Assembly (NCBI GenBank): GCA_023134705.1
Contig: JAGLUN010000011.1
Span: forward strand, 1 to 56,430
DNA length: 56,430 nucleotides
Reading direction: 5' to 3'
From: Candidatus Omnitrophota bacterium
Lineage (GTDB): Bacteria; Omnitrophota; Gorgyraeia; Duberdicusellales; 4484-171
Made by a program: the position numbers and the translations under genes. Of the stretch, positions 1 through 56,430 are shown piece after piece; the stretch's first letter is position 1, and every line of letters begins with the position of its first letter. The notes under the pieces were generated by a model that did not search any database, had not been told where the DNA came from, and saw only the letters and a list, made by a program, of their open reading frames with translations.

Positions 1-3000
1 ATAAGCCTTTTTATTTGCTTTTTAGAAACTAACCCGAAATTTGTGGTTATAGCTACCTGCAATTGTTTTTTCCGGGCAAATTCTATAACCTCCATTAAAT
101 TTTTATGCATAAAGGGCTCTCCACCGCCGGTGAACCGGATTTTTTTTGTGCCTAATGAAGCTAAATTTTCTATTAATTCAAAAAGCGCATGTTTTGGCAA
201 TTCTTTTTTTAACCAATCAGAAGAAGGTTTATCTTTATCAAGCAATGGTGAATAAAGCCAGCATGAGATACATCTTAAATTGCACTTATTGGTAGGATCG
301 ATTACTACTTGTTCCGGGCCTGTAAATACTTTCCTGCCATGGATAATTCCCGCGATAACAGGATCTTTGTGGTATTTTGAATGACTCTTCTTTTTTTGAG
401 ACGTTATCTTACGTGCGATTTTTAACGTATAAGCTAAGCTTTTAAACATAACCTTTTCCGGAAAACTCAACATTTGCAGCCTGTTATGCATCCATGTATT
501 TCTACCTATATCATCGCAGCTTTTATAGCAGCCCGCTTCTTTTGTGCCGGAATCATTGCCTATAAGTTTAAAAAACGGATCATTTTTCTCATAAGTCAAT
601 GTTTTCTTCCGAAAATATTCTTGTTTCTTTGAATTCCATATTTCAAAAAATCTATTTGTATATAAAGACCCTGTAGGGATTCGATGCGCTTTAAGGCAAG
701 AATGAACTTCTCCACTAGGAACTATTCTTGCAAAAAGCCATCCGATATAACAAGGTATACTATCAATAATATTCCTGTCATACTTTGCCTCTTTAGCATC
801 TTCAAATACAGAAATTCTTCTTAAAAATTGCTCGAACCGGAAAATTAAAACATTTGTACCTCTTAGTTCACCTCGCTTATTCAATTTAGATTTGATCTCC
901 GCGCACGACCGCCCCAACTCAACAAGCTGCTGTTCATTTAGCGCCAAAACGTCTGTAACATTAGGAATAGTATCCACTAGAGTAAACTCTAAAGATTCTG
1001 ATCCAGTGCTCTTTGCGAAATCAACCATTTTCTCAACCTCAAAGTAATTCATATTAAAAATAACATTATAAAGTTTAATCTGAGGTTTATCTTTTTTATG
1101 CGTATTCACATAAATAAGATTTTCTTTTATCTTATAAAAATCATCTTTAACCCGATTCAGGTGAGTTTTGACATAAGTATCTGCCGTTGCCGCCCAAGTA
1201 CTTACGGTAAGGAAATCTACTCCTATGTTGATAAGCCGATCCAGCCTTTCTTTATTAAGTAAAGTGAAATTAGTATTGACATGACAAACCAGCTTTTTCT
1301 TTTTAGTGTATTCTAAGACTTCCATAATTTGAGGATGCATAAAAGGCTCACCTCCGCCCGAATAATATATTTCTGTCGCACCCATATGAGATATTTCATC
1401 AAGAAACTCTTTAACCATTGCTAATGGCAAATATTGTTTTTTTTCTTCTTTAGATAACCGCGGTGTTTTAAAAAGAGGGGAATTGCACCAGCAAGCGATA
1501 CAGGTATTATTACAATTATTAGTTAGGTCTATTTGAACATGGAATGGGCCTTTATACCCATGTTCTCCGTCATATATGCCTAAAATTTCTAAATATCTTT
1601 CTTTCAAATTTCTGGGAGTTACATTATATATAATTCGTTTGATTGTTCTTTTTACCCCCTCTCTTGAAACATGATCCATAATTGCCCTAAAATACGATTT
1701 TTTCTCTTTGCCCTGTATCATTTGCGCGCTCACTTGTCTTTCACTTTTACAAACATCTTTTTTCGTAAATTCTTTTATTCTCTTTTCAATCTCTAAATTC
1801 ATGCCCCAGTTGTCGCAACTTTTAACGCAATTTAACTTAGAAAAATAGCTATTGCTCTTAGGCAAATTTTTAGCTTTAAATCTAAACTCTTCATACAAAG
1901 AAGAATGCCATATCTTAGAAAAACCAGCTTTATAAAGGCTGCCTAAAGGAAACTTCGCTGCCTTACAGCAAGGGATAACTCTTCCATTTGTCAAAATACG
2001 AGCATAATACCATCCTATATAACACGGAATAGTATTGATTTGTTTTTCATATACGCCTTTTTCTAAATCAGAATAAAGCAGTCTTCTCAAGAAAGAGCCT
2101 ATTCCCAATATATTTAAGAGCTTTACGTCAATTGCCATCGTATCGTCTAAACAATTATCTTTCTCTTTACATCCTTTGCAAATTTTATTCTTAAACTTGT
2201 ACCAAAAAACAGCGGGATGAGTGTCTCTTACGGAAGTTGACTCTGAGACGATAATCCTCTTATCTGTTATATTATGCCCTTCTTTACAGATCAAATAATC
2301 ACTATATTGAGCAACGCGAAACCCATCTTTATAACTTTTCCAAATCTTTCCAAAATCAAGGAATTCTTCCTTTATAAAACTATCCAAAGGCGCTTCTTTA
2401 GGCGCATTAAAAAACACTAAATCTTTTCTATTTCTTACAATCTCTAATTGTCTTATTATTTCTTTCCTGTGCGTATCGATTATAGCTATTGCTTCTGTTT
2501 TACCAGGGATTAGGTCAACGGTTTGGAACTCTACAGAATCAGCATCCACATATTTCGCGAATTCAACCATTTCTTTAATATCATTATAATTTTTACTGCA
2601 AATTACATTGTATAACTTTAAATGTGGTTTTAAGTAATTATATTTATCCTTATAAGATTTTAGTATCTTCAAATTGGTTTTAATCTTCTTAAAATCTATC
2701 TCTGTCTTACCGGGGTGAGTCAAAATATAGCTTTCCACATTTCCCGCCCAGATACTAGCAGTAATTAAATCAACTTTGTCCTTCACGAGCAACGCTGCCA
2801 TTTCCTCATCAATAAGCGCAGCATTAGTAATTATGTTAAGACGTATATTTCTTGATTTTATAAATTTTATCACCTCTTTTATTTTTGGATATAAAAATGG
2901 CTCTCCTGAACCAGAAAGAATTATTTCCTGAGTACCTAATCTATATAACTCTTCTATTAATCTTTCAACCAAATTAAACGGGAGTTCTCTTTCACCCTCT

Positions 3001-3170
3001 GGAAAAACTTCTTTTTTATCGACTAAAGGAGAATGGACCCAACACCCTATGCAGGTGCTGTTGCATTTATCGGTTAAATCTATCTGGACAACATAAGGCC
3101 CACTAAAAGCTCTCCTGCTATTTTCTATTCCTTTAAAAATCTCCTGCCAAATGTCCAAATTCCTCCTCAT
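1..3170 (-). CDS. Radical SAM protein with three tandem radical-SAM modules (N-terminus at 3170; partial, runs off the window edge)
   Basis: Missing from the ORF track because it has no in-window stop. The ATG at 3168-3170 overlaps the upstream TGA (ATGA). My translation stays in the same frame at 1559 and 359, and no complete minus ORF is listed anywhere in 256-3166. There are three CxxxCxxC motifs: DLTDKCNSTCIGCW (~3039-3080), DLTNNCNNTCIACW (~1487-1530) and DPTNKCNLRCISCW (~258-299). Each is followed by a G(S/G)GEPF SAM-binding motif. Modules 1-2 end in Cys-rich PCYIGW...C / C..SCD tails. Confidence 0.8.
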   Translation of the reverse strand, partial: MRRNLDIWQEIFKGIENSRRAFSGPYVVQIDLTDKCNSTCIGCWVHSPLVDKKEVFPEGERELPFNLVERLIEELYRLGTQEIILSGSGEPFLYPKIKEVIKFIKSRNIRLNIITNAALIDEEMAALLVKDKVDLITASIWAGNVESYILTHPGKTEIDFKKIKTNLKILKSYKDKYNYLKPHLKLYNVICSKNYNDIKEMVEFAKYVDADSVEFQTVDLIPGKTEAIAIIDTHRKEIIRQLEIVRNRKDLVFFNAPKEAPLDSFIKEEFLDFGKIWKSYKDGFRVAQYSDYLICKEGHNITDKRIIVSESTSVRDTHPAVFWYKFKNKICKGCKEKDNCLDDTMAIDVKLLNILGIGSFLRRLLYSDLEKGVYEKQINTIPCYIGWYYARILTNGRVIPCCKAAKFPLGSLYKAGFSKIWHSSLYEEFRFKAKNLPKSNSYFSKLNCVKSCDNWGMNLEIEKRIKEFTKKDVCKSERQVSAQMIQGKEKKSYFRAIMDHVSREGVKRTIKRIIYNVTPRNLKERYLEILGIYDGEHGYKGPFHVQIDLTNNCNNTCIACWCNSPLFKTPRLSKEEKKQYLPLAMVKEFLDEISHMGATEIYYSGGGEPFMHPQIMEVLEYTKKKKLVCHVNTNFTLLNKERLDRLINIGVDFLTVSTWAATADTYVKTHLNRVKDDFYKIKENLIYVNTHKKDKPQIKLYNVIFNMNYFEVEKMVDFAKSTGSESLEFTLVDTIPNVTDVLALNEQQLVELGRSCAEIKSKLNKRGELRGTNVLIFRFEQFLRRISVFEDAKEAKYDRNIIDSIPCYIGWLFARIVPSGEVHSCLKAHRIPTGSLYTNRFFEIWNSKKQEYFRKKTLTYEKNDPFFKLIGNDSGTKEAGCYKSCDDIGRNTWMHNRLQMLSFPEKVMFKSLAYTLKIARKITSQKKKSHSKYHKDPVIAGIIHGRKVFTGPEQVVIDPTNKCNLRCISCWLYSPLLDKDKPSSDWLKKELPKHALFELIENLASLGTKKIRFTGGGEPFMHKNLMEVIEFARKKQLQVAITTNFGLVSKKQIKRL

Positions 3171-5539
3171 ATTCTTCTTATAAATTTTTTTCTATGCGAT
3201 AGAATATAGTTCAAATAACTATTTGTTTTCCTAACTGCTCCGCTCAAACCATATCTGTGGTAGTAATCAAAAAATCTCCTCACATTTCCCCAAAAACCTC
3301 TTTTCTTTCTTTGGAAATCTAACCATGCTCTATAAGCATACTGTTTTGCGTTCTCTAAATCTGATGGAGAAAGATCACCCGGCTTAAAAACACAACTATG
3401 ATGGCCATCATATAATGACCAATTTTTAGTAGTTATCCTTCCTTCTTTATCCAATTTTTCAAAAATTTCTGTTCCCGGGAAAGGAGTAAGAATTGAGTAT
3501 TGGACAGAATCGGGAGCTAATTTTAAACTGTAATCTATGGTTCTCCTAATTGTTTCTTTTGTTTCCCCTTCTAAACCAAAGAGAAAAGTTAAATGGACTT
3601 TTATCCCTAAAGATTTTGTGAATTTAATCATTCTCTCTGCCTTTGTTAAATTTAAATGCTTGCCGCATCTATCTAATAACTCTTGAGAGCTGCTCTCTAC
3701 TCCATACTTTACCGCCCAAAGGCCTGCTTTTTTTAAATTCTCCAAAATTTCCTCATCCATCAAATCTGCTTTTGCCATAATCGCCCAAGGGGTTTTATTT
3801 AAACCTCTTTTGATAATCATATCGCAAAGCTTCAATGTGTTCTCTTTGCGAATATTAAAAGTATCATCATCGAAATATAATGACTTAACCCTTTTTTTTC
3901 TTATCAAATATTCCATTTCATCTACCACATCAACAATATCTCTTGTTCTATAATTTCTACCTCCAAAAAGGACTTGCGGCCATAAACAAAAATTGCAACC
4001 AAATGGACACCCACGCGAAGCAAGCATCTGAGCTGAAGGATGAGGGATATTGCCGGGTAAATCCCAATATTTCTCCATCGGAAGAGTGTCTCTGCAGGGC
4101 CAGGGTAAAATATTTATATCAAAAGGTCTTCGAGGACGGTTTTTAACTACCTTATCCTTCCCATTTTTCCACATCAGACCTTCCACAAAAGAAAAATCCC
4201 TCCTTTTTTTAATAATAGTCTTTATCAACTCTAGAAGGGTAACTTCGTATTCTCCATACAAAACAAAATTAATAAAACTATATTTCTCCAAAAATTCCGG
4301 TTTATAAATCTCTGGATGGGGACCGCATAGAACTATAGAAATGCCTAAAGAGGAAATCTTTCTTAGCAGCTCTATATCATAATAAAAAGATGGCACCGAA
4401 GTTTCAGTGACTAAAACATCAAAATCCATCCCTGATAATTTCTCTATAAATTTATCCTCAGGAATCTCTTGGGCAATGGCATCTATTAAATCAGCCTCAA
4501 CACCATTCTTTCTTAGAAGAGAAGTGCTATAAGCGAGGAAAAAAGGAAAAGGCAAATAATTGACCTCACTCGCATCTTTTATATGCGGCCACCTTGAGCC
4601 TGCCCTTACGCCCCCCTTTTCCCCTTTCTGCCAAGGAAGGTTAACTAATAATACTTTTATTTTTTTATCTAATTTTTTGTTTTTTTCCTTTCCTTCTATT
4701 TCTGTTTTTAAATAATCTTGGCGTAAACTTTCTATCTTATTATCTAAAATGCTGCTTTCTTCAAATAACCTTATTTCTCCTGAAAAAAGATAATAAAACC
4801 CGGGAGGGTAACCCTTTTTTTCTTCCGTATCTATATACCTAAACCCGATGATATAAGCATTGATATCCAAGGAAGGGGTCTGAATGAGAGGTAAGAATTT
4901 TTTCTTGTCATCAAAAGATTCTAATGCAAAGGAAGGTAAAGGCTCATCTCCCGTAAAGAATCTCGCTCCCACCAAAGATGTAAAAGAATCATTAAAACAT
5001 GAATTATGCCAACGGTTTTCTAAACGAAAAAAATCTCCCTGTTGATAATTATTAACCCAACTCTTATATCGGGGATTAATAAGGCTTAACAAACGGAATT
5101 CATCAATATGCAGCCATTCCTCTACCTCCATATTTACTTGCCAGTGTATTTTGTGCTCACTCTTCATGCTTATATACCAAGTTTGACTCAAAGGCAAATC
5201 TCTAAAAACTATCTTGATCTTAAAACAATTTTTTCCTTCCTTTAAGATCCGCCAATCTGCCTTTGAAGAATCCGTCCATAGCCCCAGAGTATTAATGGCA
5301 ATATTTAAGCCTCCTTCCTGAGTAACTTTGCAGCCATTCCAAAGAATATTTATTCCACAATCAGAATAGACTATATCTAATTTTCCTTTGGTAATCGTAT
5401 TCTTTGGCGGGTATTTAAATCTATTCCCTTGTTTTCTTACCAAAAAAATAAAATATTTTATTCCTCTAACGATAGCGTAAGATAAACCGCCGCTTTTTAA
5501 ATGCCTTTGCAATTTTTGATAATTACTCTTTAGATTCAA
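3167..5539 (-). CDS. B12-binding (class B) radical SAM enzyme with a ~270-aa N-terminal domain of unknown function
   Basis: 790-aa ORF. KVLLVNLPW...FFLAYSTSLLRKNG looks like a B12-binding region and is followed by ASRGCPFGCNFCLWP (CxxxCxxC). N-terminal aa ~50-270 resembles the repeats of the adjacent ABC ATPase (LSQTWYI, WQV, RYKSW, GDFF landmarks). It overlaps both neighbouring genes. Confidence 0.85.
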   Translation of the reverse strand: MNLKSNYQKLQRHLKSGGLSYAIVRGIKYFIFLVRKQGNRFKYPPKNTITKGKLDIVYSDCGINILWNGCKVTQEGGLNIAINTLGLWTDSSKADWRILKEGKNCFKIKIVFRDLPLSQTWYISMKSEHKIHWQVNMEVEEWLHIDEFRLLSLINPRYKSWVNNYQQGDFFRLENRWHNSCFNDSFTSLVGARFFTGDEPLPSFALESFDDKKKFLPLIQTPSLDINAYIIGFRYIDTEEKKGYPPGFYYLFSGEIRLFEESSILDNKIESLRQDYLKTEIEGKEKNKKLDKKIKVLLVNLPWQKGEKGGVRAGSRWPHIKDASEVNYLPFPFFLAYSTSLLRKNGVEADLIDAIAQEIPEDKFIEKLSGMDFDVLVTETSVPSFYYDIELLRKISSLGISIVLCGPHPEIYKPEFLEKYSFINFVLYGEYEVTLLELIKTIIKKRRDFSFVEGLMWKNGKDKVVKNRPRRPFDINILPWPCRDTLPMEKYWDLPGNIPHPSAQMLASRGCPFGCNFCLWPQVLFGGRNYRTRDIVDVVDEMEYLIRKKRVKSLYFDDDTFNIRKENTLKLCDMIIKRGLNKTPWAIMAKADLMDEEILENLKKAGLWAVKYGVESSSQELLDRCGKHLNLTKAERMIKFTKSLGIKVHLTFLFGLEGETKETIRRTIDYSLKLAPDSVQYSILTPFPGTEIFEKLDKEGRITTKNWSLYDGHHSCVFKPGDLSPSDLENAKQYAYRAWLDFQRKKRGFWGNVRRFFDYYHRYGLSGAVRKTNSYLNYILSHRKKFIRRI

Positions 5540-8500
5540 TCTCTATTACCCCTTCAAAATACGGATACCTTCCTGGCAGCAGTTTGTAAATATTCGCCTT
5601 TTGATATTGAAGCAACCTTGCACTATAAAGGCTATCGGTATTTTCCACAATCGCCTTTAAATTGCTATTCTTTGTACAACTTTTAAAAACAATCCTTGGC
5701 AAAGTCTCTGCTTCTCCTGCGATTTCCTTTGCCTTGCCATACCAGAATCTAAATGGAAGGATATCGTAATCTTGAGTATATTCATCAAGAAACCGCCCTT
5801 GATTTACTTCAGGAATTACCCAAAATCTATATTCAGAGGAAAGCATAAGATTTGCCTGTTCTATTTCTAAAACAACCTCTTCGTAAATTTCCAAATCAGC
5901 CTTCCAAAAGATTAAATTTTTATCAACCACCTCTATTTGCCAAGTTTGCGAAATGGGGATATGCGGCCAGTATCCTGAGATTACCATTTTGCTGTCATCT
6001 TTCCGGCTTAACTGCCAACTTGCTTGATAAGAATCATACCAGATCCCTAGATGACGCACTGAAGTATACATACATAATCCTGTAGTTAATTCTTTTTCGC
6101 GCCAAAATATTTTCCCCCTGCCTTTATCAAAAATAAATTTTAGGCTCCCTCTACTTAATCCAACGATACCTTCTAAGGCAGGATCTTTCTCTAATTTAAT
6201 ATCTCCATCCAAAATAATTTCTCCTTCAAAATAAACGTGTTTACCGGGATTAACTAACATCTCCTTCTTAGGGATTATTAAGGAAGAAGCGAGGCAGAGA
6301 TATTCCTCACTCTTTTCTTTGCCTTTATAAATACTAAAAATCCTCTTCCCTAAATGGGAAAGGGCAGAAAAGAATAATTCGGGAATATCTCTTTTACCTT
6401 CCGGGACTAATACTATCTTAGAAATTTTGTTGTCTCTCAATCTTATTGGACATATATTGTTAATATACCGGCTAACAAGAAACTCCCCCTGCTCGGAGGT
6501 TGTTTTCCAACTTCTGTATTTGTCTTTGAGTTCTAAACGCACATCCTGGCTGGAGATAGACATGGGATTGTTAATTTCCATCTCGATTTTAACCATTAGA
6601 GTATTTTCTTCGTTGAAAATAAATTCCCAAATCTGCGAAAGTGGTGAGGATCCATAATGTGAAACCAAAACCAGTTTATCTTGAGAAATCTTCTTTACCT
6701 GCCAATGAGCATCGCGTAAATGAAACCAATTATCCGAAACGTAAAACAAACTATACAAACCATTCTTTTCAGTAATTTCTTTGTCTTTATAATAAAACCT
6801 TATAGTTTTATTCTCAATATCAGCAAAGAGAGAAAAATTATCCGAACTAATTGTACGCGAATCACGTAAATATTTAAGCCTATCCTGCTCTTTTAAAAAT
6901 CTTTTTTCTTTTTCCTTCTCAAGATAGGTAAAGACAAAATTTTCTTCTTCAAAAAGCCTAAGCTTAGTAAAGAAAGAAAATTCTTTTTGGATAACATTTT
7001 GTTTATGAAGACTTAGCTGTAAAGCATAACAGGAACTTTGGATATCACTATTCTGAACCATACAATAGTATCCCTGCTTATTCTCTAATGCAACGGCGGG
7101 TAAATTATTTTTCTTCCTTACACCAAAAAGTTCTGCCTTTGGATCGTCCAAAGGTATATCCTGCCAAAGACGGAATTCCTTAGGAAAATCTGATTCCTGA
7201 TGTCCGCAGAAAAAGCTTTTGTATTCGGGGACAAGGAAAAAACCAAATTTAAGAACACTATACTCAAAAGGTTGATGAGATTCCGCGTCAACCTGCCAAA
7301 TAAGACAATCTTCTTCAATAGAAAGGTTCCAAGTTTGGGTAAATTTTAGTTCTTCCCAATAGAGGTGTAAAGTAAGAGTTTGGCTTTCTTTTTTTATCCG
7401 CCAATCACAGAAAGAAAGATCATACCATATGTTGTTAAGCAAGAACGAACTATGCAAACCGCTTCCTTTTGTAATTTCTCTATCTTTATAATAAAGCCTT
7501 ATGGCTTTGTTTTCTACATCAGCAAAGAGACGAAAGGTATCTGAACTAACCGTACATGAATCACGTAAGCGCCTGAGTTCTTCTTGTTGCTTAAGGAAAA
7601 ACTGTTTTCTTGCGTGGTCAATATAGTTTCTAAACATAACTATATCAGAAAAAAAATCAATTTTTAAAGAAATAGTATTATTGATTAAGGGCAGCTGAAT
7701 AATCCGCGCTTCCTGCTCATACCCAGTATTAAATAGTCTAAATTGACTGTCCTTTTCTTCAATCTCTAAAATTAAAAAAGGTAAATTATCTTCTTCCGAT
7801 TTTTTGCCTATACCTATCATATTATCGCGGCGGTCTCCAAAACTCACCTCCTGCCAATTAGATTTGTAAACAAAAAATCCAAAATCTCCGTCTTTTTGCA
7901 GGCTTATCCACTTTTCATATTCAGGCACTAAAAACAAATCTATGTGCGGTTCTTTTATTAAGCCGCCTCTTGCTTTTATATTCCAATATAACCTATTTTC
8001 CTGAATCTGAATCCTCCAAATCAATGAAATAGTCCCATCTTCATTTACCCCCTCAGCAACGACTTCATTAGCAACCAGGGTTCTTATTCGCCAATCTAAA
8101 TTAAACGAAGAAGACCAAAGACTAAACGCAGAGAGTAAAAAGGCCAAATATCCGCTCATCCCTTTAGTTAAAGCAATATCTTCGTAACTAAGGATCATTA
8201 GACCATTGTTAAAAACTACTCTCAATTTAGCTTTTGTTAATATAGCGATTCCCTTCTTATTCCCTACCGTCTCTAAATATCGGGGGATTACTTTTTGAGG
8301 AAGACCTTCCTGAACAATTTTTCCTTTCTCCAAAAGAATTGCCCGATTGCACAACTTACTTATCATATTCATATCATGACTAACCAAAACGATTGTCTTG
8401 CCCGCTTTTTTTAATCCAAATATCTTTCTCGTACACTTTTGCTGCGCTTCTTCATCACCGACTGCCAAAATATCATCAATCAAAAGAATATCCGGTTCTA

Positions 8501-8954
8501 CGAATATAGCTAAAGCAAACGCTAGACGCATATACATCCCTTGCGAATAATACTTTATGGGAGCATAGATGAATTCACCCAAACCTGTAAACTCTATGAT
8601 TTCCCCTGTCCGCCGGTTTAATTCCTCTTCCCTAAAACCGTATGTCTGCGCATTAAAAATTATATTTTCTATACCTGTAAACTCAGGATTAAAACCAGCG
8701 CCTAATTCCATAAGCACAGATATTTTGCCGTTAGCAACAACTTTGCCCTTATCAGGAACAAGCATGCCGGCAATCAATTTAAGAAGTGTGGTTTTGCCTG
8801 CCCCATTTTGGCCAATTATTCCTAAAACTTCGCCTTTCTTGACTTCGAAGCTTGTATCTTCCAAAGCCCAAAATTCTTCCCAAGAAACCTCTCCTTCCTT
8901 GATATATTTTACTCTATATCTTTCCCAAACATTTTTAAACTCTATCGTATTCAT
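5523..8954 (-). CDS. Wzt/TagH-like polysaccharide-export ABC ATPase with a ~900-aa C-terminal extension of four ~220-aa repeats
   Basis: The N-terminal ~235 aa carry GIIGQNGAGKTTLLKLIAG (Walker A) and ILLIDDILAVGDE (Walker B). It overlaps the permease gene by 1 nt. Repeats lie at ~7569-8249, 6870-7568, 6180-6869 and 5526-6179. They share RLFAD.ENK.IR.YYKD.EIT, W..W.I/V, L.Q.W, EY..W and G.F landmarks. Confidence 0.85.
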   Translation of the reverse strand: MNTIEFKNVWERYRVKYIKEGEVSWEEFWALEDTSFEVKKGEVLGIIGQNGAGKTTLLKLIAGMLVPDKGKVVANGKISVLMELGAGFNPEFTGIENIIFNAQTYGFREEELNRRTGEIIEFTGLGEFIYAPIKYYSQGMYMRLAFALAIFVEPDILLIDDILAVGDEEAQQKCTRKIFGLKKAGKTIVLVSHDMNMISKLCNRAILLEKGKIVQEGLPQKVIPRYLETVGNKKGIAILTKAKLRVVFNNGLMILSYEDIALTKGMSGYLAFLLSAFSLWSSSFNLDWRIRTLVANEVVAEGVNEDGTISLIWRIQIQENRLYWNIKARGGLIKEPHIDLFLVPEYEKWISLQKDGDFGFFVYKSNWQEVSFGDRRDNMIGIGKKSEEDNLPFLILEIEEKDSQFRLFNTGYEQEARIIQLPLINNTISLKIDFFSDIVMFRNYIDHARKQFFLKQQEELRRLRDSCTVSSDTFRLFADVENKAIRLYYKDREITKGSGLHSSFLLNNIWYDLSFCDWRIKKESQTLTLHLYWEELKFTQTWNLSIEEDCLIWQVDAESHQPFEYSVLKFGFFLVPEYKSFFCGHQESDFPKEFRLWQDIPLDDPKAELFGVRKKNNLPAVALENKQGYYCMVQNSDIQSSCYALQLSLHKQNVIQKEFSFFTKLRLFEEENFVFTYLEKEKEKRFLKEQDRLKYLRDSRTISSDNFSLFADIENKTIRFYYKDKEITEKNGLYSLFYVSDNWFHLRDAHWQVKKISQDKLVLVSHYGSSPLSQIWEFIFNEENTLMVKIEMEINNPMSISSQDVRLELKDKYRSWKTTSEQGEFLVSRYINNICPIRLRDNKISKIVLVPEGKRDIPELFFSALSHLGKRIFSIYKGKEKSEEYLCLASSLIIPKKEMLVNPGKHVYFEGEIILDGDIKLEKDPALEGIVGLSRGSLKFIFDKGRGKIFWREKELTTGLCMYTSVRHLGIWYDSYQASWQLSRKDDSKMVISGYWPHIPISQTWQIEVVDKNLIFWKADLEIYEEVVLEIEQANLMLSSEYRFWVIPEVNQGRFLDEYTQDYDILPFRFWYGKAKEIAGEAETLPRIVFKSCTKNSNLKAIVENTDSLYSARLLQYQKANIYKLLPGRYPYFEGVIEIESKE

Positions 8955-9736
8955 TACAGCCTCTTTAACAATTTTTTTTCTTTACAAAGAAAAATATAAT
9001 ACCCTGCCGAAAAAGAAACAATAGAAATAATAATACTCGCTGAAAGGATAAGAAAATCAACTCTGCCATAATACAGCAGCTCTCTAAAATTTAACATAAA
9101 ATAAGTAAGGGGATTGATTAAACAAATAATGCTATAAGGATAAGGAACCATTTCTAAAGAGTAAAAGATCGGCGTAATCCAAAACCAAATCATCAAACCA
9201 AACGACAGAAAATAAGATATGTCTCTGTAGAAAACATTTATTGAAGAAAGAATAAGACTAAATCCGCATATAAAAAGGAAAAAGGATATTACCGATAAAA
9301 TTAATAAAGGAATAAAAAGTATTGCCCGGAAATTAAATAACAAAAATAATGGCAGGATTACCCCTAATCCAATAATAAAATTCAGGAAGTTCCCAAGGAC
9401 AGAAGATAAAGGGATAAATTCTCTCGGGAAAACGCCTTGTTTTAATATAGAAGTGTTGGCAAGAAAAGAATTGGTAGCTTCGGTTAATCCTTGCGAGAAA
9501 AAAAGCCAAGGCATAATAGCAGAAAGCACGAATAAAGTATAATTAGAAATGGCTATATTAAAAACTTTGGTAAATATCAAATTTATGCTTAACGCTAGAA
9601 GCAAAGGTAAAATTATTGCCCACCAAATACCTAATTTTGAGCCGGAATATTTCGCTTTTAGTTCTTTTTTAGATAAAGCCAAAAGGATATTCTTTTCCGA
9701 ATAAAATTTAAAAAATCTTTTTTTATAATCTACCAT
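8954..9736 (-). CDS. ABC-2 type (Wzm/TagG-like) polysaccharide exporter permease
   Basis: 260 aa, strongly hydrophobic with about six helices. The N-terminal LKAKYSGSKLGIWWAIILPLL is typical of ABC-2 permeases. It sits directly upstream of the Wzt-like ATPase. Confidence 0.8.
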   Translation of the reverse strand: MVDYKKRFFKFYSEKNILLALSKKELKAKYSGSKLGIWWAIILPLLLALSINLIFTKVFNIAISNYTLFVLSAIMPWLFFSQGLTEATNSFLANTSILKQGVFPREFIPLSSVLGNFLNFIIGLGVILPLFLLFNFRAILFIPLLILSVISFFLFICGFSLILSSINVFYRDISYFLSFGLMIWFWITPIFYSLEMVPYPYSIICLINPLTYFMLNFRELLYYGRVDFLILSASIIISIVSFSAGYYIFLCKEKKLLKRL

Positions 9737-9792
9737 ACAAGAAAATCATTTTCGACGATAACTTTTATGCGATCAGCCCTTTAGAAAAAATT

Positions 9793-11109
9793 TTATACTT
9801 TCCTAAAGGGTAAAAAACGCGGCAATTTCATACTTTCCAAAACTACATCCTCCATAGACATATACTGCCAGCCCCCAAAGCGGCCTAAAGGAAAAATATT
9901 ACAAGAATTCAAAAATTTTAAGATATTTGAGCGAGCCGTTTCCCAACTACAATCATACATAGGATAAGCATATTTTATATCATTAATAGTTTTTGCCTCG
10001 ATTACATCCTCTTTAGTAAGTATTCGCGCTTTTATTAAATCTTTTATTATTCTACCAGTGATATTTTTTCTATTTAACGGTTTTTCCTTAGAATAAGAAG
10101 TCTCTATATACAGGGAGCTTTTACCATAGGAACCCGCAGAAGAAGAGAAATTGTGATAAAAACCTACTCTAAAAAATTTAAATTCGTTCTCGGGGAAATA
10201 TATCCAGTGCCAGCCCGGCTTAATAGCTCTTCTTATCCCCAGGTTAAGATTAAATATGGAAACCCATTTTAGGTTTTTAAATTCTCTTAGAGTACATTTA
10301 GGTATTTTAGTTATAATTTTTGATAGTTCCGGCAGAGGTATGGTAGAAATCAAAATATCATACTTTTCTTTAGCACCGTTTTTAAACCTTATTTGTTTAG
10401 CAACAGGATCGATTTCTACGGCTTCATGCTCAGTCGAAATATCTTCTATGTAAGGCAGGAAGGACTTAATTAATTCTTCTATCCCTCCATTTTCGGGATA
10501 CCAAAAGAAAGAATGATATCCTAAATTCCGCTTACTTTCTTCGATTGTCCCTTCTATCACCTGCCGAAGAGTTGGAATGACTACAAATCCATCAACCCAT
10601 TTATAAGACAAATTATCTAAAGAAGTTGTCCAAAATTTATTGTTATAAGGAAGCATAAAGTATTTTGTTATGCCGTCGCCGAAATTTTTATAACACCACT
10701 GCAAAAAATTATTTGGCGAAGTGTTTTTTGCTCCGTCGGTGTGGACTTTTATAAAATCAACAAGACATTTCTTTACAATAGAATGAGGCAACCCATAAAG
10801 ATTCACTTGAAAGGGATAGCGAGTAAATTTCTTGAAAGAATATATCTTAGCATCTCTTTTATGCTCTGCTAAATTATCCTTTAGCAAACCTTTGATGAAA
10901 GAAAGAGTATGTTTGTGCCTAAAATGCAAAAGATGCCCGCAGTAGTCAAAAGTAAATCCATTTACCGCTGTTGATTTACACAAACCACCGGCTCTCGGCT
11001 CCTTTTCAAATATCCGGCATTTCATGCCCAATTTTCTTAAAGAATATGCCGCGGAAATGCCCGAAAGCCCTGCGCCTAAAATTATAATTTTTGAGCTGGA
11101 ATTTCTCAT
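9793..11109 (-). CDS. FAD/NAD(P)-binding oxidoreductase (amine-oxidase / UDP-galactopyranose-mutase-like fold)
   Basis: KIIILGAGLSGISAAYSLRKLGMKCRIFEKEPRAGG is a GxGxxG dinucleotide-binding fold, and GRFGGWQY lies near the C-terminus. The track ORF extends to 11358, but those 83 extra codons fall in the duplicated leader element, so I chose the ATG at 11107-11109 (MRNSSSKIIILGAG). Confidence 0.75.
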   Translation of the reverse strand: MRNSSSKIIILGAGLSGISAAYSLRKLGMKCRIFEKEPRAGGLCKSTAVNGFTFDYCGHLLHFRHKHTLSFIKGLLKDNLAEHKRDAKIYSFKKFTRYPFQVNLYGLPHSIVKKCLVDFIKVHTDGAKNTSPNNFLQWCYKNFGDGITKYFMLPYNNKFWTTSLDNLSYKWVDGFVVIPTLRQVIEGTIEESKRNLGYHSFFWYPENGGIEELIKSFLPYIEDISTEHEAVEIDPVAKQIRFKNGAKEKYDILISTIPLPELSKIITKIPKCTLREFKNLKWVSIFNLNLGIRRAIKPGWHWIYFPENEFKFFRVGFYHNFSSSAGSYGKSSLYIETSYSKEKPLNRKNITGRIIKDLIKARILTKEDVIEAKTINDIKYAYPMYDCSWETARSNILKFLNSCNIFPLGRFGGWQYMSMEDVVLESMKLPRFLPFRKV

Positions 11110-11132
11110 AAGAAATACCTTTAACCCAAATA

Positions 11133-11430
11133 ATGCAGTAAGCATTATTTGCCTAAATACCCTAACGGGTAGGTTTCGCACGGGCCGAACCCAAATTTCC
11201 CTGCCGAAGGCGTGAAAAATTTGGAAAGGCCGGGGTAACCGGGGGAAATGCCAGGTATTTTTTTGTACAACTACCTTTTGTCCTAATTCTTTATCTTGCC
11301 GAATGTTATAAGCTTTCCCACCGGGGGTGGATCCTTCGGAATGCCTCTGCAAAGGCATTTTCCCGATTAAGGTTCTTATATTATATCAAATTTTCTTATG
11401 TAGTGCGAATCTATTTTCAAATGGAAAATT
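11133..11430 (-). promoter_or_regulatory. Duplicated promoter + long 5' leader element, copy 1 (upstream of the oxidoreductase-Wzm-Wzt operon)
   Basis: About 300 nt are near-identical to 25620-25945. On the minus strand there is an extended -10 TGATATAAT (11380-11388), an ATTTTC-N5-GAAAAT palindrome (11413-11429), and hairpins AUGCCU/AGGCAU and CCAAAUUU/AAAUUUGG (11191-11224). Confidence 0.6.
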
Positions 11431-11675
11431 ACCTGCAGCGCGGGGATACATATAAGGATGGGATTATCGGCAATGATGAGGAAAATATAAGCAATAAGAG
11501 TTATTTTTCCAGAAAACAAAAGAAAGCTTTAAAACAGATTTCAACGAAAATTTGAAAATACCGATTTTTTCAGTAGACCCTAACCATGAGGAAAGACGGG
11601 GAATGCTATATTAAAATCAAAAGAGACAAATTGCTATTTGGAAGTTATTTTAACTTTCTTAAATTGTCACATTCT

Positions 11676-12986
11676 TTATATAGAATACGTATATAATTCC
11701 CACGCCTCCTTGGAAAATCTTTTTTTAGGGGCAATGCGTATATAATTAGCCCGTTTTTCTATTATCCCCTTCTTTTTCCACTCTTCCAATATTTTAATGT
11801 TTTGTTCCTCCGTTTCTTTCACCTGTTCCTTTTTTCGAATTCCCTCTAAATTTTTACAAAAATCAAGTGCTAGCCTTGGGGTTTTTAATAGTTTTTCTAT
11901 GTTACAGTTGTATCTTTTGTTAAAATAGGGTATACAAATTCCTTCCGGAAAAAGAATAAGCCTGCGAATTCCTATTAATGGGTTATCGAACGTATCTTTA
12001 TCAAATAACGTGTCCGAATAAGAATCGGCAATATAGGATTTAATATTTGAAGGATTTACGCCTACCCAACTTGCTGCTCCTGCGCCAACTCCGATATAAG
12101 GAATATTAAAAAAGTAGATTAATTCCGTCACGGATTCTTTGCCTTTTTTCGAAAAATATTTATGGAAATAATTATTATACCCATTCTCTTCTATAAACTT
12201 GTGTGAAAACCGAGCCCAACGAATGTTTCTCTCTATATTTTTCTCCATATTTTCCCGCTCGATACTAAATAAAAATCTTTTTGGCGGCAACAACGGAGAA
12301 GGAGATATATGTTCTGGATTAAGGCTAACCGCTGTTTCAAGGTCTTTTTTAAAATCGATGAAAGACTGAAAAGGGATTCCATATAATAAATCAATATTGA
12401 CATTTTTAAATCCCGCGGAGCGAATCCAATCATAAGAGGTATAAAATTGTTTTACTGAATGTCTACGATTTAATCTAGCCAAGATCTGTTGATTAAATGT
12501 CTGGGCGCCGATACTAATTCGATTAAATCCTATCGACATTAGCCCTTTTAGTTTCGCAGGAGATAGGGAATCAGGCGTTGCTTCTATACTTATATCTTTT
12601 ATCTTGCCAATCTTCTGATTAAAAAACTTAAGGATTAAAGAAAGAATTTCGTGTAATTCCTCAACCGTTAGCAGAGTGGGAGTGCCTCCTCCGAAATTGA
12701 TTGCTTTTAAAGCTACCGTATGTTTCGTTGTAAAGTAAAGACTTTTTATCGCAAGCTCCTTCTTGAGAGCCTTTATATATGAATTTTTAAGTTTTTTAAT
12801 CAATAACAAATCGGAACCAAAAGGCATAGAAAAACAGCAGAAATGACATTTGGATTTACAAAAAGGTATATTAACGTAAACTAGCGATATGTTCCTGAGG
12901 TATTTAACATGTTCTTTAAAAGATATGGCGGGGCTATGGATTCTTCTTTCCTTGCTAATTTCGAAATCTCTCAAATCTTCTACCAT
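11676..12986 (-). CDS. HemN/HemW-like (class C-type) radical SAM protein
   Basis: 436 aa with VNIPFCKSKCHFCCF (CxxxCxxC) and NFGGGTPTLL, both typical of the coproporphyrinogen-III-oxidase-like radical SAM family. Confidence 0.75.
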   Translation of the reverse strand: MVEDLRDFEISKERRIHSPAISFKEHVKYLRNISLVYVNIPFCKSKCHFCCFSMPFGSDLLLIKKLKNSYIKALKKELAIKSLYFTTKHTVALKAINFGGGTPTLLTVEELHEILSLILKFFNQKIGKIKDISIEATPDSLSPAKLKGLMSIGFNRISIGAQTFNQQILARLNRRHSVKQFYTSYDWIRSAGFKNVNIDLLYGIPFQSFIDFKKDLETAVSLNPEHISPSPLLPPKRFLFSIERENMEKNIERNIRWARFSHKFIEENGYNNYFHKYFSKKGKESVTELIYFFNIPYIGVGAGAASWVGVNPSNIKSYIADSYSDTLFDKDTFDNPLIGIRRLILFPEGICIPYFNKRYNCNIEKLLKTPRLALDFCKNLEGIRKKEQVKETEEQNIKILEEWKKKGIIEKRANYIRIAPKKRFSKEAWELYTYSI

Positions 12987-13423
12987 TTATCCGGGAAAGA
13001 CTTAAACTATTACAATAAACTCCTCAAAGAAAAATATGCTAAACTTAGTTGAAATCGAGTAAGTTCTCCCTGTAAAATGAAACTAATAAATTCCTTTTAC
13101 CAACATAAGAAGGAAACCTTGCGAAAAGTTTATCACGGAAGCGAAGAAAATAGAAGACAAAAGTTGCGGAAGTTTGTGCTAAGAATTTTGTAAGGCCCTT
13201 TCGTTATATTGATATTTCTACGGGGAAATTAAAGAATATCCTCGCGAGAATACTTTTTATATCTTGGGAAATAGAGGAAAGACAGTCAGTTTTATAAACA
13301 AAAGCAATGCATTCTGTATAAAGCCTGGAGGTAACCCGTGAGAAACCTAAAGAAGATACTATTATTGCTATAAAAAAGAAAATGTGGTAAATTATTTGAA
13401 ACTTTACAACAGATAATACGAAC

Positions 13424-14149
13424 ATGGCTCCTATAAAAAAACTGATTCAAAAGACTTCCTCAATATTTCTAAAAAACAAACTCTGGAATCTAACAACCAC
13501 TCCGGAATATAATTACGACAAAAGATTCCTATATAGGCTTCAAATAATTGATAATATTTTGCTCAATAAAGCTTATGGGGATGTGATAGAAATTGGCTGC
13601 GGAGATGGACGGTTTCTTAGTAAATTAGAATCCATTAAAGGAATAAACTCTGCATGGGGAATCAATATATCCATAAAGGGAATAAAAACGGCCCGAAAAA
13701 AAGGACTAAATGTAATAAGAGCTGATGGCGAACGGCTGCCTTTTAAGGATGAAACTTTCGATACAGTAATGAGCGCGAATGGCGCTCCCGTAGCAATGAA
13801 ATGGGAATTGTTATTACCAGAAGTTTACAGAATTCTCAAACCAGGCGGGTATTTCGCTTTTCATACTTACAACAAATTCCCTATAGAAAAAATAATTAAG
13901 AATAAAATAATGTGTTTCTTGAAAATTGCTAATGCCCCATTTTTGATTAACGGTGGAGTTAAAAACATAAAAAAATTTAAAGCTATCTGTTTAAAATTCG
14001 GCTTCGAAGTTATTTCACTGCATACTCTTCTCCCTCTCCCATTTTTCCCTTACGGGATATTATTGAAAGGAAGTTCCTTCAGCCAAATTCATGTGAATCT
14101 TATTGGAATCCTTAGAAAAAAACAGGCCAAAACTAAGTCACCGCAATAA
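13424..14149 (+). CDS. Class I SAM-dependent methyltransferase
   Basis: VIEIGCGDGRF (motif I), followed by FDTVMS and LKPGGYF motifs. Confidence 0.75.
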   Translation: MAPIKKLIQKTSSIFLKNKLWNLTTTPEYNYDKRFLYRLQIIDNILLNKAYGDVIEIGCGDGRFLSKLESIKGINSAWGINISIKGIKTARKKGLNVIRADGERLPFKDETFDTVMSANGAPVAMKWELLLPEVYRILKPGGYFAFHTYNKFPIEKIIKNKIMCFLKIANAPFLINGGVKNIKKFKAICLKFGFEVISLHTLLPLPFFPYGILLKGSSFSQIHVNLIGILRKKQAKTKSPQ

Positions 14150-14629
14150 AAATATCCAGAAGAACTTATCAAAAAGATTGGCCAACCTATCTATTTTTTC
14201 TCCCGGAAAGATACTTTTTCTTATTAAATATATAAACAAGTAGCTGTAATTTATAATTTTTATATTTCTACACTTTGGCTTCTGCCATTTCTCCTTATTT
14301 ACCTTTTGTCCCTTATTATCAGATACCGCTGTTACTTTACCGATCAAATCTTTGCCTTCAAACATTCCTCCTACCAAAGCATTGTCACCTTTATGCAAAA
14401 AATACGTTTTATTCAAAAATTTCATTCTTCCAACAATTCTATGGCAAGTAAGAATGTTTTGACCAAAGCCGACAATATCTCCGATTTCTACATCATTTTC
14501 AGTTACCGGCTGCATTTTCACCATCCATCCGTGTTTAAGCACTGGATACATACTTATCCCCGAAATAACTTCCCAGCCTCCTTTGGCCGTCAAATAAAAA
14601 TTATACATCTCATTCTTTTTGTCCATCAT
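14138..14629 (-). CDS. S24/S26-family serine peptidase-like protein (signal-peptidase I / SipW-like)
   Basis: GISMYPVL (Ser nucleophile motif), IGDIVGF, CHRIVG and KGDN boxes. It overlaps the upstream rSAM/SPASM gene by 20 nt. A paralog lies at 39666-40175. Confidence 0.6.
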   Translation of the reverse strand: MMDKKNEMYNFYLTAKGGWEVISGISMYPVLKHGWMVKMQPVTENDVEIGDIVGFGQNILTCHRIVGRMKFLNKTYFLHKGDNALVGGMFEGKDLIGKVTAVSDNKGQKVNKEKWQKPKCRNIKIINYSYLFIYLIRKSIFPGEKIDRLANLFDKFFWIFLLR

Positions 14630-15737
14630 TCACCTCAGAATAAATTTCTTTTCTAATCTTTGCCAAACGACAGGCCTCAGGCAATTTTGACAGAAATGAA
14701 CCTTGCTCTAAACGGGCAATTCCCGGACAATAAAAACAATAAGAAAGTAATTCACATTTTCTGCATTCAGATAAATCTTTTACCCGCAAAGATCTAATAT
14801 AATTAAGCTCTGGATGATATTGCCAGACATCCGATAAATTATGCCCATTTAAACAATTCTTTTTTAATCTAATTTGCGCGCAGGGATTTAATTCTCCAGA
14901 AGGAGTAATATTACAACCTGATCGCCCCGCTCCGCATAATATGTCGTTCTTCTTTACTTTTCCTGGTTTATATTCTTTTCCCACAGATCTAAACTCTTCC
15001 TTTTCTTCTTTAATATATTTCTTTAACTGTTCATCAGTCAATCTGTATTGTAAAGGTCTTTTGTTTCCGTCATCACAAGGAGAAACTAAAAAATTACCCC
15101 CGATCCCCCTCCATTTTACACCCAGTTCTTTCTTTACAAATCTCTTCAATTTCCAGACTTGGCTTACATTTTGTTTTGTTAATGTCATTTTAACTAAGAC
15201 TTCGACATTCCTTTCTCTTAATAACCTGATCGCCTTAACAGTTTTATCAAATGAATTTTTGACCCGAGTCATTTCCTCATGCATATCCTTAAATCCGCAT
15301 AAACTTATTTCGACAGAAATTGGCTTTAAATTTCCAAGTTTATCAGCAATGCTTTCATTTACAAGAGTCGCGTTTGTAAATATTCGCAAAGCAAATTTTA
15401 ATTTTCGCGCGTAATCAGCAATCTCAAAAAAATCTTTCCTTATCAAAGGTTCTCCTCCGGAAAATGTTAGATAAAAGCAGCCCGCTTCTTTTAATTGACG
15501 GAGGATACCAAAAACCTTCTCTTTCTCTAATTCTTTCTTTTTATTTTTAGTAATATAGCAGTATAAGCAATTCAAATTACATCTATAGGTAAGTTCAAAA
15601 AGACAATGCAGGGGGATCAATTTTTCAGCAGCGTTTTTAAGCAGATAAGTCTGGAGGTCAGCTTGCTTCATTTTTGCGGATTTTTTGGAGAATATAGATA
15701 TCTCAGAATTTAAGAAAAATGATGGAGGTGTAACCAC
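14610..15737 (-). CDS. Radical SAM/SPASM-domain peptide maturase (locus I)
   Basis: ELTYRCNLNCLYCY (CxxxCxxC), FSGGEPL, and a C-terminal SPASM pattern CGAGRSGCNITPSGELNPC...CRKCELLSYCFYCPG. The GTG at 15737 is probably too far upstream. ATG 15671 (MKQADL) would remove the overlap with the 46-aa ORF. Confidence 0.85.
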   Translation of the reverse strand: MVTPPSFFLNSEISIFSKKSAKMKQADLQTYLLKNAAEKLIPLHCLFELTYRCNLNCLYCYITKNKKKELEKEKVFGILRQLKEAGCFYLTFSGGEPLIRKDFFEIADYARKLKFALRIFTNATLVNESIADKLGNLKPISVEISLCGFKDMHEEMTRVKNSFDKTVKAIRLLRERNVEVLVKMTLTKQNVSQVWKLKRFVKKELGVKWRGIGGNFLVSPCDDGNKRPLQYRLTDEQLKKYIKEEKEEFRSVGKEYKPGKVKKNDILCGAGRSGCNITPSGELNPCAQIRLKKNCLNGHNLSDVWQYHPELNYIRSLRVKDLSECRKCELLSYCFYCPGIARLEQGSFLSKLPEACRLAKIRKEIYSEVNDGQKE

Positions 15738-15850
15738 CCACAGCCGCCACCTGTTTTATAACAAGCCACCATCCCTTTTCGTTCTTTTACTACTTCTTCT
15801 TTGAATTTTGGATCAATCCATTTCTTTCTCTTATTTCGCGCCTTTTTCAC
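15710..15850 (-). CDS. Candidate RiPP precursor peptide (46 aa, below the ORF-track cutoff)
   Basis: GTG start 8 nt after AAGGAG. Translation: MKKARNKRKKWIDPKFKEEVVKERKGMVACYKTGGGCGWLHLHHFS. It lies between the PqqD-like gene and the rSAM/SPASM gene. It has a basic N-terminus, a Cys/Gly-rich C-terminus and a C-terminal Ser like the other precursors here. Confidence 0.45.
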   Translation of the reverse strand: MKKARNKRKKWIDPKFKEEVVKERKGMVACYKTGGGCGWLHLHHFS

Positions 15851-15878
15851 CTTCCATTCTCCTTTAGTTTTAATATTA

Positions 15879-16175
15879 CTATGCAACCGTATATGTTATT
15901 AAACCCTTCTTTTCAAATTTATTCATCAACTTTGTGATTTTTTTACAAACATCCTCTTCTGAAACTTCATATTCACTTAAAAGCTTATCAATTACATCTT
16001 TTACCTTATTTTTTCCATCAATTAATTCCCAAATCATAGCTGCTGTTTCATTCAAAATCAATATTTTCTCTCTTTCGTCAGGAGCACCATCAAACTGTAA
16101 GATTACAACCTCCCTGTCTATCCGCCGCCAAGCAAGGTCTTCATTACTCTTAGGAATTTTGTTTAAATCTTTCAT
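15879..16175 (-). CDS. PqqD-family protein (RiPP recognition element)
   Basis: 98 aa. W.RIDREVVIL....ILILNETAAMIWELIDGKNKVKDVIDKLLSEYEV..EDV is the typical PqqD pattern. Confidence 0.8.
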   Translation of the reverse strand: MKDLNKIPKSNEDLAWRRIDREVVILQFDGAPDEREKILILNETAAMIWELIDGKNKVKDVIDKLLSEYEVSEEDVCKKITKLMNKFEKKGLITYTVA

Positions 16176-17067
16176 CTAAATACCCCCATATATCTAAATC
16201 CGGCCTAAATTCCAAAATATACGCATCTATATTATTTCCTGCGTCAAAAGCTATTTCAAACACTTTTTTAAAAGTCTTTTTATCTTCGTCTAAGTACATA
16301 CTATCTTCTAAAATTCGCAAAGCCATCTCTTTCTTATTCATTTTTCTGCCATAATTCCTATTAGCTTTCTTTAAGAAAAACACCTCCTTAACTTCTCCAA
16401 ATTCCGGAGAGGTCTGCGGCATTTTCCCATGCCAAGGATTACCAAAAACGATATATTTATCCTTAACTTTTCTTAAAATTATTCTTTCATCATTAAGAAC
16501 CGCGAAATTCTTTAAAAGCGCGAGTTTAGCCATCGTAGATTTACCTCCTCCCGATGGAGCGATACATACAAAAATCCTTTTATTTATCTTTATTGCCGAA
16601 GCGTGAAGAAAAATCCCTTTAAACTGCGGAAGGAGTAAAGTGTATAATAGGTCGGAGGACAAATGCGTAAAAACCTCTCGCCAATGCTCTTTACTCCAAA
16701 GCTTTATCTTTGAAAAATCGGAAGAGAATTCCATCAAAGAGTTTCTTGTGTGAAAAAAATGCAAATATCTCTTATTATTTCTTTCTCCATAATCCCATGC
16801 GTCTGTCTTTAAAAAAAAATTAACCTTAGAGGCTATCTGAGGATATTTTGATTTTACCTCTAGCAGAACTTCATAGTTATTATTTAACGGAATAATGAAA
16901 TCTTTATAATAATTTTGAAGGTTCTCTTTTATTCTTGAATCGTCTAAAACCCATTTTATTTTTAATTTCCCTAAATTTGTGATAAACGCGCTATTTTTTT
17001 TAAAACTACTCACTTTTTTTCCTGTCTGTCTTAAGACAAACTTCCGCCCTTTTGTTTTTTCTCCCAT
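16150..17067 (-). CDS. HPr-kinase-related P-loop kinase-like protein
   Basis: LHASAI...FVCIAPSGGGKSTMAKLAL P-loop, LNDERIILRK and GNPWHG. These match the 29097-30062 and 53949-54884 paralogs. Confidence 0.7.
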   Translation of the reverse strand: MGEKTKGRKFVLRQTGKKVSSFKKNSAFITNLGKLKIKWVLDDSRIKENLQNYYKDFIIPLNNNYEVLLEVKSKYPQIASKVNFFLKTDAWDYGERNNKRYLHFFHTRNSLMEFSSDFSKIKLWSKEHWREVFTHLSSDLLYTLLLPQFKGIFLHASAIKINKRIFVCIAPSGGGKSTMAKLALLKNFAVLNDERIILRKVKDKYIVFGNPWHGKMPQTSPEFGEVKEVFFLKKANRNYGRKMNKKEMALRILEDSMYLDEDKKTFKKVFEIAFDAGNNIDAYILEFRPDLDIWGYLDERFKQNS

Positions 17068-17156
17068 ATCGTTCTCTGTCTTATAGGCCTATAGAACAAT
17101 TGTTTTATAGTTTCTTATTTGCAATATATCACTTCCCAAAAAAATGTCAAAGGCAT

Positions 17157-18023
17157 TTAAATGGGGGGCTCGGGTTGATAAACTAATCGATCAATTCTCT
17201 TCTTAACTAATTCGCGCTTACCAGGAACTTTTCTATTTTCAAAAAACAACGTATTGCCCTTTTGGTATATTATGACTGGCATATTTTTGTTTCTCAATTC
17301 AAGGATATATTTTTTGCATTCTTTTTTACAAAAGGAAATGCCGCAAAAAAATCTTTTTTTCGCACGAAAAGGATTTGCTGAACAAAGACGAGTAGTAGTA
17401 ATATATCCATAAGGCACATATAAAGATACAGATAAGCTATGTTTGGGAATTCTAAGATTCATCCCTTGAAATAAATTATCTATTTCAACCCTCGAGATTC
17501 GATAACTTTTCAAAAAATTCCGGATAATAGGAACATTTATATTTGCCTCTTTGAAAAACGAAAGTAAGGTACCAGGACTTTTTTGTGGGAAAACAAAAAC
17601 ATATTCGTTACGCTTCTTGAAAAATGTGGTTCTTTGGGGCTTTGCCTGCATTAAATCCATTATCCGTGGATCCCTTTTTTGTTTAGTTAACAAGCGCCCT
17701 AAAACAGGTTGTAGCGTGTGATACTCCTCGTTTATTAAATCCAATATTCCATAGTCATTAATTATGATTTCACAATTTATCTTATTATTCCGCAACCACA
17801 AAAATAACTTCTCCAAATTCTCTATCCCCCTGCGTGTCACATAAGGCGTTACCAATGAAAAACTTAATTTATTTCTATCACAATAGCTCACAATTTTTCT
17901 TAATTCATTTAGTCGTGGGATTAATCTTTCGCAAAATTCACTCCCAAAATATAAACGCTTATATTTTGAAGTAACCAACTTTAAATTTGAGATATCAGCG
18001 ATAAATATAGCTTTTTCTATCAT
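17157..18023 (-). CDS. U32-family protein, UbiV-like
   Basis: YFGSEFCERLIP resembles the UbiV YLGE.VC.KR motif. A C-terminal Cys cluster, RLCSANPFRAKKRFFCGISFCKKEC, could bind 4Fe-4S. A 4-nt overlap with the upstream U32 gene suggests a pair. Confidence 0.6.
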   Translation of the reverse strand: MIEKAIFIADISNLKLVTSKYKRLYFGSEFCERLIPRLNELRKIVSYCDRNKLSFSLVTPYVTRRGIENLEKLFLWLRNNKINCEIIINDYGILDLINEEYHTLQPVLGRLLTKQKRDPRIMDLMQAKPQRTTFFKKRNEYVFVFPQKSPGTLLSFFKEANINVPIIRNFLKSYRISRVEIDNLFQGMNLRIPKHSLSVSLYVPYGYITTTRLCSANPFRAKKRFFCGISFCKKECKKYILELRNKNMPVIIYQKGNTLFFENRKVPGKRELVKKRIDRLVYQPEPPI

Positions 18024-19078
18024 TTATGTAATGTTTTATGGAAAACTGAGGGATAATAACAGGAAAAGCCAGAACATTTATCATATTTATAAGTGTCACA
18101 GTATAGCTTTTGAGTTTTTTTTATAAACTTTTCTTTTGTAGAATTATCTTCTTTCTTTAGAATATCTAAAACTGCTCGAATAAACTTTGTATCTCTGATT
18201 TTAGATTCTATTTTCGCGCCTCTCTCAACAATTTTAAGTCCTCTAATATTCATTTTATTGAAATCGAATATAGCGCAGGCGCCGCATTCTTTCCGATTTT
18301 CTCTATCATGTTTTATTTTTTTAGTGCCGGACGGGGTTTGTCTTGTTATTCTTTTGCCTCGATTATCGAATATCCTTTTTGAATACCTTAAGACACAAGC
18401 GCATCCTCCATGACTTCCAGCATAAAATTTGGTGAATTTTATCTTTTTATTTTTGAGATCGATTTCCGGAGCAATCGCCTTTTTGTCAAAAGACATTCCA
18501 TGGTAAAAGGTGCAAAACCCATCGACATTCGGACATAATGTATTAAGGATAAAAACCTCCAGATGTACCTTACCCGAAATTCTTCGTGAAATATCCTCAA
18601 TTTCGTTTATTGTTAAATGACGCGGCAAAATTATACGAGAAGCGCCAAATTTTTTGTAGAAAATAGCTGTTTTTGAATTAAAGGTTGTTCCTCCAGCCCC
18701 TATATGGATTTCTTTAAAAATTTTCATCCTTTGTAACATCAGCAATAAACCTATATCCGCTATAATGAGGCCATCCGCTTTTACGTCCTTCAGTTTCTTA
18801 ATTATCTTTCGAATTAAAGGGTATTGCTGCTGCACGTATAATCCATTCATTGTCACAAACACCCGTACATTTTCTCTATGCGCAAGTTGTATCGCATATT
18901 GCAAATCTGAAAATTTGGAAAAATTAGCGGCATAACCTTCCCTTCTGTTGAGCGTATCAAACGCACTATACCTATTCTCCCATTCTTCAGGTATAATCCC
19001 GCAATAAAGCTCATCTGCTCCTGCCTCTATGAGAGGCATCACTTCTTCCTTCTTTGAAAATGGGGATAGGATTTTCAT
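18020..19078 (-). CDS. U32-family protein, UbiU-like
   Basis: The MKILSPF...IEAGADELYCG N-terminus, VFVTMN, ADGLIIADIGLL, LKIVERGAK and Cys motifs CPNVDGFC / GGCAC / CGAC are typical of peptidase-U32 family members. Confidence 0.7.
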   Translation of the reverse strand: MKILSPFSKKEEVMPLIEAGADELYCGIIPEEWENRYSAFDTLNRREGYAANFSKFSDLQYAIQLAHRENVRVFVTMNGLYVQQQYPLIRKIIKKLKDVKADGLIIADIGLLLMLQRMKIFKEIHIGAGGTTFNSKTAIFYKKFGASRIILPRHLTINEIEDISRRISGKVHLEVFILNTLCPNVDGFCTFYHGMSFDKKAIAPEIDLKNKKIKFTKFYAGSHGGCACVLRYSKRIFDNRGKRITRQTPSGTKKIKHDRENRKECGACAIFDFNKMNIRGLKIVERGAKIESKIRDTKFIRAVLDILKKEDNSTKEKFIKKTQKLYCDTYKYDKCSGFSCYYPSVFHKTLHK

Positions 19079-19093
19079 AATTAAAAAATTCCG

Positions 19094-19738
19094 TTACCTT
19101 TTTGACATCAATACCAAAATACGATTTCCGAAATAAAATTTATTTTTTATTTTAAAGCCGCCGGAAAAAATGTTAATGATTTGACGAAAATTAAAACCCC
19201 ATACGGGGAATTGTTGACGCGAGGGATCTCTTTCCGCCGTTCTTCCGGTTAGATTTATATCTTCATAAAATAAAGGGCGCCGGGCGGGATAATCCCCCGG
19301 GCGGAAAAATTCCCGTATAATATAGAATCCCTTGGGTTTTAATACTCTTGATATTTCACTCTTGACATATTTGCGTTTTTTTATTGGTATGCAATGAAAC
19401 AAACCAAAATCTACTATAAAATCAAAATAGTTTTTCGCATATGGTAAATTTGCGGCATCTGCAACAACAAAAGAAACAGATGGGATTCTCTTTTTCGCGG
19501 CAGCAACCGCTTTTCTTGATATATCGAACCCATATACCTTAAATCCTTTTTCATTTAAAAAAATTGTATTTTTTCCAGTCCCGCATCCGGCATCTAACAC
19601 TTTGAGCTTAGGCTGAAGACACAACCGTTCAATAATGTAAATCAAATCTAGATCAATCTTCTTATATCCCCAAGGGGCTTTCTTAATACCTCTATTATAG
19701 ATTTTATTGAATAAATTATCGCTTTTATTCACAATCAA
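19094..19738 (-). CDS. Class I SAM-dependent methyltransferase
   Basis: VLDAGCGTGKNTIFL (motif I) and LKPKGFYII. TTG start preceded by AGAGGGA. Confidence 0.75.
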   Translation of the reverse strand: MIVNKSDNLFNKIYNRGIKKAPWGYKKIDLDLIYIIERLCLQPKLKVLDAGCGTGKNTIFLNEKGFKVYGFDISRKAVAAAKKRIPSVSFVVADAANLPYAKNYFDFIVDFGLFHCIPIKKRKYVKSEISRVLKPKGFYIIREFFRPGDYPARRPLFYEDINLTGRTAERDPSRQQFPVWGFNFRQIINIFSGGFKIKNKFYFGNRILVLMSKR

Positions 19739-20030
19739 TTATCCCTCTTCTTAGCAGCTATAGAACAACCCCAAGCCGCCGCAACCATTGCTCAACCAAA
19801 GCCTTTATCTATATCATCGTATCTTGCCCATTTCAAAATATAAAAGCGAATAAATTTCTCTCCTGCCAAATCTAAGAAAAACCTTGACCAGGTAAAATCC
19901 TTTCCCAATATCTCATCACAGATTATTTCTGAGGGTGCATGACAGAAATAATTTTAGGCAAATTCTTGTTTTTAAAATTAATCTTCCTAATTTCTTTTAA
20001 TTGTTTAATTCAGCCGTTAAACTTCTTAAT

Positions 20031-21275
20031 TCAAGAATAGGTTGTTTTCTTTTCTCTCTTGACCCCAGAAATCTTATCATCCCCCTCATAGCAACGGTAG
20101 CTTAGCTTTTCCTTTATATACTTTGCGGGAATATATATACACCGGAATCTATAAAATAAATATGTTTTTCTATCATAAGACTTAATCCCATAGAACTTGG
20201 CAAACTGTTCGATAGGAATATTTAAAATGTACTCTACGGGTTCTCGAAAATTATCATATAAAAGAAAATGGCTCTTTAGGTATAAATCGCGTATTTTCTC
20301 TTTTATATCCGGCAGAAACGTATTTTTCTCTATAAATTGACAGATTAGCTTTCTTTTGTAAAAAGGAATCGCCAAATTTTTTAGAATATCTTTGGATATA
20401 CTAAGACCGAAAAAAAAATTTGCCTGAGATAAAATAAAGAATACCGTTGTACGCATGTTCCCGCTTTTCGCCTCTTTTAAAACATAGTCCCAGTCAAAAT
20501 TGCTGTATTTCTTTAACAACAAAAATAAATCAAAAACACTTTTCATGCATAGAACTTTCCCTAACCTGCGGTTATGCAGTGCTAAACTAAAAAATGTATC
20601 TTCACAAGAAAGCGAATACATGCTCCGGTTATCTATATCAACTCTTCTCAATCGACTCCACAACAGGGGGAGAATATCTTTCTTCCTTTTATAATCCAAT
20701 CGCCAATGCAGCTCAACTATAGCAGAAAGTCTTGAATGATTTCTCTTTAAAAAAATTATATGATATTGTTTCTCTCTCCAATAATTTTCTTTTAACCCTG
20801 CTGATTCTCTTTCATAACCCAAATTGTATAAAATTTCTTCGGCTTTTAAAATATCCTTGTTCTTTACCAAGAGATCAATATCGCCTATGTTTCTCAACGA
20901 AGGATTAGAGTAAATATCTTTAAATAATGCCATTCCTTTTACAGGGATTAAAACAATATCTTTCTGTCCGAAAATTTCTATCAATCTTAAAAACTCTCCC
21001 CATAAACATTCGTTTCTTAAAGTACCGTAGTAATATTTGTTTTTTAAAAATCGCCTGAAATCCCGAGGCAATAGATCAAAGTATTCTTTCAATACTGAAT
21101 AGCCAAGGGAAACAATCTCATGATAAATCATACAATTTTTAACTTTTTCCCAATCAAGTCCCTTTAAATTAAGTAATTTTTCGATATTGTCCCTTTCTCC
21201 GCCGGAACATATCTCTCTTACTATTGACAAAATAAATTCTCTTTCAATATTCATATCTAAATATCCATACCCCAT
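20031..21275 (-). CDS. Uncharacterised nucleotidyltransferase-family protein (NTP_transf_5-like), paralog 1
   Basis: IPVKGMALFKDIYSNPSLRNIGDIDLLVKNKDILKAEEILYNLGY and ELHWRLD. Paralogs lie at 40713-42005 and 47144-48352. The real start is probably MNIERE (21254). Confidence 0.7.
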   Translation of the reverse strand: MGYGYLDMNIEREFILSIVREICSGGERDNIEKLLNLKGLDWEKVKNCMIYHEIVSLGYSVLKEYFDLLPRDFRRFLKNKYYYGTLRNECLWGEFLRLIEIFGQKDIVLIPVKGMALFKDIYSNPSLRNIGDIDLLVKNKDILKAEEILYNLGYERESAGLKENYWREKQYHIIFLKRNHSRLSAIVELHWRLDYKRKKDILPLLWSRLRRVDIDNRSMYSLSCEDTFFSLALHNRRLGKVLCMKSVFDLFLLLKKYSNFDWDYVLKEAKSGNMRTTVFFILSQANFFFGLSISKDILKNLAIPFYKRKLICQFIEKNTFLPDIKEKIRDLYLKSHFLLYDNFREPVEYILNIPIEQFAKFYGIKSYDRKTYLFYRFRCIYIPAKYIKEKLSYRCYEGDDKISGVKREKKTTYS

Positions 21276-22722
21276 CCATTTTTTGAGAATAGCTTAATTT
21301 GAAATTCTCATCTAACCAACCCTTGACTGCGGATGAATTCTCATCTAAATTCCCATCTCTTGCCCAATTAGAAGCTATAATCCATAACCTTTTAAAATTG
21401 AGGCTGTTTATTCTGTGAAAAGGAATGCGATATTTACTCGCTCTTACAGGCCTCCCCCAAGATGAATCAGAAATTTCTGGATCAAAAAAGTAGTAAAAAC
21501 CTCTTTTTTCTGAATAATACTTAAATGGTACTGCTACACAGGGATTTGTAAATGCCACTAAATCTTCTTTCTTGCGATTACGATTAATGAATTGAACTAT
21601 AGGCCTGACAGGTTTTTTTATATAAGTTCCCATGTGGTGATCAAGAACGGTTGGCATCCAGTCCTTAAAATAGGCGTAATCAGAGGTAAAAAGTAAAAAT
21701 AAGAAAAGAACGAACATTGGCAATTTTAAGTATTTCCCTAATGAGACTATTCCTAAAGACAGGATTAAATAAAAATAAGGGCTAAAAATTATAAAGGTAC
21801 GGTCAAGATAAACTGAAAATAATATTTTAGAAAAAATAAAAATTGAAACTATCGGTATTAAAAATAGGAATAAACAAAAAATTAGATTAAACCTCAATCC
21901 TCTATCGCGTAAATTAATCATTGCCCGGATAAAAAATATTGTTGCTAAAATACCGGCGGCAAGATATAGGAAAGAATTAACGTTATATCCTAGAATAAAA
22001 GTTTCTATAGTTATAATTATTGACTTAAAACTAGGGCAAGGAATCCAAAACCCTCCCCAGACATAAAAAAATTTACTTAAAAAACGCTCAAGATAAGGCA
22101 AGAAACATAATCCTATAATTAAAAAAGGAATCATATTTTTAAGATTTAATTTTAATTTTTTAAAAAATACAAAGATGTATAAAATTTGCGCAATAAAAAG
22201 AAAAATAAAAAAATAATTTGTATATATCCCTAAGACGGAGCTTAAAATAAAAACCAGCCAAAATTTAGCTTTTCCTCTTTTTATCGCCTTAAAAAGAAAA
22301 TAAGAAGAAAGTAACCCCAGAAATAGAATTAAGCTATAATCCCTTGCTTCTTGAGCATACCAGAGATGAAACGGACTAACCCCCATAATTAAAGCCGCAC
22401 ATATACCAACTCTTTTATTGAATAAATCTCTTCCCAAAAAGAAAATCAAAATTACGGATAGAAAGCTAAAAATTAGTGAAGGAAAGCGCAGGCTAAATTC
22501 TGAAATGCCGAACAGTTTTATCCAGGAATGAAGCAGTATCCAGTAAAACGGCGCGTTCCAATTAGACCAAGGATGTTTAGCATAACTAATCGTAAAAATT
22601 TCATCATACCAAAAGTCATGGTAACCTAATTTATACAATCTCAGAAGAAATAAAATGGTAAAGAAAAGAATAAATAAACCTCTTCTTATTGAACAAAAAT
22701 TCCTTATTTGAAATCTTTTCAT
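21244..22722 (-). CDS. GT-C fold glycosyltransferase (ArnT / PMT family-39-like), paralog 1
   Basis: 492 aa and polytopic. YDEIFT, FGISEFSLRFPSLIFS and SPFHLWYAQEARDYS are typical of the dolichyl/undecaprenyl-phosphate-sugar-dependent GT39/83 class. Confidence 0.75.
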   Translation of the reverse strand: MKRFQIRNFCSIRRGLFILFFTILFLLRLYKLGYHDFWYDEIFTISYAKHPWSNWNAPFYWILLHSWIKLFGISEFSLRFPSLIFSFLSVILIFFLGRDLFNKRVGICAALIMGVSPFHLWYAQEARDYSLILFLGLLSSYFLFKAIKRGKAKFWLVFILSSVLGIYTNYFFIFLFIAQILYIFVFFKKLKLNLKNMIPFLIIGLCFLPYLERFLSKFFYVWGGFWIPCPSFKSIIITIETFILGYNVNSFLYLAAGILATIFFIRAMINLRDRGLRFNLIFCLFLFLIPIVSIFIFSKILFSVYLDRTFIIFSPYFYLILSLGIVSLGKYLKLPMFVLFLFLLFTSDYAYFKDWMPTVLDHHMGTYIKKPVRPIVQFINRNRKKEDLVAFTNPCVAVPFKYYSEKRGFYYFFDPEISDSSWGRPVRASKYRIPFHRINSLNFKRLWIIASNWARDGNLDENSSAVKGWLDENFKLSYSQKMDGVWIFRYEY

Positions 22723-23405
22723 TGAATTATTGAAGTGGATATAAAGACTCTTAAGAATTTGAAACTATCTTTAAAAATTGAAAAGTGAGATCTACCAAAT
22801 CTTCTCTCTTCCCACACGGTAGGAATTTCTGCGATCTTATATCCATAAAAATACGCTTTCAAAACTACCTCCATAGAAATTTCAAAACCCTTGCTTTTTA
22901 TCTTTATATTTTCGAAAATAGTTTTTCTATAAGCTTTAAAAGGATTGGTTGAATCTAAAGTAGGTATTTTTGTTATTGCATGAATTAGGCAGTTAAAATA
23001 TCTCGAAAGGATAGTTTTTAAGAAAAAACTGTTCTTTCTTTTTCCCCTTCTCATATATCGTGAAGCGCAAATAATATCACACCCCATGGATATCCCTTTA
23101 CACATCCTGGGTATAATATCAATTTCATCAGATCCATCGCTCATCACAGGAACAATGATATCACCTTTTGCCATATTTATACCAATCTCCAAGGATTCAG
23201 CAAACCCCTTTCTGTATTTGTTGACGATGATTTTAAATTCAGGAAAAGGTAGCGATAGTTTCTCCATGATTTCAAAACTACCGTCAGAGGAGTTATCGTC
23301 AATTACGATTACTTCATAATCCTCCTTGAACTTCCCCTGCAAATTAAACAAGATTTGCTCTATACTTTCTTTCTCATTATGCACAGGGATTATAATGCTT
23401 ATCAT
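22719..23405 (-). CDS. GT2 glycosyltransferase (polyprenyl-phosphate sugar synthase-like; ArnC/GtrB/DPM1 type), paralog 1
   Basis: MISIIIPVHNE...VIVIDDNSSDGS...DGSDE (DxD region). 4-nt overlap with the downstream GT-C gene. Confidence 0.8.
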   Translation of the reverse strand: MISIIIPVHNEKESIEQILFNLQGKFKEDYEVIVIDDNSSDGSFEIMEKLSLPFPEFKIIVNKYRKGFAESLEIGINMAKGDIIVPVMSDGSDEIDIIPRMCKGISMGCDIICASRYMRRGKRKNSFFLKTILSRYFNCLIHAITKIPTLDSTNPFKAYRKTIFENIKIKSKGFEISMEVVLKAYFYGYKIAEIPTVWEERRFGRSHFSIFKDSFKFLRVFISTSIIQ

Positions 23406-23703
23406 TGGTTATATTTACTTTATGCTTTCTCTAAGAGACCTCTTCTTTTTCTTTAAGATTCCAACCATATTTTTCCAGTATACTGCTTGGCTTCTTCTAA
23501 ATCTGAAAAAAAAGGATTTTGTGAATTAACTACCTTGCGCCAAAAGCGCAGGACATGCAATATCTTTTCTACCAAACCCGCAATTGTACTTCTTGCAGTA
23601 ACCTTTGTGTAGGTTAACCATCAGCGCCTATGTTACTTTGAAAACCTTTCTCTCTCCATAAGGACACCCTCGGTAAGACCACAGCCACAGGGAATAATCA
23701 AGT

Positions 23704-25527
23704 TTAATAAAAAGAAAGAGTTCCTTCTTTTTTCGCCTTTATGAGCGCTCGTTTATAAAGATAGAGGCTCAAAGGAAATAAAATCAAAAAGAACAAAAGA
23801 AGGATTTTGATATAATAAAATATCTCCAAAAATCCGGGCGATGAAAACAAGCACAATCTTATTCCTTTAAGGGCATAAGTCAAAGGAATCAGATAAGAAA
23901 TTAATTTTAAAAGAAAAGGTAAAATTTTAACAGGATAATACACTCCTCCCAAAAGGCCCATTAGATTACCCATAAAGAAATCAATAGGGTCACCTCTCTT
24001 AAAAATCATTATAAAGGACGAAGAAATAATTCCTATAGAAGAAAAAACCCCGACAGTCAATAAAAATATAATCACTACCCAGAGCAAATTAAACAAATTG
24101 AAATAAAACTTTACCCCTAAAAATAAACCCACTGTTAGATACACAAAAAACCTGAAAGAAGAAAGGAGAAAAAAATAGCTGTTGGAAGAAAACAGATATT
24201 CAAGTATCGATATAGGAGAGATTAAGATTTGTTCGATTATACCCAAAACCTGGGCCTTGCGAAGGCTCAAAGAAAAACCCCCTAAAGAGGTATTAATGAA
24301 TCCCAAAAAAGCCAATCCAACTAATACAAAGGAAAAATAATTTTCTGAGGCAAAATCAAAACTTATATCATTTTTATAAAAAAGTTTTGAGATGAAATAA
24401 AAACTTAGAGAAGAAAATAATACCCCGAAAATATCTAAAGTAAAAGAAAGTTTGTAGTTTTTTTCTATTTTAAAATCCTTTTTGAAAAATAAAAGATATA
24501 AGGAAAAAAGGCGTTTCGTTTTTCGATATAAGAATGTGAAGCTCCACCGCCTCATAGCGGTGGCTTCTGTTTTTTCTTTCCCTTTAGCACTGTTAAATTC
24601 GTTCAAGAGAATATCCGATTTCTCTTCCCCCTGCTTATTCTTGAATTCTATATTATTCCAGACAAATTCTTTTTTCAAGTCTAAGCTTTCGATATTATCT
24701 TTTAAAATATCGCGGCTTCTGATTTCATCCAAATTATTAAATCTAACCTCCTGCCTTCCCTCGCGGGGATCTTTCAATGTAACAACATAGGAATAATTAA
24801 AGAATTTCTTTTTAAACTCTTTTGCGTTCCCTCTCCAAACAATCTTTCCTTCATCGAGGATTAGAATGCTTTCGCAAATACTTTCTATTTCCTCCAAGTG
24901 ATGGCTAACCCATAGAATTGTAAGATTGAACTTTTCTTTTATATCTTTGATATAATTCAAAAATTTTTGCTGGTTAACAATATCTAAATTTACCGTAGGC
25001 TCATCTAAAAACAAAATATCCGGTTTATGAAGTAAGGCCCTTGCTAAATTTAACTTTTGCTTCATTCCGCCGGATAATGAGTCAAATCTCTTAAAAAGCG
25101 TTTCTTTTAAATCCAAAACCGCGTCTATCTCGTCTATTCTTTGTTTTACCTCTTTAAAAGATAAATCATATAACCTTCCAAAAAATATCAAGTTATCGAA
25201 ACCGGTTAACCGCCAGTAAAAACTTCTCTTATTATTTAAAACTAAACCTGTCTTTTTAAGATTTAAAAAGTTGGATTTCTTATCAATTAGGACTATACCT
25301 TTATCCTGGATAATTATATTACAGATTATTTTTAAAAGAGTGGTTTTCCCTGCCCCATTTTTTCCAAAAATTCCTAAAATTTCTCCCTTTCTCACGGAAA
25401 TATTTATATCTTTTAAGACAGTTTGCTTAAATTCATCCTTTATTTTGCCGGGAAGGCAATAACTTAGCTTTTTATAAAAAGGAACGGGTTTTAAAAAATA
25501 TTTAGTGAGATTATTTATTACTAACAT
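23704..25527 (-). CDS. Fused ABC transporter: N-terminal ATPase + C-terminal ABC-2-like permease
   Basis: GIFGKNGAGKTTLLK (Walker A), LSGGMKQKLNLARAL (signature), LFLDEPTVNLD (Walker B). A hydrophobic multi-helix domain begins around aa 330. Confidence 0.85.
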   Translation of the reverse strand: MLVINNLTKYFLKPVPFYKKLSYCLPGKIKDEFKQTVLKDINISVRKGEILGIFGKNGAGKTTLLKIICNIIIQDKGIVLIDKKSNFLNLKKTGLVLNNKRSFYWRLTGFDNLIFFGRLYDLSFKEVKQRIDEIDAVLDLKETLFKRFDSLSGGMKQKLNLARALLHKPDILFLDEPTVNLDIVNQQKFLNYIKDIKEKFNLTILWVSHHLEEIESICESILILDEGKIVWRGNAKEFKKKFFNYSYVVTLKDPREGRQEVRFNNLDEIRSRDILKDNIESLDLKKEFVWNNIEFKNKQGEEKSDILLNEFNSAKGKEKTEATAMRRWSFTFLYRKTKRLFSLYLLFFKKDFKIEKNYKLSFTLDIFGVLFSSLSFYFISKLFYKNDISFDFASENYFSFVLVGLAFLGFINTSLGGFSLSLRKAQVLGIIEQILISPISILEYLFSSNSYFFLLSSFRFFVYLTVGLFLGVKFYFNLFNLLWVVIIFLLTVGVFSSIGIISSSFIMIFKRGDPIDFFMGNLMGLLGGVYYPVKILPFLLKLISYLIPLTYALKGIRLCLFSSPGFLEIFYYIKILLLFFLILFPLSLYLYKRALIKAKKEGTLSFY

Positions 25528-25619
25528 AGTTTACAAAATAAGGTTCGCATAGAATTAAACATAATTACCATCTCTTTCCCCTTCTTTTCTTTTAGGCCGC
25601 TAAGTTTAAGTTGCTAATA

Positions 25620-25945
25620 CAGTAGGCATTATTTGCCCGAATACTCTAACAGGCAGGCTTTGCACGGGCCGACCCCAAATTTTCCTTTTAAAATTTGGCT
25701 TGTACCCGTAAGGGTATTAGGGTAAAAGGTCGGGGTAACCGGGGAAAATGCCGCGTCTTTTTTGTACAACTACCTTTTGTTCTAATTCTTTATCTTCCCG
25801 AATGTTATAAGCTTTTCCACCTACGGTGGAACCGGAGGTGGATCCTTCGGAATGCCTCTGCAAAGGCATTTTCCCGGTTAAGGTTCTTACATTATATCAA
25901 ATTTTCTTATGTAGTACGAATCTATTTTCAAACGGAAAATTGATA
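25620..25945 (-). promoter_or_regulatory. Duplicated promoter + long 5' leader element, copy 2 (upstream of the fused ABC transporter)
   Basis: Near-identical to 11133-11430. It has TGATATAAT (25891-25899), the ATTTTC-N5-GAAAAT palindrome (25924-25940) and the same hairpins. The CCAAAUUUU/AAAAUUUGG stem is kept (25675-25698) but with a different loop, and there is an extra hairpin at ~25699-25729. Confidence 0.6.
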
Positions 25946-26398
25946 TTACTCTATTTATAAAAAATTTTCTCCGCCAGACAAGATAAAGCTTAGCTCAATT
26001 GAGCAAAAAGTTATTGTCGGCAGCCGGAAAGATGATACTATAAGAATAGTATTTGGACGGTTGACTATTTAATAAAAAATGTTTGTCGTGATTAAAACAT
26101 GCTGGGAAAAGAATATTTTCGAATTTTAGCCCCTTTTACAACCATAAGGAGCAATCTAAATATTCTAATTCCGACAGATAATGAAGCTACTTGGGCTTGT
26201 GTCCGCGGTTTCCTGAGTACCGCTCCTTAAGGAACGAAATCCCTACCCGCTTCCATCCCCGGTAAATCCGCAGTAAAGTGGCGCTGGTGCTATTATGCAA
26301 CAGTCTCAAAGTACATTCTATTGCATTTTGCACTGGATATTCAAAAGGATTTAGGCGGGATTCACTGAATATTTACTTTCCTCCTTCCTTCCTATAGT

Positions 26399-26417
26399 GG
26401 GGTTTGACCCCTTTTTT
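26399..26417 (+). terminator. Weak candidate intrinsic terminator (plus strand)
   Basis: GGGGT-TTG-ACCCC followed by TTTTTT. The stem is only 5 bp. It closes an ORF-free ~530-nt region. Confidence 0.3.
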
Positions 26418-26478
26418 CTTATCTCTTTAATCATTATAGTTTGACAATTTAACCGTTTACTGATTTGCCGCATCTCTT

Positions 26479-28236
26479 TTAACCTGCTTTTTGTTTCGCC
26501 TGCCCCGAGAACAAATGAAAAAATTCTTTATTATTATTGACTAAATTTAGCGCATTATCTATTATTATTTCACCTCTATTTGCGAAAAAATAGACCGATT
26601 CCGCGCACATAACCGTAGATAGGCGGTGAGATACGACAATCAAAGTCATTCTTTTATTATATAACTTCGTATTTACCAATATTTCTTCTTCGCTAGATGA
26701 ATCCATTGACGACATAGCCTCATCAAGAATAAGAATCTTTGGTTTTCTGAGCAATGCCCTGGCAATAGTAATTTTTTGTTTTTGGCCTTCGGAAATTTTA
26801 CAGGCATTCTCGCCGATTAAAGTATTATATCTATTTGGTAAATCGTTAACAAATTTATCTATGGTGCAAATCTTAGCAATTTCTGTTATCTCTTCTATGC
26901 CGGCATCGGCTTTGCCATACCTTATATTATTTTCTATAGTATCATTCCATAAAAACGGCTCTTGTAAAGCTATTCCAATTTGCCCCCTTAAGGAACTAAA
27001 CTTTATCTCTTTTATATTGCATCCATCGATTATAATATCTCCTGACCAGGGGTCATATAATCTCAAGAGCAGATTTAATATTGTTGTTTTGCCGCATCCT
27101 GAAGGCCCGGCCAGGGCAATATGAGAACCGCCGTCTATGTTAAAATCGATAGCGGATAATACAGGCTCTCCCTGTTTATATCCAAAACTAACATCTCTGA
27201 ATACTATCCCGCCTTTTTTGAATATTGCGCTCCTGGCATTTTTTTTCTCCACTATTTTGGGGCGTTGAGCCAGGATTTGTTCTACGCGCCGGCAAGACAC
27301 CAATCCCAAGGCTATATTTTGAAAGAATCCGGCAAAACTACTCTGCAAACCGATTAACTGGCCTATATAAAGCATTATTGCCGTTAAACTGCCCAAGGTC
27401 ATTTGCCCTTTTATCACCTGATAACCTCCATAAAAGGAAATTAACCCGATAACTACCTTGTTAACCGCACTCCCGGCAAAACCGCTTATAACCTCTAATC
27501 TTGTATTCTTGAGGCTCATTCTTATATTAGCTATTTTTCTCCTTAAATAATCCCTTGTCTCAGCCCCCTCCTTGGCAAATGCCTTAACCAATTGGATGTG
27601 GGAAAAAACCTCATTTAGCCGCTTAAAGATATCTTCGGAATTCCTGATTAAATCTTCCCAGACTCTTCTCATCCTTTTGGTAAAATAATAAGGCGGCAGA
27701 TATAGAAGCGGAGCAAGGCAAAGAGAAAAAACAGCCATTTGCCAGTTAAGGCGCAGGACAATAATCAGAATAAACAATAGCTTGGGAAAGGTAGCAATAA
27801 CCTGAGGCGGGGTTGTGGTTATAAAATCAGCAACTCTATCTATATCATAACTGCTCCTATAAAGATGCTCCCCCGTAGATTTATTCTGAAAGTAATTCAG
27901 GTCAAGTTTTTCTAAATGCTTGAAAACCCGCTTATTCAAATCAAAGTTCACCTTAATCTTTATCTGCCTATCCAGATAATTCTTCAGCCCGCTCACCAAC
28001 CCACTTAAGACAAAGATAACTCCTCCGATTAAAGCCAGAATGATAAAAACCCTTAAATTCTTATTGCCAAAGGCCCTGTCTATAACCAACTTGGTAAGAT
28101 AGGGATTCACCAGACCCAAAAGAACCCCTATCCCGCTTAAGCCGACTATTACCCCCTCCTTTTTCCAGTAAGACAGAAGATGCTTAGTAAATTTCAGGAA
28201 TAGCTTAAACTGAGTTTTGTCTAATATATTCTTCAT
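26479..28236 (-). CDS. ABC exporter, fused transmembrane + ATPase (MsbA/bacteriocin-exporter type, no peptidase domain)
   Basis: 585 aa. The N-terminal six-helix TMD is followed by GPSGCGKTT (Walker A), ISEGQKQKITIARAL (signature-like) and ILILDEAMSSMD (Walker B). Confidence 0.85.
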   Translation of the reverse strand: MKNILDKTQFKLFLKFTKHLLSYWKKEGVIVGLSGIGVLLGLVNPYLTKLVIDRAFGNKNLRVFIILALIGGVIFVLSGLVSGLKNYLDRQIKIKVNFDLNKRVFKHLEKLDLNYFQNKSTGEHLYRSSYDIDRVADFITTTPPQVIATFPKLLFILIIVLRLNWQMAVFSLCLAPLLYLPPYYFTKRMRRVWEDLIRNSEDIFKRLNEVFSHIQLVKAFAKEGAETRDYLRRKIANIRMSLKNTRLEVISGFAGSAVNKVVIGLISFYGGYQVIKGQMTLGSLTAIMLYIGQLIGLQSSFAGFFQNIALGLVSCRRVEQILAQRPKIVEKKNARSAIFKKGGIVFRDVSFGYKQGEPVLSAIDFNIDGGSHIALAGPSGCGKTTILNLLLRLYDPWSGDIIIDGCNIKEIKFSSLRGQIGIALQEPFLWNDTIENNIRYGKADAGIEEITEIAKICTIDKFVNDLPNRYNTLIGENACKISEGQKQKITIARALLRKPKILILDEAMSSMDSSSEEEILVNTKLYNKRMTLIVVSHRLSTVMCAESVYFFANRGEIIIDNALNLVNNNKEFFHLFSGQAKQKAG

Positions 28237-28314
28237 TGTTAAATTGTTTCAGCCAAAGGTTGATCCGCTTGGCGGGCCTCTGGCGGAAAATTGCTGAATG
28301 CCACATTGTTACAT

Positions 28315-28716
28315 TCAAACTGTTTCGCAATTAAGGCGAAACAGTTTGTGATTCTTTTTTTTAACAAGCCTATAAAAATAGAATGTTTTAAATCCTGCCA
28401 GATCCATTCCTTGATTTGTTCTTAAAAGTTTAGTTTTTTGAGGATGCAATTGGAGTTTAAGGCGTTCCAATAAGAAATCCTTTATTCTTTTATGAGAATT
28501 GGCTATTTTTTTATAAGATCTGTCCAAAACAACAAAATCGTCACAATACCTTAGATAAAATTTCTTCCTTAAGTTATGTTTTACAAAATAGTCCAGTTCA
28601 TTCAGATAAATATTGGCAAAGAGCTGTGAAACAGAACTACCCACGGCTATACCCTTACTTCCGGAACAAAAAGAAAGCATCTTTTCTATCAGCTTTATTA
28701 CCCTTCCATATTCCAA
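28315..28716 (-). pseudogene. N-terminally truncated reverse transcriptase, DGR-like (motifs 4-7 and thumb only)
   Basis: GIAVGSSVSQLFANIYLNELDYFVK has SQ where group II RTs have SP. RYCDDFVVL is the YxDD box, and LQLHPQKTKL follows. The frame is closed 4 codons upstream of the TTG start, and only ~37 nt separate it from the P1 stop, so motifs 1-3 are absent. Confidence 0.6.
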
Positions 28717-28753
28717 ATAACCAAATTATCAAATCTCCAAAAAACAAAAGGGC

Positions 28754-29017
28754 TTAGGAGGCTGTTAGGTTTGGTAGCGGGTTCCAAGAGGGAAGAATTT
28801 TGGCTGGGCCATACCCATTCAGCACCTTCGTCCCATGCTGATCATAACCACAAATACGTCCGAGCTCCGGGCTCGTACCCACCCAGTACCTCCATGCTAC
28901 GTGTGATTGGCTTTGGAACACCCTGCCCGTGCTCCAGCAGTTACACGATAACACCGCCTGCTCAGGGTTGAGTTTTACCCGCGTAATCTTGGGTCTGAAT
29001 TTTGGTTTTCTTCCCAT
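28754..29017 (-). CDS. Precursor peptide P1 (87 aa): conserved leader, hypervariable core
   Basis: SD GGGAGGT lies 8 nt before ATG 29017 (the track ORF starts 9 codons earlier). Translation: MGRKPKFRPKITRVKLNPEQAVLSCNCWSTGRVF...NLTAS. The leader is shared with P2 and P3. Confidence 0.7.
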   Translation of the reverse strand: MGRKPKFRPKITRVKLNPEQAVLSCNCWSTGRVFQSQSHVAWRYWVGTSPELGRICGYDQHGTKVLNGYGPAKILPSWNPLPNLTAS

Positions 29018-29037
29018 AATTTGATACCTCCCTTCTT

Positions 29038-29135
29038 GTATCACGTATCAAGTATCAAGTATCAAGTATCAAGTATCAGGTATCACGTTTTACCTGTTAC
29101 TTGTTACCTGCGGCGTGTTGCGCATTCGCGCTTAC
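29038..29135. repeat. Heptanucleotide tandem-repeat array (GTATCAN x7, then degenerate NTGTTAC-type heptamers)
   Basis: Read directly: gtatcac, gtatcaa x4, gtatcag, gtatcac, gttttac, ctgttac, ttgttac, ctgcggc, gtgttgc, gcattcg, cgcttac. The array spans the HprK-like stop and encodes its last ~11 codons. Confidence 0.9.
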
Positions 29136-30062
29136 TCTTCTCACAAAATCAATAACTTTTCTATCATTCACAAACCCCAGGCTATAACAGGGCACAGTTT
29201 TAACCAAATCCTGGCAAAAGGAAATTATATTTTCTAAACATCCTTTATCCCAGAAGGTAGGAAAGAGCGCCGGATAAAGTAGATTGAATGCCCTCTTTCG
29301 CGAAATCTGTCTTATTGTATTTTTAGGCGAATGATGGATAAAAAATAATTTTTCAAGCCGCGCCGATTCGATATGCGACTCTAAATAATCACTAAAATCT
29401 CCATGCCATGGCGCGCCGTAGATAAAGAATTTTTTTTTAAGTTTTCGCACAATAATGCGGTCATCATTCAAAACCATTGCTTTGCTGTGTTTATGCCAGA
29501 GCCTTGCCGTAGTGCTTTTACCTGCCCCGGATTTACCGGCAAAAAGTAATCCCTTGCCGTTTAAATCCTTCACTCCGATAGAATGAGTAAAAATACCTTG
29601 TTTATTCAAAGCAAAATAATTTATCAATAGAACCTGCAAAAAGTCATAGATGATATCCGAAGTATTCCATACCTTTCCTTTTTGTTTTTTTGGCAGAAGA
29701 TAAGCGGTTACCCGGTCAAAAGCCTTGTTTACCAGCATCGCTTGTTTTTTATCCTCAAGCGGGCTTTTGTAAACATAGCTCTTGCCTCTCTTAAGCAAGC
29801 GCCAGTTCTCACTTCCATCCTGAAAGTGATAGGTAATAAATACCGGCTTTGTTTTTTTGATTTCGGGTAATTTATCAACTATCTCTACATTAACTAAAAT
29901 ATGCGGAGTTTGCCTGCCTTTATAAAAAAAATTATCAAATCGTTCGCCCGCCTGCGCTCTTTCTTCTTCTTTAGTAAACTGCTCAAGAGGAAAGCGGCTT
30001 TTCATCTGAATAATTGTATCAGCAATCCTTAATTTAACTACCACATTATTACCTTGCTTCAT
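29097..30062 (-). CDS. HPr-kinase-related P-loop kinase-like protein (locus II)
   Basis: LLFAGKSGAGKSTTARL P-loop, LNDDRIIVRK and GAPWHGDF. ATG 30062 (MKQGNNVVVKL) is preceded by AAGGAG and matches the start of the pseudogene copy. The track start at 30167 is likely too long. Confidence 0.75.
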   Translation of the reverse strand: MKQGNNVVVKLRIADTIIQMKSRFPLEQFTKEEERAQAGERFDNFFYKGRQTPHILVNVEIVDKLPEIKKTKPVFITYHFQDGSENWRLLKRGKSYVYKSPLEDKKQAMLVNKAFDRVTAYLLPKKQKGKVWNTSDIIYDFLQVLLINYFALNKQGIFTHSIGVKDLNGKGLLFAGKSGAGKSTTARLWHKHSKAMVLNDDRIIVRKLKKKFFIYGAPWHGDFSDYLESHIESARLEKLFFIHHSPKNTIRQISRKRAFNLLYPALFPTFWDKGCLENIISFCQDLVKTVPCYSLGFVNDRKVIDFVRRVSANAQHAAGNK

Positions 30063-30196
30063 TGCTTCTCCTTTTAAATTAGTTGCCTTCGGCAATAATT
30101 TATCATATGAAAACCTGCGGTTTTCAAACTTTCCCCTAAAATCCTTAAGATTGAAATTCCTAAACATGAACTTAGTGCGCCTAACGGCGCGGGCTT

Positions 30197-30373
30197 TTAG
30201 TTAGGAGAACATTTCATTCGATCATTACATTCGGGGCAAGTGAACGTAGGACTTTCACCTTCTTTACACCCCTGAGAATGAAAATAGGCATCAAAGACGA
30301 TATCTTCGACTTCTGTTTCGTATTCACATGAAACACATTTGTACCTGTACCATTGACTCTTCCCGCCAAACAT
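30197..30373 (-). CDS. Small zinc-ribbon-like protein (58 aa, below the ORF-track cutoff)
   Basis: AAGAGGA lies 5 nt before the ATG. Translation: MFGGKSQWYRYKCVSCEYETEVEDIVFDAYFHSQGCKEGESPTFTCPECNDRMKCSPN, with two CxxC pairs. Confidence 0.5.
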   Translation of the reverse strand: MFGGKSQWYRYKCVSCEYETEVEDIVFDAYFHSQGCKEGESPTFTCPECNDRMKCSPN

Positions 30374-30597
30374 TTTCGTCCTCTTTTTTGCTCAAAGGAG
30401 GCGGTAGCCCTTTTTCTTTTTTGCCTGGGTCAGAAATCCGTAGATATCGAACATCGTAGGCGTTTTTCTCTCACTTTACGCCTTAGGTTTCAAGCCTCAC
30501 GCTTTTGGCGCGCAGCCTGAAGCGTACACGACGTATTCACGGGTATTCGCGTCTAACCCAATCAACAAATTCCCAAATCTCCAAAAAACAAAAGGGT

Positions 30598-30852
30598 TTA
30601 GGAGGATGACTGGCTACCACTGAGGTTATAACCGCGGTAATGCCTGTATGGTCCAATCCATTTTAGCTGTAGCTTACCCATGCACTGTGCCTGGGGTCCA
30701 GGCGTGGTTTGTCGTAGCCATCCAGTATCGCGACTGCTGCCTAGCCAGATTGGTTTCGTACCTCCTTGGTAACAGTCGCAGGTTAACACCGCCTGCTCAG
30801 GGTTGAGTTTTACCCGCGTAATCTTGGGCTTGAATTTTGGTTTTCTTCCCAT
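30598..30852 (-). CDS. Precursor peptide P2 (84 aa): same leader as P1, unrelated core
   Basis: SD GGGAGGT precedes ATG 30852. Translation: MGRKPKFKPKITRVKLNPEQAVLTCDCYQGGTKPIW...GSQSSS. Confidence 0.7.
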   Translation of the reverse strand: MGRKPKFKPKITRVKLNPEQAVLTCDCYQGGTKPIWLGSSRDTGWLRQTTPGPQAQCMGKLQLKWIGPYRHYRGYNLSGSQSSS

Positions 30853-30872
30853 AATTTGATACCTCCCTTCTT

Positions 30873-30956
30873 GTATCAAGTATCAAGTATCAGGTATCAG
30901 GTATCAGGTTTTACCTGTTACGTGTTACCTGCGACGTGTTGCTCATTCGCGCTTAC
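30873..30956. repeat. Heptanucleotide tandem-repeat array, second copy with different unit counts
   Basis: gtatcaa x2, gtatcag x3, gttttac, ctgttac, gtgttac, ctgcgac, gtgttgc, tcattcg, cgcttac. Confidence 0.9.
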
Positions 30957-31246
30957 TCTTCTCACAAAATCAATAACTTTTCTATCATTCACAAACCCCA
31001 AGCTATAACAGGGCACAGTTTTAACCAAATCCTGGCAAAAGGAAATTATATTTTCTAAACACCCCTTATCCCAGAAGGTAGGAAAAAGCGCCGGATAAAG
31101 TAGATTGAATGCCCTCTTTCGCAAAATCTTTCTTACTGTATTTTTTCTTCTTCTTTAGTAAACTGCTCAAGAGGAAAGCGGCTTTTCATCTGGATAATTA
31201 TGTCTGCAATCCTTAGTTTAATTGTTACATTGTTACATTGTTTCAT
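30918..31246 (-). pseudogene. HPr-kinase-related gene remnant with a large internal deletion
   Basis: 31140-31246 matches 29955-30062 (MKQCNNVTIKLRIADIIIQMKSRFPLEQFTKEEE). 30918-31140 matches 29097-29320 (RKRAFNLLYPALFPTFWDKGCLENIISF...). The junction is out of frame and the P-loop region is missing. Confidence 0.8.
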
Positions 31247-31313
31247 TGTTTCTTCTTTTTTAGCCATTTAACAATTTAACCATTTAGCAGTTTGCCAGTT
31301 TAACGGTTTTTTT
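31221..31313. repeat. Octanucleotide tandem-repeat arrays (CATTGTTA-type, then CCATTTAA/CAGTTTAA-type)
   Basis: cattgtta cattgtta cattgttt cattgttt ... ccatttaa caatttaa ccatttag cagtttgc cagtttaa. The second array encodes the VKLANC tail of rSAM A. Confidence 0.85.
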
Positions 31314-32363
31314 CGCCAACTCACAAAACCACTCAACAGGCTCTTCTAAGCTTCCCGTTTCCAACAATGCCTTGCCTGGACAATTATAGCATAAATCCCT
31401 TATTGAACAATTCTTACATTTAGAATCGGTAATAAATCTTCTGCTCCTTACCCAGTTTAAAATACTTTTTTGTGCTTCTTCGATACTTTTTTCAAATAAA
31501 TTTATTTTAGGCCCTCTGATACAATTACAAGGTATAACATTCCCATAAGGGTCAATATGAATCCCGTCTCCGCCGCCAATAGCACAAGGAAATAACCTGC
31601 TGTTCGGTGTTCGGTTTTCGGTTATCGGTTTTTGGGGTTCAGTATTCAGGGATAACTGACAATCGTTATCTAAGGGTTGTTTATTTCCATCTAGATTTAA
31701 AATCTCCTCGGGAGAGATTCTTAAACTACAGGGCCTTAAATCCCCATTAAGCCGGGCATGAAGGAACGCGCTTGGCCTAAAACTTAACCCTAAATTTTCC
31801 ACAAACTCCTTTATTTTCGGCAATTCCTCTAAATTATCCTTGATCACCTGTGTTTTTATCTTTAAAGGTAATTTATTCTGTGTTATCAGCTTTATGCCAT
31901 CCATTGCTTTTTCAAAAGAACCCTTTACCCGGGATATCTCTTCATAGGTTTCCTTCGTAACTGCATTAAGGGTAATCTCGATGACAAAAGGAGGTTGCTT
32001 TTTCAGATACCCGGCAATCTCTTCAGTCATTGAACAGCCGTTAGTAAATATTGTTATTATAAACCCTTTATCTTTAGCATAAGAGTAAAACTCCAAAAAA
32101 TCCGGCCGCGTTAAAGGGTCTCCTCCTGTCCAACAAAGCCAGATTACCCCTGCATTATATATCTTATCAAGTAGGAATTTCACCTGGCCGGTACTTAGCT
32201 CACCTTTTATGTATTCTTGTTTATTATAACAATCTGAATAGCAATGCCTGCAATGAAGGCCGCATTTAAAAGTTAACTCAAACTGGCATACATTCGGCTT
32301 TTTGATTCGCCAGTTCTTCTTGTGAGTTTTGAGGCTAAAAGTTCTGTATTGAAGTTCTTTCAT
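31284..32363 (-). CDS. Radical SAM/SPASM maturase A (locus II)
   Basis: ELTFKCGLHCRHCY, WTGGDPL, and SPASM CAIGGGDGIHIDPYGNVIPC...KCKNCSIRDLCYNCPG. The start is set at ATG 32363 (MKELQY); the track GTG at 32399 lies in a repeat array. Confidence 0.85.
   Translation of the reverse strand: MKELQYRTFSLKTHKKNWRIKKPNVCQFELTFKCGLHCRHCYSDCYNKQEYIKGELSTGQVKFLLDKIYNAGVIWLCWTGGDPLTRPDFLEFYSYAKDKGFIITIFTNGCSMTEEIAGYLKKQPPFVIEITLNAVTKETYEEISRVKGSFEKAMDGIKLITQNKLPLKIKTQVIKDNLEELPKIKEFVENLGLSFRPSAFLHARLNGDLRPCSLRISPEEILNLDGNKQPLDNDCQLSLNTEPQKPITENRTPNSRLFPCAIGGGDGIHIDPYGNVIPCNCIRGPKINLFEKSIEEAQKSILNWVRSRRFITDSKCKNCSIRDLCYNCPGKALLETGSLEEPVEWFCELAKKTVKLANC
31601..31636. repeat. Intragenic heptamer-repeat element inside rSAM A
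   Basis: tgttcgg tgttcgg ttttcgg ttatcgg tttttgg, translated in frame as ...PITENRTPNSR.... Confidence 0.75.
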
Positions 32364-32434
32364 GATAATACGTAGCACGTCACAGGCATCAGGTATCACG
32401 CTTCAAGCTTCGCGCTTTTGACGTGCAGCGTGCA

Positions 32435-32467
32435 GCCATTTAACAGTCTAACAGTTTAACAATTGCC
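32435..32467. repeat. Octamer repeat array at the rSAM B 3' end
   Basis: gccatttaacagtctaacagtttaacaattgcc encodes the ...QLLNC tail and stop. Confidence 0.75.
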
Positions 32468-33560
32468 TTCTCTCTTCCGCCCTCCCGCGGCTTTCAGGTA
32501 CACAGGAAGTAAAAGTCCTGCTATGAAGCCAAGCTTTTGCCGGACACCACTTACAATAGGGCTCAAACTCACACCTATCGCACTGGTAATTTTCATCCGG
32601 CTTAATATTCTTCACTAAGTCTTTTAACTTTTCCCACGCGCTTTTCAGGCTCGGTGTTCGGTGTTCGTTTTTTTCCGATAACCGATAACCGATAACCGAT
32701 AACCCGCTTTCAGCTTTGTCTTCTGTCAGTATTTTATACTTAGGATAATCAATCATAAGACACATCTTTAACTCTCCAAAGGGAGTGATTGCAGCTTGAG
32801 TTTTGCCTACTCCGCATTTGAATAGGTTTTCGGTTTTGGGTGTTCGGTTTTCGATTTCTTCCGATAACCGACAATCGATAACCGATAACCGACTCTGTCC
32901 TCTGTTATTTGCCATCCGGCCTCTGTATTTATACGGCTCTTTTGACCCATTTAACCGGGGCGAAAGCGTATCATCCAAACGGTGCAGGGCGCCTAAGGAA
33001 ACAGCAAAATCCTGTATCTCTTTTATTTCAGATTCATTTTCTTTTAAAACGCAGGTCTTGAATCCCAATTCAACTCTTCTTTTATACAATAAATCAATAG
33101 CTTTAAAGATCCTCTTGTGCGAATTAGGCGCCCGGGTAATTTTCTCAAGAGCCTTTTTGCTCATCGCCGGAATAGTAATATCTACCTTGTTTGGCCTCAA
33201 AGTAGCTAATTCATCAGCTATTTCTTCATTTATCAACGAACCGTTGGTATAAATAATAACCTCAAATCCCTTTTTCTTAGCATAGCGGAATATCTCCATT
33301 ATGTCTTTCCTTAGAAATGGCTCACCGCCGGTAAAGCCTAAATAAAAACAGCCAATATCAGCAAGCTGTCCTAAAATAGAAAAAACCTCTTTTGTCTTAA
33401 GCTCTCCTGCTTTTCTTCGGTAACTTAAGGGCACATAACAATGCTTACAATAAAAATTGCACTGGTAGGTTAATTCAAACATCACCCGCAAAGGAAAGCC
33501 TCTATTTTTAGCGGATTTGTGTATTCGCTGCCAAAAATTATGATAAGACTGAGTTTTCAT
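32448..33560 (-). CDS. Radical SAM/SPASM maturase B (locus II)
   Basis: ELTYQCNFYCKHCY, FTGGEPF, and SPASM CGVGKTQAAITPFGELKMC...QCDRCEFEPYCKWCPA. It contains two in-frame repeat-element insertions. Confidence 0.85.
   Translation of the reverse strand: MKTQSYHNFWQRIHKSAKNRGFPLRVMFELTYQCNFYCKHCYVPLSYRRKAGELKTKEVFSILGQLADIGCFYLGFTGGEPFLRKDIMEIFRYAKKKGFEVIIYTNGSLINEEIADELATLRPNKVDITIPAMSKKALEKITRAPNSHKRIFKAIDLLYKRRVELGFKTCVLKENESEIKEIQDFAVSLGALHRLDDTLSPRLNGSKEPYKYRGRMANNRGQSRLSVIDCRLSEEIENRTPKTENLFKCGVGKTQAAITPFGELKMCLMIDYPKYKILTEDKAESGLSVIGYRLSEKNEHRTPSLKSAWEKLKDLVKNIKPDENYQCDRCEFEPYCKWCPAKAWLHSRTFTSCVPESRGRAEERRQLLNC
32651..32705. repeat. Intragenic imperfect-hairpin heptamer element 1 in rSAM B
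   Basis: (tcggtgt)x2-tcg-ttttttt-(ccgataa)x4-cc. It is translated in frame as GLSVIGYRLSEKNEHRTPS. Confidence 0.85.
32826..32892. repeat. Intragenic imperfect-hairpin heptamer element 2 in rSAM B
   Basis: gttttcggttttgggtgttcggttttcg-atttctt-ccgataaccgacaatcgataaccgataaccg. It is translated in frame as SRLSVIDCRLSEEIENRTPKTEN. Confidence 0.85.
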
Positions 33561-33578
33561 TGCTAAATTGCTACGTTG

Positions 33579-33953
33579 CTATATTGATAATCTCTCATTA
33601 GTGAATTTAATAAGTGAATTAATTTCCTTGGGTAATTTCTTCAATTCTTCAGAGATATGTTGATATTCCTTTTCTTTTAATAAACCTCTTTTATTTGCTT
33701 TCTCAGTCCAATCAAAAGATTCCTTTATTGAACCATAACTATAACGATAGAAATTAACCTTATCTTTCTTAAAATATCTACCGAAACCCTCAGCAATATT
33801 AGCCGAAATAGAATCAACGGCTTTAACTAACTGTTTACCTACTGTATCTTTTACAAAATAATTCCACTTATTTACGATATTCCAAACATAGTTGGATAAA
33901 TCAAAGGCAATCCTATAAGCACTTATGTCTTCCAGTTCCAAATATTTCTTCAT
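33579..33953 (-). CDS. Four-helix-bundle protein (23S rRNA intervening-sequence protein family; the same family as DGR Avd)
   Basis: 124 aa. YRIAFDLSNYVWNIV, QLVKAVDSISANIAEGFGR, FYRYSYGSIKE and a closing helix. This is the pattern I recognise for the four-helix-bundle family. Confidence 0.65.
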   Translation of the reverse strand: MKKYLELEDISAYRIAFDLSNYVWNIVNKWNYFVKDTVGKQLVKAVDSISANIAEGFGRYFKKDKVNFYRYSYGSIKESFDWTEKANKRGLLKEKEYQHISEELKKLPKEINSLIKFTNERLSI

Positions 33954-33956
33954 CTC

Positions 33957-34001
33957 AACAGTTTAACAGTTTAGCGATTTAACAGTTTAACAATTTAACT
34001 C
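33957..34001. repeat. Octamer tandem-repeat array (AACAGTTT x5, degenerate)
   Basis: aacagttt aacagttt agcgattt aacagttt aacaattt aac. It covers the rSAM C stop and its ...VKLLNC tail. Confidence 0.9.
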
Positions 34002-35127
34002 CCATCTGTTCCGCTGTTGCTTTAGCCAACTCGCAAAAATAAGGAACCGGCGCTTCTTCATCACCAGTCTCCAAAAAGGCTCTTGCCGGGCAGTGATAGC
34101 AGATCGGCCTTAAAGAACAGTCTTTACATTTTGAGCCAGTCTTAAATTTCTCATTTAAAAGTTGAGGGAATACGTTGTAGAAACCTTCTCTGAAAGGCTG
34201 CTTTTTTAAATCCACGCTAAACTTCTCAGAAAATTGGCAAAATTTAAGCCTACCGTAGGGATTGATAAAAAACTGCGTAAACCAGGCATTACAACGATAA
34301 AGAAACTCTTTGTCCCTTCCTAAATCAGGAAACTTGCCGCAAAGACCTCTTTCATATTCCTGCCAAATCTCAGGGTCTGACTTCTTAGATTCTAATAATT
34401 CTCCTGGAGAAAGCCTGTAATCGCAGGGGGTTGTATCGCCATTAAGCCGTGCGTATATCATCGGGTCGTATTTGAATCTCCATGTTTTATTGCCCTTGCC
34501 CCGTGAGATAGGCGTAGCCTTCATCTCATGGGGCTTGCCTAAAAGCTTATCGGTAAAGGCTTTTATTCTGACAATTTCATCTTTGTTTTGCTTTAAGCAG
34601 TTTGATTTTAAAATTAAAGGGAGTTTTCTAACGGTGAGCTCCTTTATTACAGACATAACCCTTTTAAAAGAACCTTTTACCTGAGTTATTCTCTCATAAA
34701 CAGGCTCAGTTATGCCGTTGAGGGTAATTTCTATAGATTCCGGCGGAGATTTCTCAAGATAATCTACAATCTTTCCTGTAAGAAGTAAGCCATTGGTAAA
34801 TATGGTTATGACAAAACCTTTTTTTTTGGCATAAGAATAAATCTCTAAAAAATCATCTCTTAATAAAGGCTCTCCGCCGGTAAAACAAAGCCATAGGCAG
34901 CCCTGCTTATGAATTTCATCAAGAATTTCCTCCCACTCCCGGGTTGTCAATTCTTGATTCCCGGTATTCGGCGTGCAGCGTGAAGCGTATTCCTCAATTC
35001 CCTTACAATAACAATGAACGCAATTAAGATTACAGCGGTAGGTAAGCTCAACCTGTCCTTTCCAGGGATAATGTTCCTTTTTGCCATATAATTTGTTATA
35101 AAAACGCCCTGAACTAATGTTTTTCAT
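33979..35127 (-). CDS. Radical SAM/SPASM maturase C (locus II)
   Basis: ELTYRCNLNCVHCY, FTGGEPL, and SPASM CNAWFTQFFINPYGRLKFC...KCKDCSLRPICYHCPA. An in-frame repeat insertion lies at 34961-34993 (YASRCTPNTGNQ). Confidence 0.85.
   Translation of the reverse strand: MKNISSGRFYNKLYGKKEHYPWKGQVELTYRCNLNCVHCYCKGIEEYASRCTPNTGNQELTTREWEEILDEIHKQGCLWLCFTGGEPLLRDDFLEIYSYAKKKGFVITIFTNGLLLTGKIVDYLEKSPPESIEITLNGITEPVYERITQVKGSFKRVMSVIKELTVRKLPLILKSNCLKQNKDEIVRIKAFTDKLLGKPHEMKATPISRGKGNKTWRFKYDPMIYARLNGDTTPCDYRLSPGELLESKKSDPEIWQEYERGLCGKFPDLGRDKEFLYRCNAWFTQFFINPYGRLKFCQFSEKFSVDLKKQPFREGFYNVFPQLLNEKFKTGSKCKDCSLRPICYHCPARAFLETGDEEAPVPYFCELAKATAEQMGVKLLNC
34961..34993. repeat. Intragenic heptamer-type repeat inside rSAM C
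   Basis: ccggtattcggcgtgcagcgtgaagcgtattcc. Paralogs A and B lack the corresponding ~12 residues. Confidence 0.65.
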
Positions 35128-35176
35128 TGTTCGTTTTGCTCGTTATGCCCATTGTTAAATTGTTATATTGCTTCAT

Positions 35177-35205
35177 TGCTAAATTGCCACACAAACAATT
35201 TAGCA
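35177..35205 (-). promoter_or_regulatory. Intercistronic stem-loop between P3 and rSAM C
   Basis: tgctaaattg (35177-35186) pairs perfectly with caatttagca (35196-35205), with a 9-nt loop. No clear U-run follows on the minus strand. Confidence 0.45.
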
Positions 35206-35310
35206 GTTTAACAGTAGTTAAATCCAAAGGGGCTCAGGAGGAAACAGTTTCTTGTCTGAAAAAATCAGTAGTAATAATATTTTTATTCCTGCACACTGTC
35301 TCATCATAGC

Positions 35311-35427
35311 CTATATAAGCCTCCCCTGTACCCAGCCTGTGTCATAGCATGAACAGAACAACACCGCCTGCTTAGGGTTGAGTCGGATCCATGTTATCCT
35401 TGGTCTGAATTTTGGTTTTCTTCCCAT
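35311..35427 (-). CDS. Precursor paralog P3 (38 aa; probably decayed)
   Basis: SD GGAGGTG lies 7 nt before ATG 35427. Translation: MGRKPKFRPRITWIRLNPKQAVLFCSCYDTGWVQGRLI, then TAG. The frame stays open beyond the TAG. The conserved 3' block is mutated (cct cct gag instead of tcc tcc taa), so the terminal Ser and stop are lost. Confidence 0.45.
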   Translation of the reverse strand: MGRKPKFRPRITWIRLNPKQAVLFCSCYDTGWVQGRLI

Positions 35428-35546
35428 AATTTAGCACCTCCGCTCTTTTGCCTAGCGCGTATTACCTATTGCAACGTGTAGCATGCTGCGTGCAGCAGTT
35501 TATTTTACCCTTTTCCTTATTAAACTGCCTCATTGATAAATTGCCC

Positions 35547-35891
35547 TTAATGATTTCTTCGCGCAGCATAATTGAAATGATCAAAATATTTCCGCCACAA
35601 TACCTCTGTAGACGAAAACTCATTTTTACCATAGAAATAATCTACAATGGCTTCTCTTACCCGCGCAATTTCTTTGTAACGCGGAAAGGTTTTAACAGAA
35701 GCTAAGGTCATATCAATTAATTCTAATGCTCTACATACAGCTTTTTGGCTATATTCATTGTTCCCCTTTTTTAGCCAATTTAACGACCGGCTGATTTCAC
35801 TTCCAATATTTGCCATTTGCTCAAGAAAAGGCATTTGATTCCACCGCCCCAAAGCAAGGCCTTTATGTTGAAGTCTCATCTTTGCACCCAT
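35547..35891 (-). CDS. Hypothetical helical protein (paired with the DUF5674-like gene)
   Basis: 114-aa ORF with a 16-nt overlap with the upstream gene. I recognise no motif. Confidence 0.5.
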   Translation of the reverse strand: MGAKMRLQHKGLALGRWNQMPFLEQMANIGSEISRSLNWLKKGNNEYSQKAVCRALELIDMTLASVKTFPRYKEIARVREAIVDYFYGKNEFSSTEVLWRKYFDHFNYAARRNH

Positions 35892-36217
35892 TTGTTAACA
35901 ACCTTAATAATCTTTTTGCGTAATTCTTCATCATCAATGCCTCTGCTCATATTTCCTTGTGAAGGACGTATATTAATCATAGAATCAAACTCAAGAAAAT
36001 CTTCCCCCTTTAAATCAGGATAAAAATTAATTCCCCAAAGGCATTTTTGTTGGGAACCATCTTCAAAAAACAATGCCTCTAAGTCAGAATGTAATTCCGC
36101 ATCAAGAGCAACTAATTCTCGCTCTATATCCACTACAGCTTTCACTAAATCACCAAATGTATCTGCTGCCATCTTTTTCAATTCATCAATTGTAACAATT
36201 TTATCTAATATCTTCAT
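35876..36217 (-). CDS. DUF5674-like protein
   Basis: FGDLVKAVVDIERELVALDAELHSDLEALFFEDGSQQKCLWGINFYPD matches my recollection of DUF5674. This needs an HMM check. Confidence 0.5.
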   Translation of the reverse strand: MKILDKIVTIDELKKMAADTFGDLVKAVVDIERELVALDAELHSDLEALFFEDGSQQKCLWGINFYPDLKGEDFLEFDSMINIRPSQGNMSRGIDDEELRKKIIKVVNKWVQR

Positions 36218-36275
36218 AGTATCTGCGAACTTTAACTCCTCAAAAATATGCTGATATTCTTCTTACTTTACCCGC

Positions 36276-36542
36276 CTAACTTTTTGGATGTCCTTGAAAA
36301 TAATTCCTTAAGACTCTTTCAATATAATTTCTTCCCCAGCCAGTCTTTAAAAATTTTTCTCTTACCATGGCATCTTTTCTATCTCTATAAGCTTCATAAC
36401 AAATCAAGATAAATGGCCTACGCCCCTTAGTGGAAAAGGATAGTCCATCATTATGTTCTTTTAGCCTTTTTCGTAAATCAACAGTAAAACCTATATACAA
36501 TTTTTTGTCTTTAAGGCTTTGAAGTATATAGACATAATACAT
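36276..36542 (-). CDS. GIY-YIG nuclease-superfamily protein
   Basis: MYYVYILQSLKDKKLYIGFTVDLRKRLKEHN contains the GIY-YIG motifs. The track start at 36614 reads through a heptamer repeat array, so I chose ATG 36542. Confidence 0.75.
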   Translation of the reverse strand: MYYVYILQSLKDKKLYIGFTVDLRKRLKEHNDGLSFSTKGRRPFILICYEAYRDRKDAMVREKFLKTGWGRNYIERVLRNYFQGHPKS

Positions 36543-36626
36543 ATCCAAAAAGTTGAGCGGGTTGCCTGGGCCCGAAATCCGTACAGCGTATAGCGTGCTG
36601 CGTGCAGTGTGCAACGTGTTACCAAC

Positions 36627-36932
36627 CTAAACAACTGCCTTTATCTCCTTTAAATCCTTCAGGAAATCCTGCATCTCTTTATCTACCTCTCCGGAATTAG
36701 TATCAAACTCCTTTAAAACCTTGCTTTTAATCTCCCCAAGGCTTCTTTTACCATTAATCAATTCCCAGATCCTTGAGGCAACCTTGTTTAAGGTATAGAT
36801 ACAGTTTATCTCCTCGGAAGTTTTATAAATCGGCATAAGAATAGTCTCATTATCAATTGTTCGTGCCACCATATCCTTGTTTTTGCGTAAAACCATAGTT
36901 TCTCTCATGGGGTTATTCCTCCTTCTTACCAA
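36627..36932 (-). CDS. PqqD-family protein (locus II)
   Basis: IYTLNKVASRIWELINGKRSLGEIKSKVLKEFD...EVDKEMQDFLKDLKE. Confidence 0.75.
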   Translation of the reverse strand: MVRRRNNPMRETMVLRKNKDMVARTIDNETILMPIYKTSEEINCIYTLNKVASRIWELINGKRSLGEIKSKVLKEFDTNSGEVDKEMQDFLKDLKEIKAVV

Positions 36933-36979
36933 GCACTGTCAAAACTATTTACCCTTTATGTGCTTAAAAACTCTAAATC

Positions 36980-38515
36980 CTAAGTGTTTAGGATTTTTCC
37001 CCTGTGTGATATATTGTTATATTGCTGTATTGTTAAACAATTTAGCAATCTATCCAGGCCCGCCATCTTCTTCTCAATCTTCTGTAAACCTTTAAGCTTC
37101 CTGCCTTTTTTCAAACTTAATCTCTTGGCTCTTTCAAAATCCTTTTTAAACTCCTTGTATCTTATAGAAACGTATTTAGTTATATCATCTTTTGCCTTTA
37201 GATGGCAGCAAATTTTTAGAAGCCTTTTAATTACATCTATATTACTTAGCCCCAGTCTCATTGCATCCTGATAAAAAACTGCTGCCTTTTCAAAATCTTT
37301 CTCCCTCTCATAAATCTGCCCTAAAAGATAACGGTTCTTGGGCTGCATTGGCTCAAAGGGTTGATAACTAAGAAATAACTTCTTAGCTTTCTTAAACTTC
37401 TTCAATCCTAACTCTGCCTGTGCCAATCCCAATAAAGATTGTTTCAATTCTGTCTTTAGTTTTAAGGCATAGGAAAAATGCCTTTTTGCCTTATAAAAAT
37501 TCCTTTTTTCTAAAGCGATATTACCCAGACCAATAAAAGGATAAGGATTTTCAGGGTCAACCCGGGTAACCTTCAAGAATTCCCTTTTGGCTTTGGAAAA
37601 TCTGCGAATATTTAAATAAAGAGGCCCATAATTATTATCCGCTGCCCGATAGGAGGGATCAAGCCTTATTGCTTTTTGGTAATATTCCTTTTTGCCGGTT
37701 GATGCAAAGCGCTCAAAAAAGACAGAGGCAATAAACTTTTGCCCATAGCGTTCTTTAAAATGTTTTGGCGACAAGCGGTAAGCTAATTCATCCCCCAAGA
37801 TTTTATAGCGCATTGGCGTCCAGCCGCCATTTACAGAATAGGCAATGGTGGTCCAAACCGGCTTGAGCTCCTTCTTGCTAAGCAAATCCTTTACCAATCT
37901 ATCAGGCCTAATCCAACGTTTCCTTTTACCTATTTTAGCCGTATTACTTGCGTTTAAAAGGCTGTCCACAATTAGGAAGTCAGTATCAATATCTAACAAG
38001 ACCTTTTGTTTTAGAATCGGCAGTTTTTCTAATGTGCATATAACAAATTTTCTTCCCAAGAGTTTAGTTGAGACTATCCCATCTTGAAACGTATGACGTG
38101 TAACGTGTAACGTGTGACCTAATTGGCAAGGGTCATGTCTTGAGAAACTCTTGAGCATACCTTTTATAATTTTGAGCGACTTCTTAAATTCCTTTAATCT
38201 TCCTGGAATAACCCAGTAAAGATCCTTGACGATACCCTCGCGCATTGCCGGATAGATATAATTTCCGATATTAGTCTGCTTATCAAAATCTTTCTGATAT
38301 CTCTGATACAAAAGAGACTTTTCCAATTCCCGCTTCAGTTGATTTAACGTCCTTGCTTCATTCATTATCTGCTCTTTCGGCTTTGCCGGATGAAAGCCAA
38401 AATCAATATGAGCATCGATATGGACGAGATCCACGCCTTTAAAACCTTTCTCCCTCCAGATTTTTAGCGCCTCATGATGATCTTCAATAAGGGATATTTT
38501 GTTTGTCATCTTCAC
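36980..38515 (-). CDS. UPF0489-like N-terminal domain fused to TPR repeats
   Basis: IEDHHEALKIWREKG...LVHIDAHIDF at the N-terminus. The C-terminal half has several TPR-like units (YYQKAIRLDPSY..., GLGNIALEKRNFYKAKRHF...). It contains an in-frame heptamer repeat at 38089-38119. Confidence 0.6.
   Translation of the reverse strand: MKMTNKISLIEDHHEALKIWREKGFKGVDLVHIDAHIDFGFHPAKPKEQIMNEARTLNQLKRELEKSLLYQRYQKDFDKQTNIGNYIYPAMREGIVKDLYWVIPGRLKEFKKSLKIIKGMLKSFSRHDPCQLGHTLHVTRHTFQDGIVSTKLLGRKFVICTLEKLPILKQKVLLDIDTDFLIVDSLLNASNTAKIGKRKRWIRPDRLVKDLLSKKELKPVWTTIAYSVNGGWTPMRYKILGDELAYRLSPKHFKERYGQKFIASVFFERFASTGKKEYYQKAIRLDPSYRAADNNYGPLYLNIRRFSKAKREFLKVTRVDPENPYPFIGLGNIALEKRNFYKAKRHFSYALKLKTELKQSLLGLAQAELGLKKFKKAKKLFLSYQPFEPMQPKNRYLLGQIYEREKDFEKAAVFYQDAMRLGLSNIDVIKRLLKICCHLKAKDDITKYVSIRYKEFKKDFERAKRLSLKKGRKLKGLQKIEKKMAGLDRLLNCLTIQQYNNISHRGKILNT
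38089..38119. repeat. Intragenic heptamer repeat (ACGTGTA x3-4)
   Basis: acgtatg acgtgta acgtgta acgtgtg acc, translated in frame as GHTLHVTRHTF. Confidence 0.8.
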
Positions 38516-38660
38516 CTAATAACTCCGATAAGATGTGTGTTAATCTGACTAAAAAGAGAACCTTTCAGCAATATTCCATAAGGGGAAAATGGAAGAGGAA
38601 AAAGAGTATGTAATGAAATAATCTCAAACCCGGCTTTTAAACAGCTAATTTTGAATTCTT

Positions 38661-39098
38661 TTATTTTCCTTTATTTTCCAACTTATCTATAAACCCATCG
38701 GCTTGTTTTATATACCCGTTATAATCTTGAGCCGCCAAAAAAATGGCGTTGTAGACTTTTTCATCATCTATATCCATATATTCATGGACTAAGATATTTC
38801 TCATCCCTGCCGAACCTTTAAGTTTTTCCGCCAATTCCCTTGATATCAAACCTACATCCACGGCTCTTATAAATGAGACACTATAATCCTCTGGCGGCCT
38901 ATTTCCTGTCTCCATCACAACATGATTATTTATGTCTATAGCTCATTCTCCGATTAATTGAATAAGCCGCTCTGTAGCTGACTTTAAATAAAAGTCGGTT
39001 TTATATTCTTCCAGACTCTTTTGGGAAATAGGTTTTAACTTCTCTAAATACATATTCAAACGTGATAACTTTCTTCTAATCAATTCAATATCAATCAT
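38661..39098 (-). pseudogene. hepT: HepT-like (DUF86) toxin interrupted by an in-frame TGA
   Basis: ATG 39098 opens MIDIELIRRKLSRLNMYLEKLKPISQKSLEEYKTDFYLKSATERLIQLIGE. TGA follows at 38943-38945, then AIDINNHVVMETG...GMRNILVHEYMDID (the Rx4HxY motif) in the same frame. I checked this codon by codon. Confidence 0.7.
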
Positions 39099-39101
39099 AT
39101 T

Positions 39102-39539
39102 TCATCTCATCCTTTTTATTGCTGATTTAATATACTGTTTCTCCAATATCCTGAATTTTCCTGTATCTTGATATCTTGCCAATGCACCTAACCTAAAGGA
39201 ATTAAACAGGCCTCGGTTCTTTTCATACAAAGGTATACCATTTATGGCTACATGATAGGTAATCATTGCTTCAGCGCCATTTAAAAATACAGGGTCAAAT
39301 TTATCGCCAAAAATTGAAACAAAATCTCTCAATATGTCAAAATATTTTTCTTTAATTATATTAGAGTCCCCCAACAACCCTATATCTATATCACTTTTAG
39401 CTGTAGCGGCATTTTTAGCATACGAACCATGTAAAACTACTAGAAATAAATTATACTTCCGGCATATTCTATAAAGATCTTCTTTAACCCGCAGTAAAAT
39501 TTTGCTATTACAGGATTTATTGTAATCAAAAACATCCAT
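39102..39539 (-). CDS. mntA: MntA-type nucleotidyltransferase antitoxin
   Basis: VVLHGSYAKNAATAKSDIDIGLL is the GSx10DxD minimal nucleotidyltransferase motif. Its stop lies 3 nt before the HepT-like ATG. Confidence 0.75.
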   Translation of the reverse strand: MDVFDYNKSCNSKILLRVKEDLYRICRKYNLFLVVLHGSYAKNAATAKSDIDIGLLGDSNIIKEKYFDILRDFVSIFGDKFDPVFLNGAEAMITYHVAINGIPLYEKNRGLFNSFRLGALARYQDTGKFRILEKQYIKSAIKRMR

Positions 39540-39665
39540 ACGTTCCTCTCTTTCATACCCTTTATTAAACTGCTACATTGTTAAACTGCTTATATTTTGT
39601 AGCGGCGTATTTAATTATATCATCTTTTGTCGTAAGGTGCCAAAAGGTTTTTAGAAGCCTTCGTT

Positions 39666-40175
39666 TCATGTTTTATGTAACGCCCTCTTAATAATTCTAC
39701 TCCCTATCCCGAACAAAGGACCAACTACTACAATAAGCTGATTAACAAAATTGCTCCGTCTCCCTGCAAGGCTTATAATATGGCCGTTTCTCAAAACACC
39801 TGTAACTTTACCCACAAGCAATTCCTCTGCCACTGGCTCACCTGAACTCAAATTATTATCCCCGCGGGCATAAAGCAAACACCCTCCTTTATTCTTGATT
39901 ATCTTTACCAGTCGGTGACAGACTATCTGATTCTCTGCCCGGTAGAGAATAATATCGCCAACCCTTAAGCTTCCTGCGGCAACCTTTTTAACCACTACCC
40001 TCTCTCCTGTCTTGAGAAATGGCCACATACTAAAACCAACAGCTTTAATAAGGATTAAATCCCCATATTCCTGCTTTAAGTGAATATCGTTATCTCTCTG
40101 CATCGCCTTCAATTTTAAATATATGAATTGCCGCAAGGCCGTTGGGATAATAAATGGTTTTAATCGCTGTTGCAT
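39666..40175 (-). CDS. S24/S26-family serine peptidase-like protein, paralog 2
   Basis: VGFSMWPFL, VGDIILY, CHRLV and RGDNN boxes, as in 14138-14629. Confidence 0.6.
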   Translation of the reverse strand: MQQRLKPFIIPTALRQFIYLKLKAMQRDNDIHLKQEYGDLILIKAVGFSMWPFLKTGERVVVKKVAAGSLRVGDIILYRAENQIVCHRLVKIIKNKGGCLLYARGDNNLSSGEPVAEELLVGKVTGVLRNGHIISLAGRRSNFVNQLIVVVGPLFGIGSRIIKRALHKT

Positions 40176-40602
40176 CAGGGTATTTGGCTTTGAAATACTT
40201 CCATAGCCAACTAAATTCGCCTCCCCAATAATCTTCAGGCCATGATTCTGGCGCCCAGATTAGATAATAGGCTGGGTTTATTTTGCTCTTTGTTTGTGTT
40301 TTCCTATACATTCTATTATCCTGGCTTTGGGCAAAAAGATCTAGATAAACATTTACTGGCATCATTCTTGATTGAAGAACTATTTGACAATTTTTTATAT
40401 CGGGAATTTGTGATAAAGACTCTGCTGCTTCCTTACAGCCATAACTGTTTCTGCGCAATTCTTCTAAATGCGTAGGCGCAACATGGTAATAATGCGCCAC
40501 AATTGAAAAATCTCTGTAAAAACTAATCCTATACAAAGTAAAATTCCTGTGAAGAATAATAATCTTCGTTAAAGAGCTCCTAAACAGCCTAAGCCAAGCC
40601 AA
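40090..40602 (-). CDS. Hypothetical protein (possibly an orphan GT-C-type C-terminal domain)
   Basis: 170-aa ORF with a TTG start. YYLIWAPESWPED...AAIHIFKIE loosely recalls the RLW.I.S.WARDG...W.FRY tails of the GT-C paralogs. The similarity is weak. Confidence 0.35.
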   Translation of the reverse strand: MAWLRLFRSSLTKIIILHRNFTLYRISFYRDFSIVAHYYHVAPTHLEELRRNSYGCKEAAESLSQIPDIKNCQIVLQSRMMPVNVYLDLFAQSQDNRMYRKTQTKSKINPAYYLIWAPESWPEDYWGGEFSWLWKYFKAKYPDATAIKTIYYPNGLAAIHIFKIEGDAER

Positions 40603-40712
40603 ATCAAAAGAATCTTATCGGAAGTCTTTCTACGCAAAAAAGAGATAGATTATATGCCCTAACAAAGAATGCTAAACTAAAAATAAAAACCGGGAATAAA
40701 ATATTGAATAAT

Positions 40713-42005
40713 TTAATAACGGGCTTTTTTTGCATTGGTTACTCCGCAAGTTATTGCCTTATAGGGAATATAAAACAGGCGGTTCTTATATAAGAAATCG
40801 GTTTTTTTATCATAAGACGAAAGCCCGTAATACTTGGCAAACTGCTCTTTGGGTATATTGAAGATATATTCTGTCGGCTCCCAAAAGCTGTCATATAAAA
40901 GAAAATGGCTCTTTAGATATAATTCTTTCCCGTCCGCCTTTTTTGCCGGCAAAAAAGTATTCCTTTGTATAAACCGCCGAATTAATCTTTGTTTATAGCG
41001 CGGGATACCTAAGCCATGCCATACCTCTGTGGGCATTTTCTGTTCTAATAAAATTTCTGCCTGGGTTAAGATAAAAAATAATGCCGCGCGCATCTTGCCT
41101 TTTTTTGCTTGTTTCAAAACATAATCCCAGTCAAAACCAACAGTATATTTATTTAATAATACTACCGTATCGTAAGCATTTTTCAGGCAGAGTGTGCGGC
41201 CAAACCGGCGATTATGCAAGGCTAAACTAAAAAGAGTATCTTCCGGAGAAAGCAGATTTATTTTTCTTCCATCCGCATTAATTTCTCTTATTCTTTCCCA
41301 AAGCCCCGGCAGTATATTGCGGTTTTTCCTTTTAAAGTCAAGGTTCCAATGCAGTTCGATAAAAGGTGCTTTTTCATCTTTCTTTTTCTTATAGAAGGTA
41401 AAGTGAATTTGTTTTTCTCTCCAGTATTCTTGTTTTAAACCATAGAGTTCTTTTCTATATCCTAAATCGCCGAATATTGTTTCCGCTTTTTGAAGGTCTT
41501 CTTCCTTAACCAAAAGGTCGATGTCTGTCATTGGCCTGAGATAATTATTTGCGTATAAATCTTCAAGAAGAGCTACCCCCTTTATAGGTAAAAGGATAAC
41601 CCCCGCTTGCTCAAAAAGATCATATATTCGTAAGAATTCCTGCCAAAGTTTCTGGCAGCGGACTAAAGCGCAATAATAATTATTTTTTAAAAAAGTTTCT
41701 AAATCATGAGGCAAAAATGAATTGAAATCCTTCAAAGCAGAATAGCTAAAAGGGGTTAAATCATGATAAATAATAAAACTTTTAAACTTTCCCCAATCAA
41801 TAGAATAGGAAGTTAGTAAATCATTGATCTCCTGTTTTTTATTGCCAACTATATGACCAACAATAAATTTAATTAGATTTATTTCAGGAATTATCTCTGA
41901 CATATCGAAATATCCATAACCCGTCGAATTCTTTAATAAACTCCAGCCTGAAATTCGTATCCAGCCAAGTTTTAACGGACTGGGAATTATCATCCAATCT
42001 TCCAT
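40713..42005 (-). CDS. NTP_transf_5-like nucleotidyltransferase-family protein, paralog 2
   Basis: LPIKGVALLEDLYANNYLRPMTDIDLLVKEEDLQKAETIFGDLGY and ELHWNLD. The real start is probably MSEIIPE (41903). Confidence 0.7.
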   Translation of the reverse strand: MEDWMIIPSPLKLGWIRISGWSLLKNSTGYGYFDMSEIIPEINLIKFIVGHIVGNKKQEINDLLTSYSIDWGKFKSFIIYHDLTPFSYSALKDFNSFLPHDLETFLKNNYYCALVRCQKLWQEFLRIYDLFEQAGVILLPIKGVALLEDLYANNYLRPMTDIDLLVKEEDLQKAETIFGDLGYRKELYGLKQEYWREKQIHFTFYKKKKDEKAPFIELHWNLDFKRKNRNILPGLWERIREINADGRKINLLSPEDTLFSLALHNRRFGRTLCLKNAYDTVVLLNKYTVGFDWDYVLKQAKKGKMRAALFFILTQAEILLEQKMPTEVWHGLGIPRYKQRLIRRFIQRNTFLPAKKADGKELYLKSHFLLYDSFWEPTEYIFNIPKEQFAKYYGLSSYDKKTDFLYKNRLFYIPYKAITCGVTNAKKARY

Positions 42006-43377
42006 CCCTGGCCCAGTCCGAAGAAATAACCCATAATCTTTTGAATTTCAGATTATTTATCCTGTTAAAAGTCAGATAATTTCCGCTTTCCCGGATAGGC
42101 CTTTGCCAGCTCCCGTCCGGGAAACCGGGATCAAAAAAATAATAAAAAAACCGAAACTCTCCCTTAGTGTAAAATTGTAAAGAAGGTATAATAGACTCGT
42201 TAGTGAAAGCTAATATATCCTCCTGTCCAATATTATCTTTTAAAAATTCAGCGATTGGCCTAATTGGTTTCTTTATATAAGCGCCGCGATGATGTATTAA
42301 AGGCGGATATATCTTATTATTAAAATATCGATAATCGGAAATAAACAATAGCGGGATTAAAACGCATAAACCAAGATTTCTTACCGGCTTTTTACAAAAC
42401 CCTATCCCCAAAGATAAAATAAGATAAAAATAAGGGCTAAAAATAATAAGGCCCCGATCTAAATAAACAGAAAAAAATACTTTAGAAAAGACAAAAGCCG
42501 TCGATATAGGCACAAAAAACAAAAACAGGCAAAATGCGAAATTTTGCCTCAATTCCTTTTTTTTATACACCCCCGCCAAAACAGAAATAAAAAACAAACC
42601 CGTTAGCATATTTGATAGAAAATACAGTAAAGGGAAACCATTATAGCCTAAGATGAAATTTTCCAGCGTAATTGCCAAAGAGTTCCACTGAGGCTCAGAT
42701 ATCCAGAATCCTTCCCAGACATAATAAAATTTACTCAAAAACCGGGGTAAATAAAAACTGAAACTTAAAGCGATGATTAAAAAAACAATTACTTCTTTGA
42801 ATTTCAACCTCAGCTTTTTGAGAAAGACAAGATATAAAAATTGAGTAAAAAATAAAAAGATATAAAAATAATTGGTGTAAATACCCAAAAAAGAAACTAA
42901 GATAAAGAGTAACCATTGCCTGTTTTCGCCTTTTCTTAAAGCCTTGTAAAATAATAAACTCGAAAGCAAGCCAAAAAATAAAAGCATACTATAGTCCCGC
43001 GCTTCCTGGGCATACCAGAGATGAAACGGACTAACCCCCATAATTAAAGCCGCGCATATACCAACTCTTTTATTGAATAAATTTCTTCCCAAAAAGAAAA
43101 TCAAAATTACGGATAGAAAGCTAAAAATTAATGAAGGAAAGCGCAGGCTAAATTCTGAAATGCCGAACAGTTTTATCCAGAAATGAAGGAATATCCAGTA
43201 AAACGGCGCGTTCCAATTAGACCAAGGATATTTAGCATAACTAATCGTAAAAATTTCATCATACCAAAAGTCATGGGAACCTAATTTATACAATCTCAGA
43301 AGAAATAAAATGGTAAAGAAAAGAATAAATAAACCTCTTCTTATTGAACAAAAATTCCTTATTTGAAATCTTTTCAT
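41884..43377 (-). CDS. GT-C fold glycosyltransferase (ArnT/PMT-like), paralog 2
   Basis: The first ~130 aa are nearly identical to 21244-22722 and the rest is a diverged paralog. Confidence 0.75.
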   Translation of the reverse strand: MKRFQIRNFCSIRRGLFILFFTILFLLRLYKLGSHDFWYDEIFTISYAKYPWSNWNAPFYWIFLHFWIKLFGISEFSLRFPSLIFSFLSVILIFFLGRNLFNKRVGICAALIMGVSPFHLWYAQEARDYSMLLFFGLLSSLLFYKALRKGENRQWLLFILVSFLGIYTNYFYIFLFFTQFLYLVFLKKLRLKFKEVIVFLIIALSFSFYLPRFLSKFYYVWEGFWISEPQWNSLAITLENFILGYNGFPLLYFLSNMLTGLFFISVLAGVYKKKELRQNFAFCLFLFFVPISTAFVFSKVFFSVYLDRGLIIFSPYFYLILSLGIGFCKKPVRNLGLCVLIPLLFISDYRYFNNKIYPPLIHHRGAYIKKPIRPIAEFLKDNIGQEDILAFTNESIIPSLQFYTKGEFRFFYYFFDPGFPDGSWQRPIRESGNYLTFNRINNLKFKRLWVISSDWARDGRLDDNSQSVKTWLDTNFRLEFIKEFDGLWIFRYVRDNS

Positions 43378-44060
43378 TGAATTATTGAAGTGGATATAAA
43401 GACTCTTAAGAATTTGAAACTATCTTTAAAAATTGAAAAGTGAGATCTGCCAAATCTTCTCTCTTCCCACACGGTAGGAATTTCTGCGATCTTATATCCA
43501 TAAAAATACGCTTTCAAAACTACCTCCATAGAAATTTCAAAACCCTTGCTTTTTGTCTTTATATTTTCGAAAATAGTTTTTCTATAAGCTTTAAAAGGAT
43601 TGGTTGAATCTAAAGTAGGTATTTTTGTTATTGCATGAATTAAGTAGTTAAAATATCTCGAAAGGATAGCTTTTAAAAAAAAACTGTTCTTTCTTTTTCC
43701 CCTTCTCATATATCGTGAAGCGCAAATAATATCATAACCTTCGGATATCCCCTTACACATCCTGGGTATAATATCAATTTCATCAGATCCATCGCTCATC
43801 ACAGGAACGATAATATCACCTTTTGCCATATTTATACCGATCTCCAAGGATTCAGCAAACCCCTTTCTGTATTTGTTGACGATGATTTTAAATTCAGGGA
43901 AAGGTAGCGATAGTTTCTCCATGATTTCAAAACTACCGTCAGAGGAGTTATCGTCAATTACGATTACTTCATAATCCTCCTTGAACTTCCTCTGCAAATT
44001 AAACAAGATTTGCTCTATACTTTCTTTCTCATTATGCACAGGGATTATAATGCTTATCAT
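43374..44060 (-). CDS. GT2 polyprenyl-phosphate sugar synthase-like glycosyltransferase, paralog 2
   Basis: 228 aa, differing from 22719-23405 at only a handful of residues. Confidence 0.8.
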   Translation of the reverse strand: MISIIIPVHNEKESIEQILFNLQRKFKEDYEVIVIDDNSSDGSFEIMEKLSLPFPEFKIIVNKYRKGFAESLEIGINMAKGDIIVPVMSDGSDEIDIIPRMCKGISEGYDIICASRYMRRGKRKNSFFLKAILSRYFNYLIHAITKIPTLDSTNPFKAYRKTIFENIKTKSKGFEISMEVVLKAYFYGYKIAEIPTVWEERRFGRSHFSIFKDSFKFLRVFISTSIIQ

Positions 44061-44135
44061 TGGTTATATTTACTTTATGCTTTCTCTCCATAAGGACACC
44101 CTTGGTAAGACCACAGCCACAGGGAATAATCAAGT

Positions 44136-44427
44136 TTAAAACTAAACCTGTCTTTTTAAGATTTAAAAAGTTGGATTTCTTATCAATTAGGACTATACCT
44201 TTATCCTGGATAATTATATTACAGATTATTTTTAAAAGAGTGGTTTTCCCTGCCCCATTTTTTCCAAAAATTCCTAAAATTTCGCCCTTTCTCACGGAAA
44301 TATTTATATCTTTTAAGACAGTTTGCTTAAATTCATCCTTTATTTTGCCGGGAAGGCAATAACTTAGCTTTTTATAAAAAGGAATGGGTTTTAAAAAATA
44401 TTTAGTGAGATTATTTATTACTAACAT
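44136..44427 (-). pseudogene. Truncated ABC ATPase (N-terminal ~97 codons only)
   Basis: Near-identical to 25236-25527 (MLVINNLTKYF...GKNGAGKTTLLK...KKTGLVLN). The rest of the 607-aa gene is deleted. The track ORF 44032-44427 reads on through junk into the GT2 start. Confidence 0.8.
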
Positions 44428-44566
44428 AGTTTACAAAATAAGGTTCACATAGAATTTTGTTTAGCTTCTAAAAGAAGCGCTATGGTTGCCTACGGGAAAA
44501 ACACGCATTCAACAACTAGGCTTCCGTGAAAACTAAATATGCAATCAGCAGATGGGGATAATGCAT

Positions 44567-45268
44567 TCAATGATTCAATTGTTTTCTTAGGGCAAACATA
44601 GTCCACCTAAAATATCGTAATCCATGGTTAAAAATGTGAAACTTTGATTTCCCTGCCTTTCTGTCTCTCCAGACGGTCGGAATTTCGGCTATTTTATATC
44701 CAGCAAAATAAGCCTTTATTGTTATCTCTATGGACATTTCAAATCCCTTACTTTCTATATTGATATTCTTCAAGACTATCCTCCGATACATTTTAAATGA
44801 ATTCGTCAAATCAGTACAGGGAATTCCGCTAATTAAATGCATAATCCGGCTCAGGAGCATCGAAAATGACTTCTTTAAAAATCTCCCACCTACACGCCTT
44901 CCTCCCTTAATATTCCGTGAACCGCAAACGATATCATAACCTTCAAGAATCTTGGCATACATCTGATTAATCGATTCCGGTTGGTCGCAAAAGTCACCCA
45001 TAACCGGAACAACCACGCTATCGGCATCTACTTCTTCAAGCCCAGTCTTAAACGCACCAACTATCCCTGCTTCAAACATATTAGGAATTACCCGGATATT
45101 TTTATTGCAAATTGCCATTCGTTTAACTATCTCTCGAGTATTATCTATAGAAAAATCATCAATAACAATAATCTTATACTCTCCGGATAACTTACTTTCT
45201 ATCGCGGCTAAAGTCTTCTCAATAAGCTCTTCTTCATTATAAACAGGAATAATTATGTTTATCTTCAT
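44567..45268 (-). CDS. GT2 polyprenyl-phosphate sugar synthase-like glycosyltransferase, paralog 3 (diverged)
   Basis: MKINIIIPVYNEE...IIVIDDFSIDNT...MGDFCDQ. Confidence 0.8.
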   Translation of the reverse strand: MKINIIIPVYNEEELIEKTLAAIESKLSGEYKIIVIDDFSIDNTREIVKRMAICNKNIRVIPNMFEAGIVGAFKTGLEEVDADSVVVPVMGDFCDQPESINQMYAKILEGYDIVCGSRNIKGGRRVGGRFLKKSFSMLLSRIMHLISGIPCTDLTNSFKMYRRIVLKNINIESKGFEMSIEITIKAYFAGYKIAEIPTVWRDRKAGKSKFHIFNHGLRYFRWTMFALRKQLNH

Positions 45269-45531
45269 CTTTCTCTTCCTCTAAACATCCCGCATTCTGC
45301 TATCTTTATTTTTATAGCTGATTATATCATAATGTAAACCGTTCTTTTTCGCTATTTTTTAAAATATTGCTTGATTTAAACATCATAATTATATATATTT
45401 ACGTTAGGGGAATAGAAGAACATTGATAGAATAAAACCGATGCGCAAGACTTTAAATAAATTTAACCCAAAAATTGCATTACGGCAAAAGCCATAAATGT
45501 ACTGGAACCGTTTATTTTTCAGCTAAATCTA

Positions 45532-47178
45532 ATGTACCAAAAAAATGCAAGCAATTTTTGCCCTAAAGGGCGCCACAGGCGGGTTAAACCGAGATTCTGC
45601 AATAATATTTTAAGAATAATAGGTTTCTTAAAGAAACCTATTACAAAATCCCGGTTTAACAATCTATTAACTTCAATTCCTTATGAATTATGGCTTATCA
45701 TCGTAGTTGCCTTCTCTCTCAGAGTGTATCACTTAGGTTATCATGACCTTTGGTATGATGAAGTTATTACCCTTATCAAAATTTCTAAACCTGACATTCT
45801 CCAACTGTGGAATCCACCTCTCTACTATATTATTTTAGCTGGCTGGGTTAAAATATTTGGCTTCTCTGAAGTCAGCCTGCGGTTTCCTTCTTTATTATTC
45901 AGCTTAGCCTGCGTTCCGGCAATATATTTATTAGGTAAAGAATTATTTAACAAATCTGCGGGGATATTTGCCTCACTTATTACTGCTCTCTCACCATTTC
46001 AACTCTGGTATGCTCAAGAAGCTAGGAGCTATAGCCTTTTAGCATTTTTGGGGCTTCTTTCATCCTATTCTCAATTTCTTTTTATCAATCGAAAACAGAA
46101 TAAATTCTTATACTGGTGCATAGCCTTTGCTATATTAGGCGTTTATACCCATCCTTATTATATCTTTTTTGCAATTAGTCAATTAATATGCTGTGTTATT
46201 TGTATGAGAAAGAGATGGTCGGTTAAAATGCTAATTGCTTCCTTATTAGTTTCTCTTTCTTTTATTCCTATTATGCGAAAGTCTTGGATTAGATTATCCG
46301 CTGTAATGGAAAACTACTGGATTTCTACCCCGAGCTGGAAATCACTTTTAATAAGTATAGAAAATTTTAATTTGGGTTATAACAGTCATTTATTAACTTA
46401 TTTTATCTTTGATATATTAAGCCTGATTCTGGTTATTGCAGTTGTCTGGTCAGTGAAGAAGAAGGCGGTATCAAGAAAGGGGATTATATTCTGTTTTAGC
46501 CTATTTATCTTACCCCTGATATTTACATTTACATTTTCCAGGTTAATCGTCCCTATTTATTTTGATCGTGGTTTGATTATTTCTACTCCTTTTTACTACT
46601 TGATATTAGGACTGGGCATAAGCGCTTTTAGAAAAAAAATATTGAGGTTTTCTGTCATAATACTTATCCTCACATTCCTCACTGTGGGTATTTACGGTTT
46701 TCTCAAAGGATGGATGCCCACGAAACAGATTCATCACGTTGGGGTTCATCCTAAAAAGCCGATTGAACCGGTAGTAGAATTTATCAAAAAAAATTCGGCC
46801 CCTGAAGACATCATTGCTTTTACTAATGATTCCGTCAAACTCCCTTTTATCTGGTATAGTGAAGGAAGAAACTATGTCTTTTTCAGCGGACATAAAAAGG
46901 GCGTAAAGCCTTCTTTTGGAAAGTTTCGTTTTATCTTCGGGCCAAAGAGTGTAACTCCCAGCTACAGACAGCCCAGAAAAGAGGATGAGTTTAACATTCC
47001 CCTTGGTAAGGTCAACGAACTCGAGTTTAAGAAGCTTTTTGTTTTGGCCTGCGACTGGCCGAGAAGCGGAAATTTAGATAAGAATTCGTCAACTGTAAAA
47101 GAAAAATTGGACGAGATTTTTAATCTGGAAATGAAAAGAGAATTTGACGGCTTATGGGTATATAAGTATGGGAAATAG
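45532..47178 (+). CDS. GT-C fold glycosyltransferase (ArnT/PMT-like), paralog 3
   Basis: YDEVITL, FGFSEVSLRFPSLLFS and SPFQLWYAQEARSYSL. The N-terminus may start later than 45532. Confidence 0.75.
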   Translation: MYQKNASNFCPKGRHRRVKPRFCNNILRIIGFLKKPITKSRFNNLLTSIPYELWLIIVVAFSLRVYHLGYHDLWYDEVITLIKISKPDILQLWNPPLYYIILAGWVKIFGFSEVSLRFPSLLFSLACVPAIYLLGKELFNKSAGIFASLITALSPFQLWYAQEARSYSLLAFLGLLSSYSQFLFINRKQNKFLYWCIAFAILGVYTHPYYIFFAISQLICCVICMRKRWSVKMLIASLLVSLSFIPIMRKSWIRLSAVMENYWISTPSWKSLLISIENFNLGYNSHLLTYFIFDILSLILVIAVVWSVKKKAVSRKGIIFCFSLFILPLIFTFTFSRLIVPIYFDRGLIISTPFYYLILGLGISAFRKKILRFSVIILILTFLTVGIYGFLKGWMPTKQIHHVGVHPKKPIEPVVEFIKKNSAPEDIIAFTNDSVKLPFIWYSEGRNYVFFSGHKKGVKPSFGKFRFIFGPKSVTPSYRQPRKEDEFNIPLGKVNELEFKKLFVLACDWPRSGNLDKNSSTVKEKLDEIFNLEMKREFDGLWVYKYGK

Positions 47179-48352
47179 AAATTTAACAAAAGAGGCGCAA
47201 TTAGTTTTAGACATTCTCAGGGAAAGAAACGGAGATAAAAAACCTCCTTCTATAGATACCTTCCCTTTAGAAGACATAAACTGGCCTCTCCTGATAAAAA
47301 TGCTCAGATATCATAAACTAATTCCTTTTTCTTATCTTTTTTTCAAACATTCTTCGTTTACCTTAAGTAAAGAAACTAAGGATATTTTTGAGAAAAAGTA
47401 CAATTTTGTTCTATCTCGAAACATCCGGTTTCAGGAAGAATTTCTCAGGCTATACCGTATATTCACAAAAGAAGGTATAAGTATCGTGCCCATTAAAGGT
47501 TTGGCCCTCCTGGCAGACCTATACAACCAATATCCTGTCAGGCCAATGACAGATATGGACATCCTGGCCAAAGAAGAAGAATTAGAAAAAGCTGAGGGTA
47601 TTTTAGAAAATTCCGGATACAAGAAACACCTTGGGAAAGGGTCTTACTCATATTGGAGAGAGCAAAACTGTAATATTCCCTTTAAGAAGGAAAAAGAAGA
47701 TTGGCTGCTGGAATTACATTTTGCTCTTGATCTCAAAAGGCATTCTTGGTCTATCCTGCCGGATTTATGGAAAAGGATACGGCCATTTGATATCAATGGA
47801 ACAAAAATTAAACTATTATCTCCCGAAGATACCTTGTTTAGCCTGGCGCTTCATCAACGAAGATTCGGAGCACCTCTGTGTTTGAAAAATACACTGGATA
47901 TTGCTTTACTCCTGCACAAATACAAAGATAAGTTTGACTGGCGTTACGTTTTGGAAGAAGCAAAAAAGGGGGAAATGCGTTTAACTATCTTTTTCGTCCT
48001 GCTCCAGGCAGAATTTTTCCAAAAGACGCAAATATCTCCGCTTGTTTGGAAAGAATTGAGAGTTCCGGACTGGAAAAGGAAACTTATAAAAAGACTTATT
48101 GAAAAAGACACATTTTCATCAAAGCCTTTTTCTCGACTCAAACACATTTACCTGAAAACGCATTTTCTCCTCTACGATAGCCTCTGGGAACCAATTAACT
48201 ATATTCTTCATATCACCCGGGAAGAATTTGCAAAGTTTTATAATTTAACTCTATATGCACCTAAAACAGAAACCCTTTACAAAATGCGCTTCCTTTATCT
48301 ACCCTGGAGACTAATTCTGGATAATTTAAAGAAACTTCCTTTTAACGATTGA
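47144..48352 (+). CDS. NTP_transf_5-like nucleotidyltransferase-family protein, paralog 3
   Basis: VPIKGLALLADLYNQYPVRPMTDMDILAKEEELEKAEGILENSGY and ELHFALD. Confidence 0.7.
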   Translation: MTAYGYISMGNRNLTKEAQLVLDILRERNGDKKPPSIDTFPLEDINWPLLIKMLRYHKLIPFSYLFFKHSSFTLSKETKDIFEKKYNFVLSRNIRFQEEFLRLYRIFTKEGISIVPIKGLALLADLYNQYPVRPMTDMDILAKEEELEKAEGILENSGYKKHLGKGSYSYWREQNCNIPFKKEKEDWLLELHFALDLKRHSWSILPDLWKRIRPFDINGTKIKLLSPEDTLFSLALHQRRFGAPLCLKNTLDIALLLHKYKDKFDWRYVLEEAKKGEMRLTIFFVLLQAEFFQKTQISPLVWKELRVPDWKRKLIKRLIEKDTFSSKPFSRLKHIYLKTHFLLYDSLWEPINYILHITREEFAKFYNLTLYAPKTETLYKMRFLYLPWRLILDNLKKLPFND

Positions 48353-48361
48353 TTTTTATCA

Positions 48362-49897
48362 ATGGCAGAAACAGACAAATTTTTCTCATCCTCAAAGTTG
48401 CTTAAAGACGGGTTCCGAGGATCAATCTATCACTATTTCACAGCCGCGATTGCTGCTCTTCTTAATTTTCTTATTGTAATTTATATACTGCAAAGATTGA
48501 ATTTAGAAGAGTTTGGTATCTACAATTTCTTACTTGCTGCCGTGTTATTCATCCGCACAGTTACTTCTCTTGGAACGGACTCAGTGGTTCAAAGATATCT
48601 CCCTGAATATGAAGAAAAAGGAAACAATTATTTCAAAAAGCGCATCCTGAGCGGGAGTATGCTAATATGTTTCTTTGCTGCTGTCGTCCTCTTAGGTATC
48701 TTGTTTATTGCCAGAACCAGGATAATAGATTTTTTTCACCTTCCTGAATACTCAAAGAACCTTTTTTGTATATCGATGGCTATAGCCTTGCTTGCTCTGG
48801 AATCTCACCTTCTGGGGAATATAGCCCTGGTTGCTTTGTTAAAAAACCGATATTGGAGCTTTTGCAGAATTACTTATAGTCTTATAAAACTTATTTTGTT
48901 TTATTTTGCTTTTCGACTGAATTACGGGTTAACGGGAATCCTGTGGGGCTGGCTAATCTCCGAATTTTTACTTCTCATATTTTTTCTCATTAAGGGATAC
49001 CAGGATGTGTTTTCTCTGCCAGTAAGAAAAGAAAATATTCAAAAGCTGCCGGTAAGAAGGTTTATTAATTTCGCGAAATTCCTGTATTTCCACAAACTCA
49101 CTCAATTTTTTAAAAGGAAGGGATTTGACATATTTTTACTTTCTTACTTCTTGGACACTAAAGCAGTAGCTATCTATTCTTTCTGCTTTGGAATCCCTCT
49201 GCTGTTGATGCAATTATCGCCGGCTAATAAACTGCATCCTATATTAAAAACCCTCTCAGTGAGGAACTATACGAGGCAAAAGAATTACGAAAACTTTTCC
49301 TATTTATTTGCCTTTATTAACCGGCTAACCTTTTTTATTATGATACCCCTTTTCATTTTTGTAATGATTCTAGCAGACAAAATAACTTTGTTTTTACTGA
49401 ATCCGGACTACATCAAGACCGTATACCTATTTAGATTATCCCTGGCCTTTATAGCTATCCACCAGTTTGGATTTGTATATACACCGATTTTATTTACCCT
49501 GGAAAAGACAAAGATAATTTTCATTACCGGCTTAATCTCGTTTTACAATTTGGTCATGGATATCCTCTTGATACCCATTTATGGCGTCTTAGGTGCTATT
49601 CTTGCTACCGGCAGCACCGGAATTATAGTAATTCTCTACTATCGTTATGCTACGGGTAAAATTATTCGCCTCTCCTATCCCTGGAAGTCTTTTGCTGTCT
49701 TTACTCTCAACACTCTATTTGCAGCGGGTCTTCTGTTTATCCTGCGCCCGTTTATGGATGATGTCTTTTCACTAATTTTTGTTTTTGCTTTAACAGTAAC
49801 CGCTTATCTAATCTTTTCATTTCTTAACAAAGGGTTCGAACAAAAAGACCGGGATATTATTAACGCGGTGATAGGGAGAAAAATATGGGTGTTTTAA
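48362..49897 (+). CDS. MOP/Wzx-type oligosaccharide flippase-family membrane protein
   Basis: 511 aa with about 12 or more hydrophobic helices. The N-terminal region is typical of polysaccharide-biosynthesis (Wzx-like) proteins. Confidence 0.65.
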   Translation: MAETDKFFSSSKLLKDGFRGSIYHYFTAAIAALLNFLIVIYILQRLNLEEFGIYNFLLAAVLFIRTVTSLGTDSVVQRYLPEYEEKGNNYFKKRILSGSMLICFFAAVVLLGILFIARTRIIDFFHLPEYSKNLFCISMAIALLALESHLLGNIALVALLKNRYWSFCRITYSLIKLILFYFAFRLNYGLTGILWGWLISEFLLLIFFLIKGYQDVFSLPVRKENIQKLPVRRFINFAKFLYFHKLTQFFKRKGFDIFLLSYFLDTKAVAIYSFCFGIPLLLMQLSPANKLHPILKTLSVRNYTRQKNYENFSYLFAFINRLTFFIMIPLFIFVMILADKITLFLLNPDYIKTVYLFRLSLAFIAIHQFGFVYTPILFTLEKTKIIFITGLISFYNLVMDILLIPIYGVLGAILATGSTGIIVILYYRYATGKIIRLSYPWKSFAVFTLNTLFAAGLLFILRPFMDDVFSLIFVFALTVTAYLIFSFLNKGFEQKDRDIINAVIGRKIWVF

Positions 49898-49907
49898 TTC
49901 AAAGAAA

Positions 49908-50690
49908 TCACTCCATACGGAATAAAGATTCATCCGGCAGGCCAAGAGAAAAATGCGCAATGAGTAATCTGACCTTTAACTCACCGTTGACATACATTTC
50001 TTTGATAGAAGGGAAAAAAACATCGCCAAACTTACGGTAGCGCGTCGCATATTTTACCATGTGTCTATCTTTCCGAATAACTTCTACTTTCAGTAAATAA
50101 AAAGTCTCCTTATCAAAACTTATCCGGACTTCTTTTTCGGGTTGTTTCCAGGCTAACAAATAACACGGCCGGCCTAATACTTTTTCTTCTCCGAGCAACT
50201 CAGCTTTATCCGCTTTTTTGTCCAGATTCACAAAGGGTCCTGGTATTTCGTGTAGATAAGCCTGCAAGCGGCTGTTAATCAAAAAGTTGCGTTCTGTTTC
50301 ATCTTTAACCTCATTTACCATCTTGCCGTTTTCGTAAGTTATTGTTTTACCTGAATCAGCAATTAACAATAAATTTGTTACTTTTTCGGTTCCCCTATAT
50401 GTTTCAATTTCAATCCTGCATTTATTATACGAAACCACCCAGGCAGATACCCTTCTATGCACACCAGTTTCATGGTCACATTGATAATAGATAATGGTGT
50501 ATCCTGGTATGTTATTCCAATCCCATCGTTCTCTCCCCCCAACTGCTTCTACCGCTCTTGTAGTAATCTCCTTAGGAGTCATAGATGCTATATCATTATG
50601 AGAAACCACCTGCCTTAAGGGAAAGCCGCAACCAGTAAACCACAAACACAATATTCCGGTACATATCAATTTAAGAATTGCTTTTCTCAT
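49908..50690 (-). CDS. LolA-like (outer-membrane lipoprotein-sorting fold) lipoprotein, paralog 1
   Basis: The signal peptide has a lipobox-like FTGC. GGRERW, LLGEEKVLGRPCYLL and a C-terminal LPDESLF are shared with the two neighbours. Confidence 0.5.
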   Translation of the reverse strand: MRKAILKLICTGILCLWFTGCGFPLRQVVSHNDIASMTPKEITTRAVEAVGGRERWDWNNIPGYTIIYYQCDHETGVHRRVSAWVVSYNKCRIEIETYRGTEKVTNLLLIADSGKTITYENGKMVNEVKDETERNFLINSRLQAYLHEIPGPFVNLDKKADKAELLGEEKVLGRPCYLLAWKQPEKEVRISFDKETFYLLKVEVIRKDRHMVKYATRYRKFGDVFFPSIKEMYVNGELKVRLLIAHFSLGLPDESLFRME

Positions 50691-50713
50691 ATATTTCCAT
50701 CATCTTTTTTAAG

Positions 50714-51538
50714 TCAAAACTCAAATAGAGACTCATCAGGCAGAGCAAAACTGAGGGAACGAAACTCTAATTTACTTACCAATTCTCCATCGTAATATAA
50801 CAATTTTGAAACAGGTACTTCTATACCGTTAGCTTTGAGTGTTTTATCACCATGAAAAACTTCTATGAATTTATCGTTATATCCACGATCTACTTCTTTT
50901 TTAACACGACGGAAGGTTCCTGTATCAACAAATAATTTTGTTTTAGTTTTTTTAGACTTTCTATATTCCAGAACATAGCACTCTCTTCCTTTTACAGTTT
51001 GTTTTCCGATAAGATCCATCCAGTCTTTTATACTATTCCAATGCTTAATTTGGGTAGGTCCCCGAATCCTCTGAAACCTTCTAAGTGTTTCCTCCAAAAA
51101 GAGAAACATTTCTGAGGGTGTTCTCTCTACCTCTTTACCATCCTTCAGGTATTTGATGGTACCTGCATTATATATCAATTGGAAAACTTCTTCTTTCCCT
51201 CCTCTATTTACTTCTACATCAAATCGGAACTTGTCAGGCAATCTAATATAGTGCTTACACATCTGTGTTCCATCAAGAGAGTAATCTTCTATTAAAATGA
51301 TAGAACTCCATCCCCTGATGGCCTGCCATTTTTCCAGACCTCCATAGGAATCTATCATTTTAGAAATAATAACACTTGCATCTAAACCCTCTGTCCGTTT
51401 CCCAGTTTTTACTGCGACCTTTCCTCCAGTCTTCTTGCTTGAATTAAAAATAGTGGCATCTGCACACTCCAGAGATAAAATTACTATAAGAGCAAATACC
51501 ATAACCTCAATTAAAAAAATCGCCTTTCTCTTACACAT
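50714..51538 (-). CDS. LolA-like secreted protein, paralog 2
   Basis: The start is set at ATG 51538 (MCKRKAIFLIEVMVFALIV...). The track TTG start at 51559 reads through a G10 tract. It also has GGLEKWQAI, IGKQTVKGRECYVLEY and ...ALPDESLFEF. Confidence 0.5.
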   Translation of the reverse strand: MCKRKAIFLIEVMVFALIVILSLECADATIFNSSKKTGGKVAVKTGKRTEGLDASVIISKMIDSYGGLEKWQAIRGWSSIILIEDYSLDGTQMCKHYIRLPDKFRFDVEVNRGGKEEVFQLIYNAGTIKYLKDGKEVERTPSEMFLFLEETLRRFQRIRGPTQIKHWNSIKDWMDLIGKQTVKGRECYVLEYRKSKKTKTKLFVDTGTFRRVKKEVDRGYNDKFIEVFHGDKTLKANGIEVPVSKLLYYDGELVSKLEFRSLSFALPDESLFEF

Positions 51539-51547
51539 TCTTTCTCT

Positions 51548-51557
51548 CCCCCCCCCC
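51548..51557. repeat. Homopolymeric C10 (G10 on the coding strand) tract just upstream of the paralog 2 start
   Basis: Counted directly: three C at 51548-51550 plus seven C at 51551-51557. Confidence 0.9.
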
Positions 51558-51612
51558 AACTGCTTCTACCATTCTTGTAGTAATCTCCTTTATTTCTACC
51601 ATCTTTTTTAAA

Positions 51613-52530
51613 TCAAAACTCAAATAGAGACTCATCAGGCAGAGCAAAACTGAGGGAGCGAAACTCTAATTTAGCCACAAATTCTTTATCATTATAAACC
51701 CATCTTATAACAGGCACTTCCATACCATTCTCCTTAAGTGTCTGCGCACTAAGAAGAACCTCTATGAATTTACCGTTATATCCCTTATCCACTTCTAGTT
51801 TAACACCACGAAAGGTTTTTGTGTCAACAAATATTCTTTGTTTAGTATCTTCTGATTTTCCATATTCCAGAACATAACACTCACTTCCTTCTATAGTCTG
51901 TCTTCCGATAAGATTTATCTCGTTTTTTATACGATTAAAATATTTAAATTGCGCAGGTGCCTGAAGCCTCTGATATCTTTTAAGTGTTTTCTCCAGAAAG
52001 AAAAACATTTCTGAAGATGTTCGCTCTGCCTCTTTACCATCTTTCAGGTATTTGATGGTACCTGCATTATATATTAATTGAAAGACTTCTTTTTTCCCTC
52101 CTCTGTTTACCTCCGCATCAAACCGGAACTTGTCAGGCAATCTAATATAGTGCTTACACATCAATATTTCATCACGATAGTGCTTTTTTATTAAAATAAT
52201 AGAGCTCCATCCTTCTATAGCCTGCCATTTCTCCAAACCCCCACAGACATCTATCATTTTAGAAATAATAACACTTGGCTCTAAACCCTCTGACTCTTTT
52301 CCGGATAAAGAAGAAGATTCTTCTTCTATCCTTTTTATTTCATCAAAATAGTAAGTTAATAGGAGACCTTCAAAATCCACTTTTATATACTGATCTGTTT
52401 TTTCTACAATTTTTCCTTCGACCTTTCTGCCTGATTTTAAAATAATGGTTTCAGCATAAGCCGAAGATAAATTCATTATAAAAGCAAACAGTATAACTTG
52501 AGTTAAAAAAATAACTTTTCTTTTACGCAT
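51613..52530 (-). CDS. LolA-like secreted protein, paralog 3, with an extra small N-terminal domain
   Basis: Signal peptide ...LSSAYA-ET, then IILKSGRKVEGKIVEKTDQYIKVDF. The remainder is highly similar to paralog 2. Confidence 0.5.
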   Translation of the reverse strand: MRKRKVIFLTQVILFAFIMNLSSAYAETIILKSGRKVEGKIVEKTDQYIKVDFEGLLLTYYFDEIKRIEEESSSLSGKESEGLEPSVIISKMIDVCGGLEKWQAIEGWSSIILIKKHYRDEILMCKHYIRLPDKFRFDAEVNRGGKKEVFQLIYNAGTIKYLKDGKEAERTSSEMFFFLEKTLKRYQRLQAPAQFKYFNRIKNEINLIGRQTIEGSECYVLEYGKSEDTKQRIFVDTKTFRGVKLEVDKGYNGKFIEVLLSAQTLKENGMEVPVIRWVYNDKEFVAKLEFRSLSFALPDESLFEF

Positions 52531-52557
52531 CTTTCGTCTCCTCCTGAATAATAAAAT

Positions 52558-53670
52558 TTAACTACAAACCTTAAAAGCATCCGGGGGTAACTGTTCAAAC
52601 AATTTCCAACATTGCGGGTCAGGCGCGTCTAACTTTCCAAAATAACCATAACTTACACAGCGCGCACCTCCTCGGCACAATTCAAAATATTCACAGTTCC
52701 TGCAAACAGAAGATAAATTCTCGGGGTTTCTTATCCGGCTAAGGAGCTCTGAGGTAAACCATATTTCAAGCAGACTCTTTTTCAACACATTTCCCAGAAC
52801 AATAGGGAGTCGCCTGCAAGGCAATACGTCGCCGTTTGGCAATACGGTTAATATGCGGTTACTCAATACCCCGCATAAAGGGATTGTACGGTTATCGTAT
52901 TGTGATACTAATTCTTCTTCCTGAAAAAAGACGCCGTCTTCGCAACAAAGAGAATTAAAAGTGGGTTGTTTAGTATTAGAGCCGCAAGCGTAATTTTCCT
53001 TTGCCAAAGCATGGCGCAGCCTGTAAAAATCCCGCTGTTCCAAAGGGCTTATCATATCATCTATTAATCTTTTTTGGTTTTTGCCTATAGGAACCAGCCG
53101 CCGAATACCTATTCTCCTTACTTCTAACTTTATAAAAAAATCTATAAGTTGAGGAATTTCTTTGAGGTTATATTTTGCTAAAGTAACGGAAACCAATACT
53201 GGTATATCGTTTTTATTTAAAATTTCTATCGTATTCACTATCTGCTCAAAAGTGCCTTTGCCCCGAATCCTATCGTTTACGCTCTCCATTCCTTCTACGC
53301 TAAGCTGTACAGCATCTACTCCTAATGTTTTCAGCATTTCTACTTTTTCATCATTCAGCAGTGAACCGTTAGTTAAAATTTTAAGGCGGTACCGATCATT
53401 ATATTTATAAATTCTTTTCAGAAAAACTATAAAATCATCTCTTAAGAAAACCTCTCCCCCGGTAAGATTTAATCTTGCAATCTGAGGAGGAATTTTAAAG
53501 GTATCCAGAAATTGGATGAATTGGAGGAAAATCCGGTAAAGCTGGTCAATCGATAGTTCGTTGTAACCTCGGTCTCTATAACAATGTGAACAGTTCCAGT
53601 TACACCGTTCGGTAATATGCCACTGCAGGGAAAAACCGTTTTTTAAACTTAGTTCGCGTTTACTTTTCAT
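52558..53670 (-). CDS. Radical SAM/SPASM maturase (locus III, distal)
   Basis: HITERCNWNCSHCY, LTGGEVF, and SPASM CGVLSNRILTVLPNGDVLPC...CRNCEYFELCRGGARC. Confidence 0.85.
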   Translation of the reverse strand: MKSKRELSLKNGFSLQWHITERCNWNCSHCYRDRGYNELSIDQLYRIFLQFIQFLDTFKIPPQIARLNLTGGEVFLRDDFIVFLKRIYKYNDRYRLKILTNGSLLNDEKVEMLKTLGVDAVQLSVEGMESVNDRIRGKGTFEQIVNTIEILNKNDIPVLVSVTLAKYNLKEIPQLIDFFIKLEVRRIGIRRLVPIGKNQKRLIDDMISPLEQRDFYRLRHALAKENYACGSNTKQPTFNSLCCEDGVFFQEEELVSQYDNRTIPLCGVLSNRILTVLPNGDVLPCRRLPIVLGNVLKKSLLEIWFTSELLSRIRNPENLSSVCRNCEYFELCRGGARCVSYGYFGKLDAPDPQCWKLFEQLPPDAFKVCS

Positions 53671-53938
53671 GCAACTTAATGAATCCTTTCTGGGAAAATT
53701 CTTTCATAAGGCTAACCACATCTTCACGGATTATTTTATATTCAATGTCAAAATGTTTAACAAGGTATTTAACAATAGACTCAACCGTTTCCCCGTGCTG
53801 TATTAGGTGCCATATTTGGCTAGCCGTGGAGTTCAGGTTAAAAAACTCCGCTGTTTTTTTATCTAAAATTGTTACTTCGCCTTCAATCTTTCTCCAGGCA
53901 ACTTTTTCTTTATCGATTTCGTATACTAATTCCGCCAT
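53660..53938 (-). CDS. PqqD-family protein (locus III)
   Basis: VAWRKIEGEVTILDKKT..FFNLNSTASQIWHLIQHGETVESIVKYLVKHFD. Confidence 0.8.
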   Translation of the reverse strand: MAELVYEIDKEKVAWRKIEGEVTILDKKTAEFFNLNSTASQIWHLIQHGETVESIVKYLVKHFDIEYKIIREDVVSLMKEFSQKGFIKLHEK

Positions 53939-53948
53939 ATCCGCCTCC

Positions 53949-54884
53949 TTAAAATACTTCTGCGTTTTTCAATATTGCGTAGAGCCGTGCTGGATTATCT
54001 CGCACATCTCTTCCGCATTCCATTCTAAAAAATGAGCAGGTATCAATTAACAGATTGCTCCAGGTATTATAAAAATTTTTCATATAATCGAGAGCTGATT
54101 CTAAATAACTCGGATTTAAGAATTGCCTTGAGCGTTTTAAAACACTCTTTATTCCCTCTCTGGACAAAGGACAAATCAGGGTAGTATCAGAAGGAGCTAT
54201 GGAAATGAGAATTATTGACTTTAAGAGAGCTCCGGCATTCATACAATTATCAACCCCAAACATCTGAAAAAGATTCATATCGTTGTTTCGGCCCACCTGA
54301 TTAAAAATGGAAAAGGCCCAGATTCCGCTGTTTACCGATTTTAAAAATACCTGGTCATCAGCAATCCATTTAAAACCTTGCTGCAATAAATTTTTTAAAA
54401 CAGTGCTCTTGCCCTGGCTAGAAGGAGCAAGAAACATATAGGCTTCATTTTTGTCATTGGCTAAGCATGAACTGTGAAAAGAATAAATATCACTGTATAG
54501 CAAAAGTAAATAAATCGCTCCTTTTATAAATCTAATTGGGAGAAGAACCGGTCTCGCCCAATGATAAGGAGAAATAAAAAACTGTATTTGCTTTTTATCG
54601 ATATCAATTATCGCTTTTGAAGGATTATTAATGCCCCAACAGGCAATAATTCGATTCTTATCTGGATATTTATAATGCCATGGCCCCCAAATTGAGATAT
54701 TTCGGTCCATCTTCGGCAGAGAGAAAGAATGCTGTTCCAATTGGGAAATATCAAAAAAATAAAGAGCGATATCGGCTTTTTCCTTTTTAGGGGTTATTCG
54801 CCATTTAAAAAATCCTAAACCAGAGACGATTTTTTGCAAGAAGGAATTACTCTTTTCTATTTGAATATAGAAGGAAAAATTCAC
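53949..54884 (-). CDS. HPr-kinase-related P-loop kinase-like protein (locus III)
   Basis: FHSSCL...AYMFLAPSSQGKSTVLKNLL P-loop and IADDQVFLK. Confidence 0.65.
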   Translation of the reverse strand: MNFSFYIQIEKSNSFLQKIVSGLGFFKWRITPKKEKADIALYFFDISQLEQHSFSLPKMDRNISIWGPWHYKYPDKNRIIACWGINNPSKAIIDIDKKQIQFFISPYHWARPVLLPIRFIKGAIYLLLLYSDIYSFHSSCLANDKNEAYMFLAPSSQGKSTVLKNLLQQGFKWIADDQVFLKSVNSGIWAFSIFNQVGRNNDMNLFQMFGVDNCMNAGALLKSIILISIAPSDTTLICPLSREGIKSVLKRSRQFLNPSYLESALDYMKNFYNTWSNLLIDTCSFFRMECGRDVRDNPARLYAILKNAEVF

Positions 54885-54987
54885 TTTTTAGTACCCGGCT
54901 ATTTCGTATAGCAAGAATTTTTTTTGTTTAGTTTAATTAATAAAATTGATTGTCTGATAAAAATATGACTCGTCCTTATTTCTGCGA

Positions 54988-55158
54988 TTAACTACACCCA
55001 CAAGTGCAACATGTACACCCGGAATCAAATTCCTTTTTTTCCGGTTCAGGAATGATTATCTTTTCCATAGTTGGTTTCACATATTTTTTCTCCTGGTTAA
55101 CATGTTCCTCCTGAATACCAGCATCTCTTCTTTCTTTATCTCTCTTATGCATATGCAT
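54988..55158 (-). CDS. Cys-rich precursor peptide (56 aa from ATG 55158)
   Basis: SD AGGAGGGG lies 5 nt before the ATG. Translation: MHMHKRDKERRDAGIQEEHVNQEKKYVKPTMEKIIIPEPEKKEFDSGCTCCTCGCS. It lies between an rSAM/SPASM gene and the kinase-like gene. Confidence 0.75.
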   Translation of the reverse strand: MHMHKRDKERRDAGIQEEHVNQEKKYVKPTMEKIIIPEPEKKEFDSGCTCCTCGCS

Positions 55159-55183
55159 ATTTACCCCTCCTACCAAGCCTTTT

Positions 55184-56230
55184 TCAGTTTCTTACCGGGC
55201 AGCCTTCATCTACTCCGTTAAGGCTGCCAGTATCCATATAAGCCTTAGCCCGACACCCGCCACGACAAAGCTCAAAAAATCTGCATTCTCTGCACCCAGG
55301 GTTATCAACAGATATTTGGCTGAACATCTCGTTAATACGCTGACGCACCACTCCCACAGATTGCCTTTTAACGTTACCCACTGGAGGCAAAGGATGAGTT
55401 AAGTAAGGAAAGAACGGGCACGGGTAAACATCACCATTAGGAAATAGACAAAATTTCCCTTTTTCAACGCACTTTTTTAAACGCTGAAAGGCTTCATGGA
55501 ATATTTCATAATAATTTTCCCACAACCAGGAATTTTTGCAAGCATAAAGGTAGTTCACAACAAGAGGAGAAAATCCAATCTCAGGAAACCTTTTTTCCTT
55601 TTGATTTTTTAAAATATTCACGAGTTTCTCCATCCCTTCTTCGAATTGTTTAAAAGAAAGGCGTAAATCATGCCTTCCATTCACGGGAAGGGTAATTGAA
55701 AAAACAACTTTTCTTATGCCTAAATTTTGAGCCATAATATGCATATCCCCTATTTGAAAAATATTGGCTGGAGTTAGCGTAATAACCATGGTGCAGGGAA
55801 TAGCATATTCCCGGATAAGTTTAACTTTCCATAATAAATTTTCAAAGTATCCTTTGCCTCTCATGTTATCCTGTACTTCACCGATACCTTCACAGGAAAC
55901 TTGAATAGCACTAACCCCGGCCTTTTTCAATAAGCTCAATTTTTCTCTGTCTAAAAGCAGTGCGTTAGTTAAAACATTTACTTTCTTGTTTAAAGAAGCA
56001 GCGTGCCTGGTAATTTCTATAACCTTCTCCAGCTCCAGTAAAGGTTCTCCACCTAAAAGCCTGATGATATCAATGTCGGTTAATTCATCAATTACACGAC
56101 AGAACTCTTCTCCAGATAACTTTTCCTCCGAAGAATACCCTGCGTTAGTCCTGAAACAGTGTGTGCATGATAAATTGCACTCTTGAGTTATATAAAAACT
56201 AACTAATTTTGTGTTAATTAACCGCCTCAT
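55184..56230 (-). CDS. Radical SAM/SPASM maturase (locus III, proximal)
   Basis: YITQECNLSCTHCF, LLGGEPL, and SPASM ...LFPNGDVYPC...GCRECRFFELCRGGCRAKAY. Confidence 0.85.
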   Translation of the reverse strand: MRRLINTKLVSFYITQECNLSCTHCFRTNAGYSSEEKLSGEEFCRVIDELTDIDIIRLLGGEPLLELEKVIEITRHAASLNKKVNVLTNALLLDREKLSLLKKAGVSAIQVSCEGIGEVQDNMRGKGYFENLLWKVKLIREYAIPCTMVITLTPANIFQIGDMHIMAQNLGIRKVVFSITLPVNGRHDLRLSFKQFEEGMEKLVNILKNQKEKRFPEIGFSPLVVNYLYACKNSWLWENYYEIFHEAFQRLKKCVEKGKFCLFPNGDVYPCPFFPYLTHPLPPVGNVKRQSVGVVRQRINEMFSQISVDNPGCRECRFFELCRGGCRAKAYMDTGSLNGVDEGCPVRN

Positions 56231-56430
56231 GATTACAAAAGCCTTTGTTTAAATTATAACATACTGTGCTTTATTATAAAATGTTCAGGTTCAATGGTGG
56301 AATTAAGGAAGATACGTTTATAAAAAAGATACCACCGAATGTCGAATTTGGAAAGGATTTTCTTTAAGGCTGTGACTATTACATAAATTCTGCGGGGGTA
56401 TTTTTGTTAACCGGAAAAATGCATTTGAAA

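Follow-up and report, generated by a model that had tools for sequence, protein, structure and literature searches.

Several described systems resemble parts of the locus reported here. The SynChlorMet (SCM) cassette, ScmC/ScmD/ScmE/ScmF, is a system defined in silico within NCBIfam/TIGRFAMs, and we know of no biochemical characterisation of it; the radical SAM (rSAM) enzyme of the ACGX-repeat system, TIGR04340, is likewise an in-silico family. In SCIFF, ranthipeptide and sactipeptide systems, SPASM enzymes such as CteB, PapB and SkfB act on Cys-rich C-terminal cores. Lasso peptide systems have a leader motif, YxxPxL, to which B1/PqqD proteins bind (PMC6784204). Their HprK homologues place a phosphate on the C-terminal Ser of the precursor, with the rest of the sequence mattering little, and an NTP transferase then attaches a hexose to that phosphate (PMC8498205; PMC6993621).

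Organisation of the cluster

The window, the whole 56,430-nucleotide stretch of DNA that was analysed, contains at 52558-56230 a set of five minus-strand genes, here called Locus III. It comprises rSAM-A, a radical SAM/SPASM enzyme of 348 aa (55184..56230); a precursor peptide of 56 aa plus stop (54988..55158); an HPr-kinase-like P-loop protein of 311 aa (53949..54884); a discrete PqqD-family RRE of 92 aa (53660..53938), which shares 11 nt with the start of rSAM-B; and rSAM-B, a second radical SAM/SPASM enzyme of 370 aa (52558..53670). These are the five genes of the first-pass annotation, and each gene call was verified at its coordinates and strand. That annotation had also described the peptide as flanked by two SPASM enzymes. 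Both enzymes are indeed present, but rSAM-B does not adjoin the peptide; it lies two genes downstream, behind the kinase-like gene and PqqD. A candidate promoter-like site, TTTATA-16-TATAAT with TG (56253..56280, minus strand), is found 23 nt upstream of the first gene; it scores 10/12, the top score of the region, where the count of such sites is not above chance.

The cluster is conserved and real, and its hosts are uncultured planctomycete-like bacteria. Both the conserved unit and the functional unit are larger than the region first annotated, adding three secreted LolA-fold proteins and a convergent glycosylation set of PMT_2, NTP_transf_5 and flippase genes. On the minus strand, the first LolA-superfamily protein (305 aa, secreted, with a signal peptide; 51613..52530) begins 27 nt past rSAM-B, the second (281 aa; 50714..51559) shares 61% identity with the first, and the third (260 aa; 49908..50690) is a lipoprotein with lipobox FTGC. 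The model of this lipoprotein (pLDDT 76) has LolA3, LolB, LolA and RseB as its best Foldseek matches (E 5e-8 to 1e-6), and a distant LolA-fold homologue lies behind the rSAM gene of a distant locus, L020.

Convergent with the peptide operon, on the plus strand, are a Polysacc_synt (MOP/Wzx-like) flippase (48362..49897), whose synteny is conserved, an NTP_transf_5 (PF14907) nucleotidyltransferase (47144..48352; E 1.6e-43) and a PMT_2 (GT-C, ArnT/PMT-like) glycosyltransferase (45532..47178). The last is 62% identical to a gene of related locus L024 that stands directly upstream of a peptide operon, on the same strand. A GT2 polyprenyl-phosphate-sugar synthase-like glycosyltransferase (44567..45268, minus strand) is conserved beside the cluster in L001, L005 and L011. 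NTP_transf_5 is present in all orthologous contigs long enough to show the gene, and recurs with HprK-like, PqqD and rSAM genes in distant loci L020, L021, L024 and L026; together with these genes and a small peptide it occurs three times in the window. The conserved module lacks a leader peptidase and an ABC exporter, the window's S24-like peptidases and ABC transporters being confined to loci other than Locus III.

Comparison with described systems

The architecture of Locus III is that of SynChlorMet: an HprK-related protein, a PqqD-like protein and two different SPASM rSAMs beside a small peptide. The ScmC model is matched by the kinase-like proteins of loci I and II and by 29 of 50 distant relatives, and Pfam ScmC (PF27840) is recorded for those of related loci. 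The kinase-like protein of Locus III, in contrast, gives no match to ScmC at E<=10 (NCBIfam) or E<=1 (Pfam). Scores for the other components are also low: rSAM-B reaches 134 bits against ScmE (cutoff 400), rSAM-A 80 and 61 against ScmE and ScmF (400), and PqqD 20 against ScmD (cutoff 100). Gene order differs as well, and LolA-fold and glycosylation genes are added. Since none of the components reaches its NCBIfam cutoff, identity with the SynChlorMet cassette was rejected.

With the phosphorylated and phosphoglycosylated lasso peptides (paeninodin, pseudomycoidin), Locus III shares a discrete PqqD/B1-type RRE, an HprK-homologous kinase with the DD pair, an NTP_transf-type enzyme, a leader of the [YFW]xxPx[LMI] type (here Y26xxPxM31) and a precursor ending in Ser. 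Some relatives in the wider class also carry a B2-like Transglut_core3 protease, whereas no such transglutaminase-like leader peptidase is present in the Locus III module. The locus departs from lasso systems in having two SPASM rSAMs in place of the cyclase, and its 10-residue core lacks the N-terminal Gly/Ala...Asp/Glu macrolactam pattern. No lasso cyclase (Asn-synthetase-like C protein) was found in the window, where ORFs of at least 500 aa are all assigned to other families, and no Asn-synthetase-like macrolactam synthetase occurs in the orthologous contigs. The cluster combines a lasso-peptide toolkit with radical SAM enzymes.

The SCIFF, ranthipeptide and sactipeptide systems resemble Locus III in the action of SPASM enzymes on Cys-rich C-terminal cores and, for SCIFF, in a highly conserved core and a module without exporter or peptidase. 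They differ in that the RRE is here separate rather than fused, that two maturases are accompanied by a kinase, and that the core has only 10 residues; rSAM-A aligns to CteB residues 96-435 and so lacks the N-terminal domain of CteB. SCIFF/ranthipeptide identity was rejected on scores of 102 against PapB (cutoff 340), 69 against ScfB (425) and 73 against SkfB (300), with no precursor-model match. TIGR04340 is the best curated match of rSAM-B, over its full length, yet the 177 bits fall short of the cutoff of 400, the core GCTCCTCGCS has no ACGX tandem repeats and the peptides match no NCBIfam peptide model at E<=10; the ACGX system was rejected likewise, its resemblance extending to the small-residue/Cys motifs of the class cores.

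The precursor peptide

The peptide has the sequence MHMHKRDKERRDAGIQEEHVNQEKKYVKPTMEKIIIPEPEKKEFDSGCTCCTCGCS and ends in DSGCTCCTCGCS. As first described, it has a long charged leader (22 of 46 residues) and a Cys-rich end, with five Cys among the last ten residues. Nor was a recognised precursor family found for it, in line with the same description: a scan of Pfam and NCBIfam was empty even at E<=10. The core decapeptide GCTCCTCGCS (54991..55020, minus strand) is unique in the window; its back-translated pattern occurs once there and is absent from 100 shuffles.

Short ORFs are common, and this one has no match among database families, so it might be a chance reading frame beside rSAMs that act on another substrate. 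We consider the chance of this negligible. An AGGAGG ribosome-binding site stands 7 nt ahead of the ATG, and independent pipelines call the gene. Each of the six lineages recovered has the peptide in the same place, with rSAM-A on one side and the kinase-like gene on the other. Five of these have the identical core, while their enzymes are merely 60-82% identical; between lineages the core codons show up to 7 synonymous differences in 10 and no non-synonymous difference, and the N-terminus of the leader drifts. In the sixth, diverged lineage (L016), whose kinase-like protein is 40% identical, the core is instead WCACAGCGFGCACSAT, with the pattern CxCxxCG common to both. The core is under strong purifying selection, and synonymous-only change across lineages effectively refutes a chance frame. 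Loss of the peptide beside orthologous clusters, which the first-pass annotation had named as grounds for abandoning its proposal, was therefore not what we found. The arrangement fits the generic class of RiPP clusters with a radical SAM/SPASM maturase and a PqqD-type RRE: a small precursor gene, conserved next to the enzymes, whose leader varies and whose core is constrained.

The leader contains Y26-V-K-P-T-M31 (55066..55083, minus strand), an instance of [YFW]xxPx[LMI]. All 12 aligned peptides, this one and 11 others beside related enzymes, have the invariant Pro and an aromatic residue at -3, which again argues against a chance frame. Given its resemblance to the lasso motif YxxPxL, we presume this to be the RRE recognition site. 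Ser is the invariant last residue of the peptide, and the candidate peptides of the window's two paralogous loci end in Ser too.

Radical SAM enzymes and the PqqD protein

Both enzymes match Pfam Radical_SAM (E 8e-22 and 3e-26) and SPASM (E 5e-5 and 7e-11), and both carry the CX3CX2C motif with a complete set of SPASM cysteines. In rSAM-A these are C18/C22/C25 and C254, C261, C271, C313, C316, C322, C326 and C344; in rSAM-B they are C23/C27/C30 and C243, C266, C285, C323, C326, C332, C338 and C354, with a SPASM spacing of CX2CX5CX5C. All cluster-binding cysteines are conserved, in 4 relatives of rSAM-A and 10 of rSAM-B, and from these motifs both enzymes look functional.

The nearest solved relatives of both are the thioether-forming SkfB and CteB, followed by PqqE; significant relatives include PqqE and the mycofactocin maturase. 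The best NCBIfam match of rSAM-A is the ranthipeptide maturase PapB, and that of rSAM-B the ACGX-system rSAM. rSAM-A is lineage-specific, with ~25% identity to the rSAMs of the wider class, and rSAM-B has 1223 relatives at E<1e-30. No curated family is reached above threshold by the peptide or the enzymes, so that their chemistry is not transferable by homology.

rSAM-A has no fused RRE, and both enzymes begin directly at the rSAM motif. With neither enzyme carrying a recognition domain of its own, recognition must be supplied by the discrete PqqD. This protein belongs to the PqqD family of recognition elements (PF05402; E 1.5e-13, 51 bits, cutoff 23), and its best NCBIfam matches are lasso PqqD chaperones (E 7e-12), below cutoff at 45 against 80.

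The HPr-kinase-like protein

The label "kinase-like" proved correct, though the relationship is visible only by sensitive methods. As a single sequence the protein does not reach the curated cutoffs of Pfam Hpr_kinase_C/ScmC or NCBIfam HprK_rel_A/HprK_rel_B (Hpr_kinase_C, E 0.04, 13.8 bits against 33.3; HprK_rel_A, E 0.03, 13.4 against 200). Profile-profile alignment with hhalign, in turn, gives full-length homology to HprK-related proteins (100% probability, E 2e-39, 282 columns), and HPr kinase/phosphatase is the top Foldseek match of a model of moderate quality (pLDDT 68).

The features of the HprK C-terminal-domain fold are retained: the conserved His (H137), the P-loop (Walker A, A152-PSSQGKS-T161) and the DD motif (D176-D177). 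Among the five lineages with the GCTCCTCGCS core, the HprK-like proteins all keep H137, A152xxxxGKS/T and D176-D177; in the sixth (P0007) D176 is Asn, leaving D177 as the invariant residue of the pair. The lasso kinase PsmK cannot do without the equivalent DD pair (PMC6993621). By analogy, the protein points to phosphorylation as a further modification, beyond the thioether or disulfide chemistry first envisaged. The C-terminal residue is T, G, A, W, A and H in L016, L020, L023, L024, L025 and L026, respectively; as it is not always Ser across the wider class, the kinase-like protein cannot have C-terminal Ser phosphorylation as its general role.

Proposed pathway and alternative readings

From the gene identities, the conservation of genes and their order, the purifying selection on the core, the intact catalytic motifs, the common leader motif and the recurrent co-occurrence of the gene set, we propose a route that is putative in each chemical step, in the order of the steps, and in export and biological role. 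To its central claim, a RiPP operon in which the core is modified by two rSAMs and phosphorylated by the kinase-like protein, with the sugar and envelope neighbours involved, we give about an even chance. The free-standing PqqD-type protein would recognise the 56-aa precursor through the leader motif K-Y-V-K-P-x-M and present it to the two different radical SAM/SPASM enzymes, both of which would modify the invariant C-terminal decapeptide. By analogy the cross-links are probably thioethers, most likely several Cys-sulfur-to-carbon links onto neighbouring Thr, Gly or Ser that would yield a very compact polycyclic peptide; against this, rings between adjacent residues would be unusually small compared with those of known sacti- and ranthipeptides. 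The HPr-kinase-like protein would then phosphorylate a peptide hydroxyl at the expense of ATP, possibly, as with the homologous lasso-cluster kinases, that of the invariant C-terminal Ser, the best candidate. NTP_transf_5, GT2, PMT_2 and the flippase may add a sugar to the phosphate or to a hydroxyl, but the glycosylation genes lie on the opposite strand and could be merely conserved neighbours. Handling of the product in the cell envelope may finally fall to the three co-transcribed, secreted LolA-fold proteins.

The same genes can be read in other ways. The product may, with a small but real chance, be a cofactor-like or metal-binding intracellular peptide rather than a secreted natural product, its CxC/CC/CxxC pattern binding a metal or Fe-S cluster or becoming a redox-active moiety, in a housekeeping role such as is suspected for SCIFF, or as with PQQ and mycofactocin, two further products of SPASM enzymes with PqqD-type partners. 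Antimicrobial RiPPs do not usually keep a 10-residue core constant across enzymes that have diverged to 60%; the CxCxxCG pattern also present in the diverged core of L016 is metallothionein-like; the significant relatives include PqqE and the mycofactocin maturase; and peptidase, exporter and immunity genes are all missing from the conserved module. The tight linkage to three secreted LolA-fold proteins, a flippase and periplasm-facing GT-C enzymes points instead to the envelope, the leader peptidases and varied cores of related clusters are typical of natural-product diversification, and the great rarity of the family is contrary to housekeeping. It is quite unlikely, in turn, that only rSAM-A, the peptide, PqqD and rSAM-B concern the peptide, with a non-catalytic or regulatory kinase-like protein and with LolA-like and glycosylation genes that form an unrelated envelope-biogenesis locus travelling along. 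The single-sequence similarity to kinase models is marginal, yet Walker A, the DD pair and the conserved His are kept. GT2, PMT_2 and flippase sets are common envelope genes, here on the other strand, but each of the window's three paralogous loci carries its own GT2/PMT_2/NTP_transf_5 set, and the LolA-like genes start 16-42 nt past rSAM-B in every lineage. Among six distant rSAM-B loci, L023 and L025 lack NTP_transf_5 while keeping a ScmC-like protein and PqqD, and L022 lacks all three; in L021, L024 and L026, on the other hand, NTP_transf_5 belongs to a same-strand operon.

A lanthionine-like route appears improbable. Here the kinase-like protein would phosphorylate Thr49, Thr52 or Ser56, elimination of the phosphate would give dehydro-amino acids to which neighbouring Cys add, and the rSAMs would carry out other tailoring. 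Phosphorylation followed by elimination is established chemistry in class III-V lanthipeptides, and in every class core Cys are interleaved with Ser/Thr and accompanied by a conserved kinase. The module yielded no lyase or cyclase domain, however, HprK-type kinases in RiPPs are known solely for stable C-terminal phosphorylation, the L016 core has one Ser and one Thr against five Cys, and the two SPASM enzymes would be left with no obvious role.

A wider class of related clusters

Locus III, the proposed RiPP operon, belongs as a rare, divergent branch to a large uncharacterised class, most of it from Omnitrophota and Planctomycetota. Membership of this class and the common lasso-like leader motif mean that the cluster is not an isolated oddity. 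The class gene set comprises an enzyme-B-like rSAM, a ScmC/HprK-like protein, PqqD and a Cys-rich peptide, often with NTP_transf_5 and glycosyltransferases. Leader peptidases (Transglut_core3, S24/S26) occur in related clusters whose cores are very different, the B2-like Transglut_core3 protease being found in L021, L024 and L026. Across the class, the cores are rich in motifs of small residues and Cys, such as ACS, ACA, GCG and SCG.

Gene organisation of Locus III

The five genes of Locus III lie on the minus strand at 52558-56230, closely packed as the first-pass annotation had described. They encode the radical SAM enzyme rSAM-A (55184-56230, 348 aa), a 56-aa peptide (54988-55158; MHMHKRDKERRDAGIQEEHVNQEKKYVKPTMEKIIIPEPEKKEFDSGCTCCTCGCS) with AGGAGG 7 nt ahead of its ATG, an HPr-kinase-like (HprK-like) protein (53949-54884, 311 aa), a PqqD protein identified through Pfam (53660-53938, 92 aa) and a second radical SAM enzyme, rSAM-B (52558-53670, 370 aa). 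Gaps of 25, 103 and 10 nt separate rSAM-A from the peptide gene, the peptide gene from the kinase-like gene and the latter from PqqD, while PqqD and rSAM-B overlap by 11 nt. No terminator-like site separates the genes, and neither a terminator nor a stable hairpin was found 3' of the peptide gene. The best promoter-like site is directly upstream of rSAM-A, such sites being no more frequent than expected by chance, and no Rfam elements were found in 49000-56430.

A rare lineage with an invariant peptide core

The same gene order (rSAM-A, small ORF, kinase-like protein, PqqD, rSAM-B) was found by contig comparison in six lineages. The peptide had been described as a charged leader followed by a Cys-rich end, and the counts bear this out: 22 of the 46 leader residues are charged and five of the last ten are Cys. 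This terminal decapeptide, the core GCTCCTCGCS, is unchanged in five of the lineages (window, KYVKPTMEKIIIPEPEKKEFDSGCTCCTCGCS; L001, KYVKPAMEKVIIPEPEKKDFDSGCTCCTCGCS; L005, KYVKPQMEKVVIPRPEEKDFHAGCTCCTCGCS; L008, KYVKPLMEKVVVPKPEEKDFHAGCTCCTCGCS; L011, KYVKPAMEKVVIPRPEEKDFHAGCTCCTCGCS), whose enzymes are just 60-82% identical to those of the window. Up to seven of the ten core codons differ between lineages and every change is synonymous, which rules out a chance reading frame, an explanation to which we give almost no credence. The leader gathers replacements between lineages, and its N-terminus cannot be aligned. A search with the back-translated core gave a single match in the window and none in 100 shuffles.

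In the diverged sixth lineage (L016), where the kinase-like protein is 40% identical to that of the window, the peptide ends ...KFVKPRIEELIISPSKERRARGAWCACAGCGFGCACSAT, with five Cys among small residues. The two cores have a CxCxxCG pattern in common, the L016 core being longer and ending in Thr. The leader-core junction also differs among the peptides (DS/G versus HA/G, the slash marking the junction). The first-pass annotation held that absence beside orthologous clusters would speak against the peptide; it is retained in all six lineages, so that on comparative grounds it is a genuine, constrained gene. It matches no Pfam or NCBIfam family, and the precursor family is absent from both annotation sets. 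With five Cys in ten residues, frozen across lineages, the core is among the densest in Cys seen.

The Locus III lineage is truly rare, as shown by the few loci that exhaustive searching and collection scans yielded. A word-index search with the kinase-like protein returned four relatives, and HMMER, run exhaustively over 1.84 billion representatives, recovered two orthologous clusters before falling to E ~1e-9, where the matches were generic HprK-like proteins. The peptide, used to query a word index, brought up nothing beyond its own cluster and a single orthologue. Scanning a genome collection gave one locus, in a MAG of an ‘uncultured Planctomycetales bacterium’, and scanning the JGI metagenome collection gave two that were already known. 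This rarity precluded a larger comparative set.

The radical SAM enzymes

Both large flanking enzymes carry the Pfam Radical_SAM and SPASM domains, in agreement with their first description as SPASM enzymes. Neither reaches the cutoff of any curated NCBIfam model. The closest model to rSAM-A is PapB, a ranthipeptide maturase (102 bits; cutoff, 340), with AhbD and NirJ close behind; for rSAM-B it is the ‘ACGX system’ radical SAM enzyme (177 bits; cutoff, 400), a system known here by its NCBIfam model name. The enzymes are similar to SCIFF, ranthipeptide and sactipeptide maturases, but score far below threshold. The closest solved structures for both are SkfB, CteB and PqqE. The alignment of rSAM-A covers CteB residues 96-435, indicating that rSAM-A is without the N-terminal recognition domain of CteB; since both enzymes start straight at CX3CX2C, leader recognition must come from the free PqqD.

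All the cysteines are conserved, both in rSAM-A (C18/22/25; SPASM C254, 261, 271, 313, 316, 322, 326 and 344) and in rSAM-B (C23/27/30; SPASM C243, 266, 285, 323, 326, 332, 338 and 354), the SPASM spacing of the latter, CX2CX5CX5C, being unusual. Only ~25% identical to any other radical SAM enzyme examined, rSAM-A is an addition particular to the Locus III lineage.

The kinase-like protein

As a single sequence, the kinase-like protein matches Hpr_kinase_C (E 0.04) and HprK_rel_A (E 0.03) in the P-loop region only, and it has no sequence match in the PDB. A profile made from it and its orthologues, however, aligned with one built from 50 distant relatives (282 columns, 100% probability, E 2e-39); 47 of these relatives match HprK_rel_A, 45 HPr(Ser) kinase and 29 ScmC, a component of the in-silico SynChlorMet cassette. 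With its AlphaFold model (pLDDT 68) as query, HPr kinase/phosphatase structures rank highest, followed by PEP carboxykinases. H137, the Walker A segment A152-PSSQGKS-T161, which agrees with the general form [AG]x4GK[ST], and D176-D177 are conserved in the five lineages with the GCTCCTCGCS core. In the sixth, Asn takes the place of D176 (protein P0007), leaving D177 as the sole invariant member of the pair. PsmK, a lasso-peptide kinase, cannot do without the corresponding DD pair (PMC6993621). In lasso systems, HprK homologues place a phosphate on the C-terminal Ser of linear precursors, largely irrespective of the remaining sequence, and an NTP transferase afterwards attaches hexose to that phosphate (PMC8498205; PMC6993621).

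A large class sharing rSAM-B, a kinase-like protein and PqqD

At E<1e-30, rSAM-B has 1223 relatives, and many of those with a name bear that of Omnitrophota. Six related loci (L020-L025; 44-48% identity) were inspected. An ScmC/HprK-like protein with PqqD was present in five, GT1/GT4 glycosyltransferases and a B12-rSAM in four each, NTP_transf_5 in three, YcaO in one, and PMT_2, a B2-like Transglut_core3 protease and an S24/S26 peptidase in two each. The PMT_2 and NTP_transf_5 proteins of L024, 62% and 58% identical to the window copies, are encoded directly upstream of the peptide operon on the same strand. A seventh locus (L026), reached through a distant kinase-like match, has, in this order, Transglut_core3, a peptide, HprK-like, rSAM, PqqD and NTP_transf_5 genes. 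The core common to the class consists of rSAM-B, the kinase-like protein and PqqD.

The class peptides are rich in Cys and small residues (...TTTACSYCAYGCYYG, ...SCSSCSTCSSCACGS, ...TCCAIVAAICIGCSSCGGSCYA, ...SSCGCSNCGCSACW and ...AACSSCGVA) and have in common a leader element, K-K-[YFW]-x-x-P-x-[LMIYF]; an alignment of 12 peptides shows an invariant Pro and, at -3 from it, an aromatic residue throughout. This element resembles YxxPxL, the lasso-peptide leader motif (PMC6784204), and the top curated matches of PqqD are lasso chaperones. The C-terminal residue varies in the wider class (S, T, G, A, W, A or H). As only six of the 12 candidate peptides have a C-terminal Ser, and a seventh a Thr, a kinase targeting C-terminal Ser was dropped as a universal rule; the cores are Ser-rich in any case. 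Searches of curated families and solved structures brought up no characterised member of this class of >1000 rSAM-B-like enzymes, and literature searches on HPr kinase combined with either radical SAM or PqqD, SynChlorMet, ScmC/ACGX and PF14907 found nothing relevant.

Two class loci have unusual contents. L023, from the same metagenome as L001, holds a hybrid cluster (2145-11578) of a peptide (…TCCAIVAAICIGCSSCGGSCYA), ScmC, a TPR protein, a B12-rSAM, GT1, an rSAM-B-like enzyme, PqqD, a ThiF-YcaO fusion, a further PqqD and an S24 peptidase, which suggests azole formation combined with the radical SAM chemistry of the class. SPASM enzymes include sulfatase maturases, and in L020 (975-5257) a related peptide/ScmC/PqqD/rSAM operon is immediately preceded by three sulfatase genes. 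The adjacency is probably coincidental, the phylum being sulfatase-rich, and a sulfatase-maturase role was dropped because the enzyme there still has ScmC and PqqD partners.

Linked secreted proteins and glycosylation genes

The gene calls at 52558-56230 stand, but the functional unit is larger than the first-pass annotation stated, with linked genes beyond it. Wherever a lineage offers sufficient sequence, a run of three genes for paralogous secreted proteins starts 16-42 nt after rSAM-B (in the window, 51613-52530, 50714-51559 and 49908-50690). A model of the third (pLDDT 76) matches LolA3, LolB, LolA and RseB (E 5e-8 to 1e-6), which places the three, on modelled fold, in the LolA superfamily. 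The first (51613-52530) has an additional small N-terminal beta-domain (residues 13-56), absent from its two paralogues, which resembles the N-terminal domain of Leptospira LA_0442/LA_0875 (NF047433, E 1e-7, below cutoff). Convergent with these genes lie a Polysacc_synt flippase (48362-49897), NTP_transf_5 (47144-48352) and PMT_2 (45532-47178), with a GT2 gene nearby (44567-45268). The orthologous modules contain neither a peptidase nor an ABC exporter.

Proposed maturation and alternatives

Locus III is a radical SAM RiPP cluster with a PqqD recognition element, and belongs to a large uncharacterised class. It has the architecture of the SynChlorMet cassette, known here by NCBIfam model names, but fails every curated cutoff; for recognition and tailoring its parts are those of phosphorylated lasso peptides, yet it has no cyclase, which rules out a lasso cluster. 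We propose that PqqD would bind the leader at Y26xxPxM31, bringing in both radical SAM enzymes, and that these would modify GCTCCTCGCS. Cys-S-to-carbon cross-links are our leading guess, at a little under an even chance, because the closest relatives form thioethers and the substrate is Cys-rich; thioether rings in this core would be unusually small. The kinase-like protein would phosphorylate a hydroxyl of the peptide, a step we judge slightly favoured. Phosphorylation of the C-terminal Ser in particular, as by the lasso kinases, fits the invariant Ser of the core and the Ser-ending peptides of the paralogous loci I and II, and is rated low because the last residue varies across the wider class; we hold it tentatively, and as lineage-specific at best. 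That the linked genes glycosylate the product and handle it in the envelope is a lead, though an unlikely one. A small residue followed by Gly at the junction would suit the S24-type peptidases of loci I and II; the Locus III module itself has none.

The fullest reading, a distinctly long shot, is a new kind of envelope-directed RiPP: a ~1-kDa poly-thioether peptide whose C-terminal Ser would be phosphorylated and then glycosylated, or linked by way of a polyprenyl-phosphate pathway (NTP_transf_5, GT2, the Wzx-like flippase and the GT-C PMT_2), with periplasmic transit by dedicated LolA-fold carriers. If true, the lasso-peptide toolkit for recognition and tailoring has been put to new use around radical SAM cyclisation, and a large RiPP class in Omnitrophota and Planctomycetota, so far unexplored, would be defined along the same lines. 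A cofactor or metal-binding peptide that stays inside the cell would agree with the frozen core and the absent exporter, but its partners are secreted and the class has diversified, and we think it improbable. It is less probable again that the cluster is smaller, with unrelated neighbours and a non-catalytic kinase-like protein. A lanthionine-like route through phosphorylation and elimination we regard as very unlikely; neither a lyase nor a cyclase was found.

Cys-rich radical SAM RiPP clusters as such are a familiar outcome of genome mining. Locus III is well founded and experimentally tractable, and its mix of lasso toolkit and radical SAM enzymes is intriguing: the class joins radical SAM chemistry with kinase, nucleotidyltransferase and RRE parts earlier tied to lasso peptides. 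One characterised member would give chemistry to the long-standing in-silico ‘ScmC-type’ cassettes, would test HprK-type peptide kinases beyond lasso systems and could possibly show new thioether topologies with very small rings. As the host organisms are uncultured, sequence is the sole handle on the system.

Other loci in the window

The window holds two more paralogous loci, I (~14.1-19.1 kb) and II (~28.7-36.9 kb), each with its own rSAM/SPASM enzymes, PqqD, kinase-like protein and GT2/PMT_2/NTP_transf_5 set, and both with S24-type peptidases. Locus I (14138-19078) encodes a U32 peptidase, a 288-aa protein, HprK-like and PqqD proteins, a peptide, an rSAM/SPASM enzyme and an S24-like 163-aa protein. 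Its peptide (15710-15886, minus strand; MHSNIKTKGEWKVKKARNKRKKWIDPKFKEEVVKERKGMVACYKTGGGCGWLHLHHFS) has a WxxPxF leader motif and a C-terminal Ser (...HLHHFS), and directly upstream of the locus, on the same strand, lie a methyltransferase gene and the GT2/PMT_2/NTP_transf_5 set (19094-23405). Locus II (28754-36932) has HprK-like (29097-30167) and PqqD (36627-36932) genes, three rSAM/SPASM genes (31284-32399, 32448-33560 and 33979-35127) and three related candidate peptides (28754-29044, 30598-30879 and 35311-35427). These start MGRKPKF(R/K)P(K/R)IT...NP(E/K)QAVL.C.C; two end in Ser (...LTAS and ...SQSSS), and the third, being short, may be a remnant.

Selfish or unrelated genes break up Locus II (28315-28716, 33579-33953, 36276-36614 and 38661-39539): an RVT_1 reverse-transcriptase fragment, a 23S rRNA intervening-sequence protein, a small protein called GIY-YIG-like from a sequence motif alone, and a Polbeta-type nucleotidyltransferase that, with its upstream partner, has the appearance of a toxin-antitoxin pair.

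The remaining window (3167-12986 and 23704-28236) has the look of one RiPP ‘island’, with a B12-binding rSAM (3167-5539), a 1143-aa ABC ATPase-containing protein and ABC-2 permease (5523-9736), an amine-oxidase-like flavoprotein (9793-11358), another rSAM (11676-12986) and two more ABC transporters. Their exporters might also serve Locus III, but in other lineages none lies within 10 kb of the orthologous cluster. Finally, 22274-25534 and 42929-44434 are related by a recent segmental duplication, with 300-nt DNA repeats at 99% and 89% identity. The GT2 proteins of 22719-23405 and 43374-44060 are 97% identical, and a truncated ORF (44032-44427) repeats, at 99% identity, the N-terminal 98 residues of the ABC transporter at 23704-25527.
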